This document shows positions 1-64,000 of a stretch of 64,000 nt of DNA, piece after piece. Source of the stretch: an uncultured Gammaproteobacteria bacterium (GTDB lineage: Bacteria; Cyanobacteriota; Vampirovibrionia; LMEP-6097); the NCBI GenBank assembly GCA_964438425.1, contig CAYTKM010000002.1, forward strand, positions 9,546 through 73,545. Reading direction: 5' to 3'. A model generated the notes under the pieces. That model was not told the origin of the DNA. It was given only the letters and a program-made list of their open reading frames with translations, and did not search any database. The position numbers and the translations under genes were made by a program. Within the stretch, counting starts at the first letter, position 1, and every line of letters begins with the position of its first letter.

Positions 1-1223
1 TGTTTGTTGATTTAGTAGATGATTCTGCCAAACTTCAGCTCTTTAGTGATGCTAAAACGCGCGCTCCCGAGCTGCAAAAGATTCTTGATAACCTAGATAA
101 AGGTGATATCATCGGCGTTACAGGTCCACTTAGACGCACGCCTAGAGGTGAACTCACGATGAACATCGAAGAAGTTACGGTGCTTGCTAAAACCTTATTA
201 CCTTTACCTGAAATAGTTGAAGGTAAACGTCGTCGTCTGGGTATCGCTGATGTAGAAACGCGCTACCGCCAAAGATACTTAGATTTAATTGTAAACCCTG
301 ACTCTAAAGAGAAGTTACGTAAAAGAGCACTTATAGTGCGTGAGATGCGTAACTATTTAGATAATCTGGGTTATTTAGAGATCGAAACACCGATTTTAAA
401 TTCTGAAGCTGGTGGCGCGGCGGCTAGACCATTTGTTACCCACCATAATACTTTAGATATGGATATGTATCTAAGAATCGCTACTGAATTACATTTAAAG
501 CGTTTAAGTGTAGGTGGTTTCGAGAAAATTTATGAAATCGGTCGTATTTTCAGGAATGAAGGTATTTCGATTAAACATAATCCTGAATTTACTTCAATCG
601 AACTTTATGAAGCTTATACTGACCTTGAAGGTATGATGAACTTAACAGAAGATATGTTAAGAGTTATCGCTAAAAAAGTCTTAGGTGCTTATAAATTTGA
701 ATATCAGGGTACAGATTTAGACTTTGAGCCTAAATTTGAGCGTATCTCAATGTTTGATGCTGTTAAAAAAGCTACTGGCAAGGAGCTTTATGGTAAAGAA
801 TTAAATACAGCTTTTGAAGCGCATGTTGAAGAAACACTGATTCAGCCTACTTTTATCTATGATTACCCGATTGAAGTGTCTCCACTAGCTAAAAAACATC
901 GTGACCCGGATAAGCGCGCGCAAGGTTTTGTAGAAAGGTTTGAATTATTTATTTATGGACGTGAAACCGCAAACGCTTTTACTGAGCTAACTGACCCGCA
1001 AGATCAAAAAGAAAGATTTTTAGAGCAAGTGCAGGAAAGAGAAGATGGTGATGATGAAGCGCACGTGTATGATGCTGACTTTATTACGGCTCTTGAATAT
1101 GGCTTGCCACCGACAGGCGGTATGGGGTTAGGTATAGATAGGCTAGCTATGTTCTTAACAGATTCAGCTTCGATTCGTGATGTAATTGCCTTTCCTACTA
1201 TGAAGCCACTTGTGGATAATTAA
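1..1223 (+). CDS. lysS: lysyl-tRNA synthetase, class II (5' end lies outside the window)
   Basis: The ORF-track protein 159..1223 is the class II LysRS catalytic core (motif 2/3-like regions, ...GLPPTGGMGLGIDRL...). The same frame is open back to nt 3 (FVDLVDDSAKLQ...GDIIGVTGPLRRTPRGELT), so the gene starts upstream of the window. Confidence 0.9.
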   Translation, partial: FVDLVDDSAKLQLFSDAKTRAPELQKILDNLDKGDIIGVTGPLRRTPRGELTMNIEEVTVLAKTLLPLPEIVEGKRRRLGIADVETRYRQRYLDLIVNPDSKEKLRKRALIVREMRNYLDNLGYLEIETPILNSEAGGAAARPFVTHHNTLDMDMYLRIATELHLKRLSVGGFEKIYEIGRIFRNEGISIKHNPEFTSIELYEAYTDLEGMMNLTEDMLRVIAKKVLGAYKFEYQGTDLDFEPKFERISMFDAVKKATGKELYGKELNTAFEAHVEETLIQPTFIYDYPIEVSPLAKKHRDPDKRAQGFVERFELFIYGRETANAFTELTDPQDQKERFLEQVQEREDGDDEAHVYDADFITALEYGLPPTGGMGLGIDRLAMFLTDSASIRDVIAFPTMKPLVDN

Positions 1224-1510
1224 TTAGCTTTAGATTAGAGCTGGTATTTAACCTAAATTAATTTAAGAGTATAGTAGTTATTTAAGTCTAAGCTTAATTA
1301 ATCATAGCTTTTAAAGCTTTTTTGCTGAAATATAGCTTTAAGATATTAGTTAATATAATACTTTACAAAAATCTAAAGATAAAGCTGAAAATCTGCATTC
1401 ATCTTGTTATAATTTGTCTTGGTAGTTAAATTAGCTCACTCTAACTAGGTTTCGAGGTTTGAATTTCATACCCTTAGATCTAAAAAGTGATTAACTTAAA
1501 GACCACTTTA

Positions 1511-1526
1511 GCGTTAAATTTAACGC
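1511..1526. promoter_or_regulatory. perfect 16-bp palindrome GCGTTAAATTTAACGC about 35 bp upstream of the ahpC start; candidate operator of a peroxide-responsive regulator
   Basis: Read directly from the sequence. It overlaps a possible -35 (TTTAAC) that sits 17 nt upstream of TATAGA, and a strong SD (AAAGGAG) follows before the ATG at 1563. Confidence 0.3.
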
Positions 1527-1562
1527 GACTCAATTGTAAAATATAGAATAAAGGAGATTTAC

Positions 1563-2162
1563 ATGGGAGTATTAGTTGGTAAAGAAGCACCAGATTTTCA
1601 AGCTGATGCAGTAGTAAACGGCACTGAGTTTAAAACTATTAAATTAAGTGACTATAAAGGTAAAAAATATGTTGTTTTATTTTTCTATCCATTAGATTTC
1701 ACATTCGTGTGCCCTACTGAATTGCACGCATTCCAAGAGAAAATTGCTGAATTCGATAAGCTTGATGTAGAAGTTATCGGTGTAAGTGTAGATTCTAAGT
1801 TTTCACATCACGCTTGGTTAAACACACCTAAGTCACATGGTGGTATCCAGGGTGTTAAGTATGCTGTAGTTTCAGATCTTAATAAAGAAATTTCTGAGAA
1901 GTATGACGTATTAGTAGAAGGTGCTGGCATCGCTTACCGTGGTTTATTCTTAATCGATAAAGATGGTATGGTACAACACCAAGTAGTTAACAACTTACCA
2001 CTTGGCCGTAATGTTGATGAAGCTGTACGCATGGTTAAAGCACTTCAGTTCTTCGAGAAAAATGGTGAAGTTTGCCCAGCAAACTGGAACGAAGGTTCTA
2101 AAGGTATGAAAACTACTGATGAAGGTTTGAAAGAATACTTCAACGAACCTGCTAACGCTTAG
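1563..2162 (+). CDS. ahpC: peroxiredoxin, typical 2-Cys AhpC/Tsa family
   Basis: Peroxidatic Cys motif FTFVCPTE and resolving Cys motif GEVCPANW. Strong SD AAAGGAGA 8 nt upstream. Confidence 0.9.
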
Positions 2163-2303
2163 TTGACTTGTTATTAAGCTTTAGACTTGTGTTTTTTAGG
2201 TCAGTTTTTAATAAATAAATTGATGTTTATTAATTCATAAGTGCTTGAAAATTAAAAGTCTATATACCGCTTAAATAAAGCTTTAAGCTTAAGTATAAAT
2301 TAG

Positions 2304-2340
2304 AAACACGCTGGTAATTTATTTTACTGGCGTGTTTTTA
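2304..2340 (+). terminator. rho-independent terminator downstream of ahpC
   Basis: acacgctggtaa / ttactggcgtgt stem (12 bp with two G:U pairs), loop tttatt, followed by TTTT. Confidence 0.55.
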
Positions 2341-2665
2341 TATTTAACCTGTGTTTATTTTCAGCTCAAATAATCACAGTTGCGAATGCTTCTCAATTAA
2401 GAGTCTGCAACTTAGAAGTTTTATAATTATAAATGTAATCTTGAATATTTACTAAAGTTTTGGATCGCTGTATTAGTCTTATTTTAAGGAATTTTACTAA
2501 TAAAATGATCATCACTTTAAATGATACTCAGGCTTATATTTACATTTGATGTGAACTATGCTTTAGTCTTATTTAAAAGCTAAAAATTTGTAATTTATAC
2601 GATTATAAATACTAAAGATTTAAAGTTAGCTTACATATCAAGCCAAAAATAAGGAGAAAATTATC

Positions 2666-3325
2666 ATGGCACATAAAAAACCTGAATTACCTTGGTCTCA
2701 AGACGCGCTTGAGCCAAACTACAAAAAAGAAACATTGGATTTCCACTATGGTAAGCATCATCAAGCTTACGTAGATAAGTTAAATAAAGCTTTAGAAGGC
2801 ACTGGTAAAGAAGATATGCCTTTAGAGCAGTTATTAACTGATCTTATGAAAAAAGATTTCCCAGAAGAGAAAAGACAAGCTGCTATCAATCATGGTGGTG
2901 GTCATTATAACCACTCTCTATTCTGGAGCATTTTGACTCCAAATGGTACTGAAAAGCCAGAAGGCGCTTTAGCTGAACAAATTACTGCTGATTTCGGTAG
3001 CTTTGAGAGCTTTAAAGAAGAATATGGTAATAAAGCGGCTACTTTATTTGGTAGTGGTTGGACTTGGTTAGTGGTTGAGCCATCATCTGGTAAATTAAGT
3101 ATCGAAAACACTGCTAATCAGGATAACTGCCTTATGAACTCTAGTAAAAAACCATTGATGGTACTAGATTTATGGGAACACGCTTATTACCTAGAGCACC
3201 AAAACCGTCGTCCAGATTTTATTAATGCTTTCTGGAAAATGGTAGACTGGAAAAAAGTAAATGAGAACTTCGAAGCTGCTAAAGCTGGCAACGATATCTT
3301 AGAACTTGAGCCTGTAGCTGCCTAG
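2666..3325 (+). CDS. sodA: superoxide dismutase, Fe/Mn family (Mn-type signature)
   Basis: Metal ligand regions HHxxH...NHGGGHYNHSLFW...DLWEHAYY. The GGHxNHSLFW block is characteristic of Mn-SOD rather than Fe-SOD. SD AAGGAGAAA upstream. Confidence 0.85.
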   Translation: MAHKKPELPWSQDALEPNYKKETLDFHYGKHHQAYVDKLNKALEGTGKEDMPLEQLLTDLMKKDFPEEKRQAAINHGGGHYNHSLFWSILTPNGTEKPEGALAEQITADFGSFESFKEEYGNKAATLFGSGWTWLVVEPSSGKLSIENTANQDNCLMNSSKKPLMVLDLWEHAYYLEHQNRRPDFINAFWKMVDWKKVNENFEAAKAGNDILELEPVAA

Positions 3326-3347
3326 TTTTATAGCTTAAAGACTAAAT

Positions 3348-3386
3348 TAAAAAGCCTTTCAGTTATTACTGAAGGGCTTTTTTATT
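3348..3386 (+). terminator. rho-independent terminator downstream of sod
   Basis: aaaaagcctttcag / ctgaagggct stem followed by TTTTTT. Confidence 0.6.
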
Positions 3387-3505
3387 GATGTATTTTATAT
3401 TTCATTAGATTAATGACCTTAACTATGAATCACTTAAGGAAATCTGATATCTACATAAGTCTAAAAAATAAACAATAAAGTCTATCAAAGAACTAAAATA
3501 GTCTT

Positions 3506-4570
3506 ATGAAGCTTTTGCATCAAGTCTTTTGTGAAACCTTTAAATTAGTGGATAGTACGGTGGATGAAGATTTTTTCCCACTTTTACAAGATCATGCTAT
3601 TTCGAAAAATTTAGCTGATTATAAAGCTAAGTTGAGAAAGAAGATTTGTGATTTATCTCAGCATAAAGTAACTTTAACTGAAAATAAAATACTTGAAGAC
3701 AAAAATAAAGTTTTGTATCTTAATTTAATGCATAAGCTCACTATAAATTCATTTTTAGACTCTGATAATATTCTTAAAAAGAGTTTGAGATTTGCTTATA
3801 ATGCCGAAGGTCTGGTTGCACCTGTAAATAAACTTGAAAATTACCTTAGGCAATCATATATTAAACAAGCTCTAGAGACTTATCATTTAAAGGTAGATAA
3901 GATTATAGCTAATTCTTTGACTGTTGAAGGTACTAAGCTGACTTCAACCCAACTAAATAAATTTAAGAGCGCTTTAGCATCTGAGCTAGACTATACTAAT
4001 CATCACCAGCAAATATCTAAAGCGATGTTTAATTTGTTAAATGGTATTCTGGCTGATAACCAAGAAATTGTACTAAAGTATCCACGTGATCTATCAAATA
4101 CTATTCCTGGTGGGCATTACCATACTATAAAACTAAGTGCTCTCAAAAATGGTGATTTAGCGATTGCTTATTTAGATAGTGAACTAAATTTAAGATCAGT
4201 TGATGAGCAACTTAAAATAGATATGACTTTAAAAGTATCTAAAAAAACAGGTTCAGTTACTGTGCTGAAAAACAATTCTCTTTTTAAATTATCAGATAAT
4301 GCAAGTGCCAAAAACTATAATGACCCTCTGTATCTTTTTAAGCATATATTCTTAATGCATGCGGGGCTTGAGAAGGAGAATGATCTAATAAATATTTTAG
4401 CTGGTTGCGCGCGCCTGCCTAATTTTATTAAACCTAACCGCGAGCTAGAATCTACCAGTATCCTAAAAACCAGTGAAAGTGGTTTAAAGACTTTATATCG
4501 AACCTTCTATGATGGTTTAGATCCTAATAGCTATCAAGTAGTTCAGGATTTTATTAGAGAAGTAAAGTAA
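3506..4570 (+). CDS. hypothetical protein (paralog A of a tandem pair)
   Basis: Long ORF with no recognisable domain. Its C-terminal two-thirds is clearly homologous to the next gene (MFNLLNGIL.../MFNLLKNII..., HIFLMHAG/HIFLDDKN, P(N/K)FI(K/S)P..ELES(T/S)). Confidence 0.55.
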   Translation: MKLLHQVFCETFKLVDSTVDEDFFPLLQDHAISKNLADYKAKLRKKICDLSQHKVTLTENKILEDKNKVLYLNLMHKLTINSFLDSDNILKKSLRFAYNAEGLVAPVNKLENYLRQSYIKQALETYHLKVDKIIANSLTVEGTKLTSTQLNKFKSALASELDYTNHHQQISKAMFNLLNGILADNQEIVLKYPRDLSNTIPGGHYHTIKLSALKNGDLAIAYLDSELNLRSVDEQLKIDMTLKVSKKTGSVTVLKNNSLFKLSDNASAKNYNDPLYLFKHIFLMHAGLEKENDLINILAGCARLPNFIKPNRELESTSILKTSESGLKTLYRTFYDGLDPNSYQVVQDFIREVK

Positions 4571-4795
4571 GGGTAAGACTAAGTTTGCTATAAATTTTAT
4601 AATTAAATTTTGAGCTTTGCATTGCGGCTTAAGTACCATGATGCTCTGCTATTATAGGTTGAAACTTAATGCTATTTAATAAAATATAGTTTAAGGTAAT
4701 AAGATATTAGGAGGGTTGGTGGTTTAAGACCTGGTTCACTTATATTCTATAAAACTTAATAATTAAATTGTATCAATGGGTTAAAATAAGACACC

Positions 4796-5905
4796 GTGGA
4801 AACATTTCGTCGTCTATACTTTCATGCACCAGAGTTTATAAAAGCTTTTAATAAATCTGATGCTAAAAATTATATTCAGCCAGATCAAAAAAATGTTGAG
4901 GCATTTATACCTAAGTCAAGCTCATTTTCTAAAACTGCTGACTTAAAAAGTCATGAAGCTAAACTTCGCAGTGAGATAACAGCTATGTCAAATAGCCCGC
5001 TTCCTGACATCAAAGATCTTAAACCTAGTAATCGTAAGCTAGAAAAAAAATTATTAGGCAAGCTTGACCAGATGTCGACAGGAATTGGTATTAACAAGGC
5101 TTTAGAATTAAAAAGAGCTATTAGAAATAACATAGTAAAGTTTGATAACCAAAACTTTTTTAACGCTGAAGAGTTTAATTTATATAATCAAAAAATAAAC
5201 TCGGCTTTAGCTTCTTATACGCGTAAAGTAGATTTAGTTACTAAAGATATGAATGAAGTAAAGTCTCATGATATTAATAATAGTACTATTGATGATTTAG
5301 TGAATAAATTTAAAGCTGAAAAGCAGTTTTTAAATGAGCATCAAAATCTTTCACCTACTATGTTTAATCTATTAAAGAATATTATCTCAGATAGTACAAA
5401 AGTTAGCTTAACTAATATACTTGATAATAATGACATGATACCATTTGGTCATCAACATGATTTAAAGCTAAGTTTAGATAATGAAGGTAATATACTAATA
5501 GATTATCTGAACGATGAAGCTGGCTTAGCTAGAAATGAGGATGATAATACTAAACTAGACTTCACTTTAAAAGTGGCTGAAGATACTAAGCAGATAACTA
5601 TTATTAGAAATGATTCTAAACTCGCTGCAAATTTACCAGAGGTATCCCAAAACAAGTTTACTCACCCTAGGCAACTTTTCGAACATATTTTTTTAGATGA
5701 TAAAAATTCTCGTGGCCTTAACATTCAAAACGATTTTATAGGCACTTTAAAAGGTAGTATAAGAATGCCTAAATTTATTAGTCCTCAACATGAACTTGAA
5801 TCAAGTACTATAGCCAGAGATAATCAAAAACCTAGAAGCACTTTTTTTAATGGTGTAGATTTAAAAACTAAGCAAGCTATTGATAATTATCTATCAAGTA
5901 ACTAG
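4796..5905 (+). CDS. hypothetical protein (paralog B of the tandem pair)
   Basis: Shares a C-terminal ~200-aa region with the 3506..4570 product. No known domain. Confidence 0.55.
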   Translation: METFRRLYFHAPEFIKAFNKSDAKNYIQPDQKNVEAFIPKSSSFSKTADLKSHEAKLRSEITAMSNSPLPDIKDLKPSNRKLEKKLLGKLDQMSTGIGINKALELKRAIRNNIVKFDNQNFFNAEEFNLYNQKINSALASYTRKVDLVTKDMNEVKSHDINNSTIDDLVNKFKAEKQFLNEHQNLSPTMFNLLKNIISDSTKVSLTNILDNNDMIPFGHQHDLKLSLDNEGNILIDYLNDEAGLARNEDDNTKLDFTLKVAEDTKQITIIRNDSKLAANLPEVSQNKFTHPRQLFEHIFLDDKNSRGLNIQNDFIGTLKGSIRMPKFISPQHELESSTIARDNQKPRSTFFNGVDLKTKQAIDNYLSSN

Positions 5906-5925
5906 AAAATCTGAGATATTAACCT

Positions 5926-6030
5926 AGAAAATAATTACAAATTATTCGATTTTCTATAAAATTATTCTAAATTTTATGATTTTTTGGAATAATTTTCTAA
6001 TTTTTAGAATAATTTAGAAAATTATTCTAA
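5926..6030. repeat. cluster of ~20-bp AT-rich motif copies (TAGAAAATAATTACAAATT-like and inverted copies) at ~30-bp spacing
   Basis: Motif copies at about 5926, 5957, 5985 (inverted) and 6005-6030. The same motif family occurs at 16.3 kb, 32.8 kb and 45.9 kb. Confidence 0.6.
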
Positions 6031-6097
6031 GTTAGTAGTTCTGATTATTTTCTGTAATCTTTATGGATTAAACATAAAAGCATTGAAAAATAAGCAT

Positions 6098-6120
6098 AAA
6101 AAAAGAGCTTTCGAGCTCTA
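6098..6120 (-). terminator. hairpin agagct-ttcg-agctct flanked by an A-tract (a T-tract on the minus strand); likely terminator for the minus-strand gene 6245..6583
   Basis: Perfect 6-bp GC-containing stem with a tetraloop. On the minus strand the sequence is followed by TTTTTTT. Confidence 0.4.
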
Positions 6121-6244
6121 AGTTGAATTTGTAAATTTGTTTATAATAAATATTATAGCAACTTTTCTTGGTCTATGCAAGTTAGACAGGTGCTTTAATA
6201 TTAAATATTGTTCATTTTAGTGGTTTTACATACTGAGTTATGTT

Positions 6245-6583
6245 TTACCTTAGTTTATGGCTTAAGTGTTTTAATAGGTTAGTAAGATGTTTATCTACTT
6301 TTTTTTGGGGTTCATTTTTTATAATAGCCGTGGCGAGTAGAGCCTTTTCTGTAACCCGTTGGTTATGCTGCAACCCACTGTTTCCTGTTTCTATAACTCG
6401 TTGATCCTTAGCTGAATATTCAGGAGTATATACTTTTATACTATGGTTAGGTTTAATAATCTCACTATTGGCTGAATTATCATTTGTATTAGAAGTAAGA
6501 AAAGCATCTTCAGTTAAGGGAATAATGGCTTTAAAAATATAGATCAAGTACTTAATATAATTTATTAAGAGCTCAACTTCCAA
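6245..6583 (-). CDS. hypothetical protein (112 aa)
   Basis: ORF divergent from the Fic gene. No recognisable motif. Confidence 0.4.
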   Translation of the reverse strand: MEVELLINYIKYLIYIFKAIIPLTEDAFLTSNTNDNSANSEIIKPNHSIKVYTPEYSAKDQRVIETGNSGLQHNQRVTEKALLATAIIKNEPQKKVDKHLTNLLKHLSHKLR

Positions 6584-6586
6584 ATA

Positions 6587-6647
6587 AATGGGTGCAATTG
6601 GGTGTGTTTATGGGTGAAGGGGTTGATAAATAGGTGAAAATGGGTGT
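6587..6647. promoter_or_regulatory. five direct repeats of (A/T)TGGGTG spaced ~10-13 bp apart in the divergent promoter region between 6245..6583(-) and the Fic gene
   Basis: aaATGGGTGcaATTGGGTGtgtttATGGGTGaagg...ATAGGTGaaaATGGGTGtat. The phasing of about one helical turn suggests an array of regulator binding sites. Confidence 0.35.
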
Positions 6648-6659
6648 ATAAATGATTAT

Positions 6660-7709
6660 GTGATAAACACAGATACATTAAAAATTTCTAGTGAAATTCT
6701 TAACCTTATTACACAAATCGATGAATTCAAAGGTGCTTGGCGAGCATTAGGTACACTTGCTCCTGAGCGTTTAAATGCATTAAAACATGTTGCAACTATT
6801 GAAAGTATAGGTTCTTCAACCCGTATCGAAGGTAGTAAGTTATCTGACCGTGATATAGAAAAATTGTTGTTAAACTTACAGATCAACCATTTTGATACCA
6901 GAGATGAACAGGAAGTGGCTGGTTACGCTGAAGTGATGGAATTGATATTTCAGGCTTGAGAAGATATTCACTTTAATGAAAATCATATTCAACAATTACA
7001 CCGTGATCTACTTAAATATAGTCAAAAAGATACCCGTCATCGTGGTAAGTATAAAACTTCATCAAATAGTGTTGCAGCTTTTGATCAAGCAGGCAAGCAA
7101 ATTGGCATTATTTTTGAAACCTCAACACCATTTGAGACTCCAGCTTTAATGAAGGAAATTATAGACTGGGTCAATCATACTTTAGAAAATAGATTGTTAC
7201 ATCCTTTACTAGCTATTGCAATTTTTACTGTAGTGTTTTTAGAAATCTATCCTTTTCAAGATGGAAATGGTCGTTTGAGTAGAGTCTTAACCACTTTGCT
7301 ACTGTTGCGTGCAGGTTATACTTACGTTCCATATAGTTCACTTGAAAGTGTGATTGAAAAGAATAAGGAAGGTTACTATTTGGCTTTACGTCAAACTCAA
7401 GGGACTATACCATCAAATTCTCCTAATTGGGAGCCTTGGGTTTTATATTTTTTAAGAATTTTACTGAAACAAACACAAAATTTATATAAAAAGGTAGAGC
7501 GCGAAAAAATAATTTTAGCTAATCTGCCAGAGCTATCTTTAAAGATTTTAGACCAAGTAAAGCAGCACGGTCGTGTAACTATGGCAGATATGATCAAGCT
7601 TACAGGGGTTAGCCGTAATACCTTAAAAGAGCACTTCAAATCTCTGCTTGAGAAAAACCATTTGGCTTTGCGTGGTAAAGGGCGTGGAAGTTGGTATGAG
7701 GGTGTATAG
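6660..7709 (+). pseudogene. Fic/Doc family protein (class II Fic with an N-terminal inhibitory motif), interrupted by a single in-frame TGA at 6957..6959
   Basis: ORFs 6660..6959 and 7149..7709 are in the same frame, and the only stop between them is TGA 6957-6959. The N-terminal part carries the S-x-x-x-E-G inhibitory motif (STRIEG). The downstream part carries the Fic motif HPFQDGNGRLSR (YPFQDGNGRLSRVL). Confidence 0.7.
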
Positions 7710-7837
7710 TGACTTTTAACGAGACTGTTTATATGTATGTATACTTTTAACGTTTGAAAATATATAATAAAACTATTATTTAATGCTAAGTTTAGACCTG
7801 ATCTCTTGCTGCTAAAGTATGTAAAATATATTAATTA

Positions 7838-9553
7838 ATGCATCAACTCACAATTAAATTAAACAAATCTTATAAATCATTTATTACTGGATTTGAGACT
7901 ACTTTGTCGGGTGACTTGGTAATTTTGTCAGGTGTAAATGGAAGTGGTAAATCTCAACTAGCAGATATTATTGCACATCAACAGCACCAGAAAAGATCAT
8001 TACGTATCGAGGCAACAGTTAAGTTAAATGGAAAAGATTTTGGTATGGGTGAAGTGATTGTTCGTTCTTTTATAGAGAGTGTAAATTTAAATAATTTTCG
8101 TCAAACAGATGTGTTACAGATTAATCGTACTAAAGATATGATCTGGAACTGGTATGAAAGCAGTAAATTAACTCCAAAGGATAACGATGGTTCAATTAGA
8201 TGGTCAAGGCAGATAAAATATATTAAAAATATATTGATTGAAAAATTTGGACAAGAAAAATTTAATCTTCTGAGTAGGGAGGAATTCGAAAGGTCTCTTC
8301 CTGATAATATAAATATTTCTGATGATGATATTTTTAATGATGAAATATCTAAGAATTTCCATTTATTTGCTTTTGATAAAGTTGAAAAACAAAAAGAATA
8401 TTCATTTAAACCAGAAATTTTCGATTCGTCAATTCTAGGTCAAGCTCCATGGGAAGAATTGAACTCTGTACTTAAAGATCTTGATCTAGCATATAGATTT
8501 AGAGGAAATTTCGATATATGTAATGGTGTATTAAATCATGAAGTAGCAATATATCCAATAAATAATGATGGCTCTTTGAATTATCAAGAGCCAAGAAATA
8601 TATCAGATTTATCCACTGGAGAAAAAGCAATATTATCGCTTATTACTGGAACTTTATTTAATGACCCTAGTAACTTACCTAAAGTTATAGTCTTAGATGA
8701 ATATGATGCAAATTTCAATCCTTCATTAACTCAAGCATTTTATAAAATACTTGATAAGCACTTTATTAAAAGGGGGATAATGATCATCTTTATAACTCAC
8801 TCAATATCATCAATTGCATTAGCTCCAAATTCTGCTGAGTTTTATGAACTATTTAAGCCAGATGTCGCTGAAGAGGGGAAAAGAATTTTTAGAGTTCAAA
8901 AAGAAGAATATAAAGAGATGAATATTCTCGAACTAATTTTTAAGAAATATTCTAATACTAAGAAGCGTTATCGAGAAGTAAACAGTCAAGAAAAGTTAAT
9001 CATGGATACTACCAATTTACCTAAATTATATGTTGAAGGTAAAACAGATAAGCAATATATAGAGAAGGCTGCAGAATTACTGAACTTTAATAGAATAGAG
9101 GATATTGAGATCATTTGTGGTGACGGCTCTGCCAACTTAACTAATATATATAAGGGACTGTTACGTTCTCAGCGCTTAAACTCTAGAATTCTAGTGTTGC
9201 ATGACTGTGATGTTAAAAAAGCAAAAAATGAATCAGAACCAGCTGAAAATCCGATTTTATTTCAAAGAGCAATTGATCAGATGAGTAGTCACTTCATCAA
9301 AAAAGGCATAGAGAACTTGTTTTCCAATGAAACTATAGAAACAGCTAGAGATGGATTACAATTAGAAGGTTTATACAGGGAATCTATACCAGATGCTTCT
9401 AAATTAGAAGTAAGAATTAGAAAATTAGATGATCAGTATAAGGTAAGGTTGGCTGACTGGCTTTGTGAGAATGGTACAACTAAGGACTTTAAAGAGTTCT
9501 CTAAAATTTTTGATTGTATTAAAGAGTGTTTATTTATTAATGAAACTAAGTAG
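7838..9553 (+). CDS. OLD-family ABC-ATPase / Toprim (DUF4435-like) fusion protein; candidate single-protein antiphage nuclease (class 1 OLD / GajA-like / fused PARIS-like)
   Basis: Walker A GVNGSGKS, ABC-signature-like LSTGEKA, Walker B VIVLDEYD, H-loop ITHS. The C-terminal ~200 aa carry LYVEGKTDKQY and LHDCD (Toprim Glu plus DxD). The length (571 aa) matches P2 Old and GajA. Confidence 0.65.
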   Translation: MHQLTIKLNKSYKSFITGFETTLSGDLVILSGVNGSGKSQLADIIAHQQHQKRSLRIEATVKLNGKDFGMGEVIVRSFIESVNLNNFRQTDVLQINRTKDMIWNWYESSKLTPKDNDGSIRWSRQIKYIKNILIEKFGQEKFNLLSREEFERSLPDNINISDDDIFNDEISKNFHLFAFDKVEKQKEYSFKPEIFDSSILGQAPWEELNSVLKDLDLAYRFRGNFDICNGVLNHEVAIYPINNDGSLNYQEPRNISDLSTGEKAILSLITGTLFNDPSNLPKVIVLDEYDANFNPSLTQAFYKILDKHFIKRGIMIIFITHSISSIALAPNSAEFYELFKPDVAEEGKRIFRVQKEEYKEMNILELIFKKYSNTKKRYREVNSQEKLIMDTTNLPKLYVEGKTDKQYIEKAAELLNFNRIEDIEIICGDGSANLTNIYKGLLRSQRLNSRILVLHDCDVKKAKNESEPAENPILFQRAIDQMSSHFIKKGIENLFSNETIETARDGLQLEGLYRESIPDASKLEVRIRKLDDQYKVRLADWLCENGTTKDFKEFSKIFDCIKECLFINETK

Positions 9554-9572
9554 AATTTCATCAATCAGTAGT

Positions 9573-9983
9573 CTAGAGGTGATCTAGCTGCACAAAAAGC
9601 AAAGCTTTTGCTTGCTGTTCAGGGTACTTTAGTCTGCGCAGTGGTAGTTTAGCTGGCATCTCCCTTCATACCCTTCCTCCTTTGCTCGGAGGTTAAATAT
9701 TCAAATCAACGTCGAATCTACTAGTTATACAAAAATAAAAAGTGCCCCGATGGACGCTTTTTATTTTAATAATAATGGTGGACCCGAGGTGATCTAGCTG
9801 CACAAAAAGCGATGCTTTTTGCTTGCTGTTCAGGGTATTTTAGCGTGCGCAGTGTTACTTTAGCTGGCATCTCCCTTCATACCCTTCCTCCTCTACTTGG
9901 AGGTTAGATATTCAGGTCAACGTCGAATCTACTAGGTATACAAAAATAAAAAGCGCCCTGATGGACGCTTTTTATTTTTAAAA
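9573..9983. repeat. two tandem ~208-bp direct repeats (unit A about 9573..9775, unit B 9776..9983), each beginning with a copy of the 3' end of tRNA-Ala and ending with a terminator hairpin
   Basis: Unit B starts with tggtggacccgaggtgat, 18/18 identical to tRNA-Ala positions 59-76 including CCA. Unit A retains 8 nt (gaggtgat). The units are about 88% identical. Each ends with aaaaagcgcc(c)tgatggacgcttttt. Confidence 0.8.
9941..9976 (-). terminator. rho-independent terminator immediately 3' of tRNA-Ala (a second copy sits at about 9731..9767 inside repeat unit A)
   Basis: aaaaagcg-cc-ctgat-gg-a-cgcttttt hairpin flanked by A- and T-tracts. It can act as a bidirectional terminator. Confidence 0.55.
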
Positions 9984-10059
9984 TGGTGGACCCGAGGTGA
10001 TTCGAACACCCGACCTCCTCGGTGCAAACGAGGCGCTCTACCAACTAAGCTACGGGCCC
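9984..10059 (-). tRNA. tRNA-Ala (anticodon UGC)
   Basis: 76-nt cloverleaf on the minus strand: GGGCCCG acceptor stem with the G3:U70 Ala identity pair, D-arm GCTT/AGTTGGTA/GAGC, anticodon stem-loop CCTCG-TTTGCAC-CGAGG, T-arm GGGTG-TTCGAAT-CACCT, and an encoded CCA. Confidence 0.95.
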
Positions 10060-10757
10060 ATATATGTGGACTTTTTTAATTATAGATTATTCGGATTGAG
10101 CATGCAGGCAATCACCTAAGTTTTAATTATCTTTATATATTTTGTAAAAATACGATGAAAATCTGATAACTAAACTTTAGAAGAAATTTTGTCGACATCT
10201 TCATGCCAGCTATCACTATATGAAAAATCTAATATATTTCAAAGTCCTTTTAAAATCGCTCCATAAAGCTATTAACATTTTGTTCATAAAACTTGCCCCC
10301 TTATTAATATGAATATCTGCCTGAAGTTTGTTTAGCTTCAACGCCATTGTTGAAACAACTAAAGATAGATAAAAAAGTTTCTTAAAACCTATTCTACAAC
10401 ATATTTATAATCGCTTTTTAACCTTTATTTAACATAAGCGGCACTTACTTAAGTGCTTCACGAATCTGTTTGTAAGGTTCTTAGTGAGCAGAATTCAAAT
10501 ATTTGAAATTTAGTAAGCCTTTCACTGACTGCTATCTGACCATAGGTAAGCTAATGGTAGGTGTTTGCCTACTTAAGCTGACTTGCACTCTAATGTATAA
10601 CAATAATAGTATGTATAGCTTAATTAAATTAATTATTATTAATGAAAACTAAATCCCAGAGCGCAAAAGGTAAGAAAGCTTAAATTTTATTAGTCAAGTT
10701 TAAGTAGACGTTGAAGTATATGTAAATAAAAGCTCTACTTGATAAAATTAAATTTGC

Positions 10758-11492
10758 CTATCTGTGAGTGACGATACTTACATCTTTTCTAAATGCTGAA
10801 ATAGATTTGTTTAAACCATCAATAGGTTGAATATAATCTTTTCTAAGTGGGTAACCTTCCCATTTATCTGGATTCAAAATTCTAACTAAATTAGGGTGAC
10901 CATCAAAGATTAGACCCATCATGTCATATGCTTCGCGCTCTTGCCAGTTAGCTGAAGCGTAAATATTAGTTAAAGTTGGTAAGTGAGGCGCTGTCTTAGG
11001 CACAGTCACTTTTAGAATAATGGCTTCCAAGTGCTCTGAACTCTCTAAACGTAAAATATACTGGTAACCTTTTTTAAGTTCAACAGCAGTTGCGAAGTTT
11101 AAGATATCGAATTTGCGGCTTTCCTTAAGCTTAACGCAGGTGCTAACCATATCTTCGACTGCGATTTCGTACATGTAAGTGCCAGTTTTATCTGTGCCAA
11201 GCTCTTCGCGTTTGATTTCTGTACCTTCTTCTTCAAAAAATAAGACAGCTTCAGGTGTTTTAGGTGGCGGTGGTGGTTCTACTTCCACTTCTTCTTCAAT
11301 TTCAGCACTTTCATCTGCGTCTGTACTTGCAGCAGCTTCTTCCGCGGCTTTAGCCGCTGGGTCATAACCCAGAAAATCTATCAAAGCTTTTTTTTCAGCT
11401 TCAGCAGGGTCTTTACCCTCAGCTTTAGCCTTTTTACGTGCATAAAATGCAACTAAAAGTTCATCACCAGGTTTTACAGGAATATCAGCCAT
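10758..11492 (-). CDS. nuoC: NADH-quinone oxidoreductase subunit C (30-kDa subunit) with a ~95-aa acidic/Pro-rich N-terminal extension
   Basis: C-terminal core ...NWQEREAYDMMGLIFDGHPNLVRILNPDKWEGYPLRKDY matches the NuoC/Nqo5 family. The N-terminus is low-complexity (AEEAAAST...EPPPPPK). Confidence 0.85.
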   Translation of the reverse strand: MADIPVKPGDELLVAFYARKKAKAEGKDPAEAEKKALIDFLGYDPAAKAAEEAAASTDADESAEIEEEVEVEPPPPPKTPEAVLFFEEEGTEIKREELGTDKTGTYMYEIAVEDMVSTCVKLKESRKFDILNFATAVELKKGYQYILRLESSEHLEAIILKVTVPKTAPHLPTLTNIYASANWQEREAYDMMGLIFDGHPNLVRILNPDKWEGYPLRKDYIQPIDGLNKSISAFRKDVSIVTHR

Positions 11493-11612
11493 TTTTAAAT
11501 ATCTTATTGATTTTAAGTCTTATACTAAAACCAATTTTAGGTCTTGATATAAGCTCTCAAAGTAGTATTATAACTTTACTTATGATTAATTACTAGTTTC
11601 AACTATAAATGT

Positions 11613-12293
11613 TTAAACTTTACTAGTTGCTGTATGATCGCTGGTATCATTTTTCTCACCATGCGCGTCATCACTCACAATCATTAGACCAGTTTCTTCG
11701 TCTACTGCACGAGTGTGCTCTTCATGGTGCCTAGCAATCGCGCGGCGCTCAGCTAATTTTTCTTTACGGATTTTACGTTGTAATGTAAATAAACCATGTA
11801 ATAGACCTTCTGGACGTGGTGGGCAACCTGGCACATACACGTCTACGGGGATAATACGATCTACACCCTGAACAACTGAAGGAGCATCGTGGAACATACC
11901 ACCAGTGATAGTACAAGCGCCCATAGCAATTACATATTTAGGTTCAGGTAATTGTTGATAGAGTCTGATAAGTGCTGGAGCCATTTTACGGGTGATAGTA
12001 CCAGCTGTAATAATCATGTCTGCCTGCCTAGGTGTCGCACGGAAAACTTCAGAACCAAAACGTGAAATATCGAATCTCGACATACCTACCGACATCATCT
12101 CGATGGCACAACATGAAGTACCATAAGTCAATGGCCATACGCTATTTGAGCGCGCCCAGTTGTAAATAGTATCGACAAAGCCACCTACAGTGCTTACTAC
12201 CACGTTACTCTTTAAATCTTCAGGAATCTCAAGATCTTTTTTAGGTGGTAAAGGTACCTTGTTTGCGGAAAACAATTCTTCAATATTAGGCAT
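11613..12293 (-). CDS. nuoB: NADH-quinone oxidoreductase subunit B (20-kDa/PSST, N2 Fe-S subunit) with a ~45-aa C-terminal extension
   Basis: [16 protein letters not shown] and PGCPP cluster-ligand motifs. Ends with a charged His/Glu/Asp-rich tail. Confidence 0.9.
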
Positions 12294-12732
12294 AGTTAAT
12301 TATATTATACCAAGATATTTAGTTCTTATTTCACTTGCACGCTGAGTTTTTGCATATTTTAGTGTGTAAATTGCTGCTTAATTAATATAAAGTCTAATTT
12401 TATGTAAATTAAATGAGTTGGTGAGCCCTGTAGTCTAGCTTATTATTTAATTTCTCTAAGATTTACATTATGGACTATGAAGGGTAATTAAGCTGCGCAA
12501 TTTTACTTGCTACTTATCTAATCTAACTTAATGCCTACATCATAAGATCGTAAGTTTATCAGAGTGAAATTATTAAGTAAGACAACAGACAGTTTCTGTG
12601 TATTAATTGAAAAACAAAGTGCTAAAATCTGCGGTTTTAAACTAACTTAATTTGATATTTTTAACGATTTATTAAAAATATCCTACCTGAAACTACATAT
12701 TTTAGTGCTCATGCTAGTATAAAATTTACGTT

Positions 12733-13128
12733 ATGACACCTAAACTATTTGCCTATATTTTAGTTTTACGTTGGGTTATTGGCTTGATCTTTATTTTAAA
12801 TGGCATGCCTAAGTTTTCTGATCCTTCATTTGGTAGTCAAGCTGATGTATTTTTTACCACTTTGCGTGATGATGTAATCTTCAAGCCTTATTTATACTTT
12901 TTTGATGAAGTGATTTTGCCTAATGCTTTTTTAGTAGCTAAGGCGATTAAATACACCGAAGTAGCACTTGGAGTGATGTTCTTGATCAACATTCCGATCA
13001 CTTTGGCAGTTGGTTTAGCTGTATTTTTACATTTGAATTATCTATGCATAGCTAGTTTGCCGACTTTCATGTTCTTAAATATTTTAATGATAGCTTCAGA
13101 GTTTACTATCTTTGGTTCGAAGAAATAG
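12733..13128 (+). CDS. hypothetical small integral membrane protein
   Basis: 131-aa ORF with three or four hydrophobic segments. Confidence 0.45.
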   Translation: MTPKLFAYILVLRWVIGLIFILNGMPKFSDPSFGSQADVFFTTLRDDVIFKPYLYFFDEVILPNAFLVAKAIKYTEVALGVMFLINIPITLAVGLAVFLHLNYLCIASLPTFMFLNILMIASEFTIFGSKK

Positions 13129-13184
13129 ACTCTAGCCTAATTTTATAGCAGCAGCTTCAAAAATAAAAAGATAAAATTGTTTTT

Positions 13185-15098
13185 GTGCCAAGGTTTTTTA
13201 AAATAAATTTCTCAATACCAGCAGGTAAGCTTAATTTAAAGCAGCGGCATTTAAATTCAAGTGAGCAATACACTGAAATTCATCCTTACCAGAGGAGCTT
13301 ATATTTTTTATTCGCATTTCTTTTATTACTAGGTTTAACATCCTGCTCTAAGGTTAGTTTACCTGGCGCCAAACCAGAATTTTACAGTGAAAAATACTAT
13401 GAAAAGCATCCTCAAAAGAAATTTGGCGGTTTGCTTAAGCAAACTCAGCTCGGTCAAGATCCTAAGACTCTAAACCCATGGACAGCGAGTGACGCTAGTA
13501 GCTCTAGCTATGCAAGTCTAATGTATGAAGGCTTGATTAATATCGATCCAGATACTGATGAAGTTATTCCTCATCTGGCTAAAGATTTTAAGATCAGCTC
13601 CAACCAGAAAGAAATTGAAGTTGACTTGAGGGATGATATCTTTTGGTCTGATGGCACGCCAATAACTGCTGATGATGTACTTTTTACCTGGAATACTTTG
13701 ATTAGAGATGGTGTCGCTCAAAGTTCGTTGAAAGATATTCTAACGGTTGAAGGCAAGTTTCCTAGTGTAACTAAAATAAGCTCTAAAAAAGTGCTTTTTA
13801 AGACAGATGAAATCTTTGCGCCGTTTCTAAGAAATTTAGGGATCGAAATCGCGCCTAAGCATCATATTGAAGCTTACTTTAAAGCGAGGAGCGCGCTCAG
13901 CTTCGAAGAGCAGCGCGCGGCATTTAATAATTACCTTAGTACAAACACTAAACCTGAAGATATGGTTACTTCTGGACCTTTTATTTTCCAGCAAATTAAA
14001 GCTGGCGAGCGCATTGAGTTTGTGCGCAACCCAAACTATTTTTTAAAAGATCCAGATACAGGTAAATCATATCCTTATTTAGACCGTATATTGTTTTCTT
14101 TTGTGCAAGATTCTAGCGCAGATATCTTTAAATTTTTAGCTGGAGAATCAGATATTTTAGCTGTTACCCCACAAAACGCCAGCTTGATTAAAGGTTATGA
14201 AGCTAAATATAACTTTACTTTATATGAGCTTGGGGCAAGTAATGGTACTAATTTTTTCTGGTTTAATTTAAGTAAAAATGTTCCTGAACCTAAGTACAGC
14301 TGGTTTAATAGTGAAAAGTTCAGATCAGCTCTAAGCTACGCTATTGATCGTCAAATCATGATTGATAATGTTTTTCAGGGGCTAGCTAGTCCGCTATATA
14401 CGGCAATCTCTCTAAAAAGTCCTTACTTTAATAGCCAGCTAAAACAAGAATATGATTTGGAGCGCGCGCGCCAGCTACTAAGTGAAGCTGGTTTTAAAAT
14501 TAAACGCAAGCTAAAAGACGCTGATAAAATTCAGCTTGTAGATGCTAATGATAATGAAGTTAGCTTCGATCTCTTTACTAATGCTGGTAACCGTGAGCGC
14601 GAACTGATGGGAGTTATTATCGCTGATAATCTTAGTAAACTCGGGATCAAGGTTAATTTTAAGCTACTTGAATTTAATGCTTTCGTGGGTAAAGTTATGT
14701 CCGGTAGCGGTTATGAAGCCGGCATACTTTCTTTAACTGGTTCAAGCGAACCGAATTCAGGCGCCAATGTCTGGAACTCTGAAGGGCGCCTGCACCTTTT
14801 TGATGTTAAAGCAACGCAGGAGCAACCGATTACACGCGCGTGGGAGCATGAAATCGACGACCTGTACGCGCGCGGTGTACGTACTATGGACTTTAAAAAG
14901 CGTAAACAAATCTATGATAGATTCCAGAAAATTGTTTTTGAGCATAATCCGCTAATTCATTTAGTTACGCCTAATGTTTTAATAGCTGCTAAAAATTATG
15001 TCGCTGGTATTTACCCTAGTAAATATGGTGGCTTGGTGCCGCGTTTGTATAAAGTTTACATTAGGGATCTTAAGGAGCCTGAATCCTATGATCTATAA
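13185..15098 (+). CDS. ABC transporter substrate-binding protein, family 5 (peptide/nickel/opine type), probable lipoprotein; start uncertain
   Basis: Lipobox-like LLGLTSC near the N-terminus. Family-5 SBP-like regions throughout (e.g. ...TNAGNRERELMGVIIADNLSKLGIKV...). No adjacent permease or ATPase genes. Confidence 0.8.
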   Translation: MPRFFKINFSIPAGKLNLKQRHLNSSEQYTEIHPYQRSLYFLFAFLLLLGLTSCSKVSLPGAKPEFYSEKYYEKHPQKKFGGLLKQTQLGQDPKTLNPWTASDASSSSYASLMYEGLINIDPDTDEVIPHLAKDFKISSNQKEIEVDLRDDIFWSDGTPITADDVLFTWNTLIRDGVAQSSLKDILTVEGKFPSVTKISSKKVLFKTDEIFAPFLRNLGIEIAPKHHIEAYFKARSALSFEEQRAAFNNYLSTNTKPEDMVTSGPFIFQQIKAGERIEFVRNPNYFLKDPDTGKSYPYLDRILFSFVQDSSADIFKFLAGESDILAVTPQNASLIKGYEAKYNFTLYELGASNGTNFFWFNLSKNVPEPKYSWFNSEKFRSALSYAIDRQIMIDNVFQGLASPLYTAISLKSPYFNSQLKQEYDLERARQLLSEAGFKIKRKLKDADKIQLVDANDNEVSFDLFTNAGNRERELMGVIIADNLSKLGIKVNFKLLEFNAFVGKVMSGSGYEAGILSLTGSSEPNSGANVWNSEGRLHLFDVKATQEQPITRAWEHEIDDLYARGVRTMDFKKRKQIYDRFQKIVFEHNPLIHLVTPNVLIAAKNYVAGIYPSKYGGLVPRLYKVYIRDLKEPESYDL

Positions 15099-15191
15099 TG
15101 TTTATCTTAGATAACATTATATAAAATGCGAATTATCTCACCTGGAAATAACTTTTATGCAAACTTTTGGTGTTCGTATTAAAATGGTAAT

Positions 15192-16133
15192 ATGAAGATT
15201 TTAATTACAGGCGCATCTGGACTTATTGGTAATGAACTAAAAAAGCATATTGAAGCTAAAGGACATAGCTGGTCAGCATTGACTCGCCAAGAAGATAAGC
15301 TGGATGAAAGACATATATTCTGGAATATTGAAGAGAAGCGTATTGAAAAAGATCGTTTAGAAGGCTTCGATGCTATCGTGCATTTGGCTGGTGATAGTAT
15401 CGCTGATGGACGCTGGAATGATGAGAAAAAACAGAAAATCAGAGATAGCCGCGTGCATGGTACTCAGTTTTTAGTAGAAACTATAAAAATGCTTGAGCAT
15501 AAACCTAAGGTTTTTGTTTCAGCTTCAGCTATTGGTTTTTATGGTGATAGACCAGGTGAAGAACTGACTGAAGAAGCTAGCGCTCAGGATGGTAATTTTT
15601 TATCAATGGTCTGCAGAGAGTGGGAAGCTGCGACTGATCTACTTAAAGCAGAAGGTATTCGGGTAGCTTTACTTAGAACAGGCATCGTGCTCAGCCCTGA
15701 CGGTGGTGCACTCAAGCAGATGTTACTACCATTTAAACTTGGCTTAGGCGGCCAGCTCGGTGATGGCAAGCAGTATATGAGCTGGATAGATATTTATGAT
15801 ATGGCAGCGATTTATATGTATGCGATAGAAAATGAGCAGTGCGAGCATGCAATTAATGCAGTCGCTCCGTACCCAGTAACTAATAAAGAATATACTAAAG
15901 TGCTGGGTGATGTAATTAGTAGACCAACTATTTTTCCAGTACCTGAATTTGGCTTAAAAGCACTTTTTGGTGAGATGGCGGATGCGCTTTTACTAGCTGA
16001 TGTTAAAGTGATTCCAGCTAAATTGGAAAAAAGCAGCTTTCAGTTTAGGTATCCAGATTTAAAGGCATCACTAGAACACTTATTAAATGGTAGAGAGCTT
16101 CATGCTGAAGATCCTACTATGCAAGTAGCGTAG
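15192..16133 (+). CDS. TIGR01777/YfcH-family NAD-dependent epimerase/dehydratase-like protein (DUF1731 C-terminus)
   Basis: N-terminal Rossmann ILITGASGLIGNEL. Overall length and layout match the YfcH family. Confidence 0.75.
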   Translation: MKILITGASGLIGNELKKHIEAKGHSWSALTRQEDKLDERHIFWNIEEKRIEKDRLEGFDAIVHLAGDSIADGRWNDEKKQKIRDSRVHGTQFLVETIKMLEHKPKVFVSASAIGFYGDRPGEELTEEASAQDGNFLSMVCREWEAATDLLKAEGIRVALLRTGIVLSPDGGALKQMLLPFKLGLGGQLGDGKQYMSWIDIYDMAAIYMYAIENEQCEHAINAVAPYPVTNKEYTKVLGDVISRPTIFPVPEFGLKALFGEMADALLLADVKVIPAKLEKSSFQFRYPDLKASLEHLLNGRELHAEDPTMQVA

Positions 16134-16319
16134 TTTAGTTTAATAGTTTAACTCATTATTAGTTTTCGATCTAAGCATCGAAGTGCTGCTGGGTCTTTGT
16201 GGTTCTGATATTCTAATTATTATTTAAGCTTCGCTTGATTCGTTATTGAAGTTAATAAAATCTTTACCTTATAGGTGGTTTAAATTTAATTATACTAATA
16301 TTAAATAAATTATAAAATT

Positions 16320-16440
16320 ATTTTAAATATTCTTGAAATTTAGAAGTTTACTGTAAATTTAGCTGCAATTTAGAAATATTTTCTAAATGCAGTCGTTTTT
16401 TAGAATTTTTAAAAGTTTGATGGAAATTATTTAAAATATT
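16320..16440. repeat. cluster of TTTAGAA(A)TATT-type motif copies, including the near-palindrome atttagaaatattttctaaat
   Basis: Same AT-rich motif family as at 5.9, 32.8 and 45.9 kb. Confidence 0.5.
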
Positions 16441-16613
16441 TTTGGATATGCATAGATTAAATCGATAAATCACTTATATCATTTTCGATTCTAAGAAGAC
16501 TCTAATTAAATCAATTTAATCTAAAGTGTATTTACTTATGTTATAATAAGGTTAAAGGTTTAATATAACTGTTATAGTTTAAGCCTATGAGTATTTAAAA
16601 ACAAAATCTAAAC

Positions 16614-17492
16614 ATGTTAAGTATTGACGCTATAAAAAATGAGGCTTTAGCATCCGCCAAGGATCGTATACCTCCTCAATGGGCTCAGCTTAGTCGTTTT
16701 TCGCAAGGTATTATAGCTAAGCAAGACGAAAAAAACCAAGAGGATGCTCGAAAAGTTGGTGTTAATCTCGGTGCTAGTAAAATTAGAAAAATGGAGAGGG
16801 ATGTTAAGGGGATTGTTAATCCTCGTATTAATCCTTTAAAGTCTCCGATAAACTTTTTGATCGATTTTTTCCCTGGTGGAGCTAGTACTAATAAGCAACT
16901 TAATAGTAAGTTGTCTTCTATTAATAATCCTAACAGTGATAAAGACTTTGAGGCTAATGCTTTAACTAGATTAAAATTTTATGATTCACTTTTAGGGGAC
17001 TTAAACAAGCGTGTTCCTAATAAGGGTTTTATGAAGATTGAAAAATATCTTAATAAAGTTGAAGGTACTAAATATTACAATGAAACTGTTGATGGCTTAA
17101 ATAGTTTCCTGGATTATGTGGCTAATAATATGGTAGAAACTAAGCAAAGTGGCTTTGTTGTTAAAGAGAATGATATCGGTCGTAAGACGCATTTTTATAA
17201 GTCTATGCTAAAAGAAAGTTTTTACAATGAATTAAAATCTATTAAAGGTCGTTTTTCTAGTGATACTGGTGACCTTAGACATCTAGCTCAAGCACCTAAG
17301 CTTAAACAGGCTCTCGAAAAAATAGATAAAATTCTGCAATCTGATCCAGCGGCTAAAGCTAACCAACGCGCTAAATTGAAACGTCAACAAACACACAGAA
17401 CGCCGCGCAATAATATTGGTAATTTTAACCGTGGTGGCTCTCAAGCAAGAAATAATGCTGCAAACCTCAGTCGCAGACCAGCTAGAGTTTAG
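16614..17492 (+). CDS. hypothetical protein with a basic Arg/Asn-rich C-terminal tail
   Basis: 292-aa ORF with no recognisable domain. Confidence 0.5.
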   Translation: MLSIDAIKNEALASAKDRIPPQWAQLSRFSQGIIAKQDEKNQEDARKVGVNLGASKIRKMERDVKGIVNPRINPLKSPINFLIDFFPGGASTNKQLNSKLSSINNPNSDKDFEANALTRLKFYDSLLGDLNKRVPNKGFMKIEKYLNKVEGTKYYNETVDGLNSFLDYVANNMVETKQSGFVVKENDIGRKTHFYKSMLKESFYNELKSIKGRFSSDTGDLRHLAQAPKLKQALEKIDKILQSDPAAKANQRAKLKRQQTHRTPRNNIGNFNRGGSQARNNAANLSRRPARV

Positions 17493-17607
17493 TGAAGTTT
17501 GTTTGTAAAATTAACTATTAAACTAGTTAATTTCAAGTATTTTCTTGATACGTTAATTTAAAAACTTTAAATACTTGTAGTGTTAAGTTTTAGCTTAATA
17601 GTAATAA

Positions 17608-18009
17608 CTATTTCAAAGCAAGTGTTTTAGCTAATAAATTTAAAAACTCTTCTTCTAAAAGTTTATATGAAAAGTATTCTTTAATATTTTTAGCTTTAGC
17701 ATCAAGTGGACTGTAATTAACTTTAATTACAAGTAAGCCAACATTTTTCAATTTATTAATAGTGCCATCGTTTAATCTGTATAAACGGTAGATCTCTCTA
17801 AGTCGACGTTTAAGTTTATTACGATCGACAGCTTTTTTAAATAGTTTTTTAGGTACTACAAAACCGACCAAAGGAGCTTTATCCTTTAAGTCGGTTCTAG
17901 TTTCAGTATAAAATAGTTTTAAATGCTTGCTTTTATAAGATTTACCTTTTTGGTAAGTTTGCAAAAACAAACCATTATATTTTATGCGCTCACCTTTAGG
18001 TAAGGACAT
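17608..18009 (-). CDS. rnpA: ribonuclease P protein component
   Basis: Small basic protein immediately downstream of rpmH. Conserved FVVPKKLFKKAVDRNKLKRRLRE RNR-like motif. Confidence 0.85.
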   Translation of the reverse strand: MSLPKGERIKYNGLFLQTYQKGKSYKSKHLKLFYTETRTDLKDKAPLVGFVVPKKLFKKAVDRNKLKRRLREIYRLYRLNDGTINKLKNVGLLVIKVNYSPLDAKAKNIKEYFSYKLLEEEFLNLLAKTLALK

Positions 18010-18016
18010 AGCAAAC

Positions 18017-18151
18017 TTATAAACTTACTTTATGACGGCCTCTGGTTCTACGACGTTTGATCGTACGACGACCAGTAGGACTAGCCATTCTAGCTCTAAA
18101 TCCGCTAGTTCTTTTTCTTTTACGAGTAGTTCCACCTAAAGTTTGTTTCAT
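18017..18151 (-). CDS. rpmH: 50S ribosomal protein L34
   Basis: Not in the ORF track because it is under 60 aa. Minus-strand translation gives [44 protein letters not shown], a canonical L34. Confidence 0.9.
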
Positions 18152-18260
18152 AGCAAATTGTTATTTTAGCATAATTAAAGTTTAAATTATTATTTTATTT
18201 CCAATAGTGATGAATGTATTATTGTTAAGAAGAGGAGTCTTATGTTAATATTTTGTTCTT

Positions 18261-19409
18261 ATGTCACGTATAAAATATTTATCAAGTGAATATCTCAGTA
18301 ACAGTAAAGTTGCGACTGATCGAGCTACACTTCCAGCTAAAAAAAAGCTGGAAGGTAACCTTAAGCAGTATAAGTTAATTGTTAAGCCAAATAATGAAGC
18401 TAGTGAATATTTAAAAAACCTAACAGAGCAGCTTAAAAATATGGAACGTTCAGGTGATATTTTAAATTTAAGTAAAGCAGATAATCATGATTTATATAAT
18501 TTAAATAAAAAAGTTAATAATAAAGGTTCTCAAAATATTCGTAGTCTTCTAGAAAGTGATGGTATTTTGTCTGCTGGTAAAATTACCAGATTAATTGCAG
18601 CGATAAATGCTCTAGATGGTAATTATGATCATAAATTGAAAGGTGAAAAGATACTTTATGCTAAAGATATACTTGATCTTGATGTGAAGGACTTAACTGC
18701 TGATAAAAATCGTATTAATAATATTTCATTAGAGCAAATAGCTAGCATATTAAAGAAAGCTAGTAATATTGAAGAAATACAAAATTCTAATGTATATAAA
18801 ACATTGATTCAAGAACTTAAAATTGATGGTGATTTAAATAAAAAATTAACTTATTTGAAGTCTGCGTTTATAAAAAAATTCGGTGAGAAATTTATTGATA
18901 GCGGTTTGCAGTCAGGTAGCGCGAAAAGAGAATTTGAATCTTTTAAAGACTATCTGAAACATGATCAGGCTCTTCAGGCTAAATACGTCACTCGGATTGG
19001 TGCCGATGTAAAATACTCTGTTAATAAAATGTATGATGCTAGCGCAGCTATTAGGTTAGATCCTAAAAGTTTTTTAGAGGGTGACGATCGAGAACTGGCA
19101 GATAAAGTTTTAGCTTTAGAACTAAAAGATTTTGCTAATGCTGAATGTATGTCTGAAAAAACTATGAAATATCTGGTAGATTATGTTTTTAAGCAGACTG
19201 AGCTTAATGAAATTAAAGACAGTAACTTAAGCCGAAGTATCGAAAAAAATAAGGCATTTTTGCAGGAATTAGGTGTCACTGATAGCGTAAAAAAATCTAA
19301 AAAAGTTCTACAAATTTTAAAATATAATAACGTTTATAGTGATCATAAAATGACTATGTTTAAAAATATATTTTTAAAAAAACTTGAAGCAGCTAGTCAG
19401 CAGTCTTAA
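18261..19409 (+). CDS. hypothetical protein
   Basis: 382-aa Lys/Asn-rich ORF with no recognisable domain. Confidence 0.5.
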   Translation: MSRIKYLSSEYLSNSKVATDRATLPAKKKLEGNLKQYKLIVKPNNEASEYLKNLTEQLKNMERSGDILNLSKADNHDLYNLNKKVNNKGSQNIRSLLESDGILSAGKITRLIAAINALDGNYDHKLKGEKILYAKDILDLDVKDLTADKNRINNISLEQIASILKKASNIEEIQNSNVYKTLIQELKIDGDLNKKLTYLKSAFIKKFGEKFIDSGLQSGSAKREFESFKDYLKHDQALQAKYVTRIGADVKYSVNKMYDASAAIRLDPKSFLEGDDRELADKVLALELKDFANAECMSEKTMKYLVDYVFKQTELNEIKDSNLSRSIEKNKAFLQELGVTDSVKKSKKVLQILKYNNVYSDHKMTMFKNIFLKKLEAASQQS

Positions 19410-19433
19410 TGCTTCAGTTGCTTCAAGTTTTTT
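19376..19433. terminator. 14-bp perfect inverted repeat (aaaaacttgaagca ... tgcttcaagttttt) between convergent genes; candidate bidirectional terminator
   Basis: Read from the sequence. It overlaps the 3' end of 18261..19409 and is followed by TTTTTT. Confidence 0.4.
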
Positions 19434-19527
19434 AGGGTTGTAGGTGAGTTTCCTGGATCTATAAATTAACTTTAAAATAATTTCATTAAGGTTATTAATT
19501 TATACTATCGAGAATTATTAGCACTTG

Positions 19528-21453
19528 TTAGTGCACATGAGCCTCTGGTGTATCTAACAACAATCTAAGCATTGACCTGATTTGCCAGTCTCTATTAGCT
19601 AAAGTAAAGCCATCAGGTTGCAGAGTTTCTAGTAAAATATCGTAGCTGACTTGAGGTAAATCTTCTCCGATAAAATAATCGATACTAAAATCTAGTACTC
19701 CTTTAGCGCTGCCATCAGTTTCACTTGTTAAGAGAGTCTTGAAATACTCTAAATTATCAGTATCATTGATCAAATTTCGGTTGAAATTAATTCTAGAAAT
19801 CAATTGAGTACTTGAATTTAGCCAGAATTTACCCTCTTCTTTATAACCAGTTGGTACAGGCATCTTAAATAAGGTGTAGTTATTGCTGTTAGCGTAATTT
19901 TTAATTCGGCTAACTTCAGCAGCGTTATCAAACTTTCTAATCTTATCGATTGCGTACTCGACTGGAGTCTGAATCTTCTGATTCGAGCTATTTTTAAACT
20001 CATCACTAGTTAAAATAGTTCTTAAGACTTGAGCGATTTGGTCGTCAGCATCTTGGTTAGTCATAAAAGTAGTCTTGCAGGCTTGCACTAAACTATCACC
20101 GCGCGCTCTATCAGTATCATTTACAAACAACGTAATCAGCTTAGAGCAGATGAATTCAGCTGTCTTTGGGTGACTAGCTAGGTCGCGAAGTAGATCTAAA
20201 CCAGTTCTAGCATTGCGGTTAGTATAAATTTTACCGTCCATAAAGCTAAACTGCACTGGATCTGTGTTATGCTGCTCGCGATCGAAATAGAAATGATTGT
20301 TTCTTACAGTCCAGCCCGTAAAGACTTTAGCTGCGCTTTCGACATCGATCTGGGTGTAACCCGCATCCTGTCCCATGGTATGTAATTCTAATAACTCTCT
20401 AGCGTAGTTTTGGTTTGGATTTTCTTTTTTGCTGGCATAGTTATCCAGGTAAATCAGCATACTTTGGCTTCTAGCACTGAATTTAAGTAAGTCATAGAAG
20501 TTACCTAAAGCTTTGCGTCTAAAAAAATGGTTTTCTTTAAGCTCAGACTTTAAAGTGCGCACTATAAAATCTACTGTGTTTCCAGGTTTAGCGCTTGAAA
20601 TCAGTTTAAAGCTTTCTACTTTAACGAGTTCGTCATTTTTATCCATATCACTATCTAAGATCTTTTGAGCTAAATTAAACCTGATACCCATCTGAAAAAG
20701 TTCATTTTTCCAGCGCTCACCATTTAGAGGAATAGTATAAGTGTGAAATTCACCGTCTTTTATCAGATTAATTTCTTCTAGATAACCGTCAACTTTAAGA
20801 AAGTATCTGTTATCTCTTTTATATTCGTCTGGTATGATATCATCTCTAACTCTAAAACCAAGTCCAGAACTTTCAATCTTGGGTGAAACTGACATAGTGA
20901 TTTCGACTGTATCGAATTCTGAGCTGTCCATAATATCAAAGTCATAAGCATTGGCTATAAGGTCGAAGTTATTACGATCGACTCTAGGAACTAGATTGTG
21001 CAGATTATCCTCGCGCACATTGAGACGACAGTCATGTCCATAGGTATAACGCAGCATTTTGCGCAAATTAGTATTAAAGTGATTATCCCAAAACCAGGTC
21101 ATCAGCTCGTTTAACTGTCTATTTGCGTAGGTCATGTTAGCAAGCGCCCAGTTATCTAGATTAGCTTGCCAGTTACGTTGATTAGCTGTAAGTGGATCTA
21201 AGTTAATTTCACCATCATTAGCTTTTCTTCTGATGCCACCATTTTTAATACCTTTAGGATTAAGTTGATAGTCTAGGTAACCTTGATAGCCCAGTTCCTG
21301 AGCCTTTTTCATATCAGCCCAGCTAGCGCCAAAACTAGTTCTTTCGACTAAATTTCTTAACTGTGGGTCTAAAACCTGCGCTTTTAACTGAGGCGCAAAA
21401 CTAAAAGCACTAGCAAAGCTAGCTATTAAGAGTATTTTATTTAAATATTTCAT
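19528..21453 (-). CDS. DUF1800 family protein
   Basis: Size, signal peptide and 4-nt overlap with a downstream DUF1501 partner match the widespread DUF1800/DUF1501 gene pair. Confidence 0.7.
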   Translation of the reverse strand: MKYLNKILLIASFASAFSFAPQLKAQVLDPQLRNLVERTSFGASWADMKKAQELGYQGYLDYQLNPKGIKNGGIRRKANDGEINLDPLTANQRNWQANLDNWALANMTYANRQLNELMTWFWDNHFNTNLRKMLRYTYGHDCRLNVREDNLHNLVPRVDRNNFDLIANAYDFDIMDSSEFDTVEITMSVSPKIESSGLGFRVRDDIIPDEYKRDNRYFLKVDGYLEEINLIKDGEFHTYTIPLNGERWKNELFQMGIRFNLAQKILDSDMDKNDELVKVESFKLISSAKPGNTVDFIVRTLKSELKENHFFRRKALGNFYDLLKFSARSQSMLIYLDNYASKKENPNQNYARELLELHTMGQDAGYTQIDVESAAKVFTGWTVRNNHFYFDREQHNTDPVQFSFMDGKIYTNRNARTGLDLLRDLASHPKTAEFICSKLITLFVNDTDRARGDSLVQACKTTFMTNQDADDQIAQVLRTILTSDEFKNSSNQKIQTPVEYAIDKIRKFDNAAEVSRIKNYANSNNYTLFKMPVPTGYKEEGKFWLNSSTQLISRINFNRNLINDTDNLEYFKTLLTSETDGSAKGVLDFSIDYFIGEDLPQVSYDILLETLQPDGFTLANRDWQIRSMLRLLLDTPEAHVH

Positions 21454-22781
21454 GCTACGAAACCTACTTTTTTAGAACTTATATTTTGGAAAACTTGAGT
21501 CGGGTTTAAAGCGAAGTGATGTTCTACCAGCTCAGCTACTATATCTACAATGTCTACACTGTAGTCTAAATATCTGTTATCAAGTAACTGCTCAGTCTTA
21601 AGACCAGGCCAGCCACCATAAACGCCGCCTTTAACTTTGTTTCCTAATACAAACCAACAATTACCTTTACCGTGATCAGTACCCCGAGAAGCATTTTCCT
21701 TCATCGTACGCCCGAATTCACTCATAACCAGTAAATTAATTTCTTTAGACTCACCTTTAATATCTTCATAAAAAGCTGCTAGAGCTTCGGATAGTTGCTG
21801 CCAGTTATAGTCATGACCACCTCGCTGATTATTGTGAGTATCAAAACCACCTCTATCAAGCGCAAGCGCTTTTACACTAGAGCTTTTAATTAAAGCTGCC
21901 GCAGTTTTTAGTTGCTTAGCGATAGTGGTATTAGGATAATTTGCTCCTAAATCCAGATTTTGGTCGATGTCTTTTAAAATTTTTACATCCTTAAAAGTAT
22001 TTAAACCTAAAGCTTTAATTTGAGATACATAGGCATGGTTGTTTGTGCCACTCGCACCATAAAACTGAGTTAATTTATCTAAGTGATTAAAGTCTAAATT
22101 TCTAACTAAACTTGAAATGTTATTAAAAGTAGTAACAGGATACTGACCTTTAAATAATTCATGAGTCGAGTGGGTTAAAGATACGGCATTTAAAGTGTCT
22201 GCTGCTGGAATAGTTGCGTTTAATAGTGAGCGATTAAGCCAACCAGATTCAATATCATCTACAAGTCCGGTATTTAGCATATCCTGACTTTTAAAATGTG
22301 AGCGCGTTAAATTCTGGTTCCAAGTTGCTGGAAAAACAGCTAGACCACCGGCATCATAAACTGATTTAAGACCAGCTAACCTTCTATTAAAACCTAAAAT
22401 TGGGTGACCGATATCTAAAACATCGTTTTCTCTTACAGCAAGTGTCGGTCTTAGATCGTAGTAAGCAGGGTCACCTGTCGGTACTACAGTGTTTAAACCA
22501 TCGTTACCACCCCTTAAAAATAAACAGATCAGGGCTTTATTTGAAACTGGTCCGGGCGCAGAATTAGCTGCAAATACCTCCCCAGGGTTCATACCAGCAT
22601 TCAATTGCTTTATCAGGTCTTGAGCAAATAATTCTTGAGGGATACACAATCCAGGAATTATACTAGCTAAACCACCGATTAAAGAACTTTTAAGAACGTT
22701 TCTACGTGTGACTTTCATAAGCTTTAATAAATTCATGCCCTGAAATTTGGATAATAGCTCTAGGCTATTTAAATTCTTCAC
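21450..22781 (-). CDS. DUF1501 family protein (sulfatase-like fold) with a Tat signal; true start probably one of the internal Met (MNLLKLMKVTRRNVL)
   Basis: Twin-arginine motif TRRNVLKSSLIGGLASI. C-terminal DUF1501-like conserved region including GTDHG. Confidence 0.75.
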   Translation of the reverse strand: MKNLNSLELLSKFQGMNLLKLMKVTRRNVLKSSLIGGLASIIPGLCIPQELFAQDLIKQLNAGMNPGEVFAANSAPGPVSNKALICLFLRGGNDGLNTVVPTGDPAYYDLRPTLAVRENDVLDIGHPILGFNRRLAGLKSVYDAGGLAVFPATWNQNLTRSHFKSQDMLNTGLVDDIESGWLNRSLLNATIPAADTLNAVSLTHSTHELFKGQYPVTTFNNISSLVRNLDFNHLDKLTQFYGASGTNNHAYVSQIKALGLNTFKDVKILKDIDQNLDLGANYPNTTIAKQLKTAAALIKSSSVKALALDRGGFDTHNNQRGGHDYNWQQLSEALAAFYEDIKGESKEINLLVMSEFGRTMKENASRGTDHGKGNCWFVLGNKVKGGVYGGWPGLKTEQLLDNRYLDYSVDIVDIVAELVEHHFALNPTQVFQNISSKKVGFVA

Positions 22782-22944
22782 AGGTTATTTGGCTGAATTT
22801 ACTGCTGGTAAGCCCTTAAAATCTTTAAAATTTATAAGCCCTACCATAAAGCAACTAAAAGATTTAGTCAAAGTGTATATTTAAGATATACTTTAAAAGG
22901 ATTTTTAAATCCTAAAGTTTAAATTAATTTATTTCTTTCTTGCT

Positions 22945-24336
22945 GTGGGCTATTTAAATAATAAGATCAATTTTCCAACTAATTTAACGCCAGCGCAATT
23001 CACAATGCTGAGTTTTATCGCTGTAAGTTTGCTTGGAGGCTTGCTGCTAATGCTACCATTTGCTAATACTAATGGTCAGTGGCGTGATTTTTTAAGCTGT
23101 TTTTTCATGTCAGTTAGCGCGACTTGCGTAACTGGACTTGCAGTCGTGGATGTAGGGAAAGATTTTAGTTTATTCGGGCAAAGTGTAATTTTATTATTGA
23201 TGCAAATTGGTGGTCTAAGTTACATGACGATCACGACTTTATTTGTTTATATTTTAGGGCGCAAGCTTAGTTATAGTGATACCAAAATCTTTGATATGTC
23301 AAATAGTAGCGATCGAAGGATAGACTTTCGTGATTTTGTGATAAAGATTGGTTTATATACACTTACCATCGAGTTTTTCGGTTTTTTAGCACTTTTATAT
23401 CACTCGCTTAAGATCGGTGATACCACCTTTCAAGGTATTTTTGCAGCAGCATTTCATGCGGTCTCAGCTTTTTGCAATGCTGGACTTAGTCTATATTCAT
23501 CGAGCCTAGAACCATACCGCGAGTATCATTGGTATATCTTTATTTTTGGTTTACTGCCAATTTTAGGTGGTCTTGGTTACACTGTCTTGCATGAGATCTG
23601 GCTGGCTATCAAGCATAAAACTAAAGGCTATTTAACCAAGCGCCCACATCTATCACTTCATACTAAGATTGCTTTAAAGATGACAGGGGTAATGCTAGTT
23701 TTAGGTCTTATTATTCAGTTTTCCTTACTATATTTACATGGCGATGAATATGGCTTTAATCTACCTTGGCATGAAAATTTTTGGATCGCTTACTTCCAAA
23801 GTGTTTGTTCAAGATCAGCTGGCTTTAATTCCATACCTATTAATACTTTAGATGATCCAAGTCAATTTTTCTTAATCGCTTGGATGTTTATCGGTGCTTG
23901 TCCTGGTGGTACTGGTGGTGGTATTAAAGTTACTACTTTAGCAGTAATTTTTGTAATGATGAAAGCAGGCTTGCATGAGCAGTGCCAAGCGCGCATAGAT
24001 AATCGTAGCTTGCCTGATATCGTCCAGAAAAGAGCCGTAATAATTTTCATGTCAACGATTTTATTTATCGCGGTCTCAACTTTTTTAATTGTAGTTCTAG
24101 AGTATGGGCGAGGGGATAGTCGTTTTGTGTATAAGCTTTTCGAGGTTACCTCAGCCTACTCGACAGTCGGGATGTCGGATGGCATTACGGGGGAGCTTAG
24201 CTCAATGTCACAGCTAGTTTTATGTTTTTGTATGCTAATTGGTAGACCTGGAACTTTACTACTATTAATGTCCATTTTTCCTGACACTAAAGCTAAAAAT
24301 CTAAATTATCCAGAAGAGTCAATTTTAATTGGTTAA
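22945..24336 (+). CDS. TrkH/KtrB-family potassium uptake transporter
   Basis: Multiple TM segments with repeated glycine filter motifs (GGTGGGIKVTT). 463 aa. Confidence 0.8.
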   Translation: MGYLNNKINFPTNLTPAQFTMLSFIAVSLLGGLLLMLPFANTNGQWRDFLSCFFMSVSATCVTGLAVVDVGKDFSLFGQSVILLLMQIGGLSYMTITTLFVYILGRKLSYSDTKIFDMSNSSDRRIDFRDFVIKIGLYTLTIEFFGFLALLYHSLKIGDTTFQGIFAAAFHAVSAFCNAGLSLYSSSLEPYREYHWYIFIFGLLPILGGLGYTVLHEIWLAIKHKTKGYLTKRPHLSLHTKIALKMTGVMLVLGLIIQFSLLYLHGDEYGFNLPWHENFWIAYFQSVCSRSAGFNSIPINTLDDPSQFFLIAWMFIGACPGGTGGGIKVTTLAVIFVMMKAGLHEQCQARIDNRSLPDIVQKRAVIIFMSTILFIAVSTFLIVVLEYGRGDSRFVYKLFEVTSAYSTVGMSDGITGELSSMSQLVLCFCMLIGRPGTLLLLMSIFPDTKAKNLNYPEESILIG

Positions 24337-24430
24337 GCTGATTTGAGCTATACTAGGAAAGAGACTTGCCTGGCTGGAGCTGTTTTATAATTAATTTGAT
24401 TTCTAGCTAAGCACTTAATTCTTAGATACT

Positions 24431-25522
24431 ATGAAAGACCAAAAACTTACTGAACTAATGCTTAAATCACTAAAAAAAGACCCGCAGCTAGCAAGCGCTG
24501 ACGAGTGGGATAAGGCTGGTGATTTTGCTAAGGATATGAGGTTTTTTCCACATGCTTTTAATTGCTATCAGCTCTCAGTTAAACTTACACCCCAAGAAAC
24601 TGTCGTTAATAAGCTTGATGACATGCTAGATAAAATAACTAATGTATTAGCTTATGTGCCTGAGGATATAAAGGCTGATATAGAAGAATTTCGCTTTAAC
24701 AATCCTTTAGACCCTGCAAAGTGGCTGGCTTTAACTAATAAACTTCTAAAAGGCGATCAGTCTAAGCGCGCAGCTATTAAATTTAGTCTATCTATGTGCA
24801 TTTACTGTGCGATCCGTTCTGGACTTGATGTAGCGCCGATGAATCAGGCTTTAATTGAATTTTTAGATGAAGATGAACTTAATGAAGCTGAGCTTAAAAA
24901 CTATAAAATTAAACCTAGCGAGTATCAACGTGCAGTCGCTTTAGGTGATAACGTGACTCTAGGCTTGCAACAAAACTGGGAAATCAAGTTCGATGAAACG
25001 TTCCATCATTTATGGAATAAAGAACTTAAAAAGCCACTGATGATGGCTAACTGCGGTGTGTCGGGTGCTGGTATTTTAGATGCGGTTTTATATCTAGAAA
25101 GAGATGTCATAAACTATAAACCTGAGTTGGTTTTAATTAACTACGGTATTAATGATGCCTGGCTAGGGCTAGCTTCTTTATTTGCTTATGAATCTTTACT
25201 GGAGTTTGTGGTAAAAACTTTACTTGATCAAGGTATGAAAGTTGTTATAGTTGGCGCGGTGCCACATTTACCTGAAAACTGTCCGGAAGCTTTAAGACCG
25301 AATGTCGGCGTGAATATAAAAGAAGTGGAAATAGAATCTTGGCTTAAAATAAGCAAGCAAGTGGCTGCCAGATTAAAAGTTCCATACGCTGATACAGCAG
25401 CTAAGTTCCCGCGCGATAAAGCAGAGCGCGCTAAATATTTTGCTAATGGCTTTAACCAACCTAATATTTCAGGTCACAGGCTGATGAAGGCTGCACTTGA
25501 TGATCTAACTGTTAATACTTAG
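24431..25522 (+). CDS. hypothetical protein; the C-terminal half is weakly SGNH/GDSL-hydrolase-like (GxND block VLINYGINDAW)
   Basis: Only a partial motif match, so the assignment is tentative. Confidence 0.5.
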   Translation: MKDQKLTELMLKSLKKDPQLASADEWDKAGDFAKDMRFFPHAFNCYQLSVKLTPQETVVNKLDDMLDKITNVLAYVPEDIKADIEEFRFNNPLDPAKWLALTNKLLKGDQSKRAAIKFSLSMCIYCAIRSGLDVAPMNQALIEFLDEDELNEAELKNYKIKPSEYQRAVALGDNVTLGLQQNWEIKFDETFHHLWNKELKKPLMMANCGVSGAGILDAVLYLERDVINYKPELVLINYGINDAWLGLASLFAYESLLEFVVKTLLDQGMKVVIVGAVPHLPENCPEALRPNVGVNIKEVEIESWLKISKQVAARLKVPYADTAAKFPRDKAERAKYFANGFNQPNISGHRLMKAALDDLTVNT

Positions 25523-26216
25523 TTCTAGCAGTTAAGTTAACTTTAGCCTGAAACTTTTTAGTTTGTTTGTAAGTGTTAAGTATGGAAGATACTTGGCAAG
25601 GCTTTAGTAAGTTTTGATATTTAAACTGTGGTTCAATTTTACCGTTAATTTTTTTATCACTAATAAGCTTTTTTTTAAATAATTTAGGGTTCTCGTTGAT
25701 TTTACCTATTAAATTTAAAACTAGTAAATCTTTAATGGTATCTAGCTCTCTATTATTAACCTCTTCTGATATTCTTAGATATGAATTAAAGTCTCTACGC
25801 TCGAGATTATACTGGCTTGATTTACGTGCTAATTCATCTACTTTAAAGTCTTTAAACATTGTTTCTATTTCTGAGTAATTAGCTTTAAGATACTTTCTAT
25901 AATCTTTAACTAAAGAATACTCGGGATCTTGTTTAGGGTATGTTGCTGATGAATATTTCTCAATTTTAGGTTTAGAAAATCCTTTATGTACAGTTGGTGT
26001 ATTATTTTTACTATAATTCTTGTTTTTGACTGCATGAAGCTCCTTTAAAGTATCAAGTTCGTTTTCAGGATTTTTACTTTTCCTCGTAGTAGCTAAAGCA
26101 TATTTAGAAGTGTTAACCTCGACAGAAAGAGCTAGATCCTTAGAGCTTTCTATGTTAGGTTTTAGTATCGATGTTTGAACTTTATGTCTTATATTAGAGT
26201 TTTTATTGATTTTCAT
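25512..26216 (-). CDS. hypothetical Lys-rich protein
   Basis: 234-aa ORF. Its 3' end overlaps the convergent 24431..25522 gene by 11 nt. Confidence 0.45.
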   Translation of the reverse strand: MKINKNSNIRHKVQTSILKPNIESSKDLALSVEVNTSKYALATTRKSKNPENELDTLKELHAVKNKNYSKNNTPTVHKGFSKPKIEKYSSATYPKQDPEYSLVKDYRKYLKANYSEIETMFKDFKVDELARKSSQYNLERRDFNSYLRISEEVNNRELDTIKDLLVLNLIGKINENPKLFKKKLISDKKINGKIEPQFKYQNLLKPCQVSSILNTYKQTKKFQAKVNLTARTKY

Positions 26217-26481
26217 ACTTTAAATTAATTATGATCTAAGTTTTTTATTTTAACCTTATTAGATGAAATATAAGTTGAATAATATACCCTGAAGCTTAAA
26301 AGATAGTTGAGATTTCAGATAGGATTTAATTAAGGTTAGTCCGTAATTAGTTATATAAATTATTATTAAAGAACTTTAACTTTTTCAACTTTTAAGCTGT
26401 GTAAAGCTTTTAGGCTTTAAATTCTTGTAAATTTAAACTAGATTTAAAACTAAAATCTGAAATTTGCTCTAAAGTTAAAGT

Positions 26482-27216
26482 ATGAGTTATAAAGTGGCTG
26501 TAATTCCCGCACGTTATGAAAGCTCCCGGCTTAAACATAAATTATTACTGGATTTAGCTGGTAAAAGTGTTTTACAAAGAACTTACGAGCAAGTAAAGCA
26601 AGCTACAAGTATTGATGAAGTCGTGATCGCTACTGATCATGAAAAGATCTATGAGCACGCACGCGCCTTCGGCGCGCGCACATTCATGACCGCATTAGAA
26701 CATAATTCGGGTACTGACAGGATTAGCGAGCTTGCTCAAAAAAATAGTAGCTGGGATCTTATCGTTAATGTGCAGGGTGATGAACCATTTATCGACCCGC
26801 AGCACTTAGATCTGGCTTTGCAACCTTTTGAATTTGAACCGCAGCTAGAAATGACCAGCCTGTATCATGAAATAGGCTATCAGGAAGCTGTTTTACCGAG
26901 TAACGTAAAAGTAGTAGTAAATTTAAACTCCGATGCCATGTACTTTTCGCGCGCTTTAATACCGATGATTCGCGATGACACGAAATCAAGAGGTACTAAA
27001 TATCTTAAACATATCGGTTTATATGTTTACCGCCGTGAAACTTTACTAGAGCTTGCTAGTCTGCCAGCTAGTAAAACAGAACAGCTCGAAAAATTAGAAC
27101 AGTTAAGAGCTCTTGAAAACCAGATTAAGATTAGAATGCTAAAAGTGGCTGAACCAGCAATTAGTATCGATACTAGAGAAGATTACTTGCAAGCCTCGGC
27201 TTTACTAAAAAACTAG
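26482..27216 (+). CDS. kdsB: 3-deoxy-manno-octulosonate cytidylyltransferase (CMP-Kdo synthetase)
   Basis: VIPARYESSRL...VNVQGDEP motifs typical of KdsB. Confidence 0.9.
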   Translation: MSYKVAVIPARYESSRLKHKLLLDLAGKSVLQRTYEQVKQATSIDEVVIATDHEKIYEHARAFGARTFMTALEHNSGTDRISELAQKNSSWDLIVNVQGDEPFIDPQHLDLALQPFEFEPQLEMTSLYHEIGYQEAVLPSNVKVVVNLNSDAMYFSRALIPMIRDDTKSRGTKYLKHIGLYVYRRETLLELASLPASKTEQLEKLEQLRALENQIKIRMLKVAEPAISIDTREDYLQASALLKN

Positions 27217-27462
27217 CTTGTAATATATGCACTTATTCAATTAAAGTAAACTGACTCTGATGGCAGTGTAATTAAAGTGAGTTTAGTAAACTTATAAATT
27301 AAATATTCATTCTATAATAATATGTGAGCTGGTGTTTTTTATGTAGTAAAAGGGATTTCTGTTATGCATAAGTGCACGCGGCTTTCAAATCAGTAAAGAA
27401 AAAAAATAAATTTGTTTAGTTAGTAAATATTATTATATTTTATAGATAAATAACGAAACTTA

Positions 27463-28383
27463 ATGCAACAAACCGTATCCGAACAACAAAAAAACTTAAT
27501 TACTAAAATTAAACGTATTTTGTTTAAGACAGATAAGCTAGCCAGCCAACTACTTGCAGGTGAGTATAAATCAGCTTTTAAAGGTACTGGGATTAACTTT
27601 GATAATATTCGTGAGTACCAGCCAGGAGATGACATTCGCAATCTAGATTGGAAAGTGACAGCGCGCATGCAAAGTCCATATCTAAGGCAGTACCGTGAGG
27701 AAAGACAGTTAACTGTAATGTTAATGATAGACTTGAGCGCGTCTAATAATTTTGGTACTCAAGATCAGTCTAAAAAAGAAGTAATTATCGAGATTGCCTC
27801 TTTGTTAGCTTTTTTAGCTTCTAAAAATAATGATCGAGTAGGTATTATGCTAATTACTGATAGGGTTGAATTATTTATTAAGCCTAAGCAAGATAAATCC
27901 CATATTTTTAGGATTATAAGAGACTTACTCCTATATGAACCTGAATCCGATAAAACCAATTTTAAAAAAGCTTTTAGTGAAGCGAGTAAGCTAATGACCA
28001 AGCACTCGATAGTTTTTGTAATCTCTGACTTTTTAGAAGACCTGCCAGCTGGTAAAACCTCTCTTAGTTATTATGATGATCTGAAAATTATGCGTAAGAT
28101 TCAGGATTTAACTGCAATTTCGATTCGCGACCCTAAAGAATTTGAGTTGCCTGATATCGGTTTTGTGACTATTTGTGATCCTGAAAGCGGCGAGCAGCGT
28201 TTACTTAATTTAAATCGTAAGAGTACTCGTGATCTGTACCACGAAAAACAGTGCGAGCAGCATGTGACTGTTAGAAACGCTTTCACGCACTTAAATATAG
28301 ATTTTGTGGATATTTATTTAGATAAACCCTATATACCAGAACTGATTAAATTATTTTTAAAAAGAGAAAAACGTATCGCCTAA
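27463..28383 (+). CDS. DUF58 domain protein (MoxR-associated VWA-like)
   Basis: Conserved DUF58 region ...YQPGDDIRNLDWKVTAR... Position is upstream of the bat genes. Confidence 0.75.
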   Translation: MQQTVSEQQKNLITKIKRILFKTDKLASQLLAGEYKSAFKGTGINFDNIREYQPGDDIRNLDWKVTARMQSPYLRQYREERQLTVMLMIDLSASNNFGTQDQSKKEVIIEIASLLAFLASKNNDRVGIMLITDRVELFIKPKQDKSHIFRIIRDLLLYEPESDKTNFKKAFSEASKLMTKHSIVFVISDFLEDLPAGKTSLSYYDDLKIMRKIQDLTAISIRDPKEFELPDIGFVTICDPESGEQRLLNLNRKSTRDLYHEKQCEQHVTVRNAFTHLNIDFVDIYLDKPYIPELIKLFLKREKRIA

Positions 28384-28384
28384 A

Positions 28385-29218
28385 ATGACTGAAGCTGAAA
28401 AACAAAAGTTAATAGCAAGTTTAAAAGATATTAAAGACTATGAATCTTTTAGTCTACCTGAGTCTTTTGTTTACTTACTAATTGCTTTTGTACTAGTAGT
28501 TTTAGCTATTTTATATTATGTATTAGTGCACCGCAAAAAGGATAAATATGAAGGATTAGATATTTATGCTGAAACTAAACTTAGGTTAAAGGAGCTCGAT
28601 CCAGTTAAAGCTACCAGCTCGGAGTTTTACTTGGAACACGCGCGTATATTAAGAGGTTATTTATCTGTGCGTACTAAGCCTAAAGCCGCTTCTATGACAG
28701 GCACAGAGCTAAAAAACTTTCTATTTGCCTACGATTTTATTCCAGCAAGTGAACTTGAGAAACTTAAAAATTGCTTTAGCCGCGCTGAACTCGCAAAATT
28801 TGCGCGCACTGAGCATGAAAGTAAGCTAAAACAACAGGATTTGGATTTTGCTTTAACTTTTGTGGAGCTAATTGAAAATGACTACAGAGCAAGTCAGCAG
28901 CCAGATGACAAGCTAACTGGTAAAAGTGCTGGCACAAATTCTAATAAAAATAAGGCTAGTACTAATAAAATAGCGACTGAAAAAAAATTTGTAACTGGTA
29001 AATCTTCAGTCCAAGAGGCAGTTAGTATTAATAGAAGTGAAGTTGCCACAATTGAAAGTGAGAGCGAGCTTAGTCAAGATTCAAGCCTAAAGCCTGCAAC
29101 CAAAGCTAATAAGAAAAAGAAGAAAAATAAAAAATCAAAAGATAAAAAAGCTGGCAAACCAGTTAAAACTAGTCAAGAAGATAACGAACTAAAAGATAAA
29201 AAGGAACCCAATTCGTGA
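28385..29218 (+). CDS. hypothetical membrane protein of the bat operon (DUF4381-like)
   Basis: Single TM segment near the N-terminus, Lys-rich tail. The stop overlaps the batA start (ATGA). Confidence 0.5.
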   Translation: MTEAEKQKLIASLKDIKDYESFSLPESFVYLLIAFVLVVLAILYYVLVHRKKDKYEGLDIYAETKLRLKELDPVKATSSEFYLEHARILRGYLSVRTKPKAASMTGTELKNFLFAYDFIPASELEKLKNCFSRAELAKFARTEHESKLKQQDLDFALTFVELIENDYRASQQPDDKLTGKSAGTNSNKNKASTNKIATEKKFVTGKSSVQEAVSINRSEVATIESESELSQDSSLKPATKANKKKKKNKKSKDKKAGKPVKTSQEDNELKDKKEPNS

Positions 29219-30204
29219 TATTTGCTAATTCTTGGGTTTTACTACTAATAATTCTAGTACCTTTTTTAGTATGGGCTTATTTAATATTTTCTAAAAGTAC
29301 CGATCTGCAACTAAGCCTGGCACAAAAAAAAGTCACTTACTCAGATGCCCGTGACGCCTTTTTATATCATCTACCCTTTATATTAAGGATTATCATCATT
29401 ATAGTAATTTTAGTAGCGCTGGCTAGACCTCAGTTTGGTCAATCTTTTACTACAAATAAAAATAAGGGTTTAGATATTGTTTTTGCTGTTGATACTTCGC
29501 AAAGTATGTCTGCTTTAGATTTTAGTCTGGAAGGGGTGCAGACTGACCGGCTGACAGTCTTGAAAAGTATTTTAAAAAGTTTTATCGAACAAAGAGCAAG
29601 TGATAGACTTGGTTTGATAGTTTTTGCAGATGAAGCTTACACCCAATCACCTATCACTGCTGACCATGGAGCTTTGCTTGGTCTAGTAGATAAATTATAT
29701 ATAGGTATGGTCGGTAAATCTACAGCGATTGGCTCTGCAATTGGGCTTGGTGTTAAGCGTTTAAAAGATCTGGAAGCTAAAGCTAAGATTATAATTTTAA
29801 TGACTGATGGTCAAAACACCTCAGGTAAAATCTCTCCTAGCGTAGCAACGGAGCTGGCTAAAAAGTACAAGATTAAAATTTATACCATCGGTATCGGTAG
29901 GGATGGTGCAGTGCCTTTTAAATTAAATACACCATTTGGTGAAAAAGTGATCAATCAAGTGGTAAATATTGATGAAAGTAGCTTAATCGAGATCGCAGAA
30001 GCCACTGGAGCGCGTTATTATCGGGCTGAATCCAGCGCTCAGCTGGCACAAATCTACCAAGAAATTAACACTTTAGAAAAAACGGAAGTTAAGTTTAAAG
30101 AATATAGTATGTTTAAAGATATCTTTGAATACTTTTTATGGGTTATTTTAGTCTTAGTGTGCCTGGAGGTAATAGTTAGTAATACTATTTTAAAACGCCT
30201 ATGA
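29215..30204 (+). CDS. batA: BatA-like VWA domain membrane protein
   Basis: Two N-terminal TM segments, then a VWA domain with MIDAS DxSxS (DTSQSMS). Confidence 0.75.
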   Translation: MIFANSWVLLLIILVPFLVWAYLIFSKSTDLQLSLAQKKVTYSDARDAFLYHLPFILRIIIIIVILVALARPQFGQSFTTNKNKGLDIVFAVDTSQSMSALDFSLEGVQTDRLTVLKSILKSFIEQRASDRLGLIVFADEAYTQSPITADHGALLGLVDKLYIGMVGKSTAIGSAIGLGVKRLKDLEAKAKIIILMTDGQNTSGKISPSVATELAKKYKIKIYTIGIGRDGAVPFKLNTPFGEKVINQVVNIDESSLIEIAEATGARYYRAESSAQLAQIYQEINTLEKTEVKFKEYSMFKDIFEYFLWVILVLVCLEVIVSNTILKRL

Positions 30205-32186
30205 ATTTTAAACATCCAGAATTTTTTTGGTTATTAATCTTAGTGCCGCTGCTTATAGGTTTTTTAAGCTGGGCATACCAAAATAAACTAAATAATTTAA
30301 AAAAATTAAGCGCGCGTAGTAGATTTAAGCAGCTGATACCCAACTTTTCTAAAAAGGTTTTATTCATTCGTTATAGCTGTTTAGTGCTGAGTCTAAGTTT
30401 TTTGATTATCGCTTTAATTTCACCTCGCTGGGGCTATGATTACCAGGAGATAGAGCAGCGTGGTACTAATATCATGGTAGCTTTAGATGTTTCGCGTAGC
30501 ATGCTTGCAAGTGACGTTAAACCTAGCCGTTTAGTCAGAGCCAAACTAGAAGTTAAAAGCCTAATTAATAATTTGCAAGGTGACCGTATGGGACTGATAG
30601 TCTTTGCTGGTAGAGCCTTTTTGCAGGTGCCGATGACTCACGATTATATGATGCTACAGGAATGGCTTGATCGTATCAGCGTAGATAGCGTACCTGTGCC
30701 AGGTACTTCTATCAGGTCTGCTTTAGAGTTAACTAAACAAAGTATGTCTCATATTAAAGGTGATAATTTAAAAACCCTGATCATAATTAGTGATGGCGAA
30801 GAGCAAGATGAGGAAACTTTAGAAATGGCTAAATCTGCTAAGGATAGTGGAATCCGCATTATTAGTATCGGCATCGGTAGTAAAAAGGGCTCGCCAATTA
30901 CTTATGAAGGTGAGCTAATTAAAGATGAAAATGATGAAATTGTCATCTCTAAACTAAACGATACTTTACTTAAACAGATTGCTAAGCTGACTGATGGCAA
31001 ATACGTGCAGACACGCACTGGTAATTTTCATTTAGAGCAGCTATACCAAAACTTTATTAAAGCTAAAAGTGAAGATACTTTACTTAAAAGTAGTCGTATT
31101 AAACGTTGGTTTGAAACTTATCAGATCTTTTTAAGCATCTCATTAATCTTTTTAATATTGGAATTAGTTTTAATGCTAGATATTTTACCTAGAATAAGTA
31201 AAGTGTTTAGAAAGAAAGGTTTTAAATCAGGCTTGAAACTAAGTAAGATAGAGGTTTACCATCATCATAGTAGTTTGATAGCGTTAATTTTACTATCTAT
31301 ATTTTTAAGTATGCAGCCAGCTTCAGCTTATAGCCTGACAGAATTTAAAGCTGATCAAGCCTTAAAAAAAGGTAACTTTAGTAAGGCTAAAAGCCTCTAT
31401 CTAAAAGCTCAGGTGGATGAACCTAATAATCCGCGCTTAAATTATAATTTAGGTATTTGCAATTACAAATTAGGTGCCATGCCTCTGGCAATAAAAGATT
31501 TTAAACGTAGCCTGACGCAGCAACTGGCAGCGGAAGCTAAGCATCAGCCCGTAGCTGGCTCTGAAAATAAAGCTAGGAAACCTCTAAAGAGTGTTAAACA
31601 TAAACCTTTTACTGATATTACAGAAAATACTAAACAGCTTCTTGATAGTGTTGAAGTAAACTCTCAATCTAAGCTTAAATCTGCTCCTGACTTAAGCAAA
31701 CTAGCTAGTAAGTCAGAGAATGAAGATGAAAATAAAAAAAAATCTACTAATATTCAGTCTTTAGATCATTTGTCAGTGAGCGATAGATTAAAATATAAAT
31801 CTTACTTTAATCTAGGTAATGCCTACTTTAAACAGGAAAAATACTACGAGGCTTATGAAGCCTACCGAAAAGCTAATCAGTTAAATAGCGATGATCAAGA
31901 TCTAAAACATAATCTGGAAGTTACTGAAAAATTTATCGAGCATGATAAACAGCAACAACAAGGTGAAGATAACCAAGACGATAAAGATAAGGGTAAGGAT
32001 CAGCAGGAGCAAGACAAGCAAAAGCAGGAACAAGAAAAACAGCAAAAACAGGCTGAGCAAGATAAAATGGAAAAGCAGCAGACTGAAAACCTGTTAAAGC
32101 AGATTCAGGAAGCTGGCGCTGAATTTTTACCTAAGATTCAGGCTCCAGCCAGTGATATGGACGCTGGTAAATTAAAACCTTGGTAA
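30201..32186 (+). CDS. batB: BatB-like VWA domain protein with C-terminal TPR repeats and an acidic/Gln-rich tail
   Basis: VWA MIDAS DVSRSM. TPR-like YFNLGNAYFKQEKYYEAYEAY. The start overlaps the batA stop (ATGA). Confidence 0.7.
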   Translation: MNFKHPEFFWLLILVPLLIGFLSWAYQNKLNNLKKLSARSRFKQLIPNFSKKVLFIRYSCLVLSLSFLIIALISPRWGYDYQEIEQRGTNIMVALDVSRSMLASDVKPSRLVRAKLEVKSLINNLQGDRMGLIVFAGRAFLQVPMTHDYMMLQEWLDRISVDSVPVPGTSIRSALELTKQSMSHIKGDNLKTLIIISDGEEQDEETLEMAKSAKDSGIRIISIGIGSKKGSPITYEGELIKDENDEIVISKLNDTLLKQIAKLTDGKYVQTRTGNFHLEQLYQNFIKAKSEDTLLKSSRIKRWFETYQIFLSISLIFLILELVLMLDILPRISKVFRKKGFKSGLKLSKIEVYHHHSSLIALILLSIFLSMQPASAYSLTEFKADQALKKGNFSKAKSLYLKAQVDEPNNPRLNYNLGICNYKLGAMPLAIKDFKRSLTQQLAAEAKHQPVAGSENKARKPLKSVKHKPFTDITENTKQLLDSVEVNSQSKLKSAPDLSKLASKSENEDENKKKSTNIQSLDHLSVSDRLKYKSYFNLGNAYFKQEKYYEAYEAYRKANQLNSDDQDLKHNLEVTEKFIEHDKQQQQGEDNQDDKDKGKDQQEQDKQKQEQEKQQKQAEQDKMEKQQTENLLKQIQEAGAEFLPKIQAPASDMDAGKLKPW

Positions 32187-32196
32187 GAAAAGATAT

Positions 32197-32637
32197 ATGT
32201 CACAAAAAAACTTTAGTTTAATACTTGCTGGAATCATCTGGATTTTAGTTGGTTTGAGAATCGGCGCGCGCGCGCTAGGCTGGCTTGAACCGCATTTTGC
32301 AAATCCAAGCCCTTGGTTAGCACTTTTAGTGGTATCTATTTTAATTGCAATTGGTAAATCTGCTACTGTCCTAAAAAAATCTGTGAACCGTAACCTAGGC
32401 AATTTACATAAAATTAGTAATGATGATTCTAAAGATTATTTTTTGGGAGTGTTTAAATTATTTGGAGTTAAGGGCTTAATTCTGATTATTTTAATGATCG
32501 CACTTGGATTTTTATTAAGGTACTTAAAAGCGATCGGCTTAGACCCTTATAATGTATTTGGCTTCATTTATTTAGGTATTTCTGGTGCACTTATTCTAGG
32601 TTCGCTAAATTATTTTAAAGCCGTTGCTAAAAAATAG
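32197..32637 (+). CDS. hypothetical small membrane protein
   Basis: 146-aa ORF with four hydrophobic segments, just downstream of batB. Confidence 0.45.
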   Translation: MSQKNFSLILAGIIWILVGLRIGARALGWLEPHFANPSPWLALLVVSILIAIGKSATVLKKSVNRNLGNLHKISNDDSKDYFLGVFKLFGVKGLILIILMIALGFLLRYLKAIGLDPYNVFGFIYLGISGALILGSLNYFKAVAKK

Positions 32638-32816
32638 CTAGTTAAAGTAGTAGTAGACTTTTCTATAAACAAAACTCTTTAAATGATTATTGATTTTCTT
32701 GTTTACTAGTGCTTATCTGCAATAAAATTTCACTATAACTTCAGAGTTGGTGTAGTATTTTAGTAGTTAAAAACTATTAATAATTATTTATAAAAAAATT
32801 CTAAAAAACACTAAAA

Positions 32817-32900
32817 TTTAGATAAATATTATAAATTTACCCTTAATCTAGAAAAATATTCTAATTCTTAATGTTTTTTGTAAGAAAATTATAAATTTCC
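32817..32900. repeat. three ~30-bp-phased copies of the AT-rich 20-bp motif (ttagataaatattataaattt, ctagaaaaatattctaatt, taagaaaattataaattt)
   Basis: Seen in the sequence. Same family as at 5.9, 16.3 and 45.9 kb. Confidence 0.6.
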
Positions 32901-33276
32901 TTGTGACTAAAAAAGCTATTAGTAATAATTTTTAAGCTGGCTTTGATAAATATAAACTAATACTACTATTGCTTGATAACACTTAAAAACCGCTAATGTA
33001 CGTGTTAGTAATAAGTTATTGATCCCTAATTAATATGATTAGATTTGGCAGCACATTATAGGCAAAATAAATACTTGCGGTCATAAATTAGATCATTTAA
33101 AACCTTTATAGATAAACAGATACTCCTTTACACTTTTGCTAATTGAAAAATCTGTAAAAGCTTAAATAAAAAACACATAAAATGCCCTTAAAACTTAGCA
33201 AATCAGCATCAGCATTATTATTTCTGCAAAAATTATTTGAGAATATATCAGTTTTAGCGCTAGAATAGCATTAGTT

Positions 33277-34626
33277 ATGAATCACAACTCGATTGATACA
33301 TTGTTAAATGATCGCCGGGACCAATATCCCACTTTAAACCAGATCAATGCTGCAACTGTCCTTGCCCAAAACAGCAAAGGCTTGTACGTAGATTTAAACA
33401 AGTTTTATGAGGCTTTTATACCAAGCGCTGAATTGAACGCGGACAGCACTTATAAAAACGGTGATAAAGTTGATGTGTTTGTTTTACATGAAGATAAAAA
33501 ACTACCTGGAGTCTTTAAAGCCAGTATTAAGAAGATTACTGAAGCGCGCAAGTGGGAAGATCTAGATCATCTTAAGGACCAAAAGCTAGCTGCTGAGATT
33601 ACTAGAATCGTAAAAAGTGGTGTTGAAGCTAAACTTAAAACGAATGATATCGTAGGCTTCATCCCATTTAGATATATTGATATTAAAACTCCAGTACTAA
33701 AAGGTCTGGAACAAAGCGAGTGGGTAGGCAAAGAAGTTCAGGTTAAAATCCATGAGTTAGACCAAAGCAAAAATAAAATTATTTTAGAGCAAAGATCTAT
33801 CAGTGAAGAGCAGCGTAAAGCTCGCGAAGTGCAAATCATCGAAAGTCTATCTATGGGACAGGAGCTTACAGGAAACATAGTTGCGATTGAAAAATTTGGT
33901 ATGTTTGTTGATGTTGATGGTTTAGATGTTTTAGTACCAACTTCTGAAATTAGCTGGGGTCGTTTTAGATCAGTAAGTGAACTTTATAAAGTTGGTGAAA
34001 CTGTAAGTGGTAAAGTGTTTAAGCTTGATCCTGATAAAAAACAAGTGGCGATGAGTATTAAACAAATGCAGGCTGAGCCATGGTCTAGTTTGGATTTAGA
34101 AAAGTATCAGGCTAATAGTAAGCTGACAGCTAAAGTTGTTTCACATGCTGAATTTGGTTTTTTTGTCGAAGTTGAGCCTGGAGTTGAGGCTTTAGTACAT
34201 AAATCTAACTATGATGGCGAGCAAGCCCCGCCTAAAGGTAGCATGGTAAACGTGGAAGTAATTAGTCTAGATATTGATAAGAAACGTATGGGAGTGAGTA
34301 TGAAAACCAGTGATAATGAAAACTTAGCTACTAACAATCAAGCTAATAAAAAAAATGAGCAGTTTGCTGATAGCCCTTATACTAAAGAAGAGCACACTAA
34401 ACTGGCTGAAAAACCAGCAGCAGCAGTAGCAACTGATGATTTGACTATTCATCAAAACCAGGCTGAACCAGAAGCTAGGCAGGATAACACAGAGAAAAAT
34501 ATTGATATTTCAGATGCTAACGCTGCTAAATCTATAATCGACTCTAGTGATGATACTAAAGAAGTGGAAGGTAAATCTAAAGAGCAAGCTCCAGTAAAAG
34601 AGAAGGAGACTCAAAATGTCAACTAA
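33277..34626 (+). CDS. S1 RNA-binding domain protein (about four S1 repeats, ribosomal protein S1-like, with a low-complexity C-terminal tail)
   Basis: Repeated S1-like segments (GDKVDVFVL..., GQELTGNIVAIEKFGMFVDV..., GETVSGKVFKLD..., KLTAKVVSHAEFGFFVEV...). Shorter than canonical RpsA. Confidence 0.7.
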   Translation: MNHNSIDTLLNDRRDQYPTLNQINAATVLAQNSKGLYVDLNKFYEAFIPSAELNADSTYKNGDKVDVFVLHEDKKLPGVFKASIKKITEARKWEDLDHLKDQKLAAEITRIVKSGVEAKLKTNDIVGFIPFRYIDIKTPVLKGLEQSEWVGKEVQVKIHELDQSKNKIILEQRSISEEQRKAREVQIIESLSMGQELTGNIVAIEKFGMFVDVDGLDVLVPTSEISWGRFRSVSELYKVGETVSGKVFKLDPDKKQVAMSIKQMQAEPWSSLDLEKYQANSKLTAKVVSHAEFGFFVEVEPGVEALVHKSNYDGEQAPPKGSMVNVEVISLDIDKKRMGVSMKTSDNENLATNNQANKKNEQFADSPYTKEEHTKLAEKPAAAVATDDLTIHQNQAEPEARQDNTEKNIDISDANAAKSIIDSSDDTKEVEGKSKEQAPVKEKETQNVN

Positions 34627-35254
34627 AGATGTTCAAAATTTACTTGAAGACTGTAAAACTAAGATACTGTCTCAGATCAATAAAGCAAGCAAGCCAAATG
34701 GTTTAGCTAAATTGTTTGGTGCTAAAGAAATTGATACTAGTGTACTTAGTAAAGCTCAGTCTGAAATCTCTAAAGCTATTAATAAACTTAATGATGGTAC
34801 TCAGGCAAATAAAAGCTCAGATTCTAAATTATCTGCTAAATTAACTGAAAAAGAGCAGGAACTTAAAGATCTAAAACAAAAGAATATTGATTTAGAAAGT
34901 GAGCTTAAAGATAAAGATAAAAAAGTAGCTAAACTTGAAACCGCAAGCGCTGAAAATAAAGCACCTGCTACTATAGCTCTGCGTGATGAAATGCCAGCTA
35001 GCCAGCTAGCAGCAGATAATTCAGAAGAAGTTTCTAAATTAAATGCTGACATAGCTGAAAAGAATGAGTATATAAATCAGCTAGAGAAGGAAAAGGCTTC
35101 ACTTGAAATTAGACTTGCTGATGAAAGCGCTTTTATTGAAAAATTAAAAGCTGAGGCTAAGGCTAAGCAAACTGACTACAAACAAGTTGTCGAAGTAGCA
35201 CTTGAATTGCAAAACAGATTAAATCGTTTTAAAACTGAAGTTACTGCCAGCTAA
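34616..35254 (+). CDS. hypothetical coiled-coil protein
   Basis: Heptad-rich Lys/Glu sequence. Overlaps the upstream gene by 11 nt. Confidence 0.45.
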   Translation: MSTKDVQNLLEDCKTKILSQINKASKPNGLAKLFGAKEIDTSVLSKAQSEISKAINKLNDGTQANKSSDSKLSAKLTEKEQELKDLKQKNIDLESELKDKDKKVAKLETASAENKAPATIALRDEMPASQLAADNSEEVSKLNADIAEKNEYINQLEKEKASLEIRLADESAFIEKLKAEAKAKQTDYKQVVEVALELQNRLNRFKTEVTAS

Positions 35255-35263
35255 TAAAATACT

Positions 35264-35650
35264 ATGCTAAAAATAGATTCTAATAAATTAGGCGAAATTA
35301 TAGTTGAAAATATCCAAGGCTTATGTAAACTCGGTATTTATGAGTCTGAGCGTATTCGCGGTCAGGCAGTTATAATAGATTTAATTGTTACTACCGATAT
35401 GTCTAAAGCTAACTATAGTGATGAGATGAATGATTCTCTTAGTTATGTAGACATTTCACTTTGCGTTCAGGATGTCTGCAAGGCTAAAGAATATAATCTA
35501 ATTGAGCATTTGTCTCAATGTATCGTAGATGATTTATTTGAAAAGTTCCCATTAATTTTAGCTATAGAAGCTAAAGTGCATAAGCCGATTATTAACGCTG
35601 AAGGTTTTAGTGGTAATGCCTACGTCAGAATCAAGCGTGAGCGCAGCTGA
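35264..35650 (+). CDS. folB: dihydroneopterin aldolase
   Basis: 128 aa. GxYxxERxxGQ-like N-terminal motif (GIYESERIRGQ) typical of FolB. Confidence 0.8.
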   Translation: MLKIDSNKLGEIIVENIQGLCKLGIYESERIRGQAVIIDLIVTTDMSKANYSDEMNDSLSYVDISLCVQDVCKAKEYNLIEHLSQCIVDDLFEKFPLILAIEAKVHKPIINAEGFSGNAYVRIKRERS

Positions 35651-37007
35651 AATACTTTTACAGACTATAGCTTATAATTACCAGCAAAATTCAATTGCTG
35701 AAATCTCAGCTAGCAGCCCCTCTTATACTTTTAAATCTTTAAGTAAATTATATGAATTTTTATATTTGCAGCCAGCATGGCTTGATAAGCCTGATGCTGG
35801 CTTTGCTGGTTATATTACTTATGAAGGGAAACAGGAGTTTGCTTTATTTGAAAAAATAGAGCTTAAAGATAAGATGGGGGTAGTTTTTAAGGGTTCGTCT
35901 ACTGCTACTGAAAATTTAAATATATCTAAAGCTAATTTTGGATCTAACGCAGGTGATCTGGGCGCGCATTTTAGTTCCAGGCGTGATTATGAAGATAAAA
36001 AGAGAGGATCGGCTTACTGCGCAAGCTTCCAATCTGGATTTAAAGATGATGAGAGCTTGCCCGGCTTTAACATAAACTCGAAACTTAGCTACGAAGATAG
36101 TCAAAGTGAATCAAGCTTTTTTAATAGACCTAAATTATCTTACAGCCTCGATCAAACTAAATTAGCTCAATGCTACCAAAAATTCACCGATAATATTTTG
36201 AAAGTGAAAGATTATATAAAAGCTGGCGATGTTTATCAGGCTAATATTGCCGCTAAAATACCGCTTAAAGCCAAGCGAAAATTAAATTTAGACGAATTAA
36301 AAGATCTGTATGCTCGTCTGTCAGTCCTGAATCCAGCTCCTTATGCAGCTTTTATGAATCTCGATAACTATACTTTACTATCAAGCTCACCTGAATCTTT
36401 TTTAAGAATTAAGCCTGACCCTAAAATTAAAGGTGGCTGGCAGCTACAGACTTCACCAATAAAAGGTACTGCCAGTCCTGATAAATCTGATGATTTGAAG
36501 ACTATTAAAGAAAACGCCGAGCATATTATGATCTTAGATCTAATGCGCAATGATATGTCTAGGCTCGCTCAGGTGGGTAGTCTTAGTATACCTAAGCTAC
36601 TTAGTGAGCATGAATTTGTTAATCTAAAACATTTAATTTCAACAGTCAGTGTTACCTTAAAGCCAGAATACTTTTTTAAAAATATTCCAGATTTAGCAGC
36701 TATTTTCGCGACTATTTTGCCTGCTGGCTCTATTAGTGGAGCACCTAAAATAGCTGCGCTTAAGATTATAAAAGAACTTGAAGCCCAGCCTAGAGGAGCT
36801 TATACTGGTATAAGCGGTTACTTTAGTTTTAAGCATGGTGGAGAGTTTAATATTTTAATACGTACTATAGCTTATAATAAGATTTCTCATGAACTTGAGC
36901 TTTATAGTGGTGCTGGCATTACGATAAATTCAGATCCAGTAACTGAACTTGCTGAGATTAAATTAAAGGTTGATCGTTTATTAAAGGTATTTGAACTTGA
37001 CGCCTGA
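35610..37007 (+). CDS. pabB: aminodeoxychorismate synthase component I / chorismate-binding enzyme
   Basis: Chorismate-binding C-terminal motifs (PIKGT, ...NDMSRLA..., SGAPK). Overlaps folB by 41 nt. Confidence 0.8.
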   Translation: MVMPTSESSVSAAEILLQTIAYNYQQNSIAEISASSPSYTFKSLSKLYEFLYLQPAWLDKPDAGFAGYITYEGKQEFALFEKIELKDKMGVVFKGSSTATENLNISKANFGSNAGDLGAHFSSRRDYEDKKRGSAYCASFQSGFKDDESLPGFNINSKLSYEDSQSESSFFNRPKLSYSLDQTKLAQCYQKFTDNILKVKDYIKAGDVYQANIAAKIPLKAKRKLNLDELKDLYARLSVLNPAPYAAFMNLDNYTLLSSSPESFLRIKPDPKIKGGWQLQTSPIKGTASPDKSDDLKTIKENAEHIMILDLMRNDMSRLAQVGSLSIPKLLSEHEFVNLKHLISTVSVTLKPEYFFKNIPDLAAIFATILPAGSISGAPKIAALKIIKELEAQPRGAYTGISGYFSFKHGGEFNILIRTIAYNKISHELELYSGAGITINSDPVTELAEIKLKVDRLLKVFELDA

Positions 37008-38265
37008 GCCTTGTATAAAAGTTCCAGATACAGTAAACGGCTTACTTGAAAGCATAGCTTTAAAGGTCGAGTTAAGTAATAATTATAAGCAGCTTATAGA
37101 TTCTACAAAGCTAAGAGCTTTTAAAAACAGTCATACTTTGGAAAAACTGACTATTAAAACCTATATTTTTAACTTTGATGATCACATGCAGCGTATCTAT
37201 AAGAGCTTGAATGAGCTAAAGTGTCAAAATCTAATAACTTTAGAGAAATTCAAAAAAGAAGTGAAAGACCTACTAATAAATAAATTAAACACTTATTTAT
37301 ATAAATATTATATTTCGAGTAAAATCCAAAGCATAAATCTAAAGCTGACTTCAAATGAAGAACTTAAGTTTGAAAAACAGCTAGGAATTATATTAAAAAA
37401 AATACAGCTAATAATAGAGTTTAAAGATGGTTTAAATATTAACCTTGCTAAATCAGTTTTTATTAGCCCTGATTTAGATAACGATCAAGCAAATAATAAT
37501 ACCAGCATCAACCAATTTAATAAAAATAAAAAATATAGTATAGTTTCTAATTACTATGCTGGCACTAAGAATGAAGAAGACTCGAATATGCTAACTGGTC
37601 TTAACCACACTCCAGGTGAAAATTTTTCCAGCCCACAATTACATAAAATGAGACTGGTTTATAATTTAAATACTGAATATCTAACTGGTTTTAATAACCA
37701 AGATCTAAGTTGTAAAAATCAAGGTGTAGCTCATAACAATCAGACGTTAATTCCTGACAGTGAAACCACTTATAATTCCAGTGTATCTTTTAACTTTCAA
37801 AATCTTCAACTGGATATACAAGTCTACAAACGTCAGCTAAAAAACGATAGACTTCTTTTTAAGGTTCTAAAAGAAAATTACATACACTCTGGCGGTATGT
37901 TTAATCAACACAAATTCTTGCCTCGGTATAAAATTCAAAATGCCGCAGCTTTAGCAAGCAGAGATTTTGAATATTTATGGCTGAATGAATATCAAGAAGT
38001 GTGTGAAAGTGAAACTACTAATATTTTTTTTAGTGAAACTGATCTAAGCAAGTTAGACTTTAATAAATTAAAGAGCCTAAAAGAAATAAAGCTAATTACA
38101 CCAGAACTAAATAGTGGTATTTTAGCTGGGGTAACTAGAAAAAAAATTATAGAAATATTTTCGGTTGCTGAGCAGCAGGTTTTAGCCAGTGATCTGCGCT
38201 TATACCCGCATATTTATGCAAGCAATGCGATGCTAGGTTTGGTTGAAGCTAAGCTAAATCTTTAA
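36991..38265 (+). CDS. hypothetical protein; by operon position possibly an aminodeoxychorismate-lyase / class IV aminotransferase-like protein
   Basis: Overlaps the pabB stop by 17 nt. No motif clear enough for assignment. Confidence 0.45.
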   Translation: MNLTPEPCIKVPDTVNGLLESIALKVELSNNYKQLIDSTKLRAFKNSHTLEKLTIKTYIFNFDDHMQRIYKSLNELKCQNLITLEKFKKEVKDLLINKLNTYLYKYYISSKIQSINLKLTSNEELKFEKQLGIILKKIQLIIEFKDGLNINLAKSVFISPDLDNDQANNNTSINQFNKNKKYSIVSNYYAGTKNEEDSNMLTGLNHTPGENFSSPQLHKMRLVYNLNTEYLTGFNNQDLSCKNQGVAHNNQTLIPDSETTYNSSVSFNFQNLQLDIQVYKRQLKNDRLLFKVLKENYIHSGGMFNQHKFLPRYKIQNAAALASRDFEYLWLNEYQEVCESETTNIFFSETDLSKLDFNKLKSLKEIKLITPELNSGILAGVTRKKIIEIFSVAEQQVLASDLRLYPHIYASNAMLGLVEAKLNL

Positions 38266-38566
38266 CGAAAATATTTTTGATCCTAAAAACCATAGCTGAA
38301 GTTATTTCCGTTAAAAGTATACTCGGCAGTATTTTTTAAATTATTAGTATGCTTAGCTGAACTAAAGCCAACAAAAATAAGCTAATTAAAGTATTAGCTA
38401 AAATAAAAACATGATAAATTATCTACTAAAACATAGACTAGCTGATACTCACCTTCGAGCTTAAATTAAATAAACTCTTTTATTAACCTACTTAAATATA
38501 ATAATTAATAATCAGATTCTCGATCATAAATTTTGTGAACTATATAAAATAATCCAAAACCAAAAA

Positions 38567-39187
38567 TTATGCCTCTAATAAATGCTCCAAACATACGCTT
38601 CCTTCTACTTTTATCGCTGGATAAGTCAATTTAAATCTAAAATCTTTTTCAGACTGCTCGTAAGTAAACATATTTACAACAGCTGTTTTAGTGATCACTG
38701 AATCGTAATCATCATGAGGTTTAAGTGACTTAACTTTTTTAATTAACTTATCCTGAAATTTTTCGTCAAACTCACCAATTTTAAAATAGTTTACTGCAAA
38801 ACAGTTTTTATGTTTCATGTCACTATTTAGATTAAAGTCTTCAGCGCCATTCAAAAATACAAGCAAGGCATACTCATTAGTATCGTTAGACAATTTGACC
38901 TGAATGCCTTCGCGCTTGTCTTTGATTTCTATTTTTTGAAATTCGGTAAATGCCATCCAGAAGCGTTTTTGGTAGTTATTAAGCCCAGTCTGATGCAAAG
39001 CAAAGAAAAAATGATGATATAAAAACTCGATCGTTGCCTGAAAGCGCGCTTCCATCTCACGTGGATACTCAAGTAAGATATTTTCGTTGATATGTCCGAT
39101 TTGTTGTTGTGACCAATTGCGAGGTTTTAAGACTAAGTCACTTATTCCTGGCAGATCTATAATTTTTTTACCGACAAATATTCTCAC
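38567..39187 (-). CDS. hypothetical protein, translationally coupled to nadK
   Basis: A GTG start directly abuts the nadK stop (TAAGTG). Confidence 0.5.
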   Translation of the reverse strand: MRIFVGKKIIDLPGISDLVLKPRNWSQQQIGHINENILLEYPREMEARFQATIEFLYHHFFFALHQTGLNNYQKRFWMAFTEFQKIEIKDKREGIQVKLSNDTNEYALLVFLNGAEDFNLNSDMKHKNCFAVNYFKIGEFDEKFQDKLIKKVKSLKPHDDYDSVITKTAVVNMFTYEQSEKDFRFKLTYPAIKVEGSVCLEHLLEA

Positions 39188-40018
39188 TTATTTAGTACCC
39201 CATTGTAATTTATCTCTAAGTATACTGTAGAAGTCATTTTCAGCATTAGATAATTTTATCAGCTTAAGACTATACTTAGCTTTACGGATGATAATTTTAT
39301 CAGCAGGCTCAAGTTTGACTAAGTCTTGACCATCAGCCTGCATGTAAAAAGATGTTTGATCTTTACTTTCAAATAAAATAGTTTGCTCATCTGAAATAAC
39401 ATGCGAGCGACTATTTAAAGAGTGCGGAGCTATCGGTACAATCTGAAAAGCCTGTATATCTGGGTCCATGACAGCGCCGCCAGCACTAATGGCATAGGCA
39501 GTGGAACCAGTTGGAGTAGAGACGATCACTCCATCTGCTCTAAGTGAATGCAATAGACGCTTGTTTACAAAAATTTCGGTGTAAAGGAGATTAGAAAATG
39601 GTGAGCGGTTAAGTACAATATCATTTAGGGCATAGTGCACTTTGCCAGTACGCTCGATAGTAGCTTCAAGTAAACTGCGCTCTTCTAAGTAAAAGTCTTT
39701 AGCTATAATACGACTTGAAAGTTCTGGCATTTCAAGATCGCCATACTCGGATAAAAACCCTAAATGCCCGAAATTGACACCTATTATCGGTATATTATGT
39801 CTAAGAACCTGCTGAGCTACACTTAAAAATGTACCGTCACCACCTAAAACTACAGCAAGGTCAGTAGATCCATCTAAATGAGCCCAGTCCTCAGCGCTAT
39901 GTCTAGTTTGACTATAATTACTTTTAATTCCTGCTGCTCTAAACAGCGAGACTAATTCTTCAGCTCTTTCAATGGCTGTTGGTTTGGTTGGGTTATAAAA
40001 GACATGAATCTTTTCCAT
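39188..40018 (-). CDS. nadK: NAD kinase
   Basis: GGDGT(F)L motif and the conserved DGVIVSTPTGSTAYAISAGG region. Confidence 0.9.
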   Translation of the reverse strand: MEKIHVFYNPTKPTAIERAEELVSLFRAAGIKSNYSQTRHSAEDWAHLDGSTDLAVVLGGDGTFLSVAQQVLRHNIPIIGVNFGHLGFLSEYGDLEMPELSSRIIAKDFYLEERSLLEATIERTGKVHYALNDIVLNRSPFSNLLYTEIFVNKRLLHSLRADGVIVSTPTGSTAYAISAGGAVMDPDIQAFQIVPIAPHSLNSRSHVISDEQTILFESKDQTSFYMQADGQDLVKLEPADKIIIRKAKYSLKLIKLSNAENDFYSILRDKLQWGTK

Positions 40019-40086
40019 AAATTAATTAAGATTACTTTAGAATCTCAAAGTTAAATAGGTCAAGCTAAAATATTTGCCTGATAATG

Positions 40087-40545
40087 TCATTTTACATTTT
40101 TTTTACGTAATCTTTGAAAAAAACTTTGAATTAGCAGACGTGCTGGCTGCTCGCAGACACCTGAATATACGTTTAAATCAGCTGGTGCTAACTGATAGCG
40201 CGACCCGAGCGCGCCAGTTAACGGTTCTGGGCAAGCAAAATAAATATTTTTAATCTTACTTTGGATAATAGCTCCAGTGCACATCAGACAAGGCTCTAAA
40301 GTTACATAAAGACTATGCTCTTTAAAAATATAGTTTCCCAGTAGCTGGCTGGCTTGCTTAAAAACATTTAGCTCAGCGTGACCTAAAACACTTTTTTCTT
40401 GCTCTCTTGTGTTAAATGCTTTAGTAATTATCATATTATCTGCATTTACTAGCATGGCTGCTACGGGCACTTCATCAGGCTGACTAGCACTCATGCTGCT
40501 AGCATAGTCTAAAAGTTCTAGCATTAACTCTGTAGGCGATTTCAT
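40087..40545 (-). CDS. tadA: tRNA-specific adenosine deaminase
   Basis: CMP/dCMP deaminase zinc motifs HAE...PCxxC (HAELNV...PCLMCTGAI). Confidence 0.85.
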   Translation of the reverse strand: MKSPTELMLELLDYASSMSASQPDEVPVAAMLVNADNMIITKAFNTREQEKSVLGHAELNVFKQASQLLGNYIFKEHSLYVTLEPCLMCTGAIIQSKIKNIYFACPEPLTGALGSRYQLAPADLNVYSGVCEQPARLLIQSFFQRLRKKNVK

Positions 40546-40578
40546 ATAGATTATATTTAGTTACTAGCGTGGTAAAAT

Positions 40579-41718
40579 GTGATTGTGATTACTATTGAAG
40601 GGATTTTTAGCCCGATTCAAACTAGACTTAATATTTTAGATGATAGACTGATCAACCAGATCAGTAAAGATTCGGCTGCTCTTTGTACTATTTTACAAGG
40701 TATTTTTAAGGCAGGTGGTAAAAGACTTAGACCTGCACTGTCATTTTTAATTTATGAAGCTTTACTTGCAAGTGGCTTAGCTAAAGATTTTTGTCAGGAT
40801 TGTGTAGATGATTTAGCTAAGGCTGAAGATTGTGCTGACTGCGCTGGTTTAGTAGGCGACCCAGAAAATATTGATATTCAACAATTAAAACAAGTTTTAA
40901 GCGCTAAGCAAGACGAAAAAATATATTTAATCGCTGAAATCAGTGAATTAATTCATACAGCAAGTCTGGTTCATGATGATATTATCGATAATTCCTTTGT
41001 TAGACGAGGTTTACCAACCGCAAATAGTAAATTTTCTAATGCTGTAACTGTAATTAGCGGCGATTTTATGTTTGCGCGCGCTGCAGTAAATTTAGGAAAA
41101 GTAGGTAATCTTAAAATAGTAGATCTTTACGCTAAAGTTCTTGAACATTTATGTTTAGGTGAAATCAAGCAGGTTGAATACAAATACTCTACTGAGCTTA
41201 ATTGGCAAAACTACGAAGATAAAAACTATCGTAAAACTGCTTCTTTGTTTGAGGCAGCAGCTTTGGCGCCAGCTGAACTACTGGAATTAAAGCCTAAGTA
41301 TAAAAATGCTCTTGCGAGTTTCGGTAGAGAAATCGGTCTAGCTTTCCAAATCGTCGATGATATTTTAGATTTTACTTCGGATGAGCAAACCTTAGGTAAA
41401 CCTGCGGGCTCAGATGTAAAAGAAGGGCAAATTAATTTACCAGTTTTATATGCGCTTGAAGAGCTGCAAACTAATAACCCTGCAAGTGGAGCGCGACTGA
41501 AAAATTTAATCGTAGCTTTAAGCTCAGATAATGATAATCAGGAAATATTAAATGAGATTTTAAGTTTAATCGATCAAACTGAAGCGATTAATAAAAGTCG
41601 TCTAAAAGCCCAAATCCATGTTGATAAAGCTAAGCTAGAACTAGATTTTCTAGATGACTCTCAGTGTAAAGCTGCTTTGCTTGAGCTGGCTGATTTCACT
41701 TTGCAACGTGTCTCTTAA
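40579..41718 (+). CDS. polyprenyl diphosphate synthase (IspB/octaprenyl-diphosphate synthase-like) with an unusual Cys4 insertion
   Basis: First DDxxD (LVHDDIIDN) and second DDxxD (FQIVDDILDF) motifs. Carries a ~50-aa insertion bearing CQDC-x9-CADC. Confidence 0.8.
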   Translation: MIVITIEGIFSPIQTRLNILDDRLINQISKDSAALCTILQGIFKAGGKRLRPALSFLIYEALLASGLAKDFCQDCVDDLAKAEDCADCAGLVGDPENIDIQQLKQVLSAKQDEKIYLIAEISELIHTASLVHDDIIDNSFVRRGLPTANSKFSNAVTVISGDFMFARAAVNLGKVGNLKIVDLYAKVLEHLCLGEIKQVEYKYSTELNWQNYEDKNYRKTASLFEAAALAPAELLELKPKYKNALASFGREIGLAFQIVDDILDFTSDEQTLGKPAGSDVKEGQINLPVLYALEELQTNNPASGARLKNLIVALSSDNDNQEILNEILSLIDQTEAINKSRLKAQIHVDKAKLELDFLDDSQCKAALLELADFTLQRVS

Positions 41719-41734
41719 CTAGTATAATTAAAAC

Positions 41735-42445
41735 ATGAACAAAAAAGTTTTAGTTTTACTTGCTGGTTGTGGTCATAAAGATGGCTCTGAAATCAGAGAA
41801 TCCGTTTTGACTTTACTTAATCTTGATAAGGCTGGACTAAGCTATGACTGTGCTTCACTTGATAAAAAGCAGGCGCATGTACTTGACTTTATTAGTGACC
41901 AGGAAATTAGCGAGGAGCGTAATATGCTAACTGAATCAGCGCGCATTGCTCGCGGTGATATTAAGGATTTAGCTAAAGTTGATCTGACTGCTTACGCTGC
42001 ATTAGTTATACCAGGTGGTTTTGGTGTAGCTAAAAACTTTTGTGATTTCGCTTTTAAAGGTATTGAAGCTAGTGTGGTTCCCCAGATCAAACACACTATT
42101 AACAGTTTTTATACAGCAGCTAAGCCGATCGTTGCGATTTGTATAGCACCAGCTTTAGTCGCTTTAAGTTTAAAAGATGAAAGTGGTTTAAAAGCTAAAT
42201 TAAAGTTAACTTTAGGTACTGCTGATAGCGACCTAGAAACTTTAGCTAAATTAGGCTGCGAGCCTAAGAGCTGTCAGAGTAGCGAAGCGATTATTGATAA
42301 TGAAAATAAGGTGATCTCAACTCCAGCTTATATGCATGCAGAGGCAAGCTTGAAGGAGATAGATCAAGGAATCAGTCTGGCGCTTGAGTCTTTAGCTGAT
42401 AGCTTAAAAGAAACTAACTCCAAACCTGCTTTGTCTGAAGTTTAA
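41735..42445 (+). CDS. elbB: isoprenoid biosynthesis protein ElbB (DJ-1/PfpI class I glutamine amidotransferase-like)
   Basis: Strong similarity to ElbB across the length (VLLAGCGHKDGSEI...IPGGFG...PAYM). Confidence 0.85.
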   Translation: MNKKVLVLLAGCGHKDGSEIRESVLTLLNLDKAGLSYDCASLDKKQAHVLDFISDQEISEERNMLTESARIARGDIKDLAKVDLTAYAALVIPGGFGVAKNFCDFAFKGIEASVVPQIKHTINSFYTAAKPIVAICIAPALVALSLKDESGLKAKLKLTLGTADSDLETLAKLGCEPKSCQSSEAIIDNENKVISTPAYMHAEASLKEIDQGISLALESLADSLKETNSKPALSEV

Positions 42446-42447
42446 AT

Positions 42448-42963
42448 TTGACTTTAATAAAATGCACTTTAAATAGCCCCTTAGGCTCTTTATTAATTTG
42501 CGCTAAAGCAGGTTTTTTATGTGGTTTATACACAAGCGAGCATAGTAAATATAATGAGATCTTAGCTGATAAAACTTGCAAGCAAGTAGAAATAAATAAA
42601 AGCTCTGTTTTTATGCAAGCAACGGAGCAGCTACAGCAGTATTTTAAAGGTGAGTTGAAAAATTTTACTTTGCCTATTAAGTTTTCAGGCACTGAATTTC
42701 AAGAAAAAGTTTGGTCTGAACTGAGCTCAATACCATGTGGTAAGGTCGTTAGCTACCAACTTTTAGCCGCTAAAATAGGCTTACCGCAAGCTAGCCGGGC
42801 TGTAGGCATGGCAAATAGTAAAAACCCACTTTCAATTATAGTTCCCTGCCACCGAGTGATCAGAGCTGATGGTAAATTAAGTGGTTATGCTGGTGGTACT
42901 CCTGCTAAAAAACTATTGCTTGAGCTTGAAGGAGCTAAGCCAAGCTTGCTAGCTTTAAAATAG
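42448..42963 (+). CDS. ogt: methylated-DNA--protein-cysteine methyltransferase
   Basis: Active-site PCHRV(I) motif in the C-terminal domain. Confidence 0.85.
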   Translation: MTLIKCTLNSPLGSLLICAKAGFLCGLYTSEHSKYNEILADKTCKQVEINKSSVFMQATEQLQQYFKGELKNFTLPIKFSGTEFQEKVWSELSSIPCGKVVSYQLLAAKIGLPQASRAVGMANSKNPLSIIVPCHRVIRADGKLSGYAGGTPAKKLLLELEGAKPSLLALK

Positions 42964-43072
42964 TCCTGTAAAATATAACTTAAGAGGTTTGTATAGCTTA
43001 GATCTATAGTTTATTAATAAATAAAATTGTTAAATAGATCATTCTTACTTAGAAAACCCTACACACTACTTT

Positions 43073-44224
43073 ATGGTATCCACATTTCTAAACGAAGATC
43101 AAAGCTTATTTAAAAAAATGATAAGTGAAATAGCTGCAAAAGAGTTTGCACCGATAGCAGCTGAACTTGATAAAACGCATAAATTTCCGCGTGCGAACTT
43201 AAAACTTCTAAGCGAGCTTGAGGTTATGGGACTTACTATCGATGAAAAATATGGCGGTGCTGGCATGGATTATATCTGCTACTCGCTTGCGACTGAAGAA
43301 ATCTCTAAAGCTTGTGCGAGCACAGGTACTATGTACTCGGCGCACCTGTCATTATGTGCGATGCCGATAGAAATCTTCGGTAATGAAGAGCAAAAAAAAC
43401 ATTATCTGCCTAAATTATGCTCTGGTGAATACCTGGGTGCTTTCGCTCTATCTGAGCCTGGTAATGGCTCTGATGCGGCGGCTATGCGCACTAAGGCTGT
43501 TGAAGATGGCGACCACTATGTTCTTAGCGGTTCTAAAGCCTGGATCACCAATGGCGCTGAAGCTGACGTTTACATAGTGCTTGCACAAAGTGATTTTGAA
43601 CTAAAACACAAAGGTGTAACGGCTTTTATTGTAGAAAAGGGTACACCAGGCATGAGTTTTGGTAAACCTGAAGATAAACTGGGTATTCGCGCGAGCGCGA
43701 CTTGTCAAATTCATTTCGATGATTGTAAAGTACCGAAAAAAAATATTTTAGGTAAGCCAGGTGATGGTTTTAAGATTGCGATGCAGACTCTTGATGGCGG
43801 TAGAATTGGTATGGCTTCGCAGGCTATCGGCATAGCGCAGGCAGCTTTTGAAGATTCGATTAAATATGCTGAAACTAGAGAAGCTTTTGGTGAAAGTATC
43901 TTAAATTTTCAGGCTATTCAATTTAAACTTGCTAATATGTCGACAGATATTGAGGCGGCGCGCTTGCTAGCTTACCAGGCAGCATGTTTGCATGATGCTG
44001 GCAAAAAATTCACGCGCGCCGCGGCTCAAGCTAAGCTGTTTGCTTCTGAAATGTGTATGAAGCATACGATTGAAGCAATTCAGATCCATGGTGGCTATGG
44101 CTACACTACTGAATATAATGTTGAAAGATATCTAAGAGATGCTAAAATAACAGAAATCTATGAAGGAACCTCAGAAATCCAAAGAATTGTGATTGCTAAG
44201 GAACTTCAAAGAGAATATCTATAA
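43073..44224 (+). CDS. acyl-CoA dehydrogenase (short/branched-chain type)
   Basis: Full-length ACAD fold motifs, including the C-terminal YEGTSEIQRIVIAKEL. Confidence 0.9.
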   Translation: MVSTFLNEDQSLFKKMISEIAAKEFAPIAAELDKTHKFPRANLKLLSELEVMGLTIDEKYGGAGMDYICYSLATEEISKACASTGTMYSAHLSLCAMPIEIFGNEEQKKHYLPKLCSGEYLGAFALSEPGNGSDAAAMRTKAVEDGDHYVLSGSKAWITNGAEADVYIVLAQSDFELKHKGVTAFIVEKGTPGMSFGKPEDKLGIRASATCQIHFDDCKVPKKNILGKPGDGFKIAMQTLDGGRIGMASQAIGIAQAAFEDSIKYAETREAFGESILNFQAIQFKLANMSTDIEAARLLAYQAACLHDAGKKFTRAAAQAKLFASEMCMKHTIEAIQIHGGYGYTTEYNVERYLRDAKITEIYEGTSEIQRIVIAKELQREYL

Positions 44225-45683
44225 TCCTATGGATTATCTACCTCCGAACTATAATCATTTAACCACCCCGCCAGCATATCAGATTGTCGCTGAACGACCT
44301 CACGGTGGCTTGAAATACTATGTGCCTGAGTACCATGAAGTGCGTAAGTATGAAGATAAATTGAAACTTGATCGCTCTGACCAGAGGCGCGAATATACAC
44401 GCAACAGGCAATCTCAGAAGTTAAATATTCCTCGTCAGCTAAGATCGGGTCGAGTTTTAACTCGTAAAACTTTAAAACCTACTAACCAGATGCGCACTAA
44501 AATGATAGTTGGCGCTGAAGATCTGCCAGTTATTAAATTGCCGGCTAGTAAAAATTACACCCAACGTTATATCGAGACTGGAACTCCTCCAGCAGCAGAG
44601 CTTGAAAAACAAGTAGAAGTTGTTAATCAGTCTAGCAAACTTAAAATACCTGATGATTTAGTTCCAGTAGAGCGCTCATCAGCCACTGAGCCTCAGGTAA
44701 ACAAGCAAATTGAAGCTAAAACTACTACTATTCAAGAGAAAGCCGCCGCCGCTGCCCCTGAGATGCTAGAGATCTATCAGATGGAAGAAAAAATTTCTAG
44801 TCAGTTAGATAAACAACAAGCTAACAAGAATGGCACGGAAATGCCGGCTAGTAATTTAGAGAAGCAGGCTAGTACTACTAGTAAGCGGGGTAGCGCGCTG
44901 ATGAATATGGAAAGGTACAACCGCAACCATAAAATTGGTCTAAAAATCCCATTCCTTAAAAAGCGTCTTAAAAACCGTAGGGTAAAAAAAAACTTTAATC
45001 CCGAAAATATAATCGAGGAAGAAATTGAGATTGAAGCTCAAGTTGAAGAAGAGCAGCATAGTGCTTTTGAGAGGATTAAAAGTAAGCTAAACATCATTAG
45101 ACAAAAAGCCGCCGATAACATTATGATGACTACCATTCGTCATAATGAAGAATATATTATTGATGTAGCTGGCTCTAAGGTTAATTTCTCGGAGTACGGT
45201 ATTAATAGAGTCCCGATAAGTGTCGCTGATCAGATCTGGCTTAAAAAAGCTAGACATTACTTTATTAACGCTCGCGAAAAAGGTATCAGAATAGGCTCAT
45301 CACCTAAATATACTACAATGCCGATTCTAGAAAGTTTATGGGCAACAGCTGAGCATTTTAAAATTAACCAGAAAAGATTTTTGGTGCAGTTATATAATGA
45401 AACCAGATTTAATCCGAACTTAATCGGTCAAGCTGGTGAGCGTGGTTTAGGTCAGTTTAAAAAAATGACTGCTAATCATTATAAATACGACTGGCATAAA
45501 ATGAAACAGGGCAATCAAACATATGCTTACCAAGCCTATGCAGCTGCTAGTTTTGTAAATAAAGTCGGTGAGTCGGCTTACAACCATGCGGGCGCTCCCG
45601 GTAAGTTATATTCTGGTGCTATTTCTAGAAGATTAAAGAAAATTGAAAAAACACGAGTACCGAATTTACTATCTAGTAATTAA
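44193..45683 (+). CDS. lytic transglycosylase (SLT) domain protein with a long basic N-terminal region; real start possibly the ATG at 44229
   Basis: SLT catalytic region YNETRFNPNLIGQAGERGLGQF (E-S/T...G-L-x-Q). Confidence 0.6.
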   Translation: MLRNFKENIYNPMDYLPPNYNHLTTPPAYQIVAERPHGGLKYYVPEYHEVRKYEDKLKLDRSDQRREYTRNRQSQKLNIPRQLRSGRVLTRKTLKPTNQMRTKMIVGAEDLPVIKLPASKNYTQRYIETGTPPAAELEKQVEVVNQSSKLKIPDDLVPVERSSATEPQVNKQIEAKTTTIQEKAAAAAPEMLEIYQMEEKISSQLDKQQANKNGTEMPASNLEKQASTTSKRGSALMNMERYNRNHKIGLKIPFLKKRLKNRRVKKNFNPENIIEEEIEIEAQVEEEQHSAFERIKSKLNIIRQKAADNIMMTTIRHNEEYIIDVAGSKVNFSEYGINRVPISVADQIWLKKARHYFINAREKGIRIGSSPKYTTMPILESLWATAEHFKINQKRFLVQLYNETRFNPNLIGQAGERGLGQFKKMTANHYKYDWHKMKQGNQTYAYQAYAAASFVNKVGESAYNHAGAPGKLYSGAISRRLKKIEKTRVPNLLSSN

Positions 45684-45870
45684 CGATTATTTAAGTGATT
45701 ATAATTTAAAAATTGCTGTCATCTTGGCTTGATATTAAAATATAGAGCCATAAAAGATATTAAGAATAATTATTAAAAGTGCATGGCTAGTAAATTAGCA
45801 CTAACTAGTCAGGTTTTTTAGCGTATATGCTGCAATGCTACTCTATAATCATTTTCTAAGTGTAGAAGAA

Positions 45871-45990
45871 ATTAGAAAATAATTATAAATAAAGGGTATT
45901 TTTATAAAATAATTATAAATTTAAACATAATTTAGAAAATAATTATAAATTTAACGCTTTTTTATAAAAAAATTATAACTTGTGTTTTTT
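45871..45990. repeat. four tandem ~30-bp repeats, each containing (T)AGAAAATAATTATAAATTT
   Basis: Units begin at about 45871, 45902, 45931 and 45961. This is the best-preserved array of the dispersed AT-rich motif family. Confidence 0.75.
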
Positions 45991-46111
45991 AACTATTAGT
46001 TTTAACTGAATTTAAAAGCACTTCTAATCTGATCTGCTCTAGTAAAGCTAGGATCTTATTTTCGATAACTAGAGATTTAAATTTATTTAAGTTGATAGCA
46101 GTTTTAGTCAT
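45989..46111 (-). CDS. possible small ORF (40 aa, MTKTAINLNKFKSLVIENKILALLEQIRLEVLLNSVKTNS)
   Basis: ATG with an AGGAT SD 6 nt upstream. Below the ORF-track threshold. Its 3' end overlaps the repeat array. Speculative. Confidence 0.25.
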   Translation of the reverse strand: MTKTAINLNKFKSLVIENKILALLEQIRLEVLLNSVKTNS

Positions 46112-46330
46112 GTTTCGATCCTATTTAAGCTTGATGCTATGTTGTTGACTCTACCTATAAGTGCAGTGTCATCATTTGAAATTAAAAGCTTGAAGTTTAT
46201 TTGACTTAGGCTTTGCATATATAAAGCAGCACTTTAGTAAGAATTTATAATAAGTTAAAAATGGTTTAATTGTAAATCTTGTAAACCACTTGTAAAAACA
46301 AGCAATCAGCTGAGATCAAATTTATTTAAA

Positions 46331-47074
46331 TTACTTAATAGTTTCAAGTTCAGCTGGAAATTTAACAGATTTCACTTCTTCTATATATTTACTAAACGCA
46401 GCTACACTTTCATCGAACTGACTGGCAAACCTACGCACAAATTTAGGCTTGAAAAGATTAAAACGACCTAGTAGGTCATCACTTACTAGTACCTGACCAT
46501 CAGTGCTTGCCCCCGCACCAATACCTATAGTCATAGCTTGAATAGTACCTGTTATATTGCTGGCGATTTCATCTGGAATCATTTCTAGCACTATACCTGA
46601 AACTTTTAGCTTGTCAAGCTTAATAGCCATTTCCAGTAATAACTCTTTATCTCGAATCACTTTACTATCTGTAAACTTATCAAAGCTTTGCGGCGTGTAG
46701 CCAATATGACCAAAAACTTTTTTACCCTCAAAGACTAAAGTTTGGATGATATCAAGTGCCTTAGACTCTGTGCCTTCAATTTTTACATAATCAGCTCCGT
46801 TTTCATACAGCGCGCGCGCGTCAGCTAAAGCCTCTTTAATCGGTTTTTGGTAGCTAAGATAGGTGTAATCTGCGATAATTTGCTTTTCAGGAGCTCCTTT
46901 GCGAACTGCTCTTAAGAAAATTAGCATCTCTTCAGGGCTTAAATCCTGGGTACTTTCATGACCTAATGCGACCATAGCCAGGCTATCGCCGACTAAAATA
47001 TAATCTATCTCTGTGCAAGCAAGTGCTCTTGCGGTGTTAAAATCATAAGCAGTTAGTATAGAAATCTTTTGCAT
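46331..47074 (-). CDS. panB: 3-methyl-2-oxobutanoate hydroxymethyltransferase
   Basis: Typical PanB length and motifs (...GHIGYTPQS..., ...IGIGAG...). Confidence 0.9.
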   Translation of the reverse strand: MQKISILTAYDFNTARALACTEIDYILVGDSLAMVALGHESTQDLSPEEMLIFLRAVRKGAPEKQIIADYTYLSYQKPIKEALADARALYENGADYVKIEGTESKALDIIQTLVFEGKKVFGHIGYTPQSFDKFTDSKVIRDKELLLEMAIKLDKLKVSGIVLEMIPDEIASNITGTIQAMTIGIGAGASTDGQVLVSDDLLGRFNLFKPKFVRRFASQFDESVAAFSKYIEEVKSVKFPAELETIK

Positions 47075-47305
47075 ATTAATAATTATAATTTATCACTTAC
47101 TAGATTTGGTTTTGAAATTTATATCCTAGAGCTAAAGAGGTAGCTTTAGTGTCTTAGAAGGCTACATAGAAGTGGAATCAAAGCTGTAAAAAAGAAATTT
47201 TTATAGTTTCTATTGTTTAGTTTTTTAGATAAAATACTTCGCAAAAGTGATTAAAAAAATAAGCAAGCTGGGTTTCAATATTGCTAGCTGCTCTTTCTTA
47301 TATAT

Positions 47306-47346
47306 TAAAAAATAACTCCCTAGCTTTTAAACCAGGGAGTTATTTT
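47306..47346 (-). terminator. rho-independent terminator downstream of the 47412..50228 gene
   Basis: aactccct(ag)/(cc)agggagtt hairpin. On the minus strand it is followed by TTTTTT. Confidence 0.55.
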
Positions 47347-47411
47347 GATCGACAAGAAGTAAGACTAAGCTATATCTTACTTAATTGCAAGCAAGCTAAA
47401 CTAAGCTCATA

Positions 47412-50228
47412 TTAATCAAGTTTTAATAGCACTGGACTAATTTCAGCTTCAACATCAGCAGGCTCTATGTCAAGCTCTTCTAGATCTCTACTAGATGAAG
47501 AACTAGTTGCATTAATGAAGATAGAGAAGTTTCTTAAGTCTTTTAATAAGCTTTTTAGCATTTTCTTATCCTGTTTATTAATCTTGTCATCTTCGTTGTA
47601 GTCAAACAAGTCATAAAATGAATTAGTATCTACAGTAGCTAAGTTACGGTCACGGTCAAACAAGAACTCTTTGCGGGCTTTTTTAAACTGTTTTTTATAA
47701 GCCTTATTAAGTTTTTTCTTAGGTAACTTGCCATCGAGATTTACATCAAGTAATTCAGCAGCATACAGGAATCTATGAACCTGAATATCACAGCTTGCAT
47801 AGTCTAAACTACGATCTAAAGCATCAACATTACTATCATTGTTTAAATCGAATTTAGGATGGTTAGTTGCAAGTGTGCTAGCAGGAGTAGTATTTTGGCT
47901 ATCGTTAATCAATAGATTTAATTCGCTAGCTAATTTTAATTTCTCTAAGTTCTCTAGATTACTATTTTTATTAACATCAAAACCATTATCCTCAAGTGCA
48001 TTAGTCGCTTCCACGCACGCTAATGGCGTAGGTGCTTGCGGCTGGACTACTGGAGTCTGGCTTAGATCTATAGTCGGGTTAGGTGAGCCAGTGCCAGCAG
48101 TTACTACATCGATCACAAAGCTTTTATCAACAGTAATTCCTGAACCGCTATCATTACATTCGATAGTAATTGTATACTGTGGTTTAGTATTTTTATCAGT
48201 ACTAACTGTAGTTTTAAGTTCCATGTTTGAAAAGCTAATATCGCTGCTGGTATTTACAAGCGAGCAGGCTATTGAATCATTTTCTGGATCCGTCACAACT
48301 ACTCTAGAGATTAAAGTACCAGCAGGTTGGCTATCTTGCACTTCCTGAAACTCTAAATTAATAGAATCTACTGGAAAGTTACCATTAGGAAGCTTAGATC
48401 TTAAGACAGGAGTCATTAAACCTTCTGAAATATACCAGATGTTAGTAAAATCCCAATTCTGGTAAGAAGCTTGCTGTCTTTTAGCTGTGCTGTTCAATAA
48501 AACTGCTACTGTAGCTGCATTACTATTAGTATTAAAGTTATTAAATAGATCTGGTGTGATACCAGCTGCTGTTACATCGGTAAAGTACGCATCAGTAAAA
48601 CTGATATCTTCGATATCGTCATTATTCAAGAATTCACCGACTAGTGGATACTCTTCTAAGTCTATAGTATCGACTACACTACCATCAGCATATGAGTTAA
48701 TGATATCAGTGTCACCACCGTCAATCTCACCGATTAAACCAGCTGCGGCGCCACCATCAGCAAAAACATTCACCTTAGCATATGAATTTTTGATTACGAT
48801 AGTGTCAGTGCCACTTGAGCTATCACCGATAAGACCGCCAGCTTCAGCGCCAGCAGTCAAAACATTACCTTCAGCAAAAGACTCTTCTATTAAAGTGTCA
48901 TCGTTAACATCACCGACTAAACCACCTATGTTCTCACCATTTACATTAGCGTCTATATATGCACAAGACTTTTTAATAGTTAAAGTATTATCGTCAATTT
49001 CGCCGACTAAGCCACCAGTATCACTACCTAAATTATTTAAGGTAATCAAAACATCCGAATTTAAAATCGTTAGATCAGTTTGAGCGTCACCTACTAATCC
49101 CCCTACATCGTTACCGAAAGACTCTATAAAGCCTGTAAATTCAGAGTTAGTGATAGTAGTAATGCCATTGGTGATACCAACTAGACCACCAACGTTGTTT
49201 ACTTCGGTTTTGCTACCCTGATAGAAGAGATCAGCCTGAATATTAATATTGTCAAGTTCAATATTACCGAGAGTTTCACCTGCTAGACCACCAAAATTAC
49301 GTGGCGTGCCAGAAAAATTAGGATTATCCACGATTACTAAAGATGAACCAGTGACGTAAATATCACTAATTTTACTATCAGCAGGAATCGCAGAAAGTAC
49401 TAGTGCAGCGTTAAAATTCCCACTATTAACAGTTATATTATCTAAAAAAGCATTTTTTAGGTAGATAGGTTTAATAACACTAAAGTAACCACCGATAAGA
49501 CCTGCTGCTGCTGCATCAGTACTCGAGTGCATAACGGTTATATTATTTGCTGTAATATTTTCATAAATACCAGCTTTAGTACCACCAACAAGAGCTCCTA
49601 AACGATTGTCACCTTCTATAATAATATTATTTAAAGTAATATTCTCAACTTTAGTATCATTTATAGGGTTATTAATATCGAAATCATCTTCATTAGTCGC
49701 TATTAAAGCTGCTACTTTTTCAGTTCCGATAAAGGTACTTTGAGAGATTGTGACATCATCAAAGCTTGAATTTTCAGCTTTACTAAAGATAGCTACTCTT
49801 TCGGTACTACTACTCAGTACTATATTATTGAAGTTAATATTTTTTACTAGAGAGTTGTTTATTTCTCTAAATAAACCCAGTCTGGTACTGCCGCCAGTAG
49901 TATCTATGGCTTCTAGGTTAGATACAGTAAAGTTGTTACCATCTATAACTACACAAGATAAAGCCTGATCATTTAAGTCAGCTGCTACAAAGGTAGTATT
50001 AGCGCTATCGCAATCTATATTGCCTGCTAGTTTGTAGTAGGTATCATCAGCAGTAATATTTCTAAGATCATTACAATCAGAGATAGTTTCTTCGATTAAA
50101 CCTGTAGTACAAGTACTAGGTAGACCAACTGAGCTAGGACTAGTGGTAGCGAAAGACAGTGCGTTTGCGGCTTGCAAGCCAGCCAAACACATAACCATGG
50201 TGAAAAAAGTTGTATAAAATCTTTTCAT
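47412..50228 (-). CDS. giant secreted surface protein (about 938 aa mature): N-terminal signal peptide, repetitive right-handed beta-helix-like central region (GGLVG/GGLIG repeats), C-terminal ~150-aa dockerin/EF-hand-like plus basic module
   Basis: Signal peptide MKRFYTTFFTMVMCLAGLQAANA; the ORF-track start at 50270 adds 14 aa upstream. Dozens of G-G-L-(V/I)-G-containing ~22-aa repeats. C-terminal Ca-binding-loop-like DLNNDSNVDALD and FDYNEDDKINKQD flank a Lys/Arg-rich helix. Confidence 0.7.
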   Translation of the reverse strand: MKRFYTTFFTMVMCLAGLQAANALSFATTSPSSVGLPSTCTTGLIEETISDCNDLRNITADDTYYKLAGNIDCDSANTTFVAADLNDQALSCVVIDGNNFTVSNLEAIDTTGGSTRLGLFREINNSLVKNINFNNIVLSSSTERVAIFSKAENSSFDDVTISQSTFIGTEKVAALIATNEDDFDINNPINDTKVENITLNNIIIEGDNRLGALVGGTKAGIYENITANNITVMHSSTDAAAAGLIGGYFSVIKPIYLKNAFLDNITVNSGNFNAALVLSAIPADSKISDIYVTGSSLVIVDNPNFSGTPRNFGGLAGETLGNIELDNINIQADLFYQGSKTEVNNVGGLVGITNGITTITNSEFTGFIESFGNDVGGLVGDAQTDLTILNSDVLITLNNLGSDTGGLVGEIDDNTLTIKKSCAYIDANVNGENIGGLVGDVNDDTLIEESFAEGNVLTAGAEAGGLIGDSSSGTDTIVIKNSYAKVNVFADGGAAAGLIGEIDGGDTDIINSYADGSVVDTIDLEEYPLVGEFLNNDDIEDISFTDAYFTDVTAAGITPDLFNNFNTNSNAATVAVLLNSTAKRQQASYQNWDFTNIWYISEGLMTPVLRSKLPNGNFPVDSINLEFQEVQDSQPAGTLISRVVVTDPENDSIACSLVNTSSDISFSNMELKTTVSTDKNTKPQYTITIECNDSGSGITVDKSFVIDVVTAGTGSPNPTIDLSQTPVVQPQAPTPLACVEATNALEDNGFDVNKNSNLENLEKLKLASELNLLINDSQNTTPASTLATNHPKFDLNNDSNVDALDRSLDYASCDIQVHRFLYAAELLDVNLDGKLPKKKLNKAYKKQFKKARKEFLFDRDRNLATVDTNSFYDLFDYNEDDKINKQDKKMLKSLLKDLRNFSIFINATSSSSSRDLEELDIEPADVEAEISPVLLKLD

Positions 50229-50559
50229 GTTGTTTTTCCTCTTGGAACAAATCCTAACATATACAAACAAATAAAACTTAAGTTTTAGTGAAATTATCTT
50301 GATGATTTTTGTTGGGTTAAGCTATTTTAATTCTAAAGGCTTATAAACTTTAAAGCTTGGTATAGAAATGCTTTTGTACTTAAACATTACTCGTCTTATC
50401 TTTAAAAGTTGCTGTATGTGCGTAGATTTAAAGCTAAGTTCTTTTCTGTATTTAAATAGTTAGGCGTTTAAATTGTAAGTATTATATTTATTATACATAA
50501 AGTGCTTTTATTATATATAATTCTTTTTGGCACTACTGGTATGTAATTATGTTGATTTG

Positions 50560-50810
50560 CTAGTGAGGTTTCTTCTTATTTTATCTATTTGGGCTAAAGT
50601 CAGATCTCTTAAATAGTTCAAATAAAGTTTGAAATACTTTACATATTATTTACTGGAGCTGAAGTTAAATCTATTGGATATTTTAAATAAAGCTTGAAGT
50701 TCTCTACATGTTGTTTATTGGAACTGAAGTCAGATGCGTTAATCATTTTAAACAAAAGCCTACAATTTTCTATGTGCTATTTAGTGAGGGCTAAGCACTA
50801 ATAAGTATTT
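50560..50810. repeat. about four degenerate ~63-bp tandem repeats in the upstream region of the 47412..50228 gene
   Basis: Units of the type ttaaataaagYttgaa...ctgaagt(c/t)a(g/a)at... at about 50564, 50626, 50683 and 50748. Confidence 0.6.
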
Positions 50811-50869
50811 AAAGAAGAAGATTAAAGTTTTTTTATACTGTCTACTTAAACAACTAATGATCAAATCTA

Positions 50870-51050
50870 AAGAGACTAATGATAAGACGTTCTAAGGAAA
50901 CTAGTGATAGGGGATGGTGAAGAAACTCAGGGTAGAGGGTTCCAAAGTTAATGTAAGAGATTATGAAGAAAGTATTGGTGAGGGTTGTGAGTTAGTGATT
51001 GGGGATAGTGAAGGAACTCATGGTAGAGGATTTCAAACAGAATTACATGA
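50870..51050. repeat. degenerate tandem repeats (actaatgat... and ggggatRgtgaaGRaactcaKggtagagg...)
   Basis: Two long copies (about 50902-50948 and 50991-51040) preceded by shorter related copies. Short peptide-like reading frames on the plus strand (GDGEETQGRGFQ / GDSEGTHGRGFQ) suggest decayed coding sequence. Confidence 0.5.
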
Positions 51051-51063
51051 AGAATGAAAACAA

Positions 51064-51097
51064 AAATGCGGCAAGTTCACACCTGCCGCATTTTTAG
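51064..51097 (-). terminator. rho-independent, bidirectional-type terminator 26 nt downstream of the 51123..54102 gene
   Basis: Perfect 8-bp stem atgcggca/tgccgcat with a 10-nt loop, flanked by AAAAA and TTTTT. Confidence 0.7.
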
Positions 51098-51122
51098 GTT
51101 TATTTTAGTTTAATAACTGAGC

Positions 51123-54102
51123 TTAGTTACTATTTTCAAGAGAGTCATCGAATGGTAACGCTTCTTCGTCAACTGATGTTTCAGTAACGATATCCGCTGG
51201 TAACTCATCATTATTTAAATCTTCTTGAACACTGTCATCTGATTGAGATGAGCTTGCAGCAGCAAAGATGCTGATGTTTCTTAGTTGTCTTAGAAGTTGT
51301 CTAAAGTATCTTTTATCTTTTTTGTTGATCTTATCATCTTCGTTATAATCAAATAGATCATAGAAAGAGTTAGTATCTACAGTTGCTAGATTACGGTTAC
51401 GATCAAACAAGAATTCTTTACGAGCTTTTTTAAACTGTTTCTTGTAAACATTGTTTAATTTTTTCTTAGGTAATTTACCGTCACGGTTAGTATCTAAGAT
51501 TTCAGCAGCGTGCAAGAATCTATGTACTTGTATATCACAATCAGCGTAGTCTAGGATTCTATCAAAGTTATCAATTAGATTATCATCGTTTAGATCAAAC
51601 TCTGGATAGTTAGTTGCTAGTGTCGCTGCTTGCGCGCTAGTTTCTTTACTATCTTGGATTAATAAGTTTAGTTTGCTTGCTAATCTTAATTTTTCTAAGT
51701 CTTCAAGTAAACCATTATTGTTGATATCAAAGCCATTGTTTACAAGTTCACTTGTCGCAGCTGGGCAAGCTAAAGGCTGTGGGTCACCGATTTGAGGATC
51801 AACAGTATTATCAGCTAAAGTCAAAGCTGGTCCTAAACCTTGACCAGTAATATTAGCCACTGCATTTAGAGGGAACACTCTAGTAATAGCTCTTTGTGAA
51901 CCGAAATCAGTACATTCAATCGTTAGATTTAAAACATCGCCTACATTGGCTGTTAAGTTACTAGCTAAAGAGATTGAAATATTGTCGTTAGAGTCTACGT
52001 CTAAAGTAAATAATGGGCTATTTTGTAAAACACATGTTACAGGATCTGTTTCAGGGTCTACTACTGTTACATTAGCAACTTTTAAACCAGCTATACCATT
52101 GTTTACTACAGCATTTTGATCTAAAGTGATACTTGATACTGGGTAGTTAGTGATTTTGAACCTTAATTCTGGAGTTGATAGACCATCTACGTTATACCAG
52201 ATGCTGTTGAAGTCAAAACCTACATAATTAGCTCTAAAGTTTTTGTCAGTGCTGTTAAGTTTTTGAGCAACAGTGCCTGAGCTATTATTAGTTGAAGAAG
52301 TGTTGAAGTTAGTCGCAAGTGTAGGTGCGAAGTTAGCTGAAGAACTAAAGTAAGCATCATTAAAAGTTACATTAATACCGTCATCATTGTTATTTACTTC
52401 ACCTACTAAAGGGTACTCGTCGTCGTCATTTGCAGTAACTAAATTACCATCAAAATATGAAGTGTTAATAGTGACATTGCTAGAACTTGAACTGTCCATC
52501 TCACCGATAAAACCACCAGCGTTATCATCTGTAGTAGAAAGGTTAACCTTAGAGTATGAATCAGTGATAATTACGTTATTAGCATCTACAACGAAACCAA
52601 CAAAAGAACCAACATCTTCAGCTGCACCGTTTATAGTACCTTTAACAAATGATTGATTAATATCGATACTATTACCTATACGTCCAGCAAAACCACCAAC
52701 TTCATCATCAGTAGCGTCAATATCAACTACGGCACATGTTTTATCAATATCTACAGCGCCACTATAGTTAGCACCAATTAAACCACCATTTAAACTATTA
52801 TCGTGATTTACATTACTATCGATAGTTACAATAGCATCAGAATTAGAGATAGTTAGATTACCATTACTAGCACCTACGATACCACCAACTTCATCATCAA
52901 AACCAGTAATAGTACCTTCAAACTTTACATTTTCAAAAGTATTATCAGTTGAATTAGCGTAACCTACGATACCACCAACTTTATCAATATTAGCTGAACC
53001 GATTTGATTAAAAGGAGCCAAATCTTTTACGTGTTTGATATCAGCTTTAACTAAGATATCCTTTAATCTAACACCATCCTGATAGTACTCACCAATTAAA
53101 CCACCGATGCTACTACTATTGTTGTTTGAACCACCTAAGTAGAGTAAATTTGAGTTAGTAATATTAACATTATTAACTACAGTATCTTTTCTAACAAAGC
53201 TTGAAAGTAGACCAGAAGCTGAACTTCTAGCTTTTACTTCGATGTTGCTTCCAGTAATGTCTGACCAGTTATTTGCTGTAGTAGAACCTAAACCGAAGAT
53301 ACCACCAGCATGGCTATATGTACCACCATGATCAACTACAACATTGGTTGCACTGATTTCGTTGGCTACAGTATCTTTCGCGCTACCTACTAAACCACCT
53401 ACGCGGGTACCAGCTTTAACAGAAGAGTTTGTTAAGTTAACGTTTGAGATAGTTTTAGGGAAATTAGGGTAGTTAGCTACTAGATCTAAAACGTTAGTGT
53501 CATCAGCATTAATACTGTAATCGTTTAAGTTTTGAGAGTAAGAACCTTCCATATTACCTACCAGCGCGCCAGCTCTTTCTCTAGTAGCTTCAACGATAAT
53601 ATTATTTAAGCTTAAGTTCTCAAAAGAACTGTTTTGTGAACCACCAACGATACCTACGCCATATTTACCTTTAATGTTGAAGTTCTCGAAGTCTAAGTTT
53701 TTAAGAATAGAATTTCTAAGTTGTTCGATTAAACCCATGTAATTTCTACTAGTGTTGTTTACAGTAAAGTTAGAAATTTTATAGTTAGTTGTAGAATTTT
53801 TCTGACCATCGATAACGATACAGTTTAAGTTGTTATTAGCTAAAGAGCCTGAGCTAGTAATACCATTACAATCAATGTCATTGGTTAAGGTATAAGCTGT
53901 GCCACCGTGTAAATCCAGCAAGTCTGTACAGTCTGATAAAGTATCAGTTGCTAAAGGCAATGTGCAGTTTGATTGTGGACTTTGTACAGTAGATGGGGCC
54001 ACTGTTGTTATAGTTACGGCACTAGGTGCAAAGGCACTGGCATCTGGCACTGTGCTTACCCCTATTGCTGTAACTAGAAATAATCTAGTAATTTTTTCAG
54101 TT
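51123..54102 (-). CDS. giant secreted surface protein, paralog of 47412..50228 (beta-helix repeats plus the same C-terminal module). The N-terminal signal peptide lies in the +1 frame relative to the ATG at 54100-54102, across a poly(A)6 tract
   Basis: Large ORF 51123..54050 (GTG). Upstream, ATG 54102-54100 gives MKNKLKK then stops. Adding one A to the A6 tract (plus-strand T6 54082-54087) yields MKNKLKKITRLFLVTAIGVSTVPDASA..., a canonical signal peptide. The C-terminal 150 aa are about 80% identical to the paralog. Confidence 0.7.
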
Positions 54103-54818
54103 TGTTTTTCATAATTGAATATTATCTTAGCAAAAAAATGTTTGTGTTTTATTTAATATCTGAAATTTTATATGATAGTTTTAAAAACCCTGGTGAACTT
54201 ATCTTGCTCGAGCTGAATCCTGGCTTTTTATTAAATTAGTTTAATAATATATTCCGAAGGGTTTAAGATAAAGTCGCGTAAGCTTTTTGGGATATTATGT
54301 AAATGTAAGTGCTATGAAGATTTACCTAAATTTATTAAGTAACATAATTTCTGTTATTCTAAGTCGGGGGTTTTACATCCTGAATATAAAAATATTAAGT
54401 AAAACTATGAGTAAATTTACTAATTATTAGGAGCAATACATAAAATATAACAGACTTAATCAAGATATTATGTTTATTCTTGTGTGTGAGGTAGTCCCTA
54501 TTTCATGTTTGAATATTAAAGTTGATATAAACTATATACCAAGGTTTAGAGTACTTATTTTAATTTTTTAATACTTGCTGGTAAGTCAAAAGCAAATAAT
54601 ACTAAATTTTTTTTAGTATTCTAAGTTAATGTAGGTAGTTAGCTCAGTTTATAGTAGATAAAGCGCTGTTATTAAACGGCAGATAAAAGACACAGCCTTA
54701 ATAAGAAAAGTTGACTACATGTGTGTTTATAAATACTAAATCGAAGTATTAAAATAAAAACTATCCCATTAGAGCTTGAATAATTTTTGTTTCAAATTAT
54801 AAAAAGACATGACTTAGC

Positions 54819-55442
54819 TTAGATAGTCTTTAATTCAGGTAGAAAAGGAAGTTTAGGGTCTACACTTAGTGGCTTAGAAATGAATCTATTATACTGTCTG
54901 CATAAAGATCTAATAAAAAACAAATCTTTTTTATTAACTGACAGGTCATTATTATAATCATAAAGTAAAAACTCATTATCCTCGTTAATTACATTTGCGC
55001 TGTTTTGAGCTAAGATAGATTGTCTAAACTGACGGCGTGAAAGCTGGTACTTTTTTTTAAACCGCTTAGACTTTAGGCGCCTGACTTTAAGTTTGCCATT
55101 ATTTTTAAATTTAATAGTATTAATTAGATTATCTAGTTTTGCTAAGTCAGTATCACAGCTTAAATCGTAATACTCTAAATCAGCTTCATTTAAATCTCTA
55201 TCTTGGTTAAAATCAAGATTCGTTTGATCTTTACTCGCAAAACCCGCTGCATTTCTATGCATATCAACAACTAATTTTAGCTTTTCAACTAAATCAAAAC
55301 TATCATTATTATTAAAATCGAAATTGCTTGCAAGCGTAAGAACTTTAGTACTACAGTCTAGATCCATCGTAGCTTTAGCCTGCTCTGCAAACAAAACAGA
55401 GGAAAATATTATGCTTAAAAGTAGTACTTGGTATTTAATCAT
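54819..55442 (-). CDS. small secreted protein (207 aa) consisting of a signal peptide plus a stand-alone copy of the C-terminal dockerin/EF-hand-like plus basic module
   Basis: Signal peptide MIKYQVLLLSIIFSSVLFAEQAKA. DFNNNDSFDLVEKLKL..., basic KLKVRRLKSKRFKKKYQLSRRQF and YDYNNDLSVNKKD align with the giant proteins' C-termini. Confidence 0.55.
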   Translation of the reverse strand: MIKYQVLLLSIIFSSVLFAEQAKATMDLDCSTKVLTLASNFDFNNNDSFDLVEKLKLVVDMHRNAAGFASKDQTNLDFNQDRDLNEADLEYYDLSCDTDLAKLDNLINTIKFKNNGKLKVRRLKSKRFKKKYQLSRRQFRQSILAQNSANVINEDNEFLLYDYNNDLSVNKKDLFFIRSLCRQYNRFISKPLSVDPKLPFLPELKTI

Positions 55443-55656
55443 CCAGATTCGATCCTAACATTTTTAGGTGCTTTTTATTAACTAAATTGCTAAAGGCAAT
55501 AATATTTAGGTTATATGTAGGAGTTAAAATTTAGAGAAAATTAGCTTTAAAATAATTATTCAATTTTGTACCTACTTATATTAAGTAACTTTTTAAGATT
55601 AACTTTAAGTAAATCAGCTTGTATTTATAAAAGTAGTATTTAATATATAAAGTGCT

Positions 55657-57528
55657 TTAATTTAATGGTTGATTAATATCTAACTTATCATCACCATTTA
55701 ATAAATTAGGTGCATTTTGTTTAGCTAGGCAGATTAAAATGTCTCCACGATCATAGGGCTGAGCCGAGTGAGCGAAGAAAAAATTATCTTTTCTTTTAAG
55801 TATAATTGGTAGCCAGTCACTATCTGCGTACTCGGGAATACGGTATTCACTAAGTACTCCACTTGAATCTAAATGCCTTTCAAAGATATGCACGTTTTGC
55901 TGATCGATAATATCTTTCCATTCGGCGATATTAACAACTTTGGTATAGGCTAGATCACCGCTAATCTCTTTTACTAAATGACTACTAATACTTTTATCTG
56001 GAGTACCGATAGCTGGATAGACATAGGGTACCTGATACATTTCGCGGGCAAGCTGGCAAACTAAAAAGTTAACTTCAGAATTAGAAGTGGTGGCGATAAG
56101 TAAGGTTGCTTTACTGATTTCTGCTTGATCTAGTACATTCGTATCTAAACAATTTCCACAAACTGTAATTAATTTATCACTACTGGATCGATTGCAATAA
56201 ATCTGATTATTATCAATGATACAGACTTTTTTGCCCATATCTGTAAACACTTTACCGATAATCCGCCCTAAAACATTGCCACCAACTACAATAATGTAAC
56301 TGTTATTAATTAGTGATTTAGTAATGCTGGCTGCTTGCCTGGCTGTAAGTCCTTGCAGTAAAACCGTAAAGATAATGGTCGCAAAAACTAAAGATTCTAC
56401 TATATAAGCATCTGTCACTCCTTGCTCGCGCATGACGATGGTAAAAAGTGAAGCCACTGAGGCTGAAACAATACCCTTAGGTCCGATCCATGATAAAAAT
56501 AGTTTTTCTGAGATCTTTAGTAAGCCTATATTAGATAGAAACACAGCTAAAGGTCTGACTAAAAAGACTACACCTAAGATAACGATAATTCCAGGCACGC
56601 CTAACCCACTTAACTTCTCGAAGTCTAAATCAGCCGCGATCAGCACAAACAAGATCGAAATGAACAGAATGGAAAGCTGACCTTTAAAGCGCTTTAAAGT
56701 GTTTAGCTGTGGTACATTTTCTTGCTGCACAGCAAAACCTGTAATCACCACAGCTAAAATGCCAGTATTAGGCTCGAAATTATTACTTAAAGCGTAGGTC
56801 GCAAAAACCCAAGCTAGCACGACCAAGTTTTTTAAATCTGTCGGTATAAACTTTTTAGAAGCTAGTTTACCTAGTAAAAAGCCACTTACATAACCTACCA
56901 CTAAACCTATAAAGAGCTTAGTTAAAAAAGCAATCAAAAACACTTGCCAGGCATTAACTTCCTGTGCCATGTCAGGGTTAAGTTTCATTTCCTGCTCTAC
57001 GAGTACATACTCAAGCACTGCTACTGAGATGAAAGCCCCGAAAGCATTAGATAAAATACCTTCACTTCTTAAAATAGTCGCTAAATCCCGCTTTACTTTT
57101 ACCCTACTTAAGATCGGGTTGATAACCGTAAGACCAGTAATACTCATAAAAGCACCAAATAGCAGACTCAAAGCCCACTCAAGGCCTAATATCAGATGAC
57201 ATAAAATAGCACTACCTAGAACCGTAATTCCAAGTCCTATGGTGAGCATATTTCTAACAGATTTATCAACCTTTTTAAAAGATTTAAAATCGAGACTTAA
57301 GCCACCTTCAAATAATATTAAAGCTACCGCCAGTGATACCAGCACCTCGAAGCCGTCACCGAGTACAGTTGGTTGGATTAAATTTAAAAACTGTGGACCT
57401 AAAAGAACCCCAATTATCATTAAAAAAACGATGCTAGGCAATTTTACTTTAGCTGCTAGCACTTGCATAGCCATCCCCGCAAAAGTGGCGATAACCAAAG
57501 TCGACATTAGTGAAGCGCTTAAGTCCAT
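55657..57528 (-). CDS. monovalent cation:proton antiporter (CPA1/NhaP-Kef-like) with a C-terminal RCK/TrkA-N domain
   Basis: About 12 TM segments followed by a Rossmann [15 protein letters not shown]...KVCIIDNN region. Confidence 0.75.
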
Positions 57529-58629
57529 TTTAGAAAAGCTTTTATAAACTCATCTAATATACTATCACCATTAATGACAGCGTCTACATCACGAGTCTCG
57601 AATTTAGTACGATGATCCTTAACCCTACCTTCGTCAAATACATACGATCTAATAGCATTTCCCCAGGAAGGTAAGACATTTTCGCCTTTTAGCTCAGCAA
57701 TTTTTCGTTGTTGCTCTTCAACTTGCAAAGCTAGTAGTTTAGATTTTATAAGTTCTATAGCGCGCTCTTTATTTTGAACTTGGCTGCGCTCTTCTGTGCA
57801 CTTTACAGTTATATTAGTCGGTATATGCTTAACGCGCACTGCCGTTTCAACTTTGTTTACGTTTTGCCCGCCCGCCCCGCCAGCGCGCATGGTAGTAATG
57901 TCTAAATCACTTTCTGAAAAACCTTCAAGTTGAGTGTTCTGTTTAATAAGAGGTGAAACTTCTAAGCCAGCAAAGCTAGTCTGGCGACTGTCAGCTGATG
58001 ATTTAAAAGGTGATTTGCGTACTAATCTATGTACGCCCTTTTCAGCAGCTAGGTAACCATAAGCGAAGTCCCCAACTATTTTTAAAGTCGCTGACTTTAT
58101 ACCAGCTTCTTCACCATTTGAGCGCTCCAGTAAAGTGACTGTATAATCTTTAGTTGCTGCCCAGCGAGTATACATTCTAAGTAAAATTTCAGCCCAGTCC
58201 TGCGCGTCAGTACCACCAGCACCAGCATTAATCGAGATAATAGCCGAAAATTCATCGTAAGGTCCAGACATTAGCTGCATAAATTCAAAACCTTCCAGCT
58301 CCTGAATGAGCTTTAAATATTCATTTTCAAGCATAGTACGCACTTCAGGATCTTCTTCTTCAGTTAGAATCCCATGCATCTCTTCGAGATCATGCACGCG
58401 GGTTTGCCAGCTAGAAACTTTTTCTAGTAAAGATTTTTTGCGCCCTAATGTTTTACTAACTTCCTGAGCTTTATCGCTATCCTGCCAAAATTCTGGGTCT
58501 AAAGTTTGCTGTTCGAGTTCATTTACTTCAGTTTTAAGCTTTTTAAGGTCAAAGACACTCCTTAGCAGCCTGATATTTTTCTGTAAGTAAGTTTAAATCA
58601 ATTTTATTTTCAAGATCACCAGTTTTCAT
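57519..58629 (-). CDS. prfB: peptide chain release factor 2, with the canonical programmed +1 ribosomal frameshift at CUU UGA C (UGA = 58549..58551)
   Basis: Frame 0 ORF 58629..58549 encodes [26 protein letters not shown] ending ...AAG GAG TGT CTT TGA C. The +1 frame (58550..57519) continues as [24 protein letters not shown]... into the ORF-track product, which carries the SPF motif and the GGQ motif ([18 protein letters not shown]). Confidence 0.9.
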
Positions 58630-58703
58630 ATACTATCTATAAGTTTAATCTAAATTCTATCTTTCAAGCGCGCGCGCCAAAAATAGTTTTAGAATATAGA
58701 AAT

Positions 58704-59453
58704 ATGCGTCTAAACAAATTTATTGCAGCTCAGGGGATATGTTCAAGACGTAAGGCTGATGCCTTAATTGAAGCTGGCGAAGTGGCGGTGAATGGTAGTA
58801 TCTCAACTTTAGGTGTGCATTTAAAAGCTGGAGACCTGGTCGAAGTATCAGGTGAAAAGTATACTTTTAGTGAAAGTGTCACTAGTAAAAGAAAAATGGT
58901 GTATTTAGCTTTAAACAAGCCAGCTGGCATTGAAGCTACCTGCTCAGCTGATGTTAGCGATAATTTGATAGATTATATGCTCTCTAAACCTAGATTTGAG
59001 CATTTTAGCCAATATCGTTTATACCCTATCGGTAGATTAGATAAAGCTTCAAGAGGTCTTTTGCTTATCACTAATGATGGTAATTTGACTCATAAGTTAA
59101 CGCACCCGAGTTTTGAGCATAAAAAAACTTATCATGTACGTTTAGAAGAGCCGATCACTGAAGAATTTTTAATGTATTTTGGGCGCGGCGCTAAGATAGA
59201 AATAAAGAAAGGTGTACTAAAGCAAACTCAAAGATGCGAGCCAGTTAAATTAAATAGTCATACTTTTGAGGTGAGCTTGCATCAAGGTTTTAACCAGCAA
59301 ATCCGCAAACTCAGCTACAAATTAGGCAATGAAGTGGTCGATTTAAGACGAATTGCCTTTGCAGGCATCCAATTAAAAGACTTAAGAATTAGCGAAGGTG
59401 ACTTTTGTGAGTTAGAATATAAGTTGATTCAAAAACTAGGAAACTTAGCTTGA
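58704..59453 (+). CDS. pseudouridine synthase, RsuA/RluB family (S4 domain plus catalytic domain)
   Basis: N-terminal S4 (RLNKFIAAQGICSRRKADALIEAG). Catalytic Asp region YPIGRLDKASRGLLLITNDG. Confidence 0.8.
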   Translation: MRLNKFIAAQGICSRRKADALIEAGEVAVNGSISTLGVHLKAGDLVEVSGEKYTFSESVTSKRKMVYLALNKPAGIEATCSADVSDNLIDYMLSKPRFEHFSQYRLYPIGRLDKASRGLLLITNDGNLTHKLTHPSFEHKKTYHVRLEEPITEEFLMYFGRGAKIEIKKGVLKQTQRCEPVKLNSHTFEVSLHQGFNQQIRKLSYKLGNEVVDLRRIAFAGIQLKDLRISEGDFCELEYKLIQKLGNLA

Positions 59454-61579
59454 AAAAATTTCTTAATTTAAAAGTTTTATTAATCACTTTTTTAGTTCTG
59501 GTAGTTGCCCTACCAATTATCTTTTGGTTTAGCATTCCGCTGATTAACCGTGCGATGGGTGTACCTGATTTAAAAGTGCTGGAAGATTACCAGCCGATCG
59601 GTAGTATAGAATTATACGATTATCAAGACAATTTCTTAGGTGTGCTGCAAGGTAAAGAAGACAGGCAGGTAGTTAGTTTAAACCAAATGTCAGAGTATGC
59701 TGTAAAAGCTGTGCTGGCTGCTGAAGATAATCAATTCTTTAGGCACCATGGTTTCAGTCTTATGGGCTTTTCTAGAGCGATTTCCAAAAACATAGCCGCA
59801 GGTAAGATCGTGCAAGGTGGTAGTACCTTAACTCAGCAGATGGTAAAAAATTTGTTTATCAATGAAGATGAGCGTTTTAAAAAGAGTTATAAGCGTAAAG
59901 TAGTTGAGCTGTTGATCTCACTTGAAGTTGAGCGTAAATATAGTAAAGAAAAGATTTTAGAAACTTATTTAAATCAGGTTTATTTCGGTAATTTAGCCTA
60001 TGGTTTGGAAAGAGCAGCCCAGAGGTACTTCTCTAAACCGGCAAGTAAATTAACTTTAGTGGAAGGTAGTTATTTAGCTTCTTTACTTACTGCCCCAAGT
60101 TATCTATCTCAGGAGCTTGATAAAGCTAAAGACAGGCAGGCTTGGGTCTTAAAGCGTATGCTAGAGCTTGGTTATATTACTCAAGATGAGTATAAAGAAG
60201 CTACTGAAGCTGAGCTTAAATTTGATCGCTCGGCTGGTAGTCTTTCTAAGCATCCATACTATTTTACTTATATTGAACAGCAGTTAAAACAAAGATTTAC
60301 TAATAAAGAACTTAGAACTTTAGGTTTGAAAGTCTATACCTCGCTTGACCCTAAAGCTCAGGTGCAGGCTAATAAATACTTAACTACAGGTGTTAGAAAC
60401 GCTGCTTATGGTATTGACCAGGGTGCGCTGGTAACGATAGATGTAGATACTGCTCAGGTTAGAGCGCTTGTAGGTGGTGTCGGTGATTTCTGGAAACATC
60501 AATATAACCGTGCGGTTAATGATCATACGATCGGTAGTGGCTTTAAGCCATTTGTTTATCTGACAGCTTTTATGCAAGGTATAGTAGATCCAGATTCGAT
60601 GATTGAAGATACACCGCTTGCGATCGAAGATAAATATACTCATGATATTTGGACACCACAAAACTTTGATCACGAGTTTCATGGACCGATCACGGTCAAA
60701 GCAGCTTTGATCTTTTCTAGAAATATTCCTGCCATTAAAATTGCTTCTAGAGCTGGTCTTGAAAACATTATTGAAACAGCTAGAACTGCTGGTTTGGATT
60801 CGAAGATGAAACCATACTTACCACTTGCTTTAGGCGCTTTTGCTTTTTCACCACTTGAAGTAGCTAATGCCTACTCAACTTTAGCGCGTGGCGGTATTAG
60901 AATAGATCCTATTGTAATTAGATATATTAAAGATGCTGATGGACGTATTCGCGAGCGTAATGTACCGACTCCAGTCGATGCCCTCCCCCAAAGAGATGTA
61001 GCCACTTTAGTTGAAGTGATGCGTGATGTTGTTAAGTATGGTTCAGGCGCGCTAGCTAATATTCCTGGTAGAGATATAGCTGGTAAAACAGGTACCGCTG
61101 ATGGAGCCAGAGACATCTGGTTTACAGGCTTTACGCCTGATACAGTAACTACTGTTTGGGCTGGTAATGATCGTAATAAAGAAGTGGCTTCGCGCTACGC
61201 AACTGGTGGTAGTACTCCTGCCTGGATTTGGCGCGAATATATGAAATCTTATTATCGCGTGCATCCACAGCCTGCAACTTCATTCTTGTTTACTAATTAT
61301 TACCGCGAGTATGAAATTGATCCGTTAACGGGGTTGCTCGCAAACGAATACACTCCTAACCCAGTTATGCGTAAATTTATTCCAGGTACTGAGCCTAAAG
61401 AGTACGCACCAATCCCTAACTCACCTGACATCCGTAGTCGCAAACAAAATATCTTTCAAGAAAAGTTTCATGATTTTAAAAAGAAACTTAGATCTATAGA
61501 AGATGATAAGGTTAATTTTATTGAAAAAGTCATCAAACGTAATGAAAGACCGAAACCAAAACCGAAATTCTTCTTCTAA
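59450..61579 (+). CDS. mrcA: penicillin-binding protein 1A family (bifunctional glycosyltransferase/transpeptidase)
   Basis: GT51 motifs (EDNQFFRHHGF, GGSTLTQQ). Transpeptidase motifs SGFKP (SxxK), SRN and KTGT. Confidence 0.9.
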   Translation: MKKFLNLKVLLITFLVLVVALPIIFWFSIPLINRAMGVPDLKVLEDYQPIGSIELYDYQDNFLGVLQGKEDRQVVSLNQMSEYAVKAVLAAEDNQFFRHHGFSLMGFSRAISKNIAAGKIVQGGSTLTQQMVKNLFINEDERFKKSYKRKVVELLISLEVERKYSKEKILETYLNQVYFGNLAYGLERAAQRYFSKPASKLTLVEGSYLASLLTAPSYLSQELDKAKDRQAWVLKRMLELGYITQDEYKEATEAELKFDRSAGSLSKHPYYFTYIEQQLKQRFTNKELRTLGLKVYTSLDPKAQVQANKYLTTGVRNAAYGIDQGALVTIDVDTAQVRALVGGVGDFWKHQYNRAVNDHTIGSGFKPFVYLTAFMQGIVDPDSMIEDTPLAIEDKYTHDIWTPQNFDHEFHGPITVKAALIFSRNIPAIKIASRAGLENIIETARTAGLDSKMKPYLPLALGAFAFSPLEVANAYSTLARGGIRIDPIVIRYIKDADGRIRERNVPTPVDALPQRDVATLVEVMRDVVKYGSGALANIPGRDIAGKTGTADGARDIWFTGFTPDTVTTVWAGNDRNKEVASRYATGGSTPAWIWREYMKSYYRVHPQPATSFLFTNYYREYEIDPLTGLLANEYTPNPVMRKFIPGTEPKEYAPIPNSPDIRSRKQNIFQEKFHDFKKKLRSIEDDKVNFIEKVIKRNERPKPKPKFFF

Positions 61580-62387
61580 AAAGTTTAAAAGCTTTAAAAG
61601 TGGTTTAGCTGATAAAAGCGGATTTAAAGCTGGCACAAGTATTAAAACTGCTGATGAAGTGACTGAAAACCAAGAAAATAACAAGATTTTAGGTATTAAG
61701 CTGGTTGAAGAGTATCTAGATAGCGGCCATTCGATTAATAAAATCTGGATGTTAACTAGCGCAGCTAGTAAATTTAAAGATTTAGAGCTTAGAGCGCGCA
61801 AACTTAAGATACCAGTCTTTAAATTGAAGCGTGAAGAACTGCAAACCATCGCTGGTACCGATAAGCACCGCTCGGTAGTGGCTGAAATTGCTGCTGTGCC
61901 CTTGCATGATGTGAGTTATATCCTAGATAATAAGTTAAAAAAAGTGTTGTTTGCAGTTAATATAGAAGATCCACATAATTTAGGTGCGATTACTAGAACC
62001 GCTAAAGCTTTTGGGGTTGAAGCCGTTATGTTTTCTAACCGTAAGGCAAGCGCGATTACCGAAACAGTAATTAAAAGTAGTGCTGGTGCAGTTTTAAGTC
62101 TGCCGATGGTCAGAGTCGGTAATGCTGTAAGCTCACTTGAAAAGTTAAAAAAAGCTAATTATTGGGTTTATGGTACTGATGTTAAGAGTGAAAATACTTC
62201 AGCGGTGCGTGGCACTGAGTTTGCTGAGCAATCAATTTTAGTCATGGGGAATGAAGGTAGTGGCTTAAATGATAATATTAAAAAGCACTGTGATTTCATG
62301 CTACATATACCATGCGCGTATAATAGTTTAAATGTTTCAGTCGCAACGGGTATAGTATTAAGTGAAGTGTATTTGCAACAAAATTAA
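61503..62387 (+). CDS. rlmB: TrmH/SpoU-family RNA 2'-O-methyltransferase (RlmB-like) with a basic N-terminal extension; start uncertain (61503 or the ATG at 61542), overlapping the PBP gene's 3' end
   Basis: SpoU substrate-binding region (KLVEEYL...IWML) and SPOUT C-terminal motifs (VMGNEGSGL, LNVSVATGIVL). Confidence 0.8.
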   Translation: MIRLILLKKSSNVMKDRNQNRNSSSKKFKSFKSGLADKSGFKAGTSIKTADEVTENQENNKILGIKLVEEYLDSGHSINKIWMLTSAASKFKDLELRARKLKIPVFKLKREELQTIAGTDKHRSVVAEIAAVPLHDVSYILDNKLKKVLFAVNIEDPHNLGAITRTAKAFGVEAVMFSNRKASAITETVIKSSAGAVLSLPMVRVGNAVSSLEKLKKANYWVYGTDVKSENTSAVRGTEFAEQSILVMGNEGSGLNDNIKKHCDFMLHIPCAYNSLNVSVATGIVLSEVYLQQN

Positions 62388-62390
62388 TTA

Positions 62391-63494
62391 ATGGATTTTA
62401 AAGACTACTACCAGATTTTGCAAGTTAGCCGCCAGTCAGATGATGCTGAGATTAAAAAAGCATATAAAAAACTGGCTAAAATATACCACCCAGACAGCTC
62501 GCAGGGCTCAGAAGAAAAGTTTAAAGAAATTAATGAGGCTTATGCTGTTTTAAAAAGCTTCGATTCTAGGCGTAAGTATAACGATATTTACGATAGTCAG
62601 AGCACTTATCAAAGTCAGCATTCTAAAGAAAGCACTTATAAATCTGCTACCCAGAATCAGGCATACAAGCAAAAAATGTATAACGCCTACACTAAAAGTA
62701 ATCCATATAAAGAAACAGGCGCCAAAAATACTACAGATAACTATCGTGGTACTGAAACTAAGGCTCCGCCACCTAACTCCGGTACCAAAGGTAAAAAATC
62801 TGACCCACCAGAAGGTAGTTTTAGTGATTTCTTTAAAAAGTTCTTTGGTGATAATCAGCAAGATAGTGCAACTTATTCTAAGCAAGCTAATTCAAATGAT
62901 AAAACTAAAAACACTAATAGTAGCTCCAGTGCTAGCTCAAGCACTAAACGTAAGTCAAATGCTAAGCGCGGCGAGGATTATGAGATGAATATCGAGCTTG
63001 ATCTTGAAGATGCTTATCACGGTAGTACCCGCAAGCTTGAAATTAGTAGTACAGGACAAGGCTTAAAAAGACTGGAAGTTTTAATACCCGCCGGCGTGCG
63101 TGAAGGAAATCGCATAAAGATTGCTGGTGAAGGTAAGGCTGGTAAAAATGGTGGTGAAAATGGTGATCTATACCTGAAAATTAGAATTAAGCCACATCCG
63201 CTGTATCGAGTGGAAGAAGATGATACTCATATGGAACTAGATTTAGAGCCTTGGGAAGCTATTTTAGGTTGCGAGAAAGAAATTACTACTTTAGGCTCTA
63301 AAGTCGAGATTGTGATTCCAGCAGGTACCCCTCAGGGGAAAATTCTAAGATTGAGATCGAAAGGCTTGCCTAATGCCAAAACTGGCATGCAGGGCGATCA
63401 TTATGTGCATGCTAATATCGCTATTCGCGAGTATTATGAGCCTGAAGAGCTGGCGATTTACCGTAAACTTAGAAGGTTTCACGAAGGTTTTTAG
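62391..63494 (+). CDS. DnaJ-family co-chaperone of the CbpA type: J domain, low-complexity linker, DnaJ C-terminal domains, no zinc-finger region
   Basis: J domain with HPD ([14 protein letters not shown]). Ser/Thr/Gln/Lys-rich linker. C-terminal ...[21 protein letters not shown]... Confidence 0.75.
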
Positions 63495-63738
63495 ATTAAA
63501 TTTGAATTATCGATTTAATGTTTTGAAAGTTATTTGTTGAAATTATCTTTTTATGTTTAATCTATTGTGTAAATTCCTATAATTTTCACAAATTTATTTT
63601 ATATTACGTGTTTATAATGAAATTTTCATGTTTTTATGAATGATAAGTTGTTATTTATTAAATATATTTTTGAATAATTTCAATCAGCTTATTTAGTTGC
63701 TATGGCTTACTTCAAGTTACTTTAGTTAGCTTTATTTT

Positions 63739-64000
63739 TTAGTAAGCTCTATATACAAACTTAATTATCATCGGCTCATCATCATCGTCTTGATTAACTT
63801 TAATACGACTGTTTTTTAAAAATTGGAACACTTTTAAGTTATATCTGTAGTTTTCATTACTTTTTACCACTTTGATACTATCTGAGATTACATTATGATC
63901 TGCATCGGTTTTGAAGCTAAAATGACAGAACTGGTCATCTTTAAATTTATCACTGATCTTAGTAAATAGAATACCCTGGTTTTCGTAGAGAAAATCGTCA
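63739..64000 (-). CDS. hypothetical protein, 3' portion only (the gene starts beyond the window end)
   Basis: Open frame from 63999 down to TAA at 63739-63741 (...IKFVYRAY*). No recognisable domain. Confidence 0.4.
   Translation of the reverse strand, partial: DDFLYENQGILFTKISDKFKDDQFCHFSFKTDADHNVISDSIKVVKSNENYRYNLKVFQFLKNSRIKVNQDDDDEPMIIKFVYRAY

Follow-up and report, generated by a model that had tools for sequence, protein, structure and literature searches.

The gene at positions 7838-9553 of the DNA stretch analysed here (64 kb; hereafter, the window) raises the question of whether its product is an antiphage protein and, if so, how it relates to the defence systems already described. 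The initial annotation had interpreted it as an OLD-type ATPase-Toprim protein and a candidate defence gene, an interpretation that our analysis supports overall.

7838-9553, + strand: gene for an ABC-ATPase/Toprim fusion, complete, stop codon included (ORF list, translation)

The ORF list and the translation confirmed an ORF running from ATG to stop exactly at these positions and encoding 571 aa, with all the motifs quoted for it. Because the identical 571-aa protein was called on several independent metagenome contigs and has ~190 homologues (best E-value 4e-99, coverage 98-99%), the ORF is a real gene and no chance reading frame. Its start and stop agree with those of the homologues, and the protein is full length. 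It is a divergent member of the family (identity ≤36%) and the most divergent one in its alignment. All 53 invariant columns of a 26-member alignment are kept. Of 111 positions with ≥90% conservation the protein retains 90, which is comparable to other divergent members; the 21 altered positions include D260T beside the signature motif. We regard a non-functional or decaying remnant, with an ORF that looks intact and expression or activity lost, as an improbable reading of the gene. The divergence of the protein and its altered positions would fit such a remnant, as would the lack of a convincing promoter or Shine-Dalgarno signal for the gene (the promoter/terminator scan of the locus performed no better than on shuffled sequence). 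Against it stand the full-length ORF, the retention of the invariant positions and of every catalytic motif, and a conservation score of 81%, near the 83-87% of other divergent, intact members. In addition, contigs from different samples are identical to the window, with neither allele nor repeat-number variation.

The N-terminal two thirds of the protein carry the following features.

7838-8980, + strand: ABC ATPase module, about residues 1-381 (Pfam, PADLOC, invariant residues, predicted model, Foldseek)
7931-7954, + strand: Walker A motif GVNGSGKS, residues 32-39
about 8093-8482, + strand: helical insert within the ABC ATPase module, about residues 86-215
8609-8629, + strand: signature-like motif LSTGEKA, residues 258-264
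8684-8710, + strand: Walker B/D-loop VIVLDEYDA, residues 283-291
8795-8803, + strand: H-loop THS, residues 320-322, followed by a helical linker

The proposed ABC-type ATPase with Walker A, signature, Walker B and H-loop motifs is indeed present, and its key residues are invariant in 26 homologues (G32, N34, G35, G37, K38, Q40, S259, G261, E262, K263, D287, E288, D290 and H321). The module matches Pfam AAA_21 (E-value 5.6e-10) as well as SMC_N and ABC_tran, the window protein has no match to AAA_15, and the PADLOC matches of the module include mad3, AbiLi, NsnB and AriA. In the predicted model, helices spanning residues 92-214 form an insert that separates Walker A from the signature, and Foldseek searches with this model matched the ATPase module to OLD, GajA and SMC heads. 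Queried with the protein sequence or with its full-length profile, the PDB yielded generic ABC/SMC ATPases only; chains of OLD or GajA were absent at E ≤1. A housekeeping role, either as the ATPase subunit of an ABC transporter or as a repair or cell-cycle ATPase-nuclease, is highly improbable. It is suggested by the JGI name 'ABC-type uncharacterized transport system ATPase subunit', by weak NCBIfam matches to transporter ATPases, and by the existence of a non-defence OLD-family protein, the archaeal Cran1, which has a role in the cell cycle. However, the NCBIfam matches lie far under their cut-offs (34 versus 670 bits) and are confined to the stretch with the signature and Walker B, for which reason we rejected the transporter annotation. 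Furthermore, the gene has no permease or binding-protein partner, its ATPase is fused to a Toprim nuclease domain, and the taxonomic spread is sporadic, with a singleton cluster at 90% identity, a pattern not expected of a housekeeping gene.

The rest of the protein is formed by the putative nuclease module.

9014-9550, + strand: OLD-type Toprim nuclease module, about residues 393-571
9035-9049, + strand: Toprim E400/D404, in LYVEGKTDKQY (residues 396-406)
9203-9211, + strand: Toprim D456-x-D458, in LHDCD (residues 454-458)
9305-9322, + strand: GIENLF motif, family-specific
9440-9442, + strand: K535 of the Toprim module
9485-9490, + strand: D550-F551 of the Toprim module

Since the PDB sequence searches failed to classify the C-terminal domain, we modelled it separately. 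Of the Toprim/DUF4435-like module that had been proposed, the Toprim fold with the catalytic Glu and the DxD stood, but no DUF4435 match was obtained and the Pfam Toprim match was below threshold: OLD-like_TOPRIM (PF20469) scored 19.9 bits with the whole protein and 22.1 bits with the domain alone, the cut-off being 23.2. This model is matched weakly by 10 of 21 family members, and relatives reached via the domain profile exceed its cut-off (P0225, 33.3 bits; P0224, 23.9 bits). By its motif IV EGxxD, its motif V DxD and its similarity to RT-Toprim_I-C, the domain, taken by itself, falls into the Toprim lineage of type I-C retrons. Because the window protein's own matches to the RT-Toprim_I-C models are weak (E-values 0.005-0.013), this link to retron Eco2 rests on the family profile and the predicted structure. 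To our knowledge, the Eco2-type Toprim, a lineage of tRNA acceptor-stem/RNA nucleases, has so far been described as a reverse transcriptase (RT) fusion only. At E ≤1e-30 the domain profile search retrieved ~170 clusters (50% identity), and at 1e-3 ~1,400; none of the 150 best-scoring relatives was annotated or recognised as an RT fusion, and the module was also found C-terminal to TIR, receiver and unknown domains.

The surroundings of the gene comprise the following features.

about 3300-9983, no strand: low-GC stretch (25-34%) between sodB and the tRNA (composition profile)
6660-7709, + strand: SoFic-type Fic pseudogene (single-frame translation, PADLOC; Fic-like ORF 7149-7709)
9566-10001, no strand: tandem repeat, two copies of a 210-bp unit (repeat search, pattern search, pairwise alignment)
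9984-10059, - strand: tRNA-Ala (UGC), 3' end towards the ATPase-Toprim gene (ARAGORN; Rfam tRNA, 68.1 bits)

The gene lies between a Fic-like gene and a tRNA-Ala, as had been stated. The read-through Fic product aligns to positions 26-348 of the 361 in the PADLOC SoFic profile (E-value 5.7e-47), and its C-terminal piece alone matches at 2.4e-31. An in-frame stop interrupts this gene at 6957-6959, and its Fic motif reads YPFQDGNGRLSR (YPFQDGNGR), with a Tyr at 7248-7250 replacing the catalytic His, so that the intact ORF with HxFx(D/E)GNGRxxR expected of a SoFic gene is lacking. On the other side, the two 210-bp units are 90-94% identical, each includes the terminator hairpin of the tRNA-Ala, and each terminates with the final 18 nt of the tRNA (exact at 9776-9793 and 9984-10001, with a degenerate copy at 9566-9583). 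The duplicated tRNA 3'-end segments of the initial annotation are therefore present, the second exact copy at 9776-9793 having a chance expectation of 0, but their att-like reading gives way to a local duplication. Repeats of this kind bounding an island with the gene were rejected, since only two 18-mers were found (≤3 mismatches), both within 210 bp. Besides the Fic pseudogene and the ATPase-Toprim gene, the low-GC stretch contains a small ORF and two genes of unknown function that are paralogous to each other; it has no integrase, and Pfam and NCBIfam scans of 3506-4570, 4796-5905 and 6245-6583 gave no matches. We read it as a small, degraded island beside the tRNA-Ala, of which the ATPase-Toprim gene is the sole intact defence-type gene. 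The taxonomy of the genome, a melainabacterial one, was inferred from LysS homologues. The adjacent pseudogene, the lack of an integrase and the merely local repeats are further points for the decaying remnant considered above. Because its neighbours in the island are decaying, selection may not be acting on the ATPase-Toprim gene in this genome.

We compared this setting with 41 related loci, in which no neighbour family is conserved and no partner gene is constant. The closest genome-resolved relatives are flanked either by hsdM and hsdS or by the type III genes mod and res, and three relatives (L004, L006 and L007) lie inside another defence system. A defence context is not seen everywhere, since the family gene comes after thrABC in four Flavobacterium genomes and has housekeeping neighbours in further genomes. 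Searches of a phage collection and of plasmids gave no evidence that the family is carried on known mobile elements: tblastn against the phage collection yielded two marginal ATPase matches and no family member, and the plasmid search distant relatives only. A BFVD search returned giant-virus OLD-like endonucleases and no close phage relative. The positions of the closest relatives within restriction-modification (RM) operons also speak for a different reading, namely an accessory or guard module of RM systems (like PrrC, RloA/RloB or MADS Mad3/Mad4) that would act only with RM enzymes and, as no RM system is adjacent here, would be an orphan without independent function in this genome. This reading, to which we give little credence, is further favoured by the best PADLOC matches, which include mad3 for the ATPase and mad4 for the Toprim region (E-value 1.7e-5) of the methylation-associated MADS, by the match of one family member to Pfam RloB (3.9e-5), and by the precedent of PrrC, an embedded nuclease silenced by RM. 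However, the mad3, mad4 and RloB matches are weak and partial, RM neighbours are lacking at most of the 41 loci, and a position inside RM operons also characterises defence systems that work independently, for example HEC-04.

We consider the gene to be probably a stand-alone antiphage nuclease of the abortive-infection type, belonging to the OLD superfamily in the broad sense and combining an ATPase sensor with a Toprim effector. Both folds are present, together with the full set of ATPase motifs, the Toprim residues E400, D404, D456 and D458, the GIENLF motif and K535; a conserved partner is absent, and relatives have defence neighbourhoods. In such a protein, the N-terminal ABC ATPase with its helical insert of ~130 residues would serve as sensor and regulator, the fusion protein would probably form a dimer or a higher oligomer, and the modelled C-terminal domain would be the effector, a two-metal Toprim nuclease. 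The ATPase would keep the nuclease off in the uninfected cell, and a phage cue would then permit cleavage. Because close relatives lie within RM operons, this cue could plausibly be an anti-restriction or other anti-defence protein. Retron Eco2, which has the closest Toprim, AriB and P2 Old all arrest translation via RNA cleavage, whereas GajA and V. cholerae OLD nick DNA. By analogy with the former, the substrate may more likely be tRNA or another RNA, resulting in translation arrest, and DNA nicking as by the latter would be the less likely mode. A more specific proposal, which we put forward as a doubtful one, is that the family forms a distinct unnamed OLD-like class, in which an Eco2-type Toprim is controlled by an AriA/AbiL-like ATPase and not by msDNA, the protein being an RM guard that fires on phage anti-restriction proteins and the Toprim a widely shuffled cassette.

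If active, the protein would represent a new uncharacterised lineage among the single-gene ATPase-Toprim defences and would extend these to Melainabacteria and CPR bacteria, groups in which few examples of immunity have been studied by experiment. No long-standing question depends on the window gene itself, and the evolutionary point is the most useful: the Eco2 Toprim, which has been described as a lineage of its own within the Toprim superfamily, is closely related to Toprim modules outside retrons that are fused to ABC ATPases, TIR and receiver domains. Through these natural domain swaps one can ask what sets RNA versus DNA targeting and how varied sensors gate one nuclease.

Compared with the known systems, the protein is most likely a stand-alone ATPase-Toprim of the broad OLD superfamily and an uncharacterised member of an already known kind of system, as the initial annotation had expected. 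First, the assignment to class 1 OLD holds for the single-gene context (the gene is flanked by the Fic pseudogene and the tRNA, with no helicase, retron or separate Toprim gene) but not for a sequence relationship to P2 Old or T. scotoductus OLD (TsOLD). For this class, which also includes V. cholerae OLD, similarity of sequence to TsOLD, as to GajA, is undetectable in PDB HMM searches; the window ATPase is of the AAA_21 type (AriA/AbiLi/mad3-like) and not AAA_15, and motif IV of its Toprim is EGxxD. Second, Gabija (class 2 OLD) shares with the window protein the ATPase-Toprim fusion and structural matches of GajA, whose profile matches weakly from the signature motif to the DxD (E-value 1.7e-4), and differs by its UvrD/PcrA/Rep-like helicase GajB, which, as had been noted for the adjacent genes, is absent beside the gene, elsewhere in the window and at the related loci. 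Gabija, class 3 retrons and two-gene PARIS were rejected on the absence of their partner genes; the rest of the window contains no helicase, RT or RM gene. Third, in retron Eco2 (Ec67, type I-C), which cleaves the tRNA acceptor stem, the Toprim is fused to an RT and caged by msDNA, whereas that of the window protein is fused to an ABC ATPase; no RT domain occurs in the protein or its neighbours, and an msr/msd ncRNA was not found, Rfam yielding the tRNA only.

Fourth, it is unlikely that the gene encodes a fused PARIS, the merged 'class 4 OLD' form in which AriA and AriB are one polypeptide that senses anti-restriction proteins such as Ocr and then sets free or activates a DUF4435 Toprim, which nicks specific tRNAs in the anticodon stem. 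The AriA profile PDLC02980 was found in 24 of 26 family members (best 3.6e-20), with mad3, AbiLi and NsnB matching equally well, and in the window protein it covers residues 23-102 only (2.3e-6). An hhalign comparison (94.5%) supports a distant homology with a DUF4435 fusion. AriB-type DUF4435 does not match the window protein and matches one of 21 family members at 0.003, the PARIS profiles AriB and AriAB recognise one and two of the 21, respectively, and the Toprim of the window protein stands nearer to those of Eco2 and BpOLD. Fifth, AbiL and MADS share the ATPase matches (AbiLi 1.3e-9, mad3 4.4e-11) and, in the Toprim region, the mad4 match, and the RM-linked context of Rlo and MADS resembles that of the window protein's relatives. 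These systems (AbiL, MADS Mad3/Mad4 and RloA/RloB) differ in consisting of two or more genes, and they are matched only in part and weakly, AbiLii and RloB each by one of 21 family members. At last, HEC-01A gave weak ATPase matches only (PADLOC). We tentatively place the window protein in a lineage apart from HEC-04 because HEC-04 is absent among the 18 PADLOC families listed for it (E ≤0.1), from a library copy that possibly has no HEC-04 model. HEC-04 and IbfA, validated single-gene ABC ATPase-Toprim defences that are Hma-embedded or plasmid-borne, have the same architecture, and their embedding in another defence system is like that of L004, L006 and L007; in HEC-04, defence is lost in Walker A and in Toprim mutants.

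The open reading frame at 7838-9553 (+) is a real gene. The ORF list gives a 571-codon frame with an ATG start, independent metagenome contigs that match the window letter for letter have the same protein called, and a search of 5.8 billion proteins returned ~190 homologues. The best of these span the full length (565-586 aa, 98-99% coverage, E down to 4e-99) yet are only 36% identical, and the protein is therefore a singleton at 90% identity. Within its family of ATPase-Toprim homologues it is divergent: of 111 positions with at least 90% conservation it retains 90, and beside the signature motif it carries D260T. Every ATPase and Toprim motif quoted in the initial annotation was found in the 571-aa translation.

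Motifs in the translation of 7838-9553 (+)
residues 32-39, GVNGSGKS
residues 258-264, LSTGEKA
residues 283-291, VIVLDEYDA
residues 319-322, ITHS
residues 396-406, LYVEGKTDKQY
residues 454-458, LHDCD

The N-terminal half matches Pfam AAA_21 over residues 28-324 (E 5.6e-10), with SMC_N and ABC_tran ranking behind. In the 26-member family alignment, the invariant residues include those of Walker A (G32, N34, G35, G37, K38) and also Q40, the signature (S259, G261, E262, K263), Walker B with the catalytic Glu (D287, E288), the D-loop (D290, A291) and the H-loop (T320, H321, S322). In the AlphaFold model (pLDDT 79), a helical insert (residues 92-214) separates Walker A from the signature. The top Foldseek matches of the model in the PDB include OLD nucleases, namely that of retron Eco8 (1.2e-9) and T. 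scotoductus OLD (5e-8), along with SMC/cohesin heads, GajA and retron PtuA-type ATPases; by contrast, no OLD, GajA or AriA chain came up when PDB sequences were searched by HMM. The nearest PADLOC profiles are mad3, AbiLi, NsnB, the retron I-B ATPase-Toprim and AriA, with best family-level values of 3.6e-20 for AriA PDLC02980 and 8.7e-18 for mad3. By sequence, the ATPase is assigned to the AAA_21 group of defence ATPases and not to the AAA_15 group of P2 Old and GajA. There is no support for the name given at source, 'ABC transport system ATPase subunit', since the NCBIfam transporter-ATPase matches lie far below their cut-offs and are confined to the signature and Walker B region.

For the C-terminal half, the Toprim assignment from sequence alone is marginal. 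The initial annotation had proposed profile searches of both halves as a check; AAA_21 matched, but OLD-like_TOPRIM stayed below its cut-off.

Pfam matches of the C-terminal half, in the window protein and among 21 family C-terminal domains
OLD-like_TOPRIM: window protein 19.9 bits whole and 22.1 bits for the domain alone (cut-off 23.2); 10 of 21, weak
DUF3226: window protein E 0.003-0.017; 2 of 21
RloB: window protein no match; 1 of 21
DUF4435: window protein no match; 1 of 21

Ranked matches of the C-terminal half, with match values
1, retron Ec67/Eco2, 10.5 (158 residues aligned)
2, B. pseudomallei class 2 OLD C-terminal region, 9.6
3, GajA, 7.7
4, T. scotoductus OLD, 7.5
5, AriB, 7.4
6, PH0156, 6.9
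7 and below, generic Rossmann and receiver folds, at most 6.3

The proposed link to the Eco2-type Toprim is based on the family profile and the predicted structure. A profile of the family C-terminal domains alone matched a single protein among PDB sequences, that of retron Ec67 (E 2.3e-5). This alignment pairs E400/D404 with 'EGKTD' of Eco2 (E374, D378) and D456/D458 with the Eco2 'DND' (D460, D462), and also matches up the C-terminal K...DFxxF helix; the catalytic Glu and DxD named initially are present. The four Eco2 residues are those mutated in the dTOPRIM variant, in which RNase activity and defence are lost (PMC12916289). According to Mestre et al. (PMC7736814), the EGxxD and DxD motif pair is the signature of I-C Toprims, a separate lineage within the Toprim superfamily. 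PADLOC confirms the link at the level of family sequences: RT-Toprim_I-C models match 16 of the 21 C-terminal domains (best 4e-11), against two for AriAB and one apiece for AriB, AbiLii, mad4 and each GajA model, and the RT-Toprim matches of the window protein itself are weak (E 0.005-0.013). The initial annotation had described a Toprim/DUF4435-like module. The OLD-type Toprim part of this description stands, with Eco2 ranked top and its active-site residues aligned, but the DUF4435 profile finds no match in the window protein. Homology to DUF4435 nevertheless exists, more distant than the Eco2-type link: hhalign aligned the family profile with a Campylobacter plasmid AAA_21-DUF4435 fusion (94.5% probability, E 8e-8), bringing the EG, DxD and ENLF motifs into register. 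Beyond the classical Toprim residues, GIENLF (G490, E492, N493), K535 and D550-F551 are invariant in the family. Class 2 OLD structures rely for two-metal catalysis on a Lys of their helical region and on a second cluster of acidic residues, and we take K535 and E492 to be candidates for these roles.

An exhaustive HMMER search with the C-terminal profile over 1.84 billion representatives retrieved 1,382 clusters at E ≤1e-3, 697 at 1e-10 and 173 at 1e-30. The top 150 are mostly 550-640-aa proteins with the Toprim domain C-terminal, their N-termini being ABC ATPases of several subfamilies (AAA_15/AAA_21), and the family ATPase profile matches only 16 of 140 newly retrieved proteins. Other N-terminal partners of the Toprim module are a TIR domain in P0225, a response-regulator receiver in P0138 and, in P0242 and ~15 other clusters, a recurrent uncharacterised domain of ~200 aa that begins 'MELTFPFKNI...'; none of 10 proteins scanned carries an RT fusion. 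These fusions suggest a widely shuffled effector cassette. Since P0225 and P0224, both retrieved by this search, exceed the Pfam OLD-like_TOPRIM threshold, the module is tied to OLD-type Toprims by transitive homology.

By LysS similarity (L001 1935-3386, 76% identity to named MAG proteins), the source organism falls in Melainabacteria, near Candidatus Caenarcaniphilales, and is a non-photosynthetic cyanobacterial relative. The ATPase-Toprim gene lies in a 25-34% GC stretch (~3.3-9.3 kb) between sodB and tRNA-Ala. Housekeeping genes of mostly 35-43% GC flank it, with lysS, ahpC and sodB to its left and nuoC and nuoB to its right. The low-GC stretch also holds two paralogues without Pfam or NCBIfam match, a small ORF and a Fic gene. 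Both claimed neighbours, the Fic-like gene and the tRNA, are present.

Features around the ATPase-Toprim gene
3506-4570 (+) and 4796-5905 (+), adjacent paralogues, 354 and 369 aa, 31% identical (E 3e-40)
6660-7709 (+), SoFic-type pseudogene, two ORFs in one frame (6660-6959 and 7149-7709)
9566-10001, tandem pair of 210-bp units with 90-94% identity
9984-10059 (-), tRNA-Ala(UGC)

A lone in-frame stop (6957-6959) separates the two Fic ORFs, the Fic motif reads YPFQDGNGRLSR, in which Tyr (codon 7248-7250, YPFQDGNGR) replaces the catalytic His, and the read-through product aligns with positions 26-348 of the 361 in PADLOC's SoFic profile (E 5.7e-47). Together, these features mark the gene as a dead SoFic-type defence gene. 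Because neighbouring genes are decaying, activity of the ATPase-Toprim gene in the source genome is not assured. Each 210-bp unit comprises the last 18 nt of tRNA-Ala and ~190 nt downstream, terminator hairpin included; the 18-mer recurs a third time, in degenerate form, at 9566-9583. The att-like repeats described initially are real as duplicated tRNA 3'-end segments, but they are tandem local units between the gene and the tRNA that leave the gene unbracketed, with no further copy of the 18-mer and no integrase found in the window. They are consistent with earlier integration and excision events at tRNA-Ala but define no island; the tandem duplication itself may stem from repeated integration and excision or from slippage. 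Scanned ORFs in the rest of the window have housekeeping content and include neither a helicase nor an RM or RT gene, and an Rfam scan of the window gave tRNA only. Two large ORFs, 47412-50270 (-) and 51123-54050 (-), of 952 and 975 aa, match no Pfam family at E ≤1e-5.

A scan of 185,579 species representatives, the source genome not among them, found 60 loci with a family gene, in CPR (Woesebacteria, Parcubacteria, Saccharibacteria, Peribacteria, Gracilibacteria) and in Alpha- and Gammaproteobacteria, Rickettsiales, Flavobacteriia, Clostridia, Bacilli and one cyanobacterium. ORF clustering across 41 loci left the ATPase-Toprim gene as the sole common family, followed by serine recombinases (8 loci), and therefore there is no conserved partner. 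With no helicase among the window ORFs scanned either, the stand-alone, class-1-like arrangement proposed initially is borne out. Several of the closest relatives sit inside or beside defence systems; L004, L006 and L007 come from CPR and gammaproteobacterial MAGs.

Loci of relatives
L004, 6046-11086, family gene between hsdM and hsdS (type I RM)
L006, 6088-12219, family gene between mod and res (type III RM)
L007, 5873-12511, family gene between mod and res (type III RM), serine recombinase just downstream
L011, family gene after a Schlafen-type helicase
L012, family gene after AbiEi/AbiEii
L020, 5947-9857, Tenacibaculum, classical AAA_15 OLD-like gene (630 aa) directly followed by a family member (620 aa)

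The L020 arrangement places two ATPase-Toprim-type genes in tandem. In four Flavobacterium genomes, thrA-thrB-thrC precede the family gene. A distant member (633 aa, 26.5% identity over residues 253-565) on the mobilisable Acetobacter vaccinii plasmid NZ_CP043508.1 (L065, 3038-6549) adjoins a RelA/SpoT-domain gene, with IS3, IS5 and IS1182 transposases flanking.

One polypeptide carries both an ABC ATPase and an OLD-type Toprim active site, each of them complete, and no partner gene accompanies it. By analogy with characterised relatives, sensing and gating would fall to the ATPase, and the Toprim would be the effector, a two-metal nuclease; activation by a phage cue would then lead to growth arrest. 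The three best-studied relatives of the Toprim type all cleave tRNA: Eco2 at acceptor stems (PMC12916289), AriB by a nick in the anticodon stem and P2 Old by ATP-dependent amputation of the anticodon arm; GajA and V. cholerae OLD nick DNA. If the protein is active, RNA or tRNA would be its substrate with slightly better than even odds. An anti-restriction protein is a reasonable guess for the trigger, because relatives are embedded in RM systems and anti-defence proteins are known to trigger ABC-ATPase defences.

This kind of system is already known: P2 Old, V. cholerae class 1 OLD and HEC-04/IbfA are validated single-gene ABC ATPase-Toprim defences, and fused AriAB forms are noted in the literature. 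The gene fits the context-based definition of class 1 OLD ('class 1 OLD-like'), but by sequence the protein is neither close to P2 Old or TsOLD nor a clear member of PARIS, and the Gabija and retron definitions fail because the partners are absent. The initial view of a known kind of family in an uncharacterised lineage is supported. The novelty is modest: an unnamed family, joining an AriA/AbiL-like ATPase to an Eco2-type Toprim, found in a Melainabacteria genome.

Follow-up and report, generated by a model that had tools for sequence, protein, structure and literature searches.

A tandem repeat capped by the 3' end of tRNA-Ala in a non-photosynthetic cyanobacterium: probably a local duplication with tyrT-like architecture

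An intact tRNA-Ala(UGC) gene lies on the minus strand at 9984–10059 of the window, the whole 64,000-nucleotide stretch of DNA analyzed here. It was recognized by ARAGORN and by the Rfam tRNA model (68.1 bits), its CCA is encoded, and G3:U70 is present. Directly after the CCA stands an 18-bp hairpin between an A-tract and a T-tract (9941–9980), a predicted bidirectional intrinsic terminator to which RNAfold assigns −21.8 kcal/mol on the tRNA strand and −17.1 kcal/mol on the plus strand. The tRNA 3' end and this terminator belong to a tandem array of two head-to-tail units that spans 9576–10001 (Tandem Repeats Finder [TRF]: period 211, 2.0 copies, 90% matches, score 704). On the strand of the tRNA, the proximal unit (9794–10001, minus strand, 208 nt; unit B of a preliminary description of this DNA) runs from the 18-nt tRNA 3' end (10001–9984) through the terminator into a ~140-nt spacer in which two small hairpins lie. 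The distal unit (9584–9793, minus strand, 210 nt; formerly unit A) opens with an orphan repeat of the tRNA 3' end, 18/18 identical (9793–9776), followed by copies of the terminator and the spacer. Both units were delimited by TRF, alignment, and blastn. The preliminary description had reported two tandem units, each with a tRNA-Ala tail and a terminator, and TRF, ARAGORN, Rfam, and blastn agree that they are real; its figure of ~88% for their near identity was slightly low, as blastn gives 90.4% across 208 nt.

The distal terminator copy (9732–9767) is likewise predicted to fold on both strands (RNAfold, −15.4 kcal/mol on the minus strand and −13.2 kcal/mol on the plus strand), with one substitution in its stem that produces a C×A mismatch on the tRNA strand and a U·G pair on the plus strand. 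It is the first terminator encountered by the convergent neighbor, a plus-strand gene at 7838–9553 (stop codon at 9551–9553) for an OLD-like ABC-type ATPase with a Toprim domain (Pfam AAA_21 and a weak match to OLD-like_TOPRIM), labeled ATPase-Toprim, AbiLi, and mad3 by PADLOC. A nearby Fic gene carries an in-frame stop. No terminator-like sequence was seen past the distal end of the array, and the sole terminator of the tRNA gene is the one inside the unit. A retron or other defense-associated noncoding RNA beside the ATPase-Toprim gene was considered and ruled out, as no reverse transcriptase or partner gene was found.

The 18-mer shared by the two unit starts, ATCACCTCGGGTCCACCA, corresponds to tRNA nt 59–76 and occurs exactly twice in the window, both times on the minus strand (9984–10001 and 9776–9793); the number expected from shuffled sequences is zero. 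Its first part, the 8-mer ATCACCTC, matches tRNA nt 59–66, which comprise the end of the T-loop and the 3' strand of the T-stem. This 8-mer occurs three times in the 64 kb, and every occurrence is a unit start: 9994–10001, 9786–9793, and 9576–9583. The third of these (minus strand, identified by 8-mer search and alignment) is 8 nt only and marks the end of the array; it lies within a small palindrome, CTAGA-TCACC-TCTAG (9573–9587), 22 nt past the stop codon of the convergent gene. After these 8 nt, identity to the core falls to the chance level (4/10) right beside sequence that is 90% identical, and because the drop is so abrupt we regard the third "core" as a breakpoint and not as a decayed att site. 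The edges of homology are sharp on both sides of the array, distally after 8 nt and proximally at tRNA nt 58/59, and the layout on the tRNA strand can be written X-(ATCACCTC-Y)-(ATCACCTC-Y)-ATCACCTC-Z. The cores are 190 bp apart, and the 190 bp past core 1 are 90% identical to the 190 bp past core 2. The array sequence is the same in three assemblies, and since contigs of two other samples are base-for-base identical across 20.7 kb, it is not an assembly artifact. Two copies only were detected by blastn in the ~82 kb of genome examined. Nothing in the unit body resembles tRNA nt 1–58, which makes the second 18-mer an orphan fragment without a 5' partner and rules out decayed tandem tRNA genes.

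Both units contain, on the tRNA strand, an AGGAGG-N6-ATG arrangement ahead of a six-codon ORF, ATG AAG GGA GAT GCC AGC TAA, which is identical in the distal (9649–9669) and proximal (9860–9880) copies. Two small hairpins are also common to the units. In the CCTCC-7 nt-GGAGG hairpin (distal 9676–9692, proximal 9887–9903) the copies differ at three of the seven loop bases, and in the AAAAGC-3 nt-GCTTTT hairpin (distal 9594–9609; proximal 9803–9821, where it is 1 bp longer) two of the three loop bases differ. The preliminary description had taken intact hairpins with diverged loops as a sign of selection on RNA structure. The loops have indeed changed, with differences at 6/14 nt vs 11/178 elsewhere (Fisher p = 3.8 × 10^-4, for hairpins chosen post hoc), but conservation of the stems does not significantly exceed that of the sequence outside hairpins (2/56 vs 9/122 differences; p = 0.5). 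The copies diverge by ~9–10% overall, through 14 transitions vs 8 transversions, and judged from the sequence these substitutions look neutral; a purely neutral model would not predict the excess of change in the loops, unless the loops are mutation hot spots. Inversion of the hairpin loops as the origin of their differences was ruled out, as the loops are not mutual reverse complements. So was a protein-coding repeat, since the 28- and 34-aa ORFs of the units (MPAK...) differ mostly by non-synonymous changes plus a frameshift.

Searches for homologs returned little. Rfam was searched with the whole window at the gathering score and with positions 9400–10200 at E ≤ 10; only the tRNA was matched, which lends no support to the earlier suggestion of a duplicated structured RNA or sRNA, and the sub-threshold matches (TD-2, Leu_leader, STnc370, and others) are each due to the terminator hairpin. 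Single exact words were used to scan the viral, metagenome, and genome collections, and blastn to search phage and plasmid records. A 20-mer from the conserved block had four matches among genome contigs, each of 20–26 nt only and from unrelated phyla, as expected of chance, and a second 20-mer had none in the metagenome collection (from which the source contig is itself absent). A profile of the two unit bodies, run with nhmmer against 347 kb of loci, recovered just the seeded chance 20-mers. The 18-mer core was found at 27 metagenomic loci, only four of which have the identical tRNA-Ala; these four lineages each carry a single core in a conserved context (TPR protein, tRNA, Laminin_G_3/Big_5 protein) that differs from the one here, with no unit or integrase near the tRNA-Ala. 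The nearest relatives are Caenarcaniphilales with ~60% identity in NuoC (nearest 62%), in which this locus is missing: they keep rpmH-rnpA...nuoB-nuoC, with no tRNA there and with different genes past nuoC. At this distance they are too remote for nucleotide-level comparison with the units.

The closest precedent is the tyrT-tyrV locus of E. coli, which has the same architecture, although the unit described here is not a member of the RtT family. A structure of 178 bp × 3.14 was reportedly described there by Egan and Landy in 1978, and our direct check of the K-12 tyrT locus gives a period of 178, 3.1 copies, and 95%. The tyrT repeats are co-transcribed with the tRNA, which is also stated in the annotation. 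The 3' 19-mer of E. coli tRNA-Tyr, AATCCTTCCCCCACCACCA, occurs six times in K-12, and each 178-bp unit carries one. At both loci, tandem head-to-tail units directly follow the tRNA gene, and each includes the tRNA's 3'-terminal ~19 nt with the CCA. The boundary of the repeat likewise lies in the 3' portion of the T-loop, at nt 58 in E. coli and at nt 59 here, and short ORFs are present in both. According to the annotation and to a report that cites Bosl and Kersten 1991 (PMC3318445), one tyrT unit encodes the rtT/RttR RNA. The same E. coli locus comprises tpr, alongside this RNA (RF00391). The two loci nevertheless share no homology of sequence or structure, as RF00391 is unmatched here even at E ≤ 10 (the positive control, E. 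coli, yielded four matches at 133–137 bits). The E. coli rtT body pairs with the tRNA end in a helix of −20.3 kcal/mol vs −10.5 for shuffled sequences (0/300 as good), whereas such a closing helix is absent here, where the best pairing is worth −12.3 kcal/mol vs a shuffled mean of −12.5 and 48% of the shuffles are as good. Other differences are that each core here directly precedes a strong intrinsic terminator, that there are two copies at 90% vs 3.1 copies at 95%, that the array closes after 8 nt and not with a full core, and that the host belongs to the Melainabacteria/Caenarcaniphilales and not to the Enterobacteria.

We think it probable that the array is a local head-to-tail duplication and not the footprint of a mobile element. 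After the tRNA-Ala gene, the ancestral locus would have had the gene's intrinsic terminator, then a ~140-nt spacer, and, ~210 nt downstream, an 8-mer ATCACCTC that matched tRNA nt 59–66 by chance. One unequal exchange, or replication slippage, between the two 8-bp identities would duplicate everything in between, and the product would be tRNA...(ATCACCTC-GGGTCCACCA-terminator-spacer)(ATCACCTC-GGGTCCACCA-terminator-spacer)ATCACCTC-flank, in which the tRNA gene remains intact because the junction regenerates its full 3' end. The agent may have been plain illegitimate recombination, slippage, or an integrase acting on a pseudo-site. The arrangement resembles microhomology-mediated (RecA-independent) tandem duplication: the 8 bp open copy 1, stand again where the copies join, and recur once more behind copy 2, the join carries no inserted bases, and one unit is as long as the distance between the microhomologies. 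It is unusual only in that a tRNA gene harbors one of the microhomologies and in that the copies have been retained to 10% divergence. The sole role that a duplication would need to be assigned is the termination of transcription between convergent genes, where the proximal hairpin would end transcription of tRNA-Ala and the distal hairpin would stop ATPase-Toprim transcripts on the other strand. If the distal terminator works, the distal unit would then be the 3' UTR of the ATPase-Toprim gene. The SD-like AGGAGG, the six-codon ORF, and the small hairpins would seem to be passengers with no demonstrated role. Some points count against a duplication, besides the excess of loop changes and the position of the breakpoint in the T-loop. 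An ancestral 8-mer that matched the tRNA ~210 nt downstream has to be assumed, and no allele predating the duplication turned up, as the databases contain no close relative. Moreover, a young 210-bp direct repeat is unstable, and for it to have survived in a small genome until the copies differed by 10% hints at selection. There are also hints of another source for this divergence, namely that the copies had already diverged when they were joined.

That last point would suit an origin in site-specific integration, which we consider doubtful. Related elements would have hit the T-loop/3' end of tRNA-Ala serially, each bringing a copy of the 3' end plus an arm and later losing its cargo, or else the unit would be a minimal att-bounded element, non-autonomous and mobilized in trans; ATPase-Toprim and Fic would be what remains of an island's cargo. 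Integrases that target tRNA genes favor the T-loop for crossover; the breakpoint here lies in it, at nt 59, 1 nt from the E. coli tyrT boundary, and could reflect site-specific recombination. The preliminary description was right that a displaced, direct-orientation tRNA 3' fragment is what such integrases leave, and a perfect 18/18 copy that starts in the T-loop is present. The same principle is used to map islands in Islander (PMC4383910), and recombination in tRNA-Ala T-loops is reported for mycobacteriophage Ms6 (PMC1762012). As in an attL/attR pair of the Islander type, the fragment lies downstream of an intact, regenerated tRNA gene, with identity from the T-loop to the CCA. In addition, the defense-type neighbors (Fic with its in-frame stop, ATPase-Toprim with its nearest homologs in unrelated phyla at no more than 37% identity) appear horizontally acquired, the region past nuoC varies in all relatives compared, and copies that diverged before arrival would need no long residence to explain their 10% divergence. 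The locus departs from an Islander-type pair, however, in having no integrase, no cargo, homologous segments between the fragments, and a last fragment that matches for 8 nt only and is at chance level beyond. A duplication predicts homologous segments after core 1 and core 2, and an attL/attR pair does not, because the arm of an element would be expected to share nothing with the flanking chromosome. With just 190 bp between cores and no kilobase-scale cargo, serial integration would require two independent deletions, each ending exactly at the next core. Further copies of the 18-nt core and a tyrosine integrase had been proposed as a check, and neither was found in ~82 kb of this genome: integrase, transposase, and recombinase domains are missing from the window ORFs of at least 170 aa and from the called genes of 18 kb of extra flank, and the flanks (8.4 kb left and 9.5 kb right) hold no further unit or core. 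No core copy lies past the ATPase-Toprim/Fic cluster either, contrary to the idea that an OLD-like nuclease and Fic are island cargo just outside the array, and the proposed serial integration/excision or decayed island is not borne out. Among 2.9 million viral contigs neither the 18-mer nor any of three unit words occurs, the units have no blastn match in phage and plasmid records, and the four metagenomic lineages with the identical tRNA-Ala show one core and no nearby integrase. A MITE-like insertion with an 8-bp target duplication was ruled out separately, as the "element" would have to start with the tRNA's own GGGTCCACCA.

The tyrT precedent raises the alternative that RNA is made from the repeats, either because transcription from the tRNA promoter reads through or because an unrecognized promoter is present, and that it is processed to regulatory RNAs ending in the tRNA-Ala 3' end, with both copies under selection; the product expected would be a discrete minus-strand RNA ending ...GGGUCCACCA. 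The shared architecture and neighboring boundaries (nt 58 and nt 59), the retention of both copies at 90% identity with loops far more changed than the rest, and unit folding z-scores of −2.8 to −4.2 (much of that signal comes from the terminator) speak for such an RNA. Nonetheless we consider it unlikely, given the missing RF00391 match and closing helix, the strong intrinsic terminator between the tRNA and each unit body (−21.8 kcal/mol for the proximal one), the lack of a sigma-70-like promoter within the units on either strand, and stems not significantly better conserved than unpaired sequence; no collection searched holds a homolog, and hence there is no covariation support. A broader version, in which repeats linked to a tRNA gene and capped with its 3' end are a recurrent, independently evolved device, arising by T-loop exchange in Caenarcaniphilales and E. 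coli alike and kept as a functional RNA or DNA element, strikes us as quite unlikely. Such an element might be an RNA processed so as to carry the tRNA-Ala ACCA tail at its end, or a minimal att-bounded unit that an integrase encoded elsewhere moves in trans, and selection acting on the unit as a whole would explain why loop changes are in excess against some 190 nt that are otherwise constrained. Finally, the units might act in cis, on the tRNA strand as a leader peptide/attenuator whose SD is hidden in the CCTCC/GGAGG hairpin, or on the plus strand as a structured 3' UTR for the ATPase-Toprim message. The leader was an earlier proposal, and the motifs behind it, an ideal SD-N6-ATG and a 21-nt ORF, are present and identical in both copies; the distal unit does lie between the ATPase-Toprim stop codon and the first plus-strand terminator. 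There is, however, nothing for a leader to regulate, as no gene follows the units on the tRNA strand, just another terminator and then the ATPase gene in antisense, and the identical 34-nt block that holds the SD and the mini-ORF is within the length expected by chance (P = 0.20). The proximal unit, which sits between two terminators, is part of no mRNA, and the nearest ATPase-Toprim homologs, from unrelated phyla, are at most 37% identical, so that no conserved UTR can be demonstrated; the distal unit, for its part, may be a 3' UTR. Cis-regulation is the most improbable of the explanations considered.

The displaced tRNA 3' fragment is widely used as an island signature. If the array is a duplication only, this locus, like E. 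coli tyrT, shows that signature arising without any element, and island-mapping pipelines should demand an integrase or cargo as well. It also provides a second and phylogenetically remote case, in non-photosynthetic cyanobacteria, of the tyrT-type layout, with a boundary 1 nt from that of E. coli. If the units are expressed and processed, tRNA-tail-capped repeat RNAs would not be an enterobacterial oddity.

The tRNA-Ala(UGC) gene (9984–10059, minus strand) overlaps a tandem array at 9576–10001, for which Tandem Repeats Finder gives a period of 211, 2.0 copies, and 90% matches. In the direction of the tRNA strand, unit 1 (10001–9794, 208 nt) starts with the final 18 nt of the tRNA (nt 59–76, the core), unit 2 (9793–9584, 210 nt) starts with an orphan copy of the core that matches it at 18/18 positions, and a third unit start comprises 8 nt only, ATCACCTC (9583–9576). 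The layout can be written as X-[ATCACCTC-Y]-[ATCACCTC-Y]-ATCACCTC-Z, where segment Y opens with GGGTCCACCA, the remainder of the tRNA 3′ end. The core has these two copies and no others in the window (chance expectation 0), and the 8-mer is confined, in a scan of the window, to the three unit starts. Both homology boundaries are sharp. Identity holds from tRNA nt 59 on at the proximal boundary; at the distal one it ends after 8 nt, and 4 of the 10 nt that follow match the core, which is chance level, despite abutting unit sequence that is 90% identical. The preliminary description of tandem tRNA-tail units with terminators is correct, the repeat being real and well defined, except that the identity of the units is 90% rather than the 88% it gave. 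The window is a section of metagenome-assembled contig Ga0450804_1104956 (316 kb). The array is not an assembly accident, as the 20.7 kb around the repeat locus are identical in contigs of two other samples.

Gene order on the minus strand is nuoB, nuoC, a 700-nt gap, tRNA-Ala, and the two units; plus-strand genes (SOD, two paralogs, a Fic/SoFic-like gene, and an ATPase-Toprim gene) converge on the array. Neither an ORF longer than 50 aa nor a match to Rfam occurs in the gap (10060–10757), and a promoter-like site within it (TTGAAA-16-TATAGT, 10242–10215, minus strand) could drive tRNA-Ala. The tandem paralogs (3506–4570 and 4796–5905, plus strand; 354 and 369 aa, 31% identical, function unknown) have no match in Pfam or PADLOC and are located between SOD and the Fic pseudogene. 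The 90% sequence cluster of each has no other member, or just one near-identical variant. The Fic/SoFic-like gene (6660–7709, plus strand) is a single reading frame with one in-frame TGA at 6957–6959, and its Fic motif, YPFQDGNGRLSR, has Tyr in place of the catalytic His. Since TGA is an ordinary stop in the source genome (5/45 genes), it looks like a decaying defence gene. The ABC-type ATPase with a weak OLD-like Toprim domain (7838–9553, plus strand) has its stop codon 22 nt before the 8-mer. Its best PADLOC matches (mad3, AbiLi, and the retron type I-B ATPase-Toprim) are all weak, and no reverse transcriptase or other partner gene lies close by. Its nearest homologs, none above 37% identity, are spread across CPR bacteria, Proteobacteria, and Flavobacterium, which suggests horizontal acquisition. 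Elsewhere in the window, two very large paralogous minus-strand ORFs without Pfam domain (47412–50270 and 51123–54050; 952 and 975 aa) have a 300-nt repeat in common (76% identity), and the pair contains internal ~90-nt periodic repeats (52503–52986).

NuoC homologs place the lineage in Candidatus Caenarcaniphilales (Melainabacteria), the closest NuoC among 5.8 billion proteins being just 62% identical. The window's NuoC (10758–11492, minus strand) has a ~90-aa Ala/Glu/Pro-rich N-terminal extension common only to its nine closest Caenarcaniphilales-like homologs. Relatives whose NuoC is ~60% identical retain the synteny upstream, lack a tRNA at the array position, and carry other genes after nuoC, so that this position is a variable spot across the lineage. 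After nuoB-nuoC, the gene sets in relatives L007, L010, L011, and L014–L016 include flagellin, an AAA_22 ATPase, and an ankyrin protein. Scanning metagenomes with the core yielded four loci (L020, L031, L040, and L042; GC 37%–39%) with a 100% identical tRNA-Ala(UGC), each with one core, no unit, and no integrase. Their common context (TPR protein, tRNA, ~190-aa unknown protein absent in L031, and Laminin_G_3/Big_5 surface protein) differs from that of the window, so the tRNA-Ala sequence is frozen but its neighbourhood is not. No search made found a unit homolog: unit 20-mers gave chance matches only against 185,579 species genomes, and no match in a metagenome collection (from which the source contig itself is absent) or in viral contigs, where the core is also absent; blastn of the units against phage and plasmid records was empty, and a profile of the two units matched none of the fetched loci.

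Each unit contains, 3′ of the core, a terminator built of an A-tract, a GC-hairpin, and a T-tract. Its energy on the tRNA strand is −21.8 kcal/mol in the proximal unit and −15.4 kcal/mol in the distal one; on the opposite strand the values are −17.1 kcal/mol and −13.2 kcal/mol, respectively. There follow in each unit a CCTCC-7 nt-GGAGG hairpin, then AGGAGG-N6-ATG with a six-codon ORF, and also an AAAAGC-3 nt-GCTTTT hairpin. It had been proposed that selection acts on the RNA structure, and the comparison of units does not bear this out. The bodies differ at 17 of 192 aligned columns (transitions to transversions 14:8 over the whole 211-column alignment), and stems show no significantly stronger conservation than positions outside hairpins (2/56 versus 9/122 changed; p = 0.5). 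The loops changed at 6/14 positions (p = 3.8e-4, for hairpins picked after seeing the data); the pattern is one of excess loop change, not stem protection, which could stem from hyper-mutable loops or, with lower probability, from constraint on all but the loops. The longest identical run, 34 nt with the Shine-Dalgarno sequence and six-codon ORF, is not beyond expectation (P = 0.20), and the 28/34-aa ORFs of the units show mostly non-synonymous differences plus a frameshift. No sigma-70-like promoter is found inside the units. A leader or attenuator, as also proposed, has nothing to regulate, because no gene follows the six-codon ORF on its strand. A cis-regulatory role is highly improbable. 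For the ATPase-Toprim gene on the plus strand, the 3′ UTR would correspond to the distal unit and run as far as the distal terminator. One stem substitution in that terminator leaves a U.G pair on the plus strand and C × A on the tRNA strand, a weak hint only, given that the hairpin remains more stable on the minus strand. The only function assignable to the array is transcription termination between convergent genes.

How the array arose is probably best explained by a tandem duplication, specific to this lineage, that copied the tRNA-Ala tail together with the terminator and spacer. The unit would be the original region downstream of tRNA-Ala, which fits with the sole terminator of the tRNA lying within the unit and nothing terminator-like beyond the third 8-mer; the present layout would then follow from one event of unequal exchange or slippage involving two 8-bp identities spaced 210 nt apart. 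The preliminary description favored attL/attR scars of an integrated element. An element arm and a chromosomal flank should however be unrelated, and here they are 90% identical; a decayed third site should be about as diverged as its surroundings, and 60% divergence is seen next to 10%; and the unit itself includes the one terminator that the tRNA has. Nor is there cargo or an integrase: recombinase, integrase, or transposase domains are absent from window ORFs of at least 170 aa and from called genes in extra flanks (8.4 kb left, 9.5 kb right), and those ~82 kb hold only the two units; neither the tyrosine integrase nor the further core copies that had been suggested as checks turned up there. 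We consider att-type scars unlikely, although, given the T-loop breakpoint, a preferred crossover position, an integrase acting at a pseudo-site may have catalysed the duplicating exchange itself. The unit body does not resemble tRNA nt 1–58 and is thus not a decayed tRNA.

The same architecture is found at the E. coli K-12 tyrT locus (NC_000913.3, 1286000–1288500, annotated with tyrT, tyrV, rttR, and tpr), with repeats that Tandem Repeats Finder puts at 178 bp × 3.1 copies at 95%, six occurrences of the tRNA-Tyr 3′ 19-mer, and four units matching Rfam RtT at 133–137 bits. The stretch between tyrT and tyrV likewise contains a complete RtT unit, 19-mer included. According to PMC3318445, which cites Bosl and Kersten 1991, one E. 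coli repeat unit encodes the rttR RNA, whose role has yet to be clarified (bioRxiv 10.1101/2024.07.17.603846). The repeat boundaries, at T-loop nt 58 in E. coli and nt 59 here, are one nucleotide apart. This likeness might point to an RtT-like RNA, which we regard as quite doubtful. The window has no RtT match even at E ≤ 10, and its units do not belong to that family. In E. coli a helix joins the rtT body to the tRNA-derived end (−20.3 versus −10.5 kcal/mol in shuffles); the units here have no counterpart (−12.3 versus −12.5) and instead place a strong terminator between each core and the unit body.

The array is a further example of an already known kind. A displaced tRNA 3′ fragment can come about without a mobile element. 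That two unrelated phyla have almost the same T-loop breakpoint may be worth a survey.

Follow-up and report, generated by a model that had tools for sequence, protein, structure and literature searches.

Exactly Phased Palindrome Arrays at Gene Boundaries in an Uncultured Bacterium: Candidate Docking Sites for an Oligomeric, Possibly Lrp/AsnC-Type, Protein

Why would a 20-bp AT-rich motif recur in tandem, in steps of about 30 bp, at several intergenic loci of one bacterium, and what, if anything, would bind it? The locus that raises this question lies at 45.9 kb in a 64-kb stretch of DNA (the window), which lies within a JGI metagenome contig of 316 kb (Ga0450804_1104956); the 8.4 kb before the start of the window and the 9.5 kb past its end were also scanned. 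The original prediction had placed the motif at four loci with a periodicity of about 30 bp. It is found at all four, with its sites aligned in 30-bp register at each, and the periodicity can be sharpened to exactly 30 bp within arrays. The four arrays occupy 5924-6030 (A1), 16310-16416 (A2), 32788-32894 (A3) and 45872-45978 (A4, the index array), none of them with a strand, and two more (A0 and A5) were found outside the window. They form modules of about 110 bp, roughly one per 17 kb, each holding three to four copies of a palindrome, and the distances between neighbouring sites within the six arrays (16 of 16) are exactly 30 bp. The repeat unit is the 17-bp palindrome TTAGAA-N5-TTCTAA, in which the degenerate half-site TTATAA is frequent; the palindrome is without imperfection at 6014-6030 and 16370-16386. 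With this degenerate half-site, the index array reads TTAGAAAATAATTATAA. One palindromic variant had been reported before, and rightly so; that the whole family is palindromic, and that it matches the binding consensus of E. coli Lrp, had both been missed.

Circularity was avoided by scoring the window with the SELEX consensus of E. coli Lrp, yAGhAwATTwTdCTr (quoted in PMC5554404), which is independent of the window sequence. The sequence TAGAAAATTATTCTA fits this consensus at 15 of 15 positions. Two perfect matches (6015 and 32849) and four with one mismatch occur in the 64 kb; the arrays make up 0.7% of the window, yet they hold both perfect matches and five of the six with at most one mismatch. 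The sole such match outside the window arrays is an isolated perfect palindrome, CTAGAAACTTTTTCTAG, at 58411-58427, just upstream of the RF-2 ORF (57519-58397, minus strand) and possibly inside a frameshifted 5' part of the RF-2 gene. A phased score was obtained by summing the consensus mismatches over four positions 30 bp apart, and the totals for the window arrays are 5 (A1), 9 (A3), 10 (A4) and 11 (A2). Array A1, with four 17-bp sites at 5924, 5954, 5984 and 6014, has one mismatch at 5955, one at 5985 and none at 6015. Array A2 consists of full sites at 16310, 16340 and 16370 and a left half-site at 16400, with position-weight-matrix scores of 18.5, 17.4, 22.2 and -2.2. Its third site lies inside a longer G/C-clamped palindrome, CTGCAATTTAGAAATATTTTCTAAATGCAG, with TCGTTTTTT coming next (16362-16402); read on the plus strand, the arrangement resembles an intrinsic terminator. 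The sites of A3 are at 32788, 32818, 32848 and 32878, with the zero-mismatch match at 32849. Three units had been counted here, at 32817-32900; the array itself stands, and the count must be raised to four units, starting from 32788. The four units expected at 45871-45990 are present in A4 at 45872, 45902, 45932 and 45962 (matrix scores 22.7, 24.7, 26.4 and 21.8), and a possible fifth site, CTATAATCATTTTCTAA at 45843-45859, lies 29 bp ahead of the first with two consensus mismatches. A1, A3 and A4 thus each have four full sites (A4 with the possible fifth), A2 has three and the half-site, and A0 and A5 have three each. Tandem Repeats Finder detects only two of the window's arrays (period 30, 74-78% matches), and in the output of a repeat finder a single family of about 110 nt joins all four at 60-72% identity.

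The phased palindrome arrays are genuine and far beyond chance. The 20-mer of the original prediction, allowing up to three mismatches, gave 7 matches against 0.2 expected, and a two-site pattern gave 9 matches against none in 100 shuffles. The period of 30 bp is unique: at the other periods from 20 to 44 bp, a phased total of 9 or less is reached nowhere in the window. Second-order Markov sequences (10.6 kb, trained on intergenic DNA) reached a total of 11 or less in 0 of 200 runs, and a Markov model trained on the arrays' own composition of 13% GC did so in 1 of 200. Since neither Markov nor shuffled sequence yields comparable arrays, the refutation that had been named in advance, namely equally good periodic matches in AT-matched random sequence, fails. 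With a matrix built from the sites, phased triples in the contiguous 82 kb score 58-74 at five arrays, and the highest score elsewhere is 6. In the same 82-kb scan, hardly any strong single site is seen outside the arrays, which means that sites occur either in complete arrays or nowhere.

The anatomy of the unit gives insights into what has been conserved. The information profile of 19 sites reads TTAKAA-AAWWA-TTMTAA, with conserved positions that are mirror-symmetric (T/A, T/A, A/T, K/M, A/T, A/T) and a centre of A/T. Conservation is confined to about 20 of the 30 unit positions, and the other 10 or so carry no information. Site identity is 0.74 within arrays versus 0.72 between arrays, and spacer identity is 0.35 versus 0.31 expected by composition. 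Sites that are equally alike within and between arrays, together with spacers at the random level, indicate that the arrays are not recent tandem duplications, and spacers of this kind held at a fixed length fit selection on the sites and their spacing instead. The few G/C bases of the spacers are also ordered: of the 40 in the 16 internal gaps, 35 are found among the five middle positions of 13 (permutation p<5e-5). As a result, G/C maxima recur every 10 bp along the unit, at positions 4, 14 and 23-26, on a background that is otherwise pure A/T. DNA-curvature prediction, a check suggested earlier, was carried out with Bolshoy wedge parameters, for which phased A-tract controls behaved as expected. 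The predicted ratio of end-to-end to contour length is 0.52-0.74 for the arrays versus a window mean of 0.94, and the window arrays rank 1, 2, 4 and 5 in predicted curvature among all 127-bp segments, with A1 as the most curved segment of the 64 kb.

Scanning with the Lrp consensus can also reveal copies outside the window. Two further arrays were found blind in this way, each with three sites 30 bp apart: A0 at 3316-3392 of L084, in the sequence that flanks the window on the 316-kb contig, and A5 at 1816-1892 of L103, another contig of the same sample set (33% GC) that carries a paralogue of a window surface protein. With these, the arrays number six in about 102 kb and are spread over at least two contigs. 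The host assemblies are clonal, being 100% or 99.995% identical to one another, and the best homologues of the S1-domain protein adjacent to A3 reach no more than 49% identity and belong to unclassified MAGs. Five loci around such homologues, one set of 96.5 kb from five relatives that share the S1-folB-pabB order, contain no array; their best phased triples have 8-13 mismatches versus at most 7 for all six arrays. The gap that holds A3 measures 639 bp (32638-33276) versus 28 bp in two syntenic relatives (L101 9973-10000 and L104 6448-6475), and the gene order around it, a 146-aa membrane-protein gene followed by the S1-domain gene, is conserved. Intergenic regions of the host seem generally expanded, with 14 gaps of at least 300 bp in the 64 kb. 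Wider searches were carried out in several collections. A loose two-site pattern gave at least 79 single matches among genome contigs, in unrelated AT-rich taxa, and a stricter three-site pattern was present in none of those listed. In a collection of metagenome contigs without the host organism, a three-site pattern gave 9 matches, all of them near-identical 30-bp tandem repeats on other AT-rich contigs. No similarity to the arrays was found among 72,556 plasmids, and a phage and virus collection returned only a 32-nt AT-rich chance match in Sulfolobus viruses. Judged by the loci from the five relatives, the arrays appear to be specific to the host lineage. One of the metagenome matches was considered as a candidate relative and rejected: an unrelated 22%-GC contig (L096 7-186, Ga0136644_10035638) has six 30-bp units, the first five of which carry TTAGATAAAT[ATG]TTCTAA, nearly the same palindrome. 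Its spacers are conserved, and in our own reading of the sequence the other strand encodes a repeated decapeptide, DHLEYLSNHS, so that by its sequence the resemblance is best taken as a coincidence.

Where the arrays lie relative to genes bears directly on their possible role. A1 begins 19 bp past the stop of ORF 4796-5905 (plus strand) and ends 67 bp short of the T-run that belongs to the terminator (6104-6119, minus strand) of the convergent ORF 6245-6583 (minus). A4 also sits between convergent genes, 189 bp past the stop of 44193-45683 (plus); on its other side, a 40-aa ORF (45989-46111, minus) has its stop 11 bp away, and panB (46331-47074, minus) 353 bp away. A5 fills most of a 151-bp gap between two convergent genes. 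The remaining three are found between co-directional genes. A2 lies 177 bp past the stop of 15192-16133 (plus) and 198 bp before the ATG of a Pfam-less ORF, 16614-17492 (plus); A3 lies 151 bp past the stop of 32197-32637 (plus), and the ATG of the S1-domain gene, 33277-34626 (plus), follows it after 383 bp. For A0 the upstream stop is 34 bp away and the next start about 320 bp, the latter being our own reading of an extended ORF. For each of these three arrays, the distance to the stop on the upstream side (34, 177 and 151 bp for A0, A2 and A3) is shorter than that to the following start codon (about 320, 198 and 383 bp). All six adjoin the 3' end of a gene, three are at convergent junctions, and none is at a divergent one. 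Convergent junctions make up about 15% of the total, which by our own estimate gives a binomial p of about 0.05 for three of six; with six arrays this enrichment is only suggestive. The earlier description of the window, with two arrays between convergent genes and two upstream of genes, is accurate. Promoter-like hexamers near the four window arrays did not exceed the shuffle level in a promoter scan, and no common motif was seen by eye in the array flanks. The neighbouring genes are mostly Pfam-less ORFs that do not belong to amino-acid metabolism, and two of them are paralogues of each other. A homologue search with one of these neighbours, ORF 4796-5905, against 5.8 billion proteins returned only the protein itself. 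This ORF is one of two adjacent pairs of Pfam-less ORFs of about 350-380 aa (3506-4570/4796-5905 in the window and 1900-3000/3426-4571 on L084), distant paralogues at 31% and 25% identity, and the pairs adjoin arrays A1 and A0.

Several other features were observed in the window. Immediately downstream of tRNA-Ala(TGC) (9984-10059, minus strand), a 211-bp unit is repeated in tandem, its two copies sharing 90% identity (9576-10059). Each copy holds the last 17 nt or so of the tRNA (atcacctcgggtccacca), both full copies are followed by a terminator-like hairpin, and a further truncated tRNA end is present at the distal end of the repeat; from its sequence, the arrangement looks like the att-site duplications of tRNA-integrating elements. 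Two paralogous Pfam-less genes on the minus strand (47412-50270 and 51123-54050; 952 and 975 aa) have repeated GGLVG-type motifs, and their remote homologues carry the GLUG motif PF07581. The 852-bp gap that separates them contains a 65-bp tandem repeat of 2.5 copies at 50597-50756, and a third paralogue (38% identity) is found on contig L103. A Fic gene 630 bp from A1 is possibly split into 6660-6959, which has no Pfam match, and 7149-7709, which has only the C-terminal half of the Fic domain together with a winged-helix domain (PF13412); it may represent a pseudogene or an assembly frameshift.

The features of the arrays can be compared with what has been described for the Lrp/AsnC family. 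Lrp-type dimers bind imperfect palindromes of 13-17 bp with an AT-rich centre, and their targets are clusters of regular sites two or three helical turns apart, at which the DNA is wound about an octamer (PMC2995911). For instance, BarR has 4-5 regularly spaced sites, a three-helical-turn spacing has been reported for E. coli Lrp (PMC10201364), and a model of the Grp octamer has 18 bp per dimer with 14-bp linkers (PMC2504300). The family as a whole uses one palindrome per dimer and forms octamers with the DNA-binding domains facing outward and DNA running around the particle (PMC2995911, PMC10201364, PMC2504300). The arrays share the AT-centred imperfect palindrome, the consensus match and the regular spacing of about three turns, along with half-sites that bear G/C and DNA that is predicted to be pre-bent. 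As a control, the Lrp region of E. coli ilvIH was scored in the same way; its best four-site total is 16 mismatches (period 32) versus 5-11 here, so the arrays come nearer to an ideal Lrp site than the model target of E. coli itself. A trait that the arrays lack is a place in the control region of target promoters, often those of the regulator's own gene or of amino-acid genes: three of six are at convergent junctions, with no promoter there to control, which speaks against promoter control, and the other three lie 198-383 bp upstream of the S1-domain gene or Pfam-less ORFs. No Lrp/AsnC homologue was found in about 102 kb by tblastn with E. coli Lrp or by Pfam search (including 40 ORFs), and the only winged-helix match in the Pfam search is the C-terminal domain of the split Fic gene (7149-7709). 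Binding specificities differ widely within the family (PMC2995911), and the consensus match in so distant a lineage could be a coincidence among AT-rich palindromes. Taking together the cognate gene that was not found in the 102 kb and the variable specificity of the family, we are fairly confident that the arrays are phased docking sites for an oligomeric, sequence-specific protein, and for that protein to belong to the Lrp/AsnC family we see about an even chance. Of the three ideas raised earlier, the one that gains backing is an array of nucleoid-protein binding sites in a phase of about three helical turns; it does so from the operator-like palindromes, the conservation of contact positions only, the rigid spacing and the predicted curvature.

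Other explanations must be weighed against an Lrp/AsnC-type protein. The same mechanism could be served by a protein from elsewhere, such as a DeoR-type octamer, a NarL/GacA-type response regulator, a phage-origin repressor or a lineage-specific nucleoid protein, and this we regard as a possibility to be taken seriously if not a likely one. The half-site TTAGAA/TTCTAA also occurs in the E. coli DeoR operator, TGTTAGAA-TTCTAACA, and in the Legionella LetA box, TNAGAAATTTCTNA; the 102 kb yielded no Lrp gene in the vicinity, and confinement of the arrays to the host lineage would suit a lineage-specific protein. However, the half-sites of DeoR and LetA/GacA are 0-2 bp apart and not 5 bp, a difference of half a helical turn, which means that the dimer geometry of these operators is not matched. 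The full 15-mer, including its spacing, is matched by the Lrp consensus only, and clusters of 3-5 phased sites are characteristic of Lrp-type proteins. A literature search on TTAGAA/TTCTAA operators turned up nothing relevant. It is unlikely that the arrays are simply intrinsically curved AT-rich DNA without a dedicated partner, whether as nucleation sites for an H-NS-like silencer, targets of a curved-DNA binder or passive spacers at gene ends. With 13% GC they are predicted to be among the most curved segments of the window, a CbpA-like gene (JGI name 'curved DNA-binding protein') lies within it at 62391-63494, and the neighbours of the arrays are orphan, possibly acquired genes. Yet curvature alone needs no 20-bp palindrome kept at 72-74% identity across loci, and it needs neither specific G/C positions nor an exact 30-bp superperiod over the 10-bp one.

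Placement beside gene 3' ends (6/6 arrays), half of them convergent, is also what would be expected of a selfish or neutral dispersed repeat (MITE, REP/BIME-like or minisatellite) accumulating where it is harmless, and sites present only in arrays, as well as the A3 gap of 639 bp versus 28 bp in relatives, as if DNA had been inserted, point the same way. Nevertheless we hold such a repeat to be quite improbable. Across five intergenic regions the similarity between loci is limited to single sites of at most 25 nt, and since it stops at the sites, the arrays do not behave like MITE-like, REP-like or iteron repeats. The array loci share no ends, inverted terminal repeats or target duplications; the spacers are at random identity, the units are equally alike within and between arrays, there is no stable hairpin, and no transposase or RAYT-like gene is annotated in the 102 kb. 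The REP-like option of the original prediction therefore survives in its location, at gene 3' ends and in convergent gaps, and fails in its hairpin, its conserved linker and ends, and its unit identity, which is equal within and between arrays. An element acting at the RNA level, be it a 3'-UTR stabiliser, a terminator or a small RNA, would account for positions just 3' of stop codons; folded as RNA, A1 is more stable than its shuffles (z -3.8 and -4.5), and site 3 of A2 lies within a 14-bp hairpin followed by a T-run. The folding of A2, A3 and A4 is, however, not significant (z -0.2 to -1.5), RNA stems in the arrays would be nearly pure A-U, and Rfam at gathering thresholds returns only tRNA-Ala and no match for the arrays. 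Folding that is inconsistent across arrays, together with the lack of an Rfam match, leaves no consistent RNA element or REP-type hairpin, and palindromes that are identical on both strands have no strand preference, which also counts against an RNA element; we consider one very unlikely. Least probable are replication or partition repeats, even though tandem repetition at a regular spacing, with units of about 20 bp, is reminiscent of iterons and parC-type centromeres. The arrays occupy six dispersed loci among housekeeping genes and have palindromes as sites instead of direct repeats, the cumulative GC skew climbs almost steadily over the window, no rep or par genes are near the arrays and the 72,556 plasmids show no similarity to them. 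The palindromic sites, the missing rep and par genes and the plasmid search together rule against iterons, an option that had been offered earlier and must now be dropped, and the replication/partition reading in general is already largely refuted.

If the arrays are bound by an oligomer of the Lrp/AsnC type, the following picture may be drawn. Each array would be a cooperative docking site for one oligomer, most likely an Lrp/AsnC octamer of four dimers, an interpretation for which we judge the chances to be roughly balanced. One palindrome would be occupied per dimer and read by two major-groove contacts, with the minor groove at the A/T centre turned toward the protein. The 30-bp spacing would place successive dimers on one face, with the DNA overwound to about 10 bp per turn, and the 110 bp or so of an array would make one wrap around the protein core. 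With half of the arrays at convergent junctions and the rest nearer to the upstream stop, the complexes might be mainly architectural or insulating at gene boundaries, perhaps as a transcriptional roadblock or a supercoil trap, and they could also regulate the downstream gene where one is present. We infer from placement that an architectural role would be at least as important as a promoter-regulatory one. Going further, the arrays can be pictured as lineage-specific positioning modules, each of about 110 bp of curved DNA with one feast/famine-type octamer, set about 17 kb apart at gene boundaries (with a preference for convergent ones) and acting as topological or transcriptional insulators that trap supercoils or stop read-through; such modules would be a protein-based counterpart of REP/BIME elements and a bacterial analogue of nucleosome positioning. 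This wider picture is speculative, and we think it doubtful.

Natural targets of Lrp-family proteins are notoriously degenerate, which makes both site prediction and the study of octamer wrapping on native sequence hard. The arrays described here are near-ideal in this respect, with consensus-grade palindromes, an invariant 30-bp spacing, three to four sites each and a 10-bp alternation of A/T and G/C that is predicted to pre-bend the DNA. Should a feast/famine protein bind them, they would offer a ready-made natural sequence on which the structure of the wrapped complex could be studied, and their convergent placement would suggest an architectural, non-promoter role for the family. ChIP data from E. 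coli have raised the suspicion of such a role, which is hard to isolate there. Alternatively, if another protein binds, the arrays would mark an abundant, sequence-specific chromosome-organising factor in an uncultured lineage.

Among known systems, plasmid iterons and parC-type centromeres likewise have regularly spaced tandem units some 20 bp long, but they are direct repeats at one locus beside rep or par genes, whereas the arrays are palindromes at many chromosomal loci. The REP/BIME elements of enterobacteria are also dispersed short palindromes in regular clusters, found in 3' intergenic and convergent regions, and nucleoid proteins and gyrase bind to BIMEs. A REP is rich in GC and folds into a stable hairpin, and REPs alternate in orientation and have a small number of conserved linker types; the palindromes of the arrays, by contrast, are A/T-rich and without stable folding, and their linkers are free in sequence and fixed in length. 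Eukaryotic and archaeal nucleosome-positioning sequences, with their 10-bp WW/SS pattern, resemble the arrays in the 10-bp alternation of A/T and G/C, the length of about 110 bp and the strong predicted anisotropic bending. In the arrays, however, the 10-bp pattern overlies a sequence-specific palindrome at every third turn, and we know of no histone-like wrapping protein for the host organism. The likeness to Lrp/AsnC operator clusters (E. coli Lrp at ilvIH, archaeal BarR, Grp, FL11 and E. coli AsnC) extends to an imperfect 15-bp palindrome centred on A/T, complete agreement with the E. coli Lrp consensus, clusters of 3-5 regular sites about three helical turns apart and an overall length of about 110 bp, as expected for one DNA-wrapping octamer. 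The arrays differ from natural E. coli Lrp targets in lying nearer to the consensus (totals of 5-11 versus 16 for ilvIH) and in their invariant 30-bp spacing, and from Lrp/AsnC clusters in general in that they occur only as complete arrays, are convergent in half of the cases instead of at promoters and have no link to amino-acid genes. The arrays are most likely an unusually stereotyped, dispersed variant of Lrp-type operator clusters, in an uncultured lineage that lacks close relatives, with their non-promoter placement as the most unusual feature.

Follow-up and report, generated by a model that had tools for sequence, protein, structure and literature searches.

What is the function of a C-terminal module shared by three neighboring genes, when two of them encode large repeat proteins and the third encodes almost nothing else? 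The locus lies within a stretch of 64,000 nucleotides of bacterial DNA, analyzed as a whole and referred to here as the window. A first-pass annotation regarded the shared module as the hallmark of a sorting, anchoring or docking system. We consider below what kind of domain the module is, how it is distributed and conserved, and which role it could play.

Three Neighboring Genes With a Common C-Terminus

The three minus-strand ORFs, here p1, p2 and p3, were confirmed at the coordinates first reported. The full ORF of p1 covers 47412-50270 (952 aa), with a likely start (MKRFYTT) at 50228, and its product is ordered as signal peptide, Cys-rich cap, about nine GLUG repeats, cadherin-like domain, EF-hand module and acidic tail. 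The features are as follows.

47412..50228, minus strand: p1, exported protein of 938 aa, also called as 938 aa in public assemblies
50160..50228, minus strand: p1 signal peptide MKRFYTTFFTMVMCLAGLQAANA, Sec type with an A-x-A cleavage site, read from the sequence
48729..49640, minus strand: p1 GLUG-repeat region, about nine GG(L/I)(V/I)G motifs, mostly 29-30 residues apart
47517..48032, minus strand: p1 C-terminal module, 172 aa
47943-47978, 47814-47849, 47712-47747 (degenerate) and 47568-47603, minus strand: p1 EF loops
47664-47729, minus strand: p1 basic helix
47415..47516, minus strand: p1 Ser-rich acidic tail without hydrophobic anchor
51061..51096, minus strand: hairpin resembling an intrinsic terminator, a 16-bp stem followed by a T run, directly after the p2 stop
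51123..54050, minus strand: p2, 975-aa ORF from a GTG, paralogue of p1 with the same architecture
51264..51782, minus strand: p2 C-terminal module, 173 aa
51693-51728, 51561-51596, 51459-51494 (degenerate) and 51315-51350, minus strand: p2 EF loops
51411-51476, minus strand: p2 basic helix
51126..51263, minus strand: p2 acidic tail, net charge -14 over the last 45 residues
54819..55442, minus strand: p3, 207 aa, signal peptide plus module alone, pI 9.0
55371-55442, minus strand: p3 signal peptide
54876..55373, minus strand: p3 module, 166 aa
55284-55319, 55179-55214, 55077-55112 (degenerate, K at position 1) and 54924-54959, minus strand: p3 EF loops
55026-55094, minus strand: p3 basic helix, net charge +13

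The hairpin after the p2 stop suggests that p2 and p1 are separate transcription units. Net charge is -6 over the final 45 residues of p1, a stretch that reaches into the module; p3 lacks the acidic tail and is basic. The extreme C-termini are acidic and unconserved (LLKLD, LENSN, ELKTI).

Over their full length p1 and p2 are 42% identical (25-50% in the N-terminal parts), and the value of about 80% first given for their modules resolves into 73% over the last ~170 aa and 87% in the central 60 residues. The module of p3 is 27-31% identical to those of p1 and p2, p3 aligns with it over 182-197 residues at 25-27% identity (E 9e-6 against p1, 2e-9 against p2), and a module HMM run on the six-frame translation of the window matches the ORFs of p1, p2 and p3 only. 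The description of three same-strand genes with one C-terminal module, the smallest being a signal peptide plus that module, is thereby borne out, as are the quoted Asp/Asn-rich loops and basic helices, all of which are present in the sequences. The module is longer than first estimated (~170 rather than ~150 aa), and the QVHRFL..AAE box is conserved in the two large proteins and not in p3.

The large N-terminal parts of p1 and p2 are, by their motifs, ordinary GLUG-repeat and cadherin-like surface-protein regions. The G-G-L-V/I-G repeats noticed earlier are indeed present and correspond to the known GLUG motif (PF07581), which p1 reaches with 20.6 bits against a cut-off of 20.5; all 389 homologues of p1 match via this region, which contains no HExxH protease motif. 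A weak Cadherin match covers ORF residues 643-710 of p1, and the module-bearing protein P0129 has three cadherin-type domains (E 1.7e-24).

A Predicted Four-EF-Hand Domain With a Basic Helix

The module comprises four helix-loop-helix units, of which loops 1, 2 and 4 follow the canonical 12-residue calcium pattern (D1, N/D3, N/D5, a hydrophobic residue at 8, D/E12), while the degenerate loop 3 retains the Gly only and then runs into an amphipathic basic helix. Loop starts are 44, 35 and 47 residues apart within the ~170 aa. In an alignment of six sequences, the invariant columns coincide with the ligand positions of the loops, the Gly of loop 3 and two cysteines, the latter fitting a putative disulfide formed outside the cytoplasm.

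Several lines of evidence point to the EF-hand superfamily. Each module contains three to four matches to a strict EF-hand loop pattern, roughly 90 times the density of 0.034 per 170 aa in the remaining 42 window ORFs, and the observed count was matched in 0 of 5000 composition-matched shuffles. Compared with the PDB, the module profile retrieves the EF-hand proteins RIB57 (3e-4), GCAP3 (4e-4), GCAP1 and hippocalcin. The module of the relative P0126 exceeds the Pfam cut-offs of EF-hand_1 (30.1 vs 25.4 bits) and EF-hand_5 (28.7 vs 25.9); those in the window stay below the Pfam cut-offs (EF-hand_7, 17-18 bits vs 30). Outside the family, the sole match among 1.84e9 representative proteins is P0128, at E 7e-10 and with 14 EF-hand_7 pairs in its sequence. 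AF2 secondary structure is all-helical, with four helix-loop-helix units and the loops where predicted; among solved EF-hand structures, none matches the overall fold predicted. Judged by these profiles and predictions, the module represents a strongly diverged domain of four EF-hands, specific to its lineage and unusual in the basicity of one helix. The initial EF-hand- or dockerin-like characterization is supported, and its novelty holds at the family level but not at that of the superfamily, since P0126 passes curated EF-hand cut-offs.

The basic helix is found in all six carriers, with a hydrophobic moment of 0.54-0.72 and a net charge of +7 to +13. One narrow hydrophobic stripe (i, i+4, i+8), which would pack on the module domain, interrupts a surface otherwise made of Lys and Arg.

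Export, Constraint and Distribution

N-terminal signal peptides are found on p1, p3, P0125, P0126 and P0129. The start of p2 has been altered.

54074..54112, minus strand: original start of p2, ATG at 54112 followed by MKNKLKKLL and a 1-nt (G) deletion adjoining 54085, leading to a stop at 54074-54076

Because of this deletion, the reading frame of the ATG and the beginning of the signal peptide differs from that of the 975-aa ORF, whose GTG start lies downstream of the protein's own signal peptide; with the G restored, the sequence reads MKNKLKKLLGLFLVTAIGVSTVPDASA/FA and matches the relative P0126. The region is identical in three other assemblies. The signal peptide of p2 is lost in this population, which counts against the explanation that we favor below, and the earlier view that the proteins are secreted applies to p1 and p3, with their Sec-type signals, but not to p2 as it stands. 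Nine cysteine positions are kept between p1 and p2.

Constraint on p1 and p2 is strongest in the module. Its synonymous sites are saturated between the two genes (pS 0.72-0.90), whereas pN is 0.31-0.59 in the N-terminal part and falls to 0.09-0.30 in the module and to 0.09 in its central 60 codons; conservation in spite of synonymous saturation indicates purifying selection rather than gene conversion. The 60 most conserved residues of the proteins span the linker between EF2 and EF3 and all that follows up to and including the basic helix.

An exhaustive search of 1.84e9 representative proteins revealed a rare module with six carriers, all from one set of metagenomes and four on one contig; three of these four are the same GLUG/cadherin protein type. 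This rarity is largely due to poor sampling of the host lineage. Sequenced relatives of that lineage are almost lacking, and for its ribosomal protein S1 none exceeds 49% identity.

A Possible Anchoring Role and Its Alternatives

We tentatively propose, with a probability of roughly 0.45, that the module is a calcium-binding EF-hand domain that holds the C-terminus of Sec-exported GLUG/cadherin proteins to a polyanionic component of the envelope. Outside the cytoplasm, where calcium is abundant, the three functional loops would bind Ca2+ and stiffen the helical bundle, exposing the cationic face of the basic helix; this face could then hold the end of the GLUG/cadherin stalk to LPS phosphates, to a polysaccharide of acidic character, or to a sister protein by way of its acidic tail or module, so that the passenger domains would be displayed on or near the cell surface. 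As to the type of envelope, an lpxC homologue adjoins P0129 on the contig that also holds the window locus, and P0126, on a contig of uncertain origin, is flanked by RND efflux genes. Through the same interaction, p3 might act as a free adaptor, a competitor or a periplasmic calcium-binding partner. The proteins have no autotransporter barrel, T9SS CTD or TPS domain, and with no obvious route across the outer membrane they may be periplasmic. As the module occurs only on one protein architecture and on p3, it may be no more than an integral part of that protein family. What is left of the original hallmark argument is a plausible anchoring or docking role, an inference limited by the fact that just four carriers were recovered together on a contig; no cohesin-like, sortase, exosortase, T9SS or processing partner was found in the neighborhoods examined.

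That same result, together with the EF-hand evidence itself, would suit a purely structural or sensing calcium domain, in which external Ca2+ stabilizes or switches the conformation of the GLUG/cadherin protein, p3 works on its own in the periplasm to sense or buffer calcium, much like CaBP or EfhP, and the basic helix is nothing more than the helix that leaves a degenerate EF-hand. Cadherin-type domains are calcium-dependent, and P0129 has three of them; small Sec-exported EF-hand proteins are moreover documented as periplasmic calcium sensors in bacteria (PMC13171946, PMC9132961). We nevertheless consider this reading rather unlikely, since it does not explain why every one of the six proteins, even the distant P0129 and p3, has kept a cationic surface of +7 to +13, or why the central 60 residues are 87% identical at saturated synonymous sites. 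A dedicated sorting machinery, as for T9SS CTD, PEP-CTERM/exosortase or LPXTG/sortase signals, with p3 as small cargo or decoy, would account for a C-terminal domain common to neighboring exported paralogues that lack a known outer-membrane translocation domain, and GLUG proteins elsewhere often bear such signals. However, sorting signals usually mark many unrelated cargos, in contrast to the few carriers found here. Furthermore, the module has neither a C-terminal transmembrane helix nor a basic tail, its predicted all-helical fold differs from the beta-sandwich of CTDs, no sorting-domain model in Pfam or NCBIfam matches it, and no gene for such machinery lies in the neighborhoods examined. 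The module is accordingly not an LPXTG, PEP-CTERM or T9SS CTD signal, as first noted, and a role as the signal for a dedicated machinery of this kind seems very unlikely.

Slightly less remote, though still improbable, is a true dockerin-cohesin system with an expanded dockerin and a cohesin-like scaffold encoded elsewhere. Loop 4 and its helix align with the second repeat of the CelS dockerin of C. thermocellum (hhalign E 1.7e-4; DYNEDDKINKKDKRYFRQLL vs DLNEDGRVNSTDLGILKRYI in a CelS dockerin sequence), the PDB entries 2mte/1daq match at E 4.6e-3, and five of the six members show Dockerin_1 below threshold. Yet these Dockerin_1 scores (17.6-19.1 bits) all fall short of the 22.9 cut-off, the likeness spans ~20-30 residues that amount to one generic calcium loop and helix, the layout of two tandem loop-helix segments is absent, and no neighboring gene has a cohesin Pfam match; the module is not a classical dockerin. 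The large repetitive N-terminal region beside a small gene, and the frameshift in p2, could finally recall a polymorphic toxin with p3 as immunity protein, or p3 as a decaying duplication fragment. We regard either as highly improbable: a conserved C-terminus behind a variable N-terminus is the reverse of polymorphic toxins, and p3 is located upstream and is homologous to the module instead of being a distinct immunity protein. At only 27% identity, p3 still has a signal peptide of its own and an uninterrupted ORF, and it keeps both conserved cysteines as well as every loop ligand position, which argues against a fragment free of selection.

Comparison With Known Systems

Like type I dockerins (PF00404), the module is exported, C-terminal and built on a calcium loop plus helix ("F-hand"), and the passenger-attaching role proposed for it is similar. 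Dockerin modules are ~70 aa long. They combine two tandem loop-helix repeats in a loop-helix-helix-loop-helix arrangement (PMC12484212), whereas the present module lacks two duplicated segments in one short module, and its host is a low-GC bacterium outside any cellulosome context; related loci contain LPS and RND genes. With CaBP of Caulobacter (133 aa, three EF-hand motifs, periplasmic; PMC13171946) and the small Sec-exported EfhP of Pseudomonas (PMC9132961, PMC4053335), p3 shares its small size, signal peptide and EF-hand motifs; no search detected a sequence relationship to them, and p3 differs in being a paralogue of a giant surface-protein domain with a +13 basic helix.

The calcium-binding domain of SPARC/BM-40 (PF10591), an extracellular EF-hand pair stabilized by disulfides, offers an analogy for an EF-hand domain acting outside the cytoplasm, although it is eukaryotic; PF10591 is matched by the EF-hand repeat protein P0128 only, and not by the window modules. 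Among GLUG surface proteins (PF07581, Peptidase_M26_N-like PF05342), the ~560 N-terminal residues of p1 and p2 share the GG(L/I)(V/I)G motif with its ~30-residue period and the end motif W-D-F..I-W...P-x-L-R. Such homologues end in a T9SS CTD (PF18962), PGF-type, TPS or other modules; their added domains, a pilin N-methyl motif among them, include ones known for sorting or anchoring, and none of the homologues has the EF-hand and basic-helix module; one, P0056, has an ordinary EF-hand pair directly before a C-terminal membrane anchor. These attachments provide a positional argument for an anchoring role of the module in p1 and p2.

The closest likeness is to the EF-hand superfamily (EF-hand_1/5/6/7; GCAPs, hippocalcin/recoverin, calmodulin), with which the module shares the 12-residue D-x-N/D-x-D/N...D/E loops between helices, four motifs in ~170 aa, and loops 2 and 3 spaced 35 apart as in a calmodulin EF-hand pair; one degenerate loop is likewise common in neuronal calcium sensor proteins. 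It differs in its predicted extracytoplasmic location with a probable disulfide, the 44-47 spacing of loops 1-2 and 3-4, the polybasic exiting helix of EF3 and the fusion to the C-terminus of GLUG/cadherin surface proteins. Altogether, the module represents a divergent form of a known EF-hand domain rather than a new class of system.

Three neighbouring genes with a common C-terminal module

Three neighbouring genes, here called p1, p2 and p3, encode proteins that end in the same domain, referred to below as the module:

47412-50270, minus strand: p1, ORF whose product, read from the ATG at 50228 as in public assemblies, has 938 aa
51123-54050, minus strand: p2, ORF with a product of 975 aa, GTG start
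54819-55442, minus strand: p3, ORF with a product of 207 aa

The large paralogues p1 and p2 are 42% identical overall; identity rises to 73% in the final ~170 residues ahead of a low-complexity tail and lies between 25 and 53% in 60-residue windows of the N-terminal part. The small protein p3 aligns with the module stretch of the two over 182-197 residues at 25-27% identity (E-values of 9e-6 with p1 and 2e-9 with p2), and a module HMM searched against the 64-kb window translated in all six frames matched p1, p2 and p3 and no other ORF. Since the ORFs, the identities, the alignment of p3, the HMM matches and the sequence motifs cited in the first-pass annotation, every one of which was found, are all confirmed, the observation of three genes with a shared C-terminal module is real. 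Two details of the original description require correction: the module measures ~170 aa and not ~150 aa, and the QVHRFL box, described as common to all three proteins, is absent from p3.

The passenger region of p1 and p2

From the N to the C terminus, p1 and p2 comprise a signal peptide, a Cys-rich cap, GLUG repeats, cadherin-like domain(s), a Pro/Gln linker, the EF-hand module and an acidic tail. The G-G-L-V-G repeats noted earlier are indeed present, with ~9 GG(L/I)(V/I)G motifs in each protein at a spacing of mostly ~30 residues, and they represent the known GLUG motif. Against the corresponding family PF07581, p1 scores 20.6 bits (cut-off 20.5), with a weak Cadherin match in addition, and p2 stays below the threshold despite its overall identity with p1. 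Module-bearing relatives outside the window score higher, namely P0126 (22.6 bits) and the more distant family member P0129 (67 bits, 8e-19), which also contains three Cadherin domains (1.7e-24). A search for homologues gave 389 database matches, each aligned through the GLUG region; among the matches listed (120), nearly all contain PF07581, and many have Peptidase_M26_N-like regions as well as modules for sorting or anchoring, of the T9SS CTD, TPS-domain, pilin N-methyl or PGF type. M26-type metalloprotease activity is ruled out for p1 and p2, as both lack the HExxH motif. By its domain content, the passenger part is an adhesin-like surface protein of an ordinary type.

Two ORFs run antisense to p1, at 47839-48348 (plus strand, 169 aa) and 48487-49083 (plus strand, 198 aa); their translations are rich in Ser, Pro and Leu, and, rather than genes, both resemble shadow ORFs of the GLUG repeats.

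The module as a divergent EF-hand domain

The three window modules, that of p1 comprising residues 733-904, were aligned with three members of the family found later, those of P0125, P0126 and P0129, and the four loops were numbered from the N terminus. Invariant in this alignment are positions 1 and 12 of loop 1 together with the Phe directly ahead of it and the Leu directly after it, D-x-N-x-D in loop 2, a Gly in loop 3, D-x-N-x-D and D12 in loop 4, and two cysteines. A 12-residue EF-hand loop supplies its oxygen ligands from positions 1, 3, 5 and 12, and ligand positions are conserved in this alignment. In all six proteins, loops 1, 2 and 4 match the canonical EF-hand pattern (D1, N/D3, N/D5, hydrophobic 8, D/E12), as exemplified by DINNNGLLEDLE of p2; loop 3 is degenerate (DTNRDGKLPKKK, in p3 KFKNNGKLKVRR) and leads directly into a polybasic helix. 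Each module contains the strict loop pattern 3-4 times, as compared with 0.034 occurrences per 170 aa in the 42 other ORFs of the window, and none of 5000 composition-preserving shuffles attained the observed loop count.

Profile comparisons point in the same direction. A six-sequence profile searched against the PDB retrieved RIB57 (3e-4) and GCAP3 (4e-4), followed by GCAP1 and hippocalcin, and the CelS dockerin at 4.6e-3 through loop 4 alone. In hhalign, calmodulin EF1-EF2 falls on loops 2-3, whose starts lie 35 residues apart as in a canonical pair, and dockerin repeat 2 falls on loop 4 plus its helix. In Pfam, the window modules reach 16.9-17.9 bits with EF-hand_7 (cut-off 30), with p3 giving no match; the module region of all three proteins has no above-threshold annotation, and an NCBIfam search likewise left the module without a match. 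The module of P0126 exceeds the curated Pfam cut-offs both for EF-hand_1 (30.1 versus 25.4 bits) and for EF-hand_5 (28.7 versus 25.9 bits), and since P0126 is homologous to the window modules (it matches the module profile at E 7e-29), they too belong to the EF-hands by homology. AlphaFold2 gave a pLDDT of 41 with three input sequences; with the six-sequence alignment, the best model reached a pLDDT of 79 and a pTM of 0.73, the other four lying at 42-65. The best model predicts eight helices (6-18/28-47, 52-58/76-82, 84-98/111-129 and 140-143/154-172), which bracket loops 1-4 as helix-loop-helix units. On this sequence and profile evidence, the module belongs, as a divergent member with predicted Ca2+ sites, to the EF-hand superfamily, and its likeness to dockerins is limited to one calcium loop plus helix.

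In each of the six proteins, the helix exiting loop 3 has a net charge between +7 and +13 and one hydrophobic stripe (i, i+4, i+8; hydrophobic moment 0.54-0.72); the charge together with the single stripe makes it amphipathic, with an exposed face of nearly nothing other than Lys and Arg. In addition to the invariant cysteines, C6 and C82, p1 and p2 have seven further cysteine positions in common, a pattern that would fit disulfide-bonded extracytoplasmic proteins, and p1 and p3 bear N-terminal Sec-type export signals. After the module, p1 and p2 end in a Ser-rich acidic tail (net charge of the last 45 residues -6 in p1 and -14 in p2), in which no hydrophobic anchor was found; p3, with a pI of 9.0, lacks the acidic tail.

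Selection on the module and the frameshift in p2

Synonymous sites between p1 and p2 are saturated over the whole gene, module included (pS 0.72-0.90), so that the high identity of the module reflects long-term purifying selection, and neither gene conversion nor a recent exchange of domains accounts for it. Nonsynonymous divergence (pN) is 0.31-0.59 in the N-terminal part and 0.09-0.30 in the module, with its minimum of 0.09 in the central 60 codons. These most tightly constrained 60 residues (87% identical) comprise the EF2-EF3 linker with the second invariant cysteine, loop 3 and the basic helix.

The first-pass annotation took all three proteins as secreted; in p2, the signal peptide has been lost through a frameshift:

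54074-54112, minus strand: signal-peptide coding region of p2, out of frame, with a single-G deletion next to 54085

The ATG at 54112, upstream of the GTG-initiated ORF, encodes MKNKLKKLLDYF followed by a stop, and the N-terminus of P0126 reads MKNKLKKLLGLFVVSSIGLSSVAPAFA. In the DNA alignment, TTACTAG-ATTA of the window stands against TTATTAGGGTTA of P0126, and restoring one G in p2 yields MKNKLKKLLGLFLVTAIGVSTVPDASA/FA. This comparison places the deletion next to 54085 and not in the A6 run a little upstream (54092-54097); a -1 slip on that run, a purely speculative alternative, would restore the frame as well. Because the deletion recurs in three other assemblies, in which the frameshifted sequence is identical, p2 would be either a recent pseudogene or a gene expressed solely via a rare frameshift. 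Downstream of p2, at 51061-51096, lies a strong hairpin of terminator-like form. The spacers upstream of p1 (50229-51122) and p2 (54113-54818) are non-coding, very AT-rich and unusually long (0.7-0.9 kb); they have no significant repeats in common, and promoter-like sites are no more frequent in them than in shuffled sequence.

Distribution and host lineage

HMMER, run exhaustively against 1.84 billion representative proteins, gave seven matches: p1, p3, a fragment of p2, P0125 (966 aa), P0126 (984 aa), P0129 (1021 aa, E 1.6e-5) and, as the only match outside the module family amongst these representatives, P0128 (E 7e-10, with nine stretches matched), an EF-hand repeat protein. The latter is a metagenomic protein of 3318 aa that unusually combines a phage tape-measure domain (TMP_3) with 14 EF-hand_7 pairs. 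A word-indexed homologue search with a three-sequence module profile recovered p3 itself alone, and neither a genome-collection scan with the module nor two metagenome-contig scans, for which the profile and a single module served as the respective queries, found a relative, the collections apparently lacking the source samples.

The gene for P0129 and the window locus share a 316-kb contig, on which they are ~100 kb apart and lpxC adjoins P0129, so that at least four module carriers occur in this genome. P0125 and P0126 come from short contigs (GC 33%) that belong to the same JGI sample series; their neighbourhoods are unrelated, with a polysaccharide flippase in the former and RND efflux genes in the latter, and no additional module copies were found around these two or around P0129. 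At the P0129 locus, two ORFs of 1243 aa (1705-5436, minus) and 1540 aa (13527-18149, minus; both in the numbering of that locus, not of the window) flank the gene; they have no Pfam match and may be additional surface proteins in the lineage.

The host belongs to a low-GC (~34%), very poorly sampled lineage. No relative of its ribosomal protein S1 (33277-34626, plus) above 49% identity was found among 5.8 billion proteins, and the best matches of release factor RF2, the prfB product, are 56-60% identical and come from Melainabacteria, Cyanobacteria and Chloroflexota MAGs. Part of the module's rarity is accordingly the rarity of the lineage, and orphan proteins are to be expected across the window. 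The lpxC homologue points to a diderm envelope, and the RND efflux genes beside P0126 fit a diderm host, with the proviso that this contig is perhaps another organism's. Altogether, the module is a new lineage-restricted EF-hand variant joined to a known surface-protein type, and represents a small EF-hand subfamily overlooked by current Pfam and NCBIfam models.

Several other features of the window were recorded. The prfB gene (57519-58629, minus) contains a classic programmed +1 frameshift site: a 25-codon leader begins at the ATG 58627-58629 and ends in AAGGAG..CTT TGA C (CTT 58552-58554, TGA 58549-58551), and a 292-aa ORF carries on in the +1 frame. A 496-aa ORF (44193-45683, plus), which overlaps the end of an acyl-CoA dehydrogenase gene by ~30 nt, combines a long Lys/Gln/Glu-rich N-terminal region with a weak, below-cut-off C-terminal match to SLT lytic transglycosylases (E 1.2e-3). 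A same-strand gene run at 27463-32186 (plus), the last member of which is a VWA plus TPR protein (30201-32186), looks like a BatA-D-type (aerotolerance-like) cluster, and a DUF1800/DUF1501 gene pair lies at 19528-22781 (minus).

Possible function and comparison with known systems

The interpretation given in the first-pass annotation is in part supported. By analogy, a docking or anchoring role is plausible; it is supported, not proven, by the occurrence of sorting and anchoring modules on other GLUG proteins, including P0056, which has an EF-hand pair directly before its membrane anchor. In such a role, Ca2+ loading outside the cytoplasm would rigidify the module, which could then present its cationic face to a polyanionic partner; LPS and acidic polysaccharides are candidates, as are a sister protein's acidic tail and its module. 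The GLUG/cadherin passenger would thereby be kept at the envelope, and p3 might serve as a soluble adaptor, a competitor or a calcium-binding partner. The main rival regards the module as a structural or sensing calcium domain only and p3 as a periplasmic calcium sensor, comparable to Caulobacter CaBP (PMC13171946) and EfhP (PMC9132961). Were the module merely structural, the gain would be a better annotation of narrow wider significance. If it does anchor, it would be another independent use of calcium-loop (EF-hand/dockerin-type) modules in attaching large surface proteins, here in a Gram-negative-type envelope and without cohesin, and could explain how an unsampled lineage, with its nearest matches in Cyanobacteriota/Melainabacteria, displays adhesins without a known outer-membrane export or anchoring signal.

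Other known systems fail or fit poorly. A polymorphic toxin with its immunity protein is contradicted by the conservation pattern and the gene order. Secretion sorting signals of the LPXTG, PEP-CTERM, GlyGly-CTERM or PGF-CTERM kind need a short motif and, at the extreme C terminus, a hydrophobic transmembrane helix and a basic tail, and the C-terminal 34-46 residues of p1 and p2 are Ser-rich and acidic, without a hydrophobic stretch; the T9SS CTD (PF18962 and relatives) is a beta-sandwich of ~80-100 aa, and the module, which is predicted to be all-helical, matched no such Pfam or NCBIfam family. An RTX-type substrate of type I secretion would have GGxGxDxUx nonapeptide repeats, a secretion signal at its C terminus and no N-terminal signal peptide; this reading fails because Sec-type N-terminal signal peptides are present and no RTX-repeat Pfam family was matched. 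A type I dockerin is ~70 aa in size and consists of two tandem duplicated loop-helix segments, whereas the module spans ~170 aa with four loops starting at 19, 63, 98 and 145. The dockerin layout (PF00404) is loop-helix-helix-loop-helix with two EF-hand-like motifs (PMC12484212). Dockerin_1 scores are 17.6-19.1 bits (17.6 in the window modules), below the Pfam cut-off of 22.9, and no cohesin match was found in Pfam on the called neighbour genes, which were drawn from the 64-kb window plus ~60 kb at related loci. Layout, scores, acidic ends and the all-helical prediction thus uphold the earlier view that the module is no classical dockerin, LPXTG, PEP-CTERM or CTD.

We speculate, at a probability of only about 0.15, that the module, together with stand-alone p3, constitutes a new surface-display system, Ca-dependent and independent of cohesin, of a deep-branching, almost unsampled diderm lineage. 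Giant GLUG/cadherin proteins would then dock by Ca-dependent EF-hand pairing and by the polybasic helix to a receptor that might be envelope-bound p3 or LPS itself, and the system would be a functional analogue of dockerin and cohesin in which the calcium-loop building block is differently arranged.
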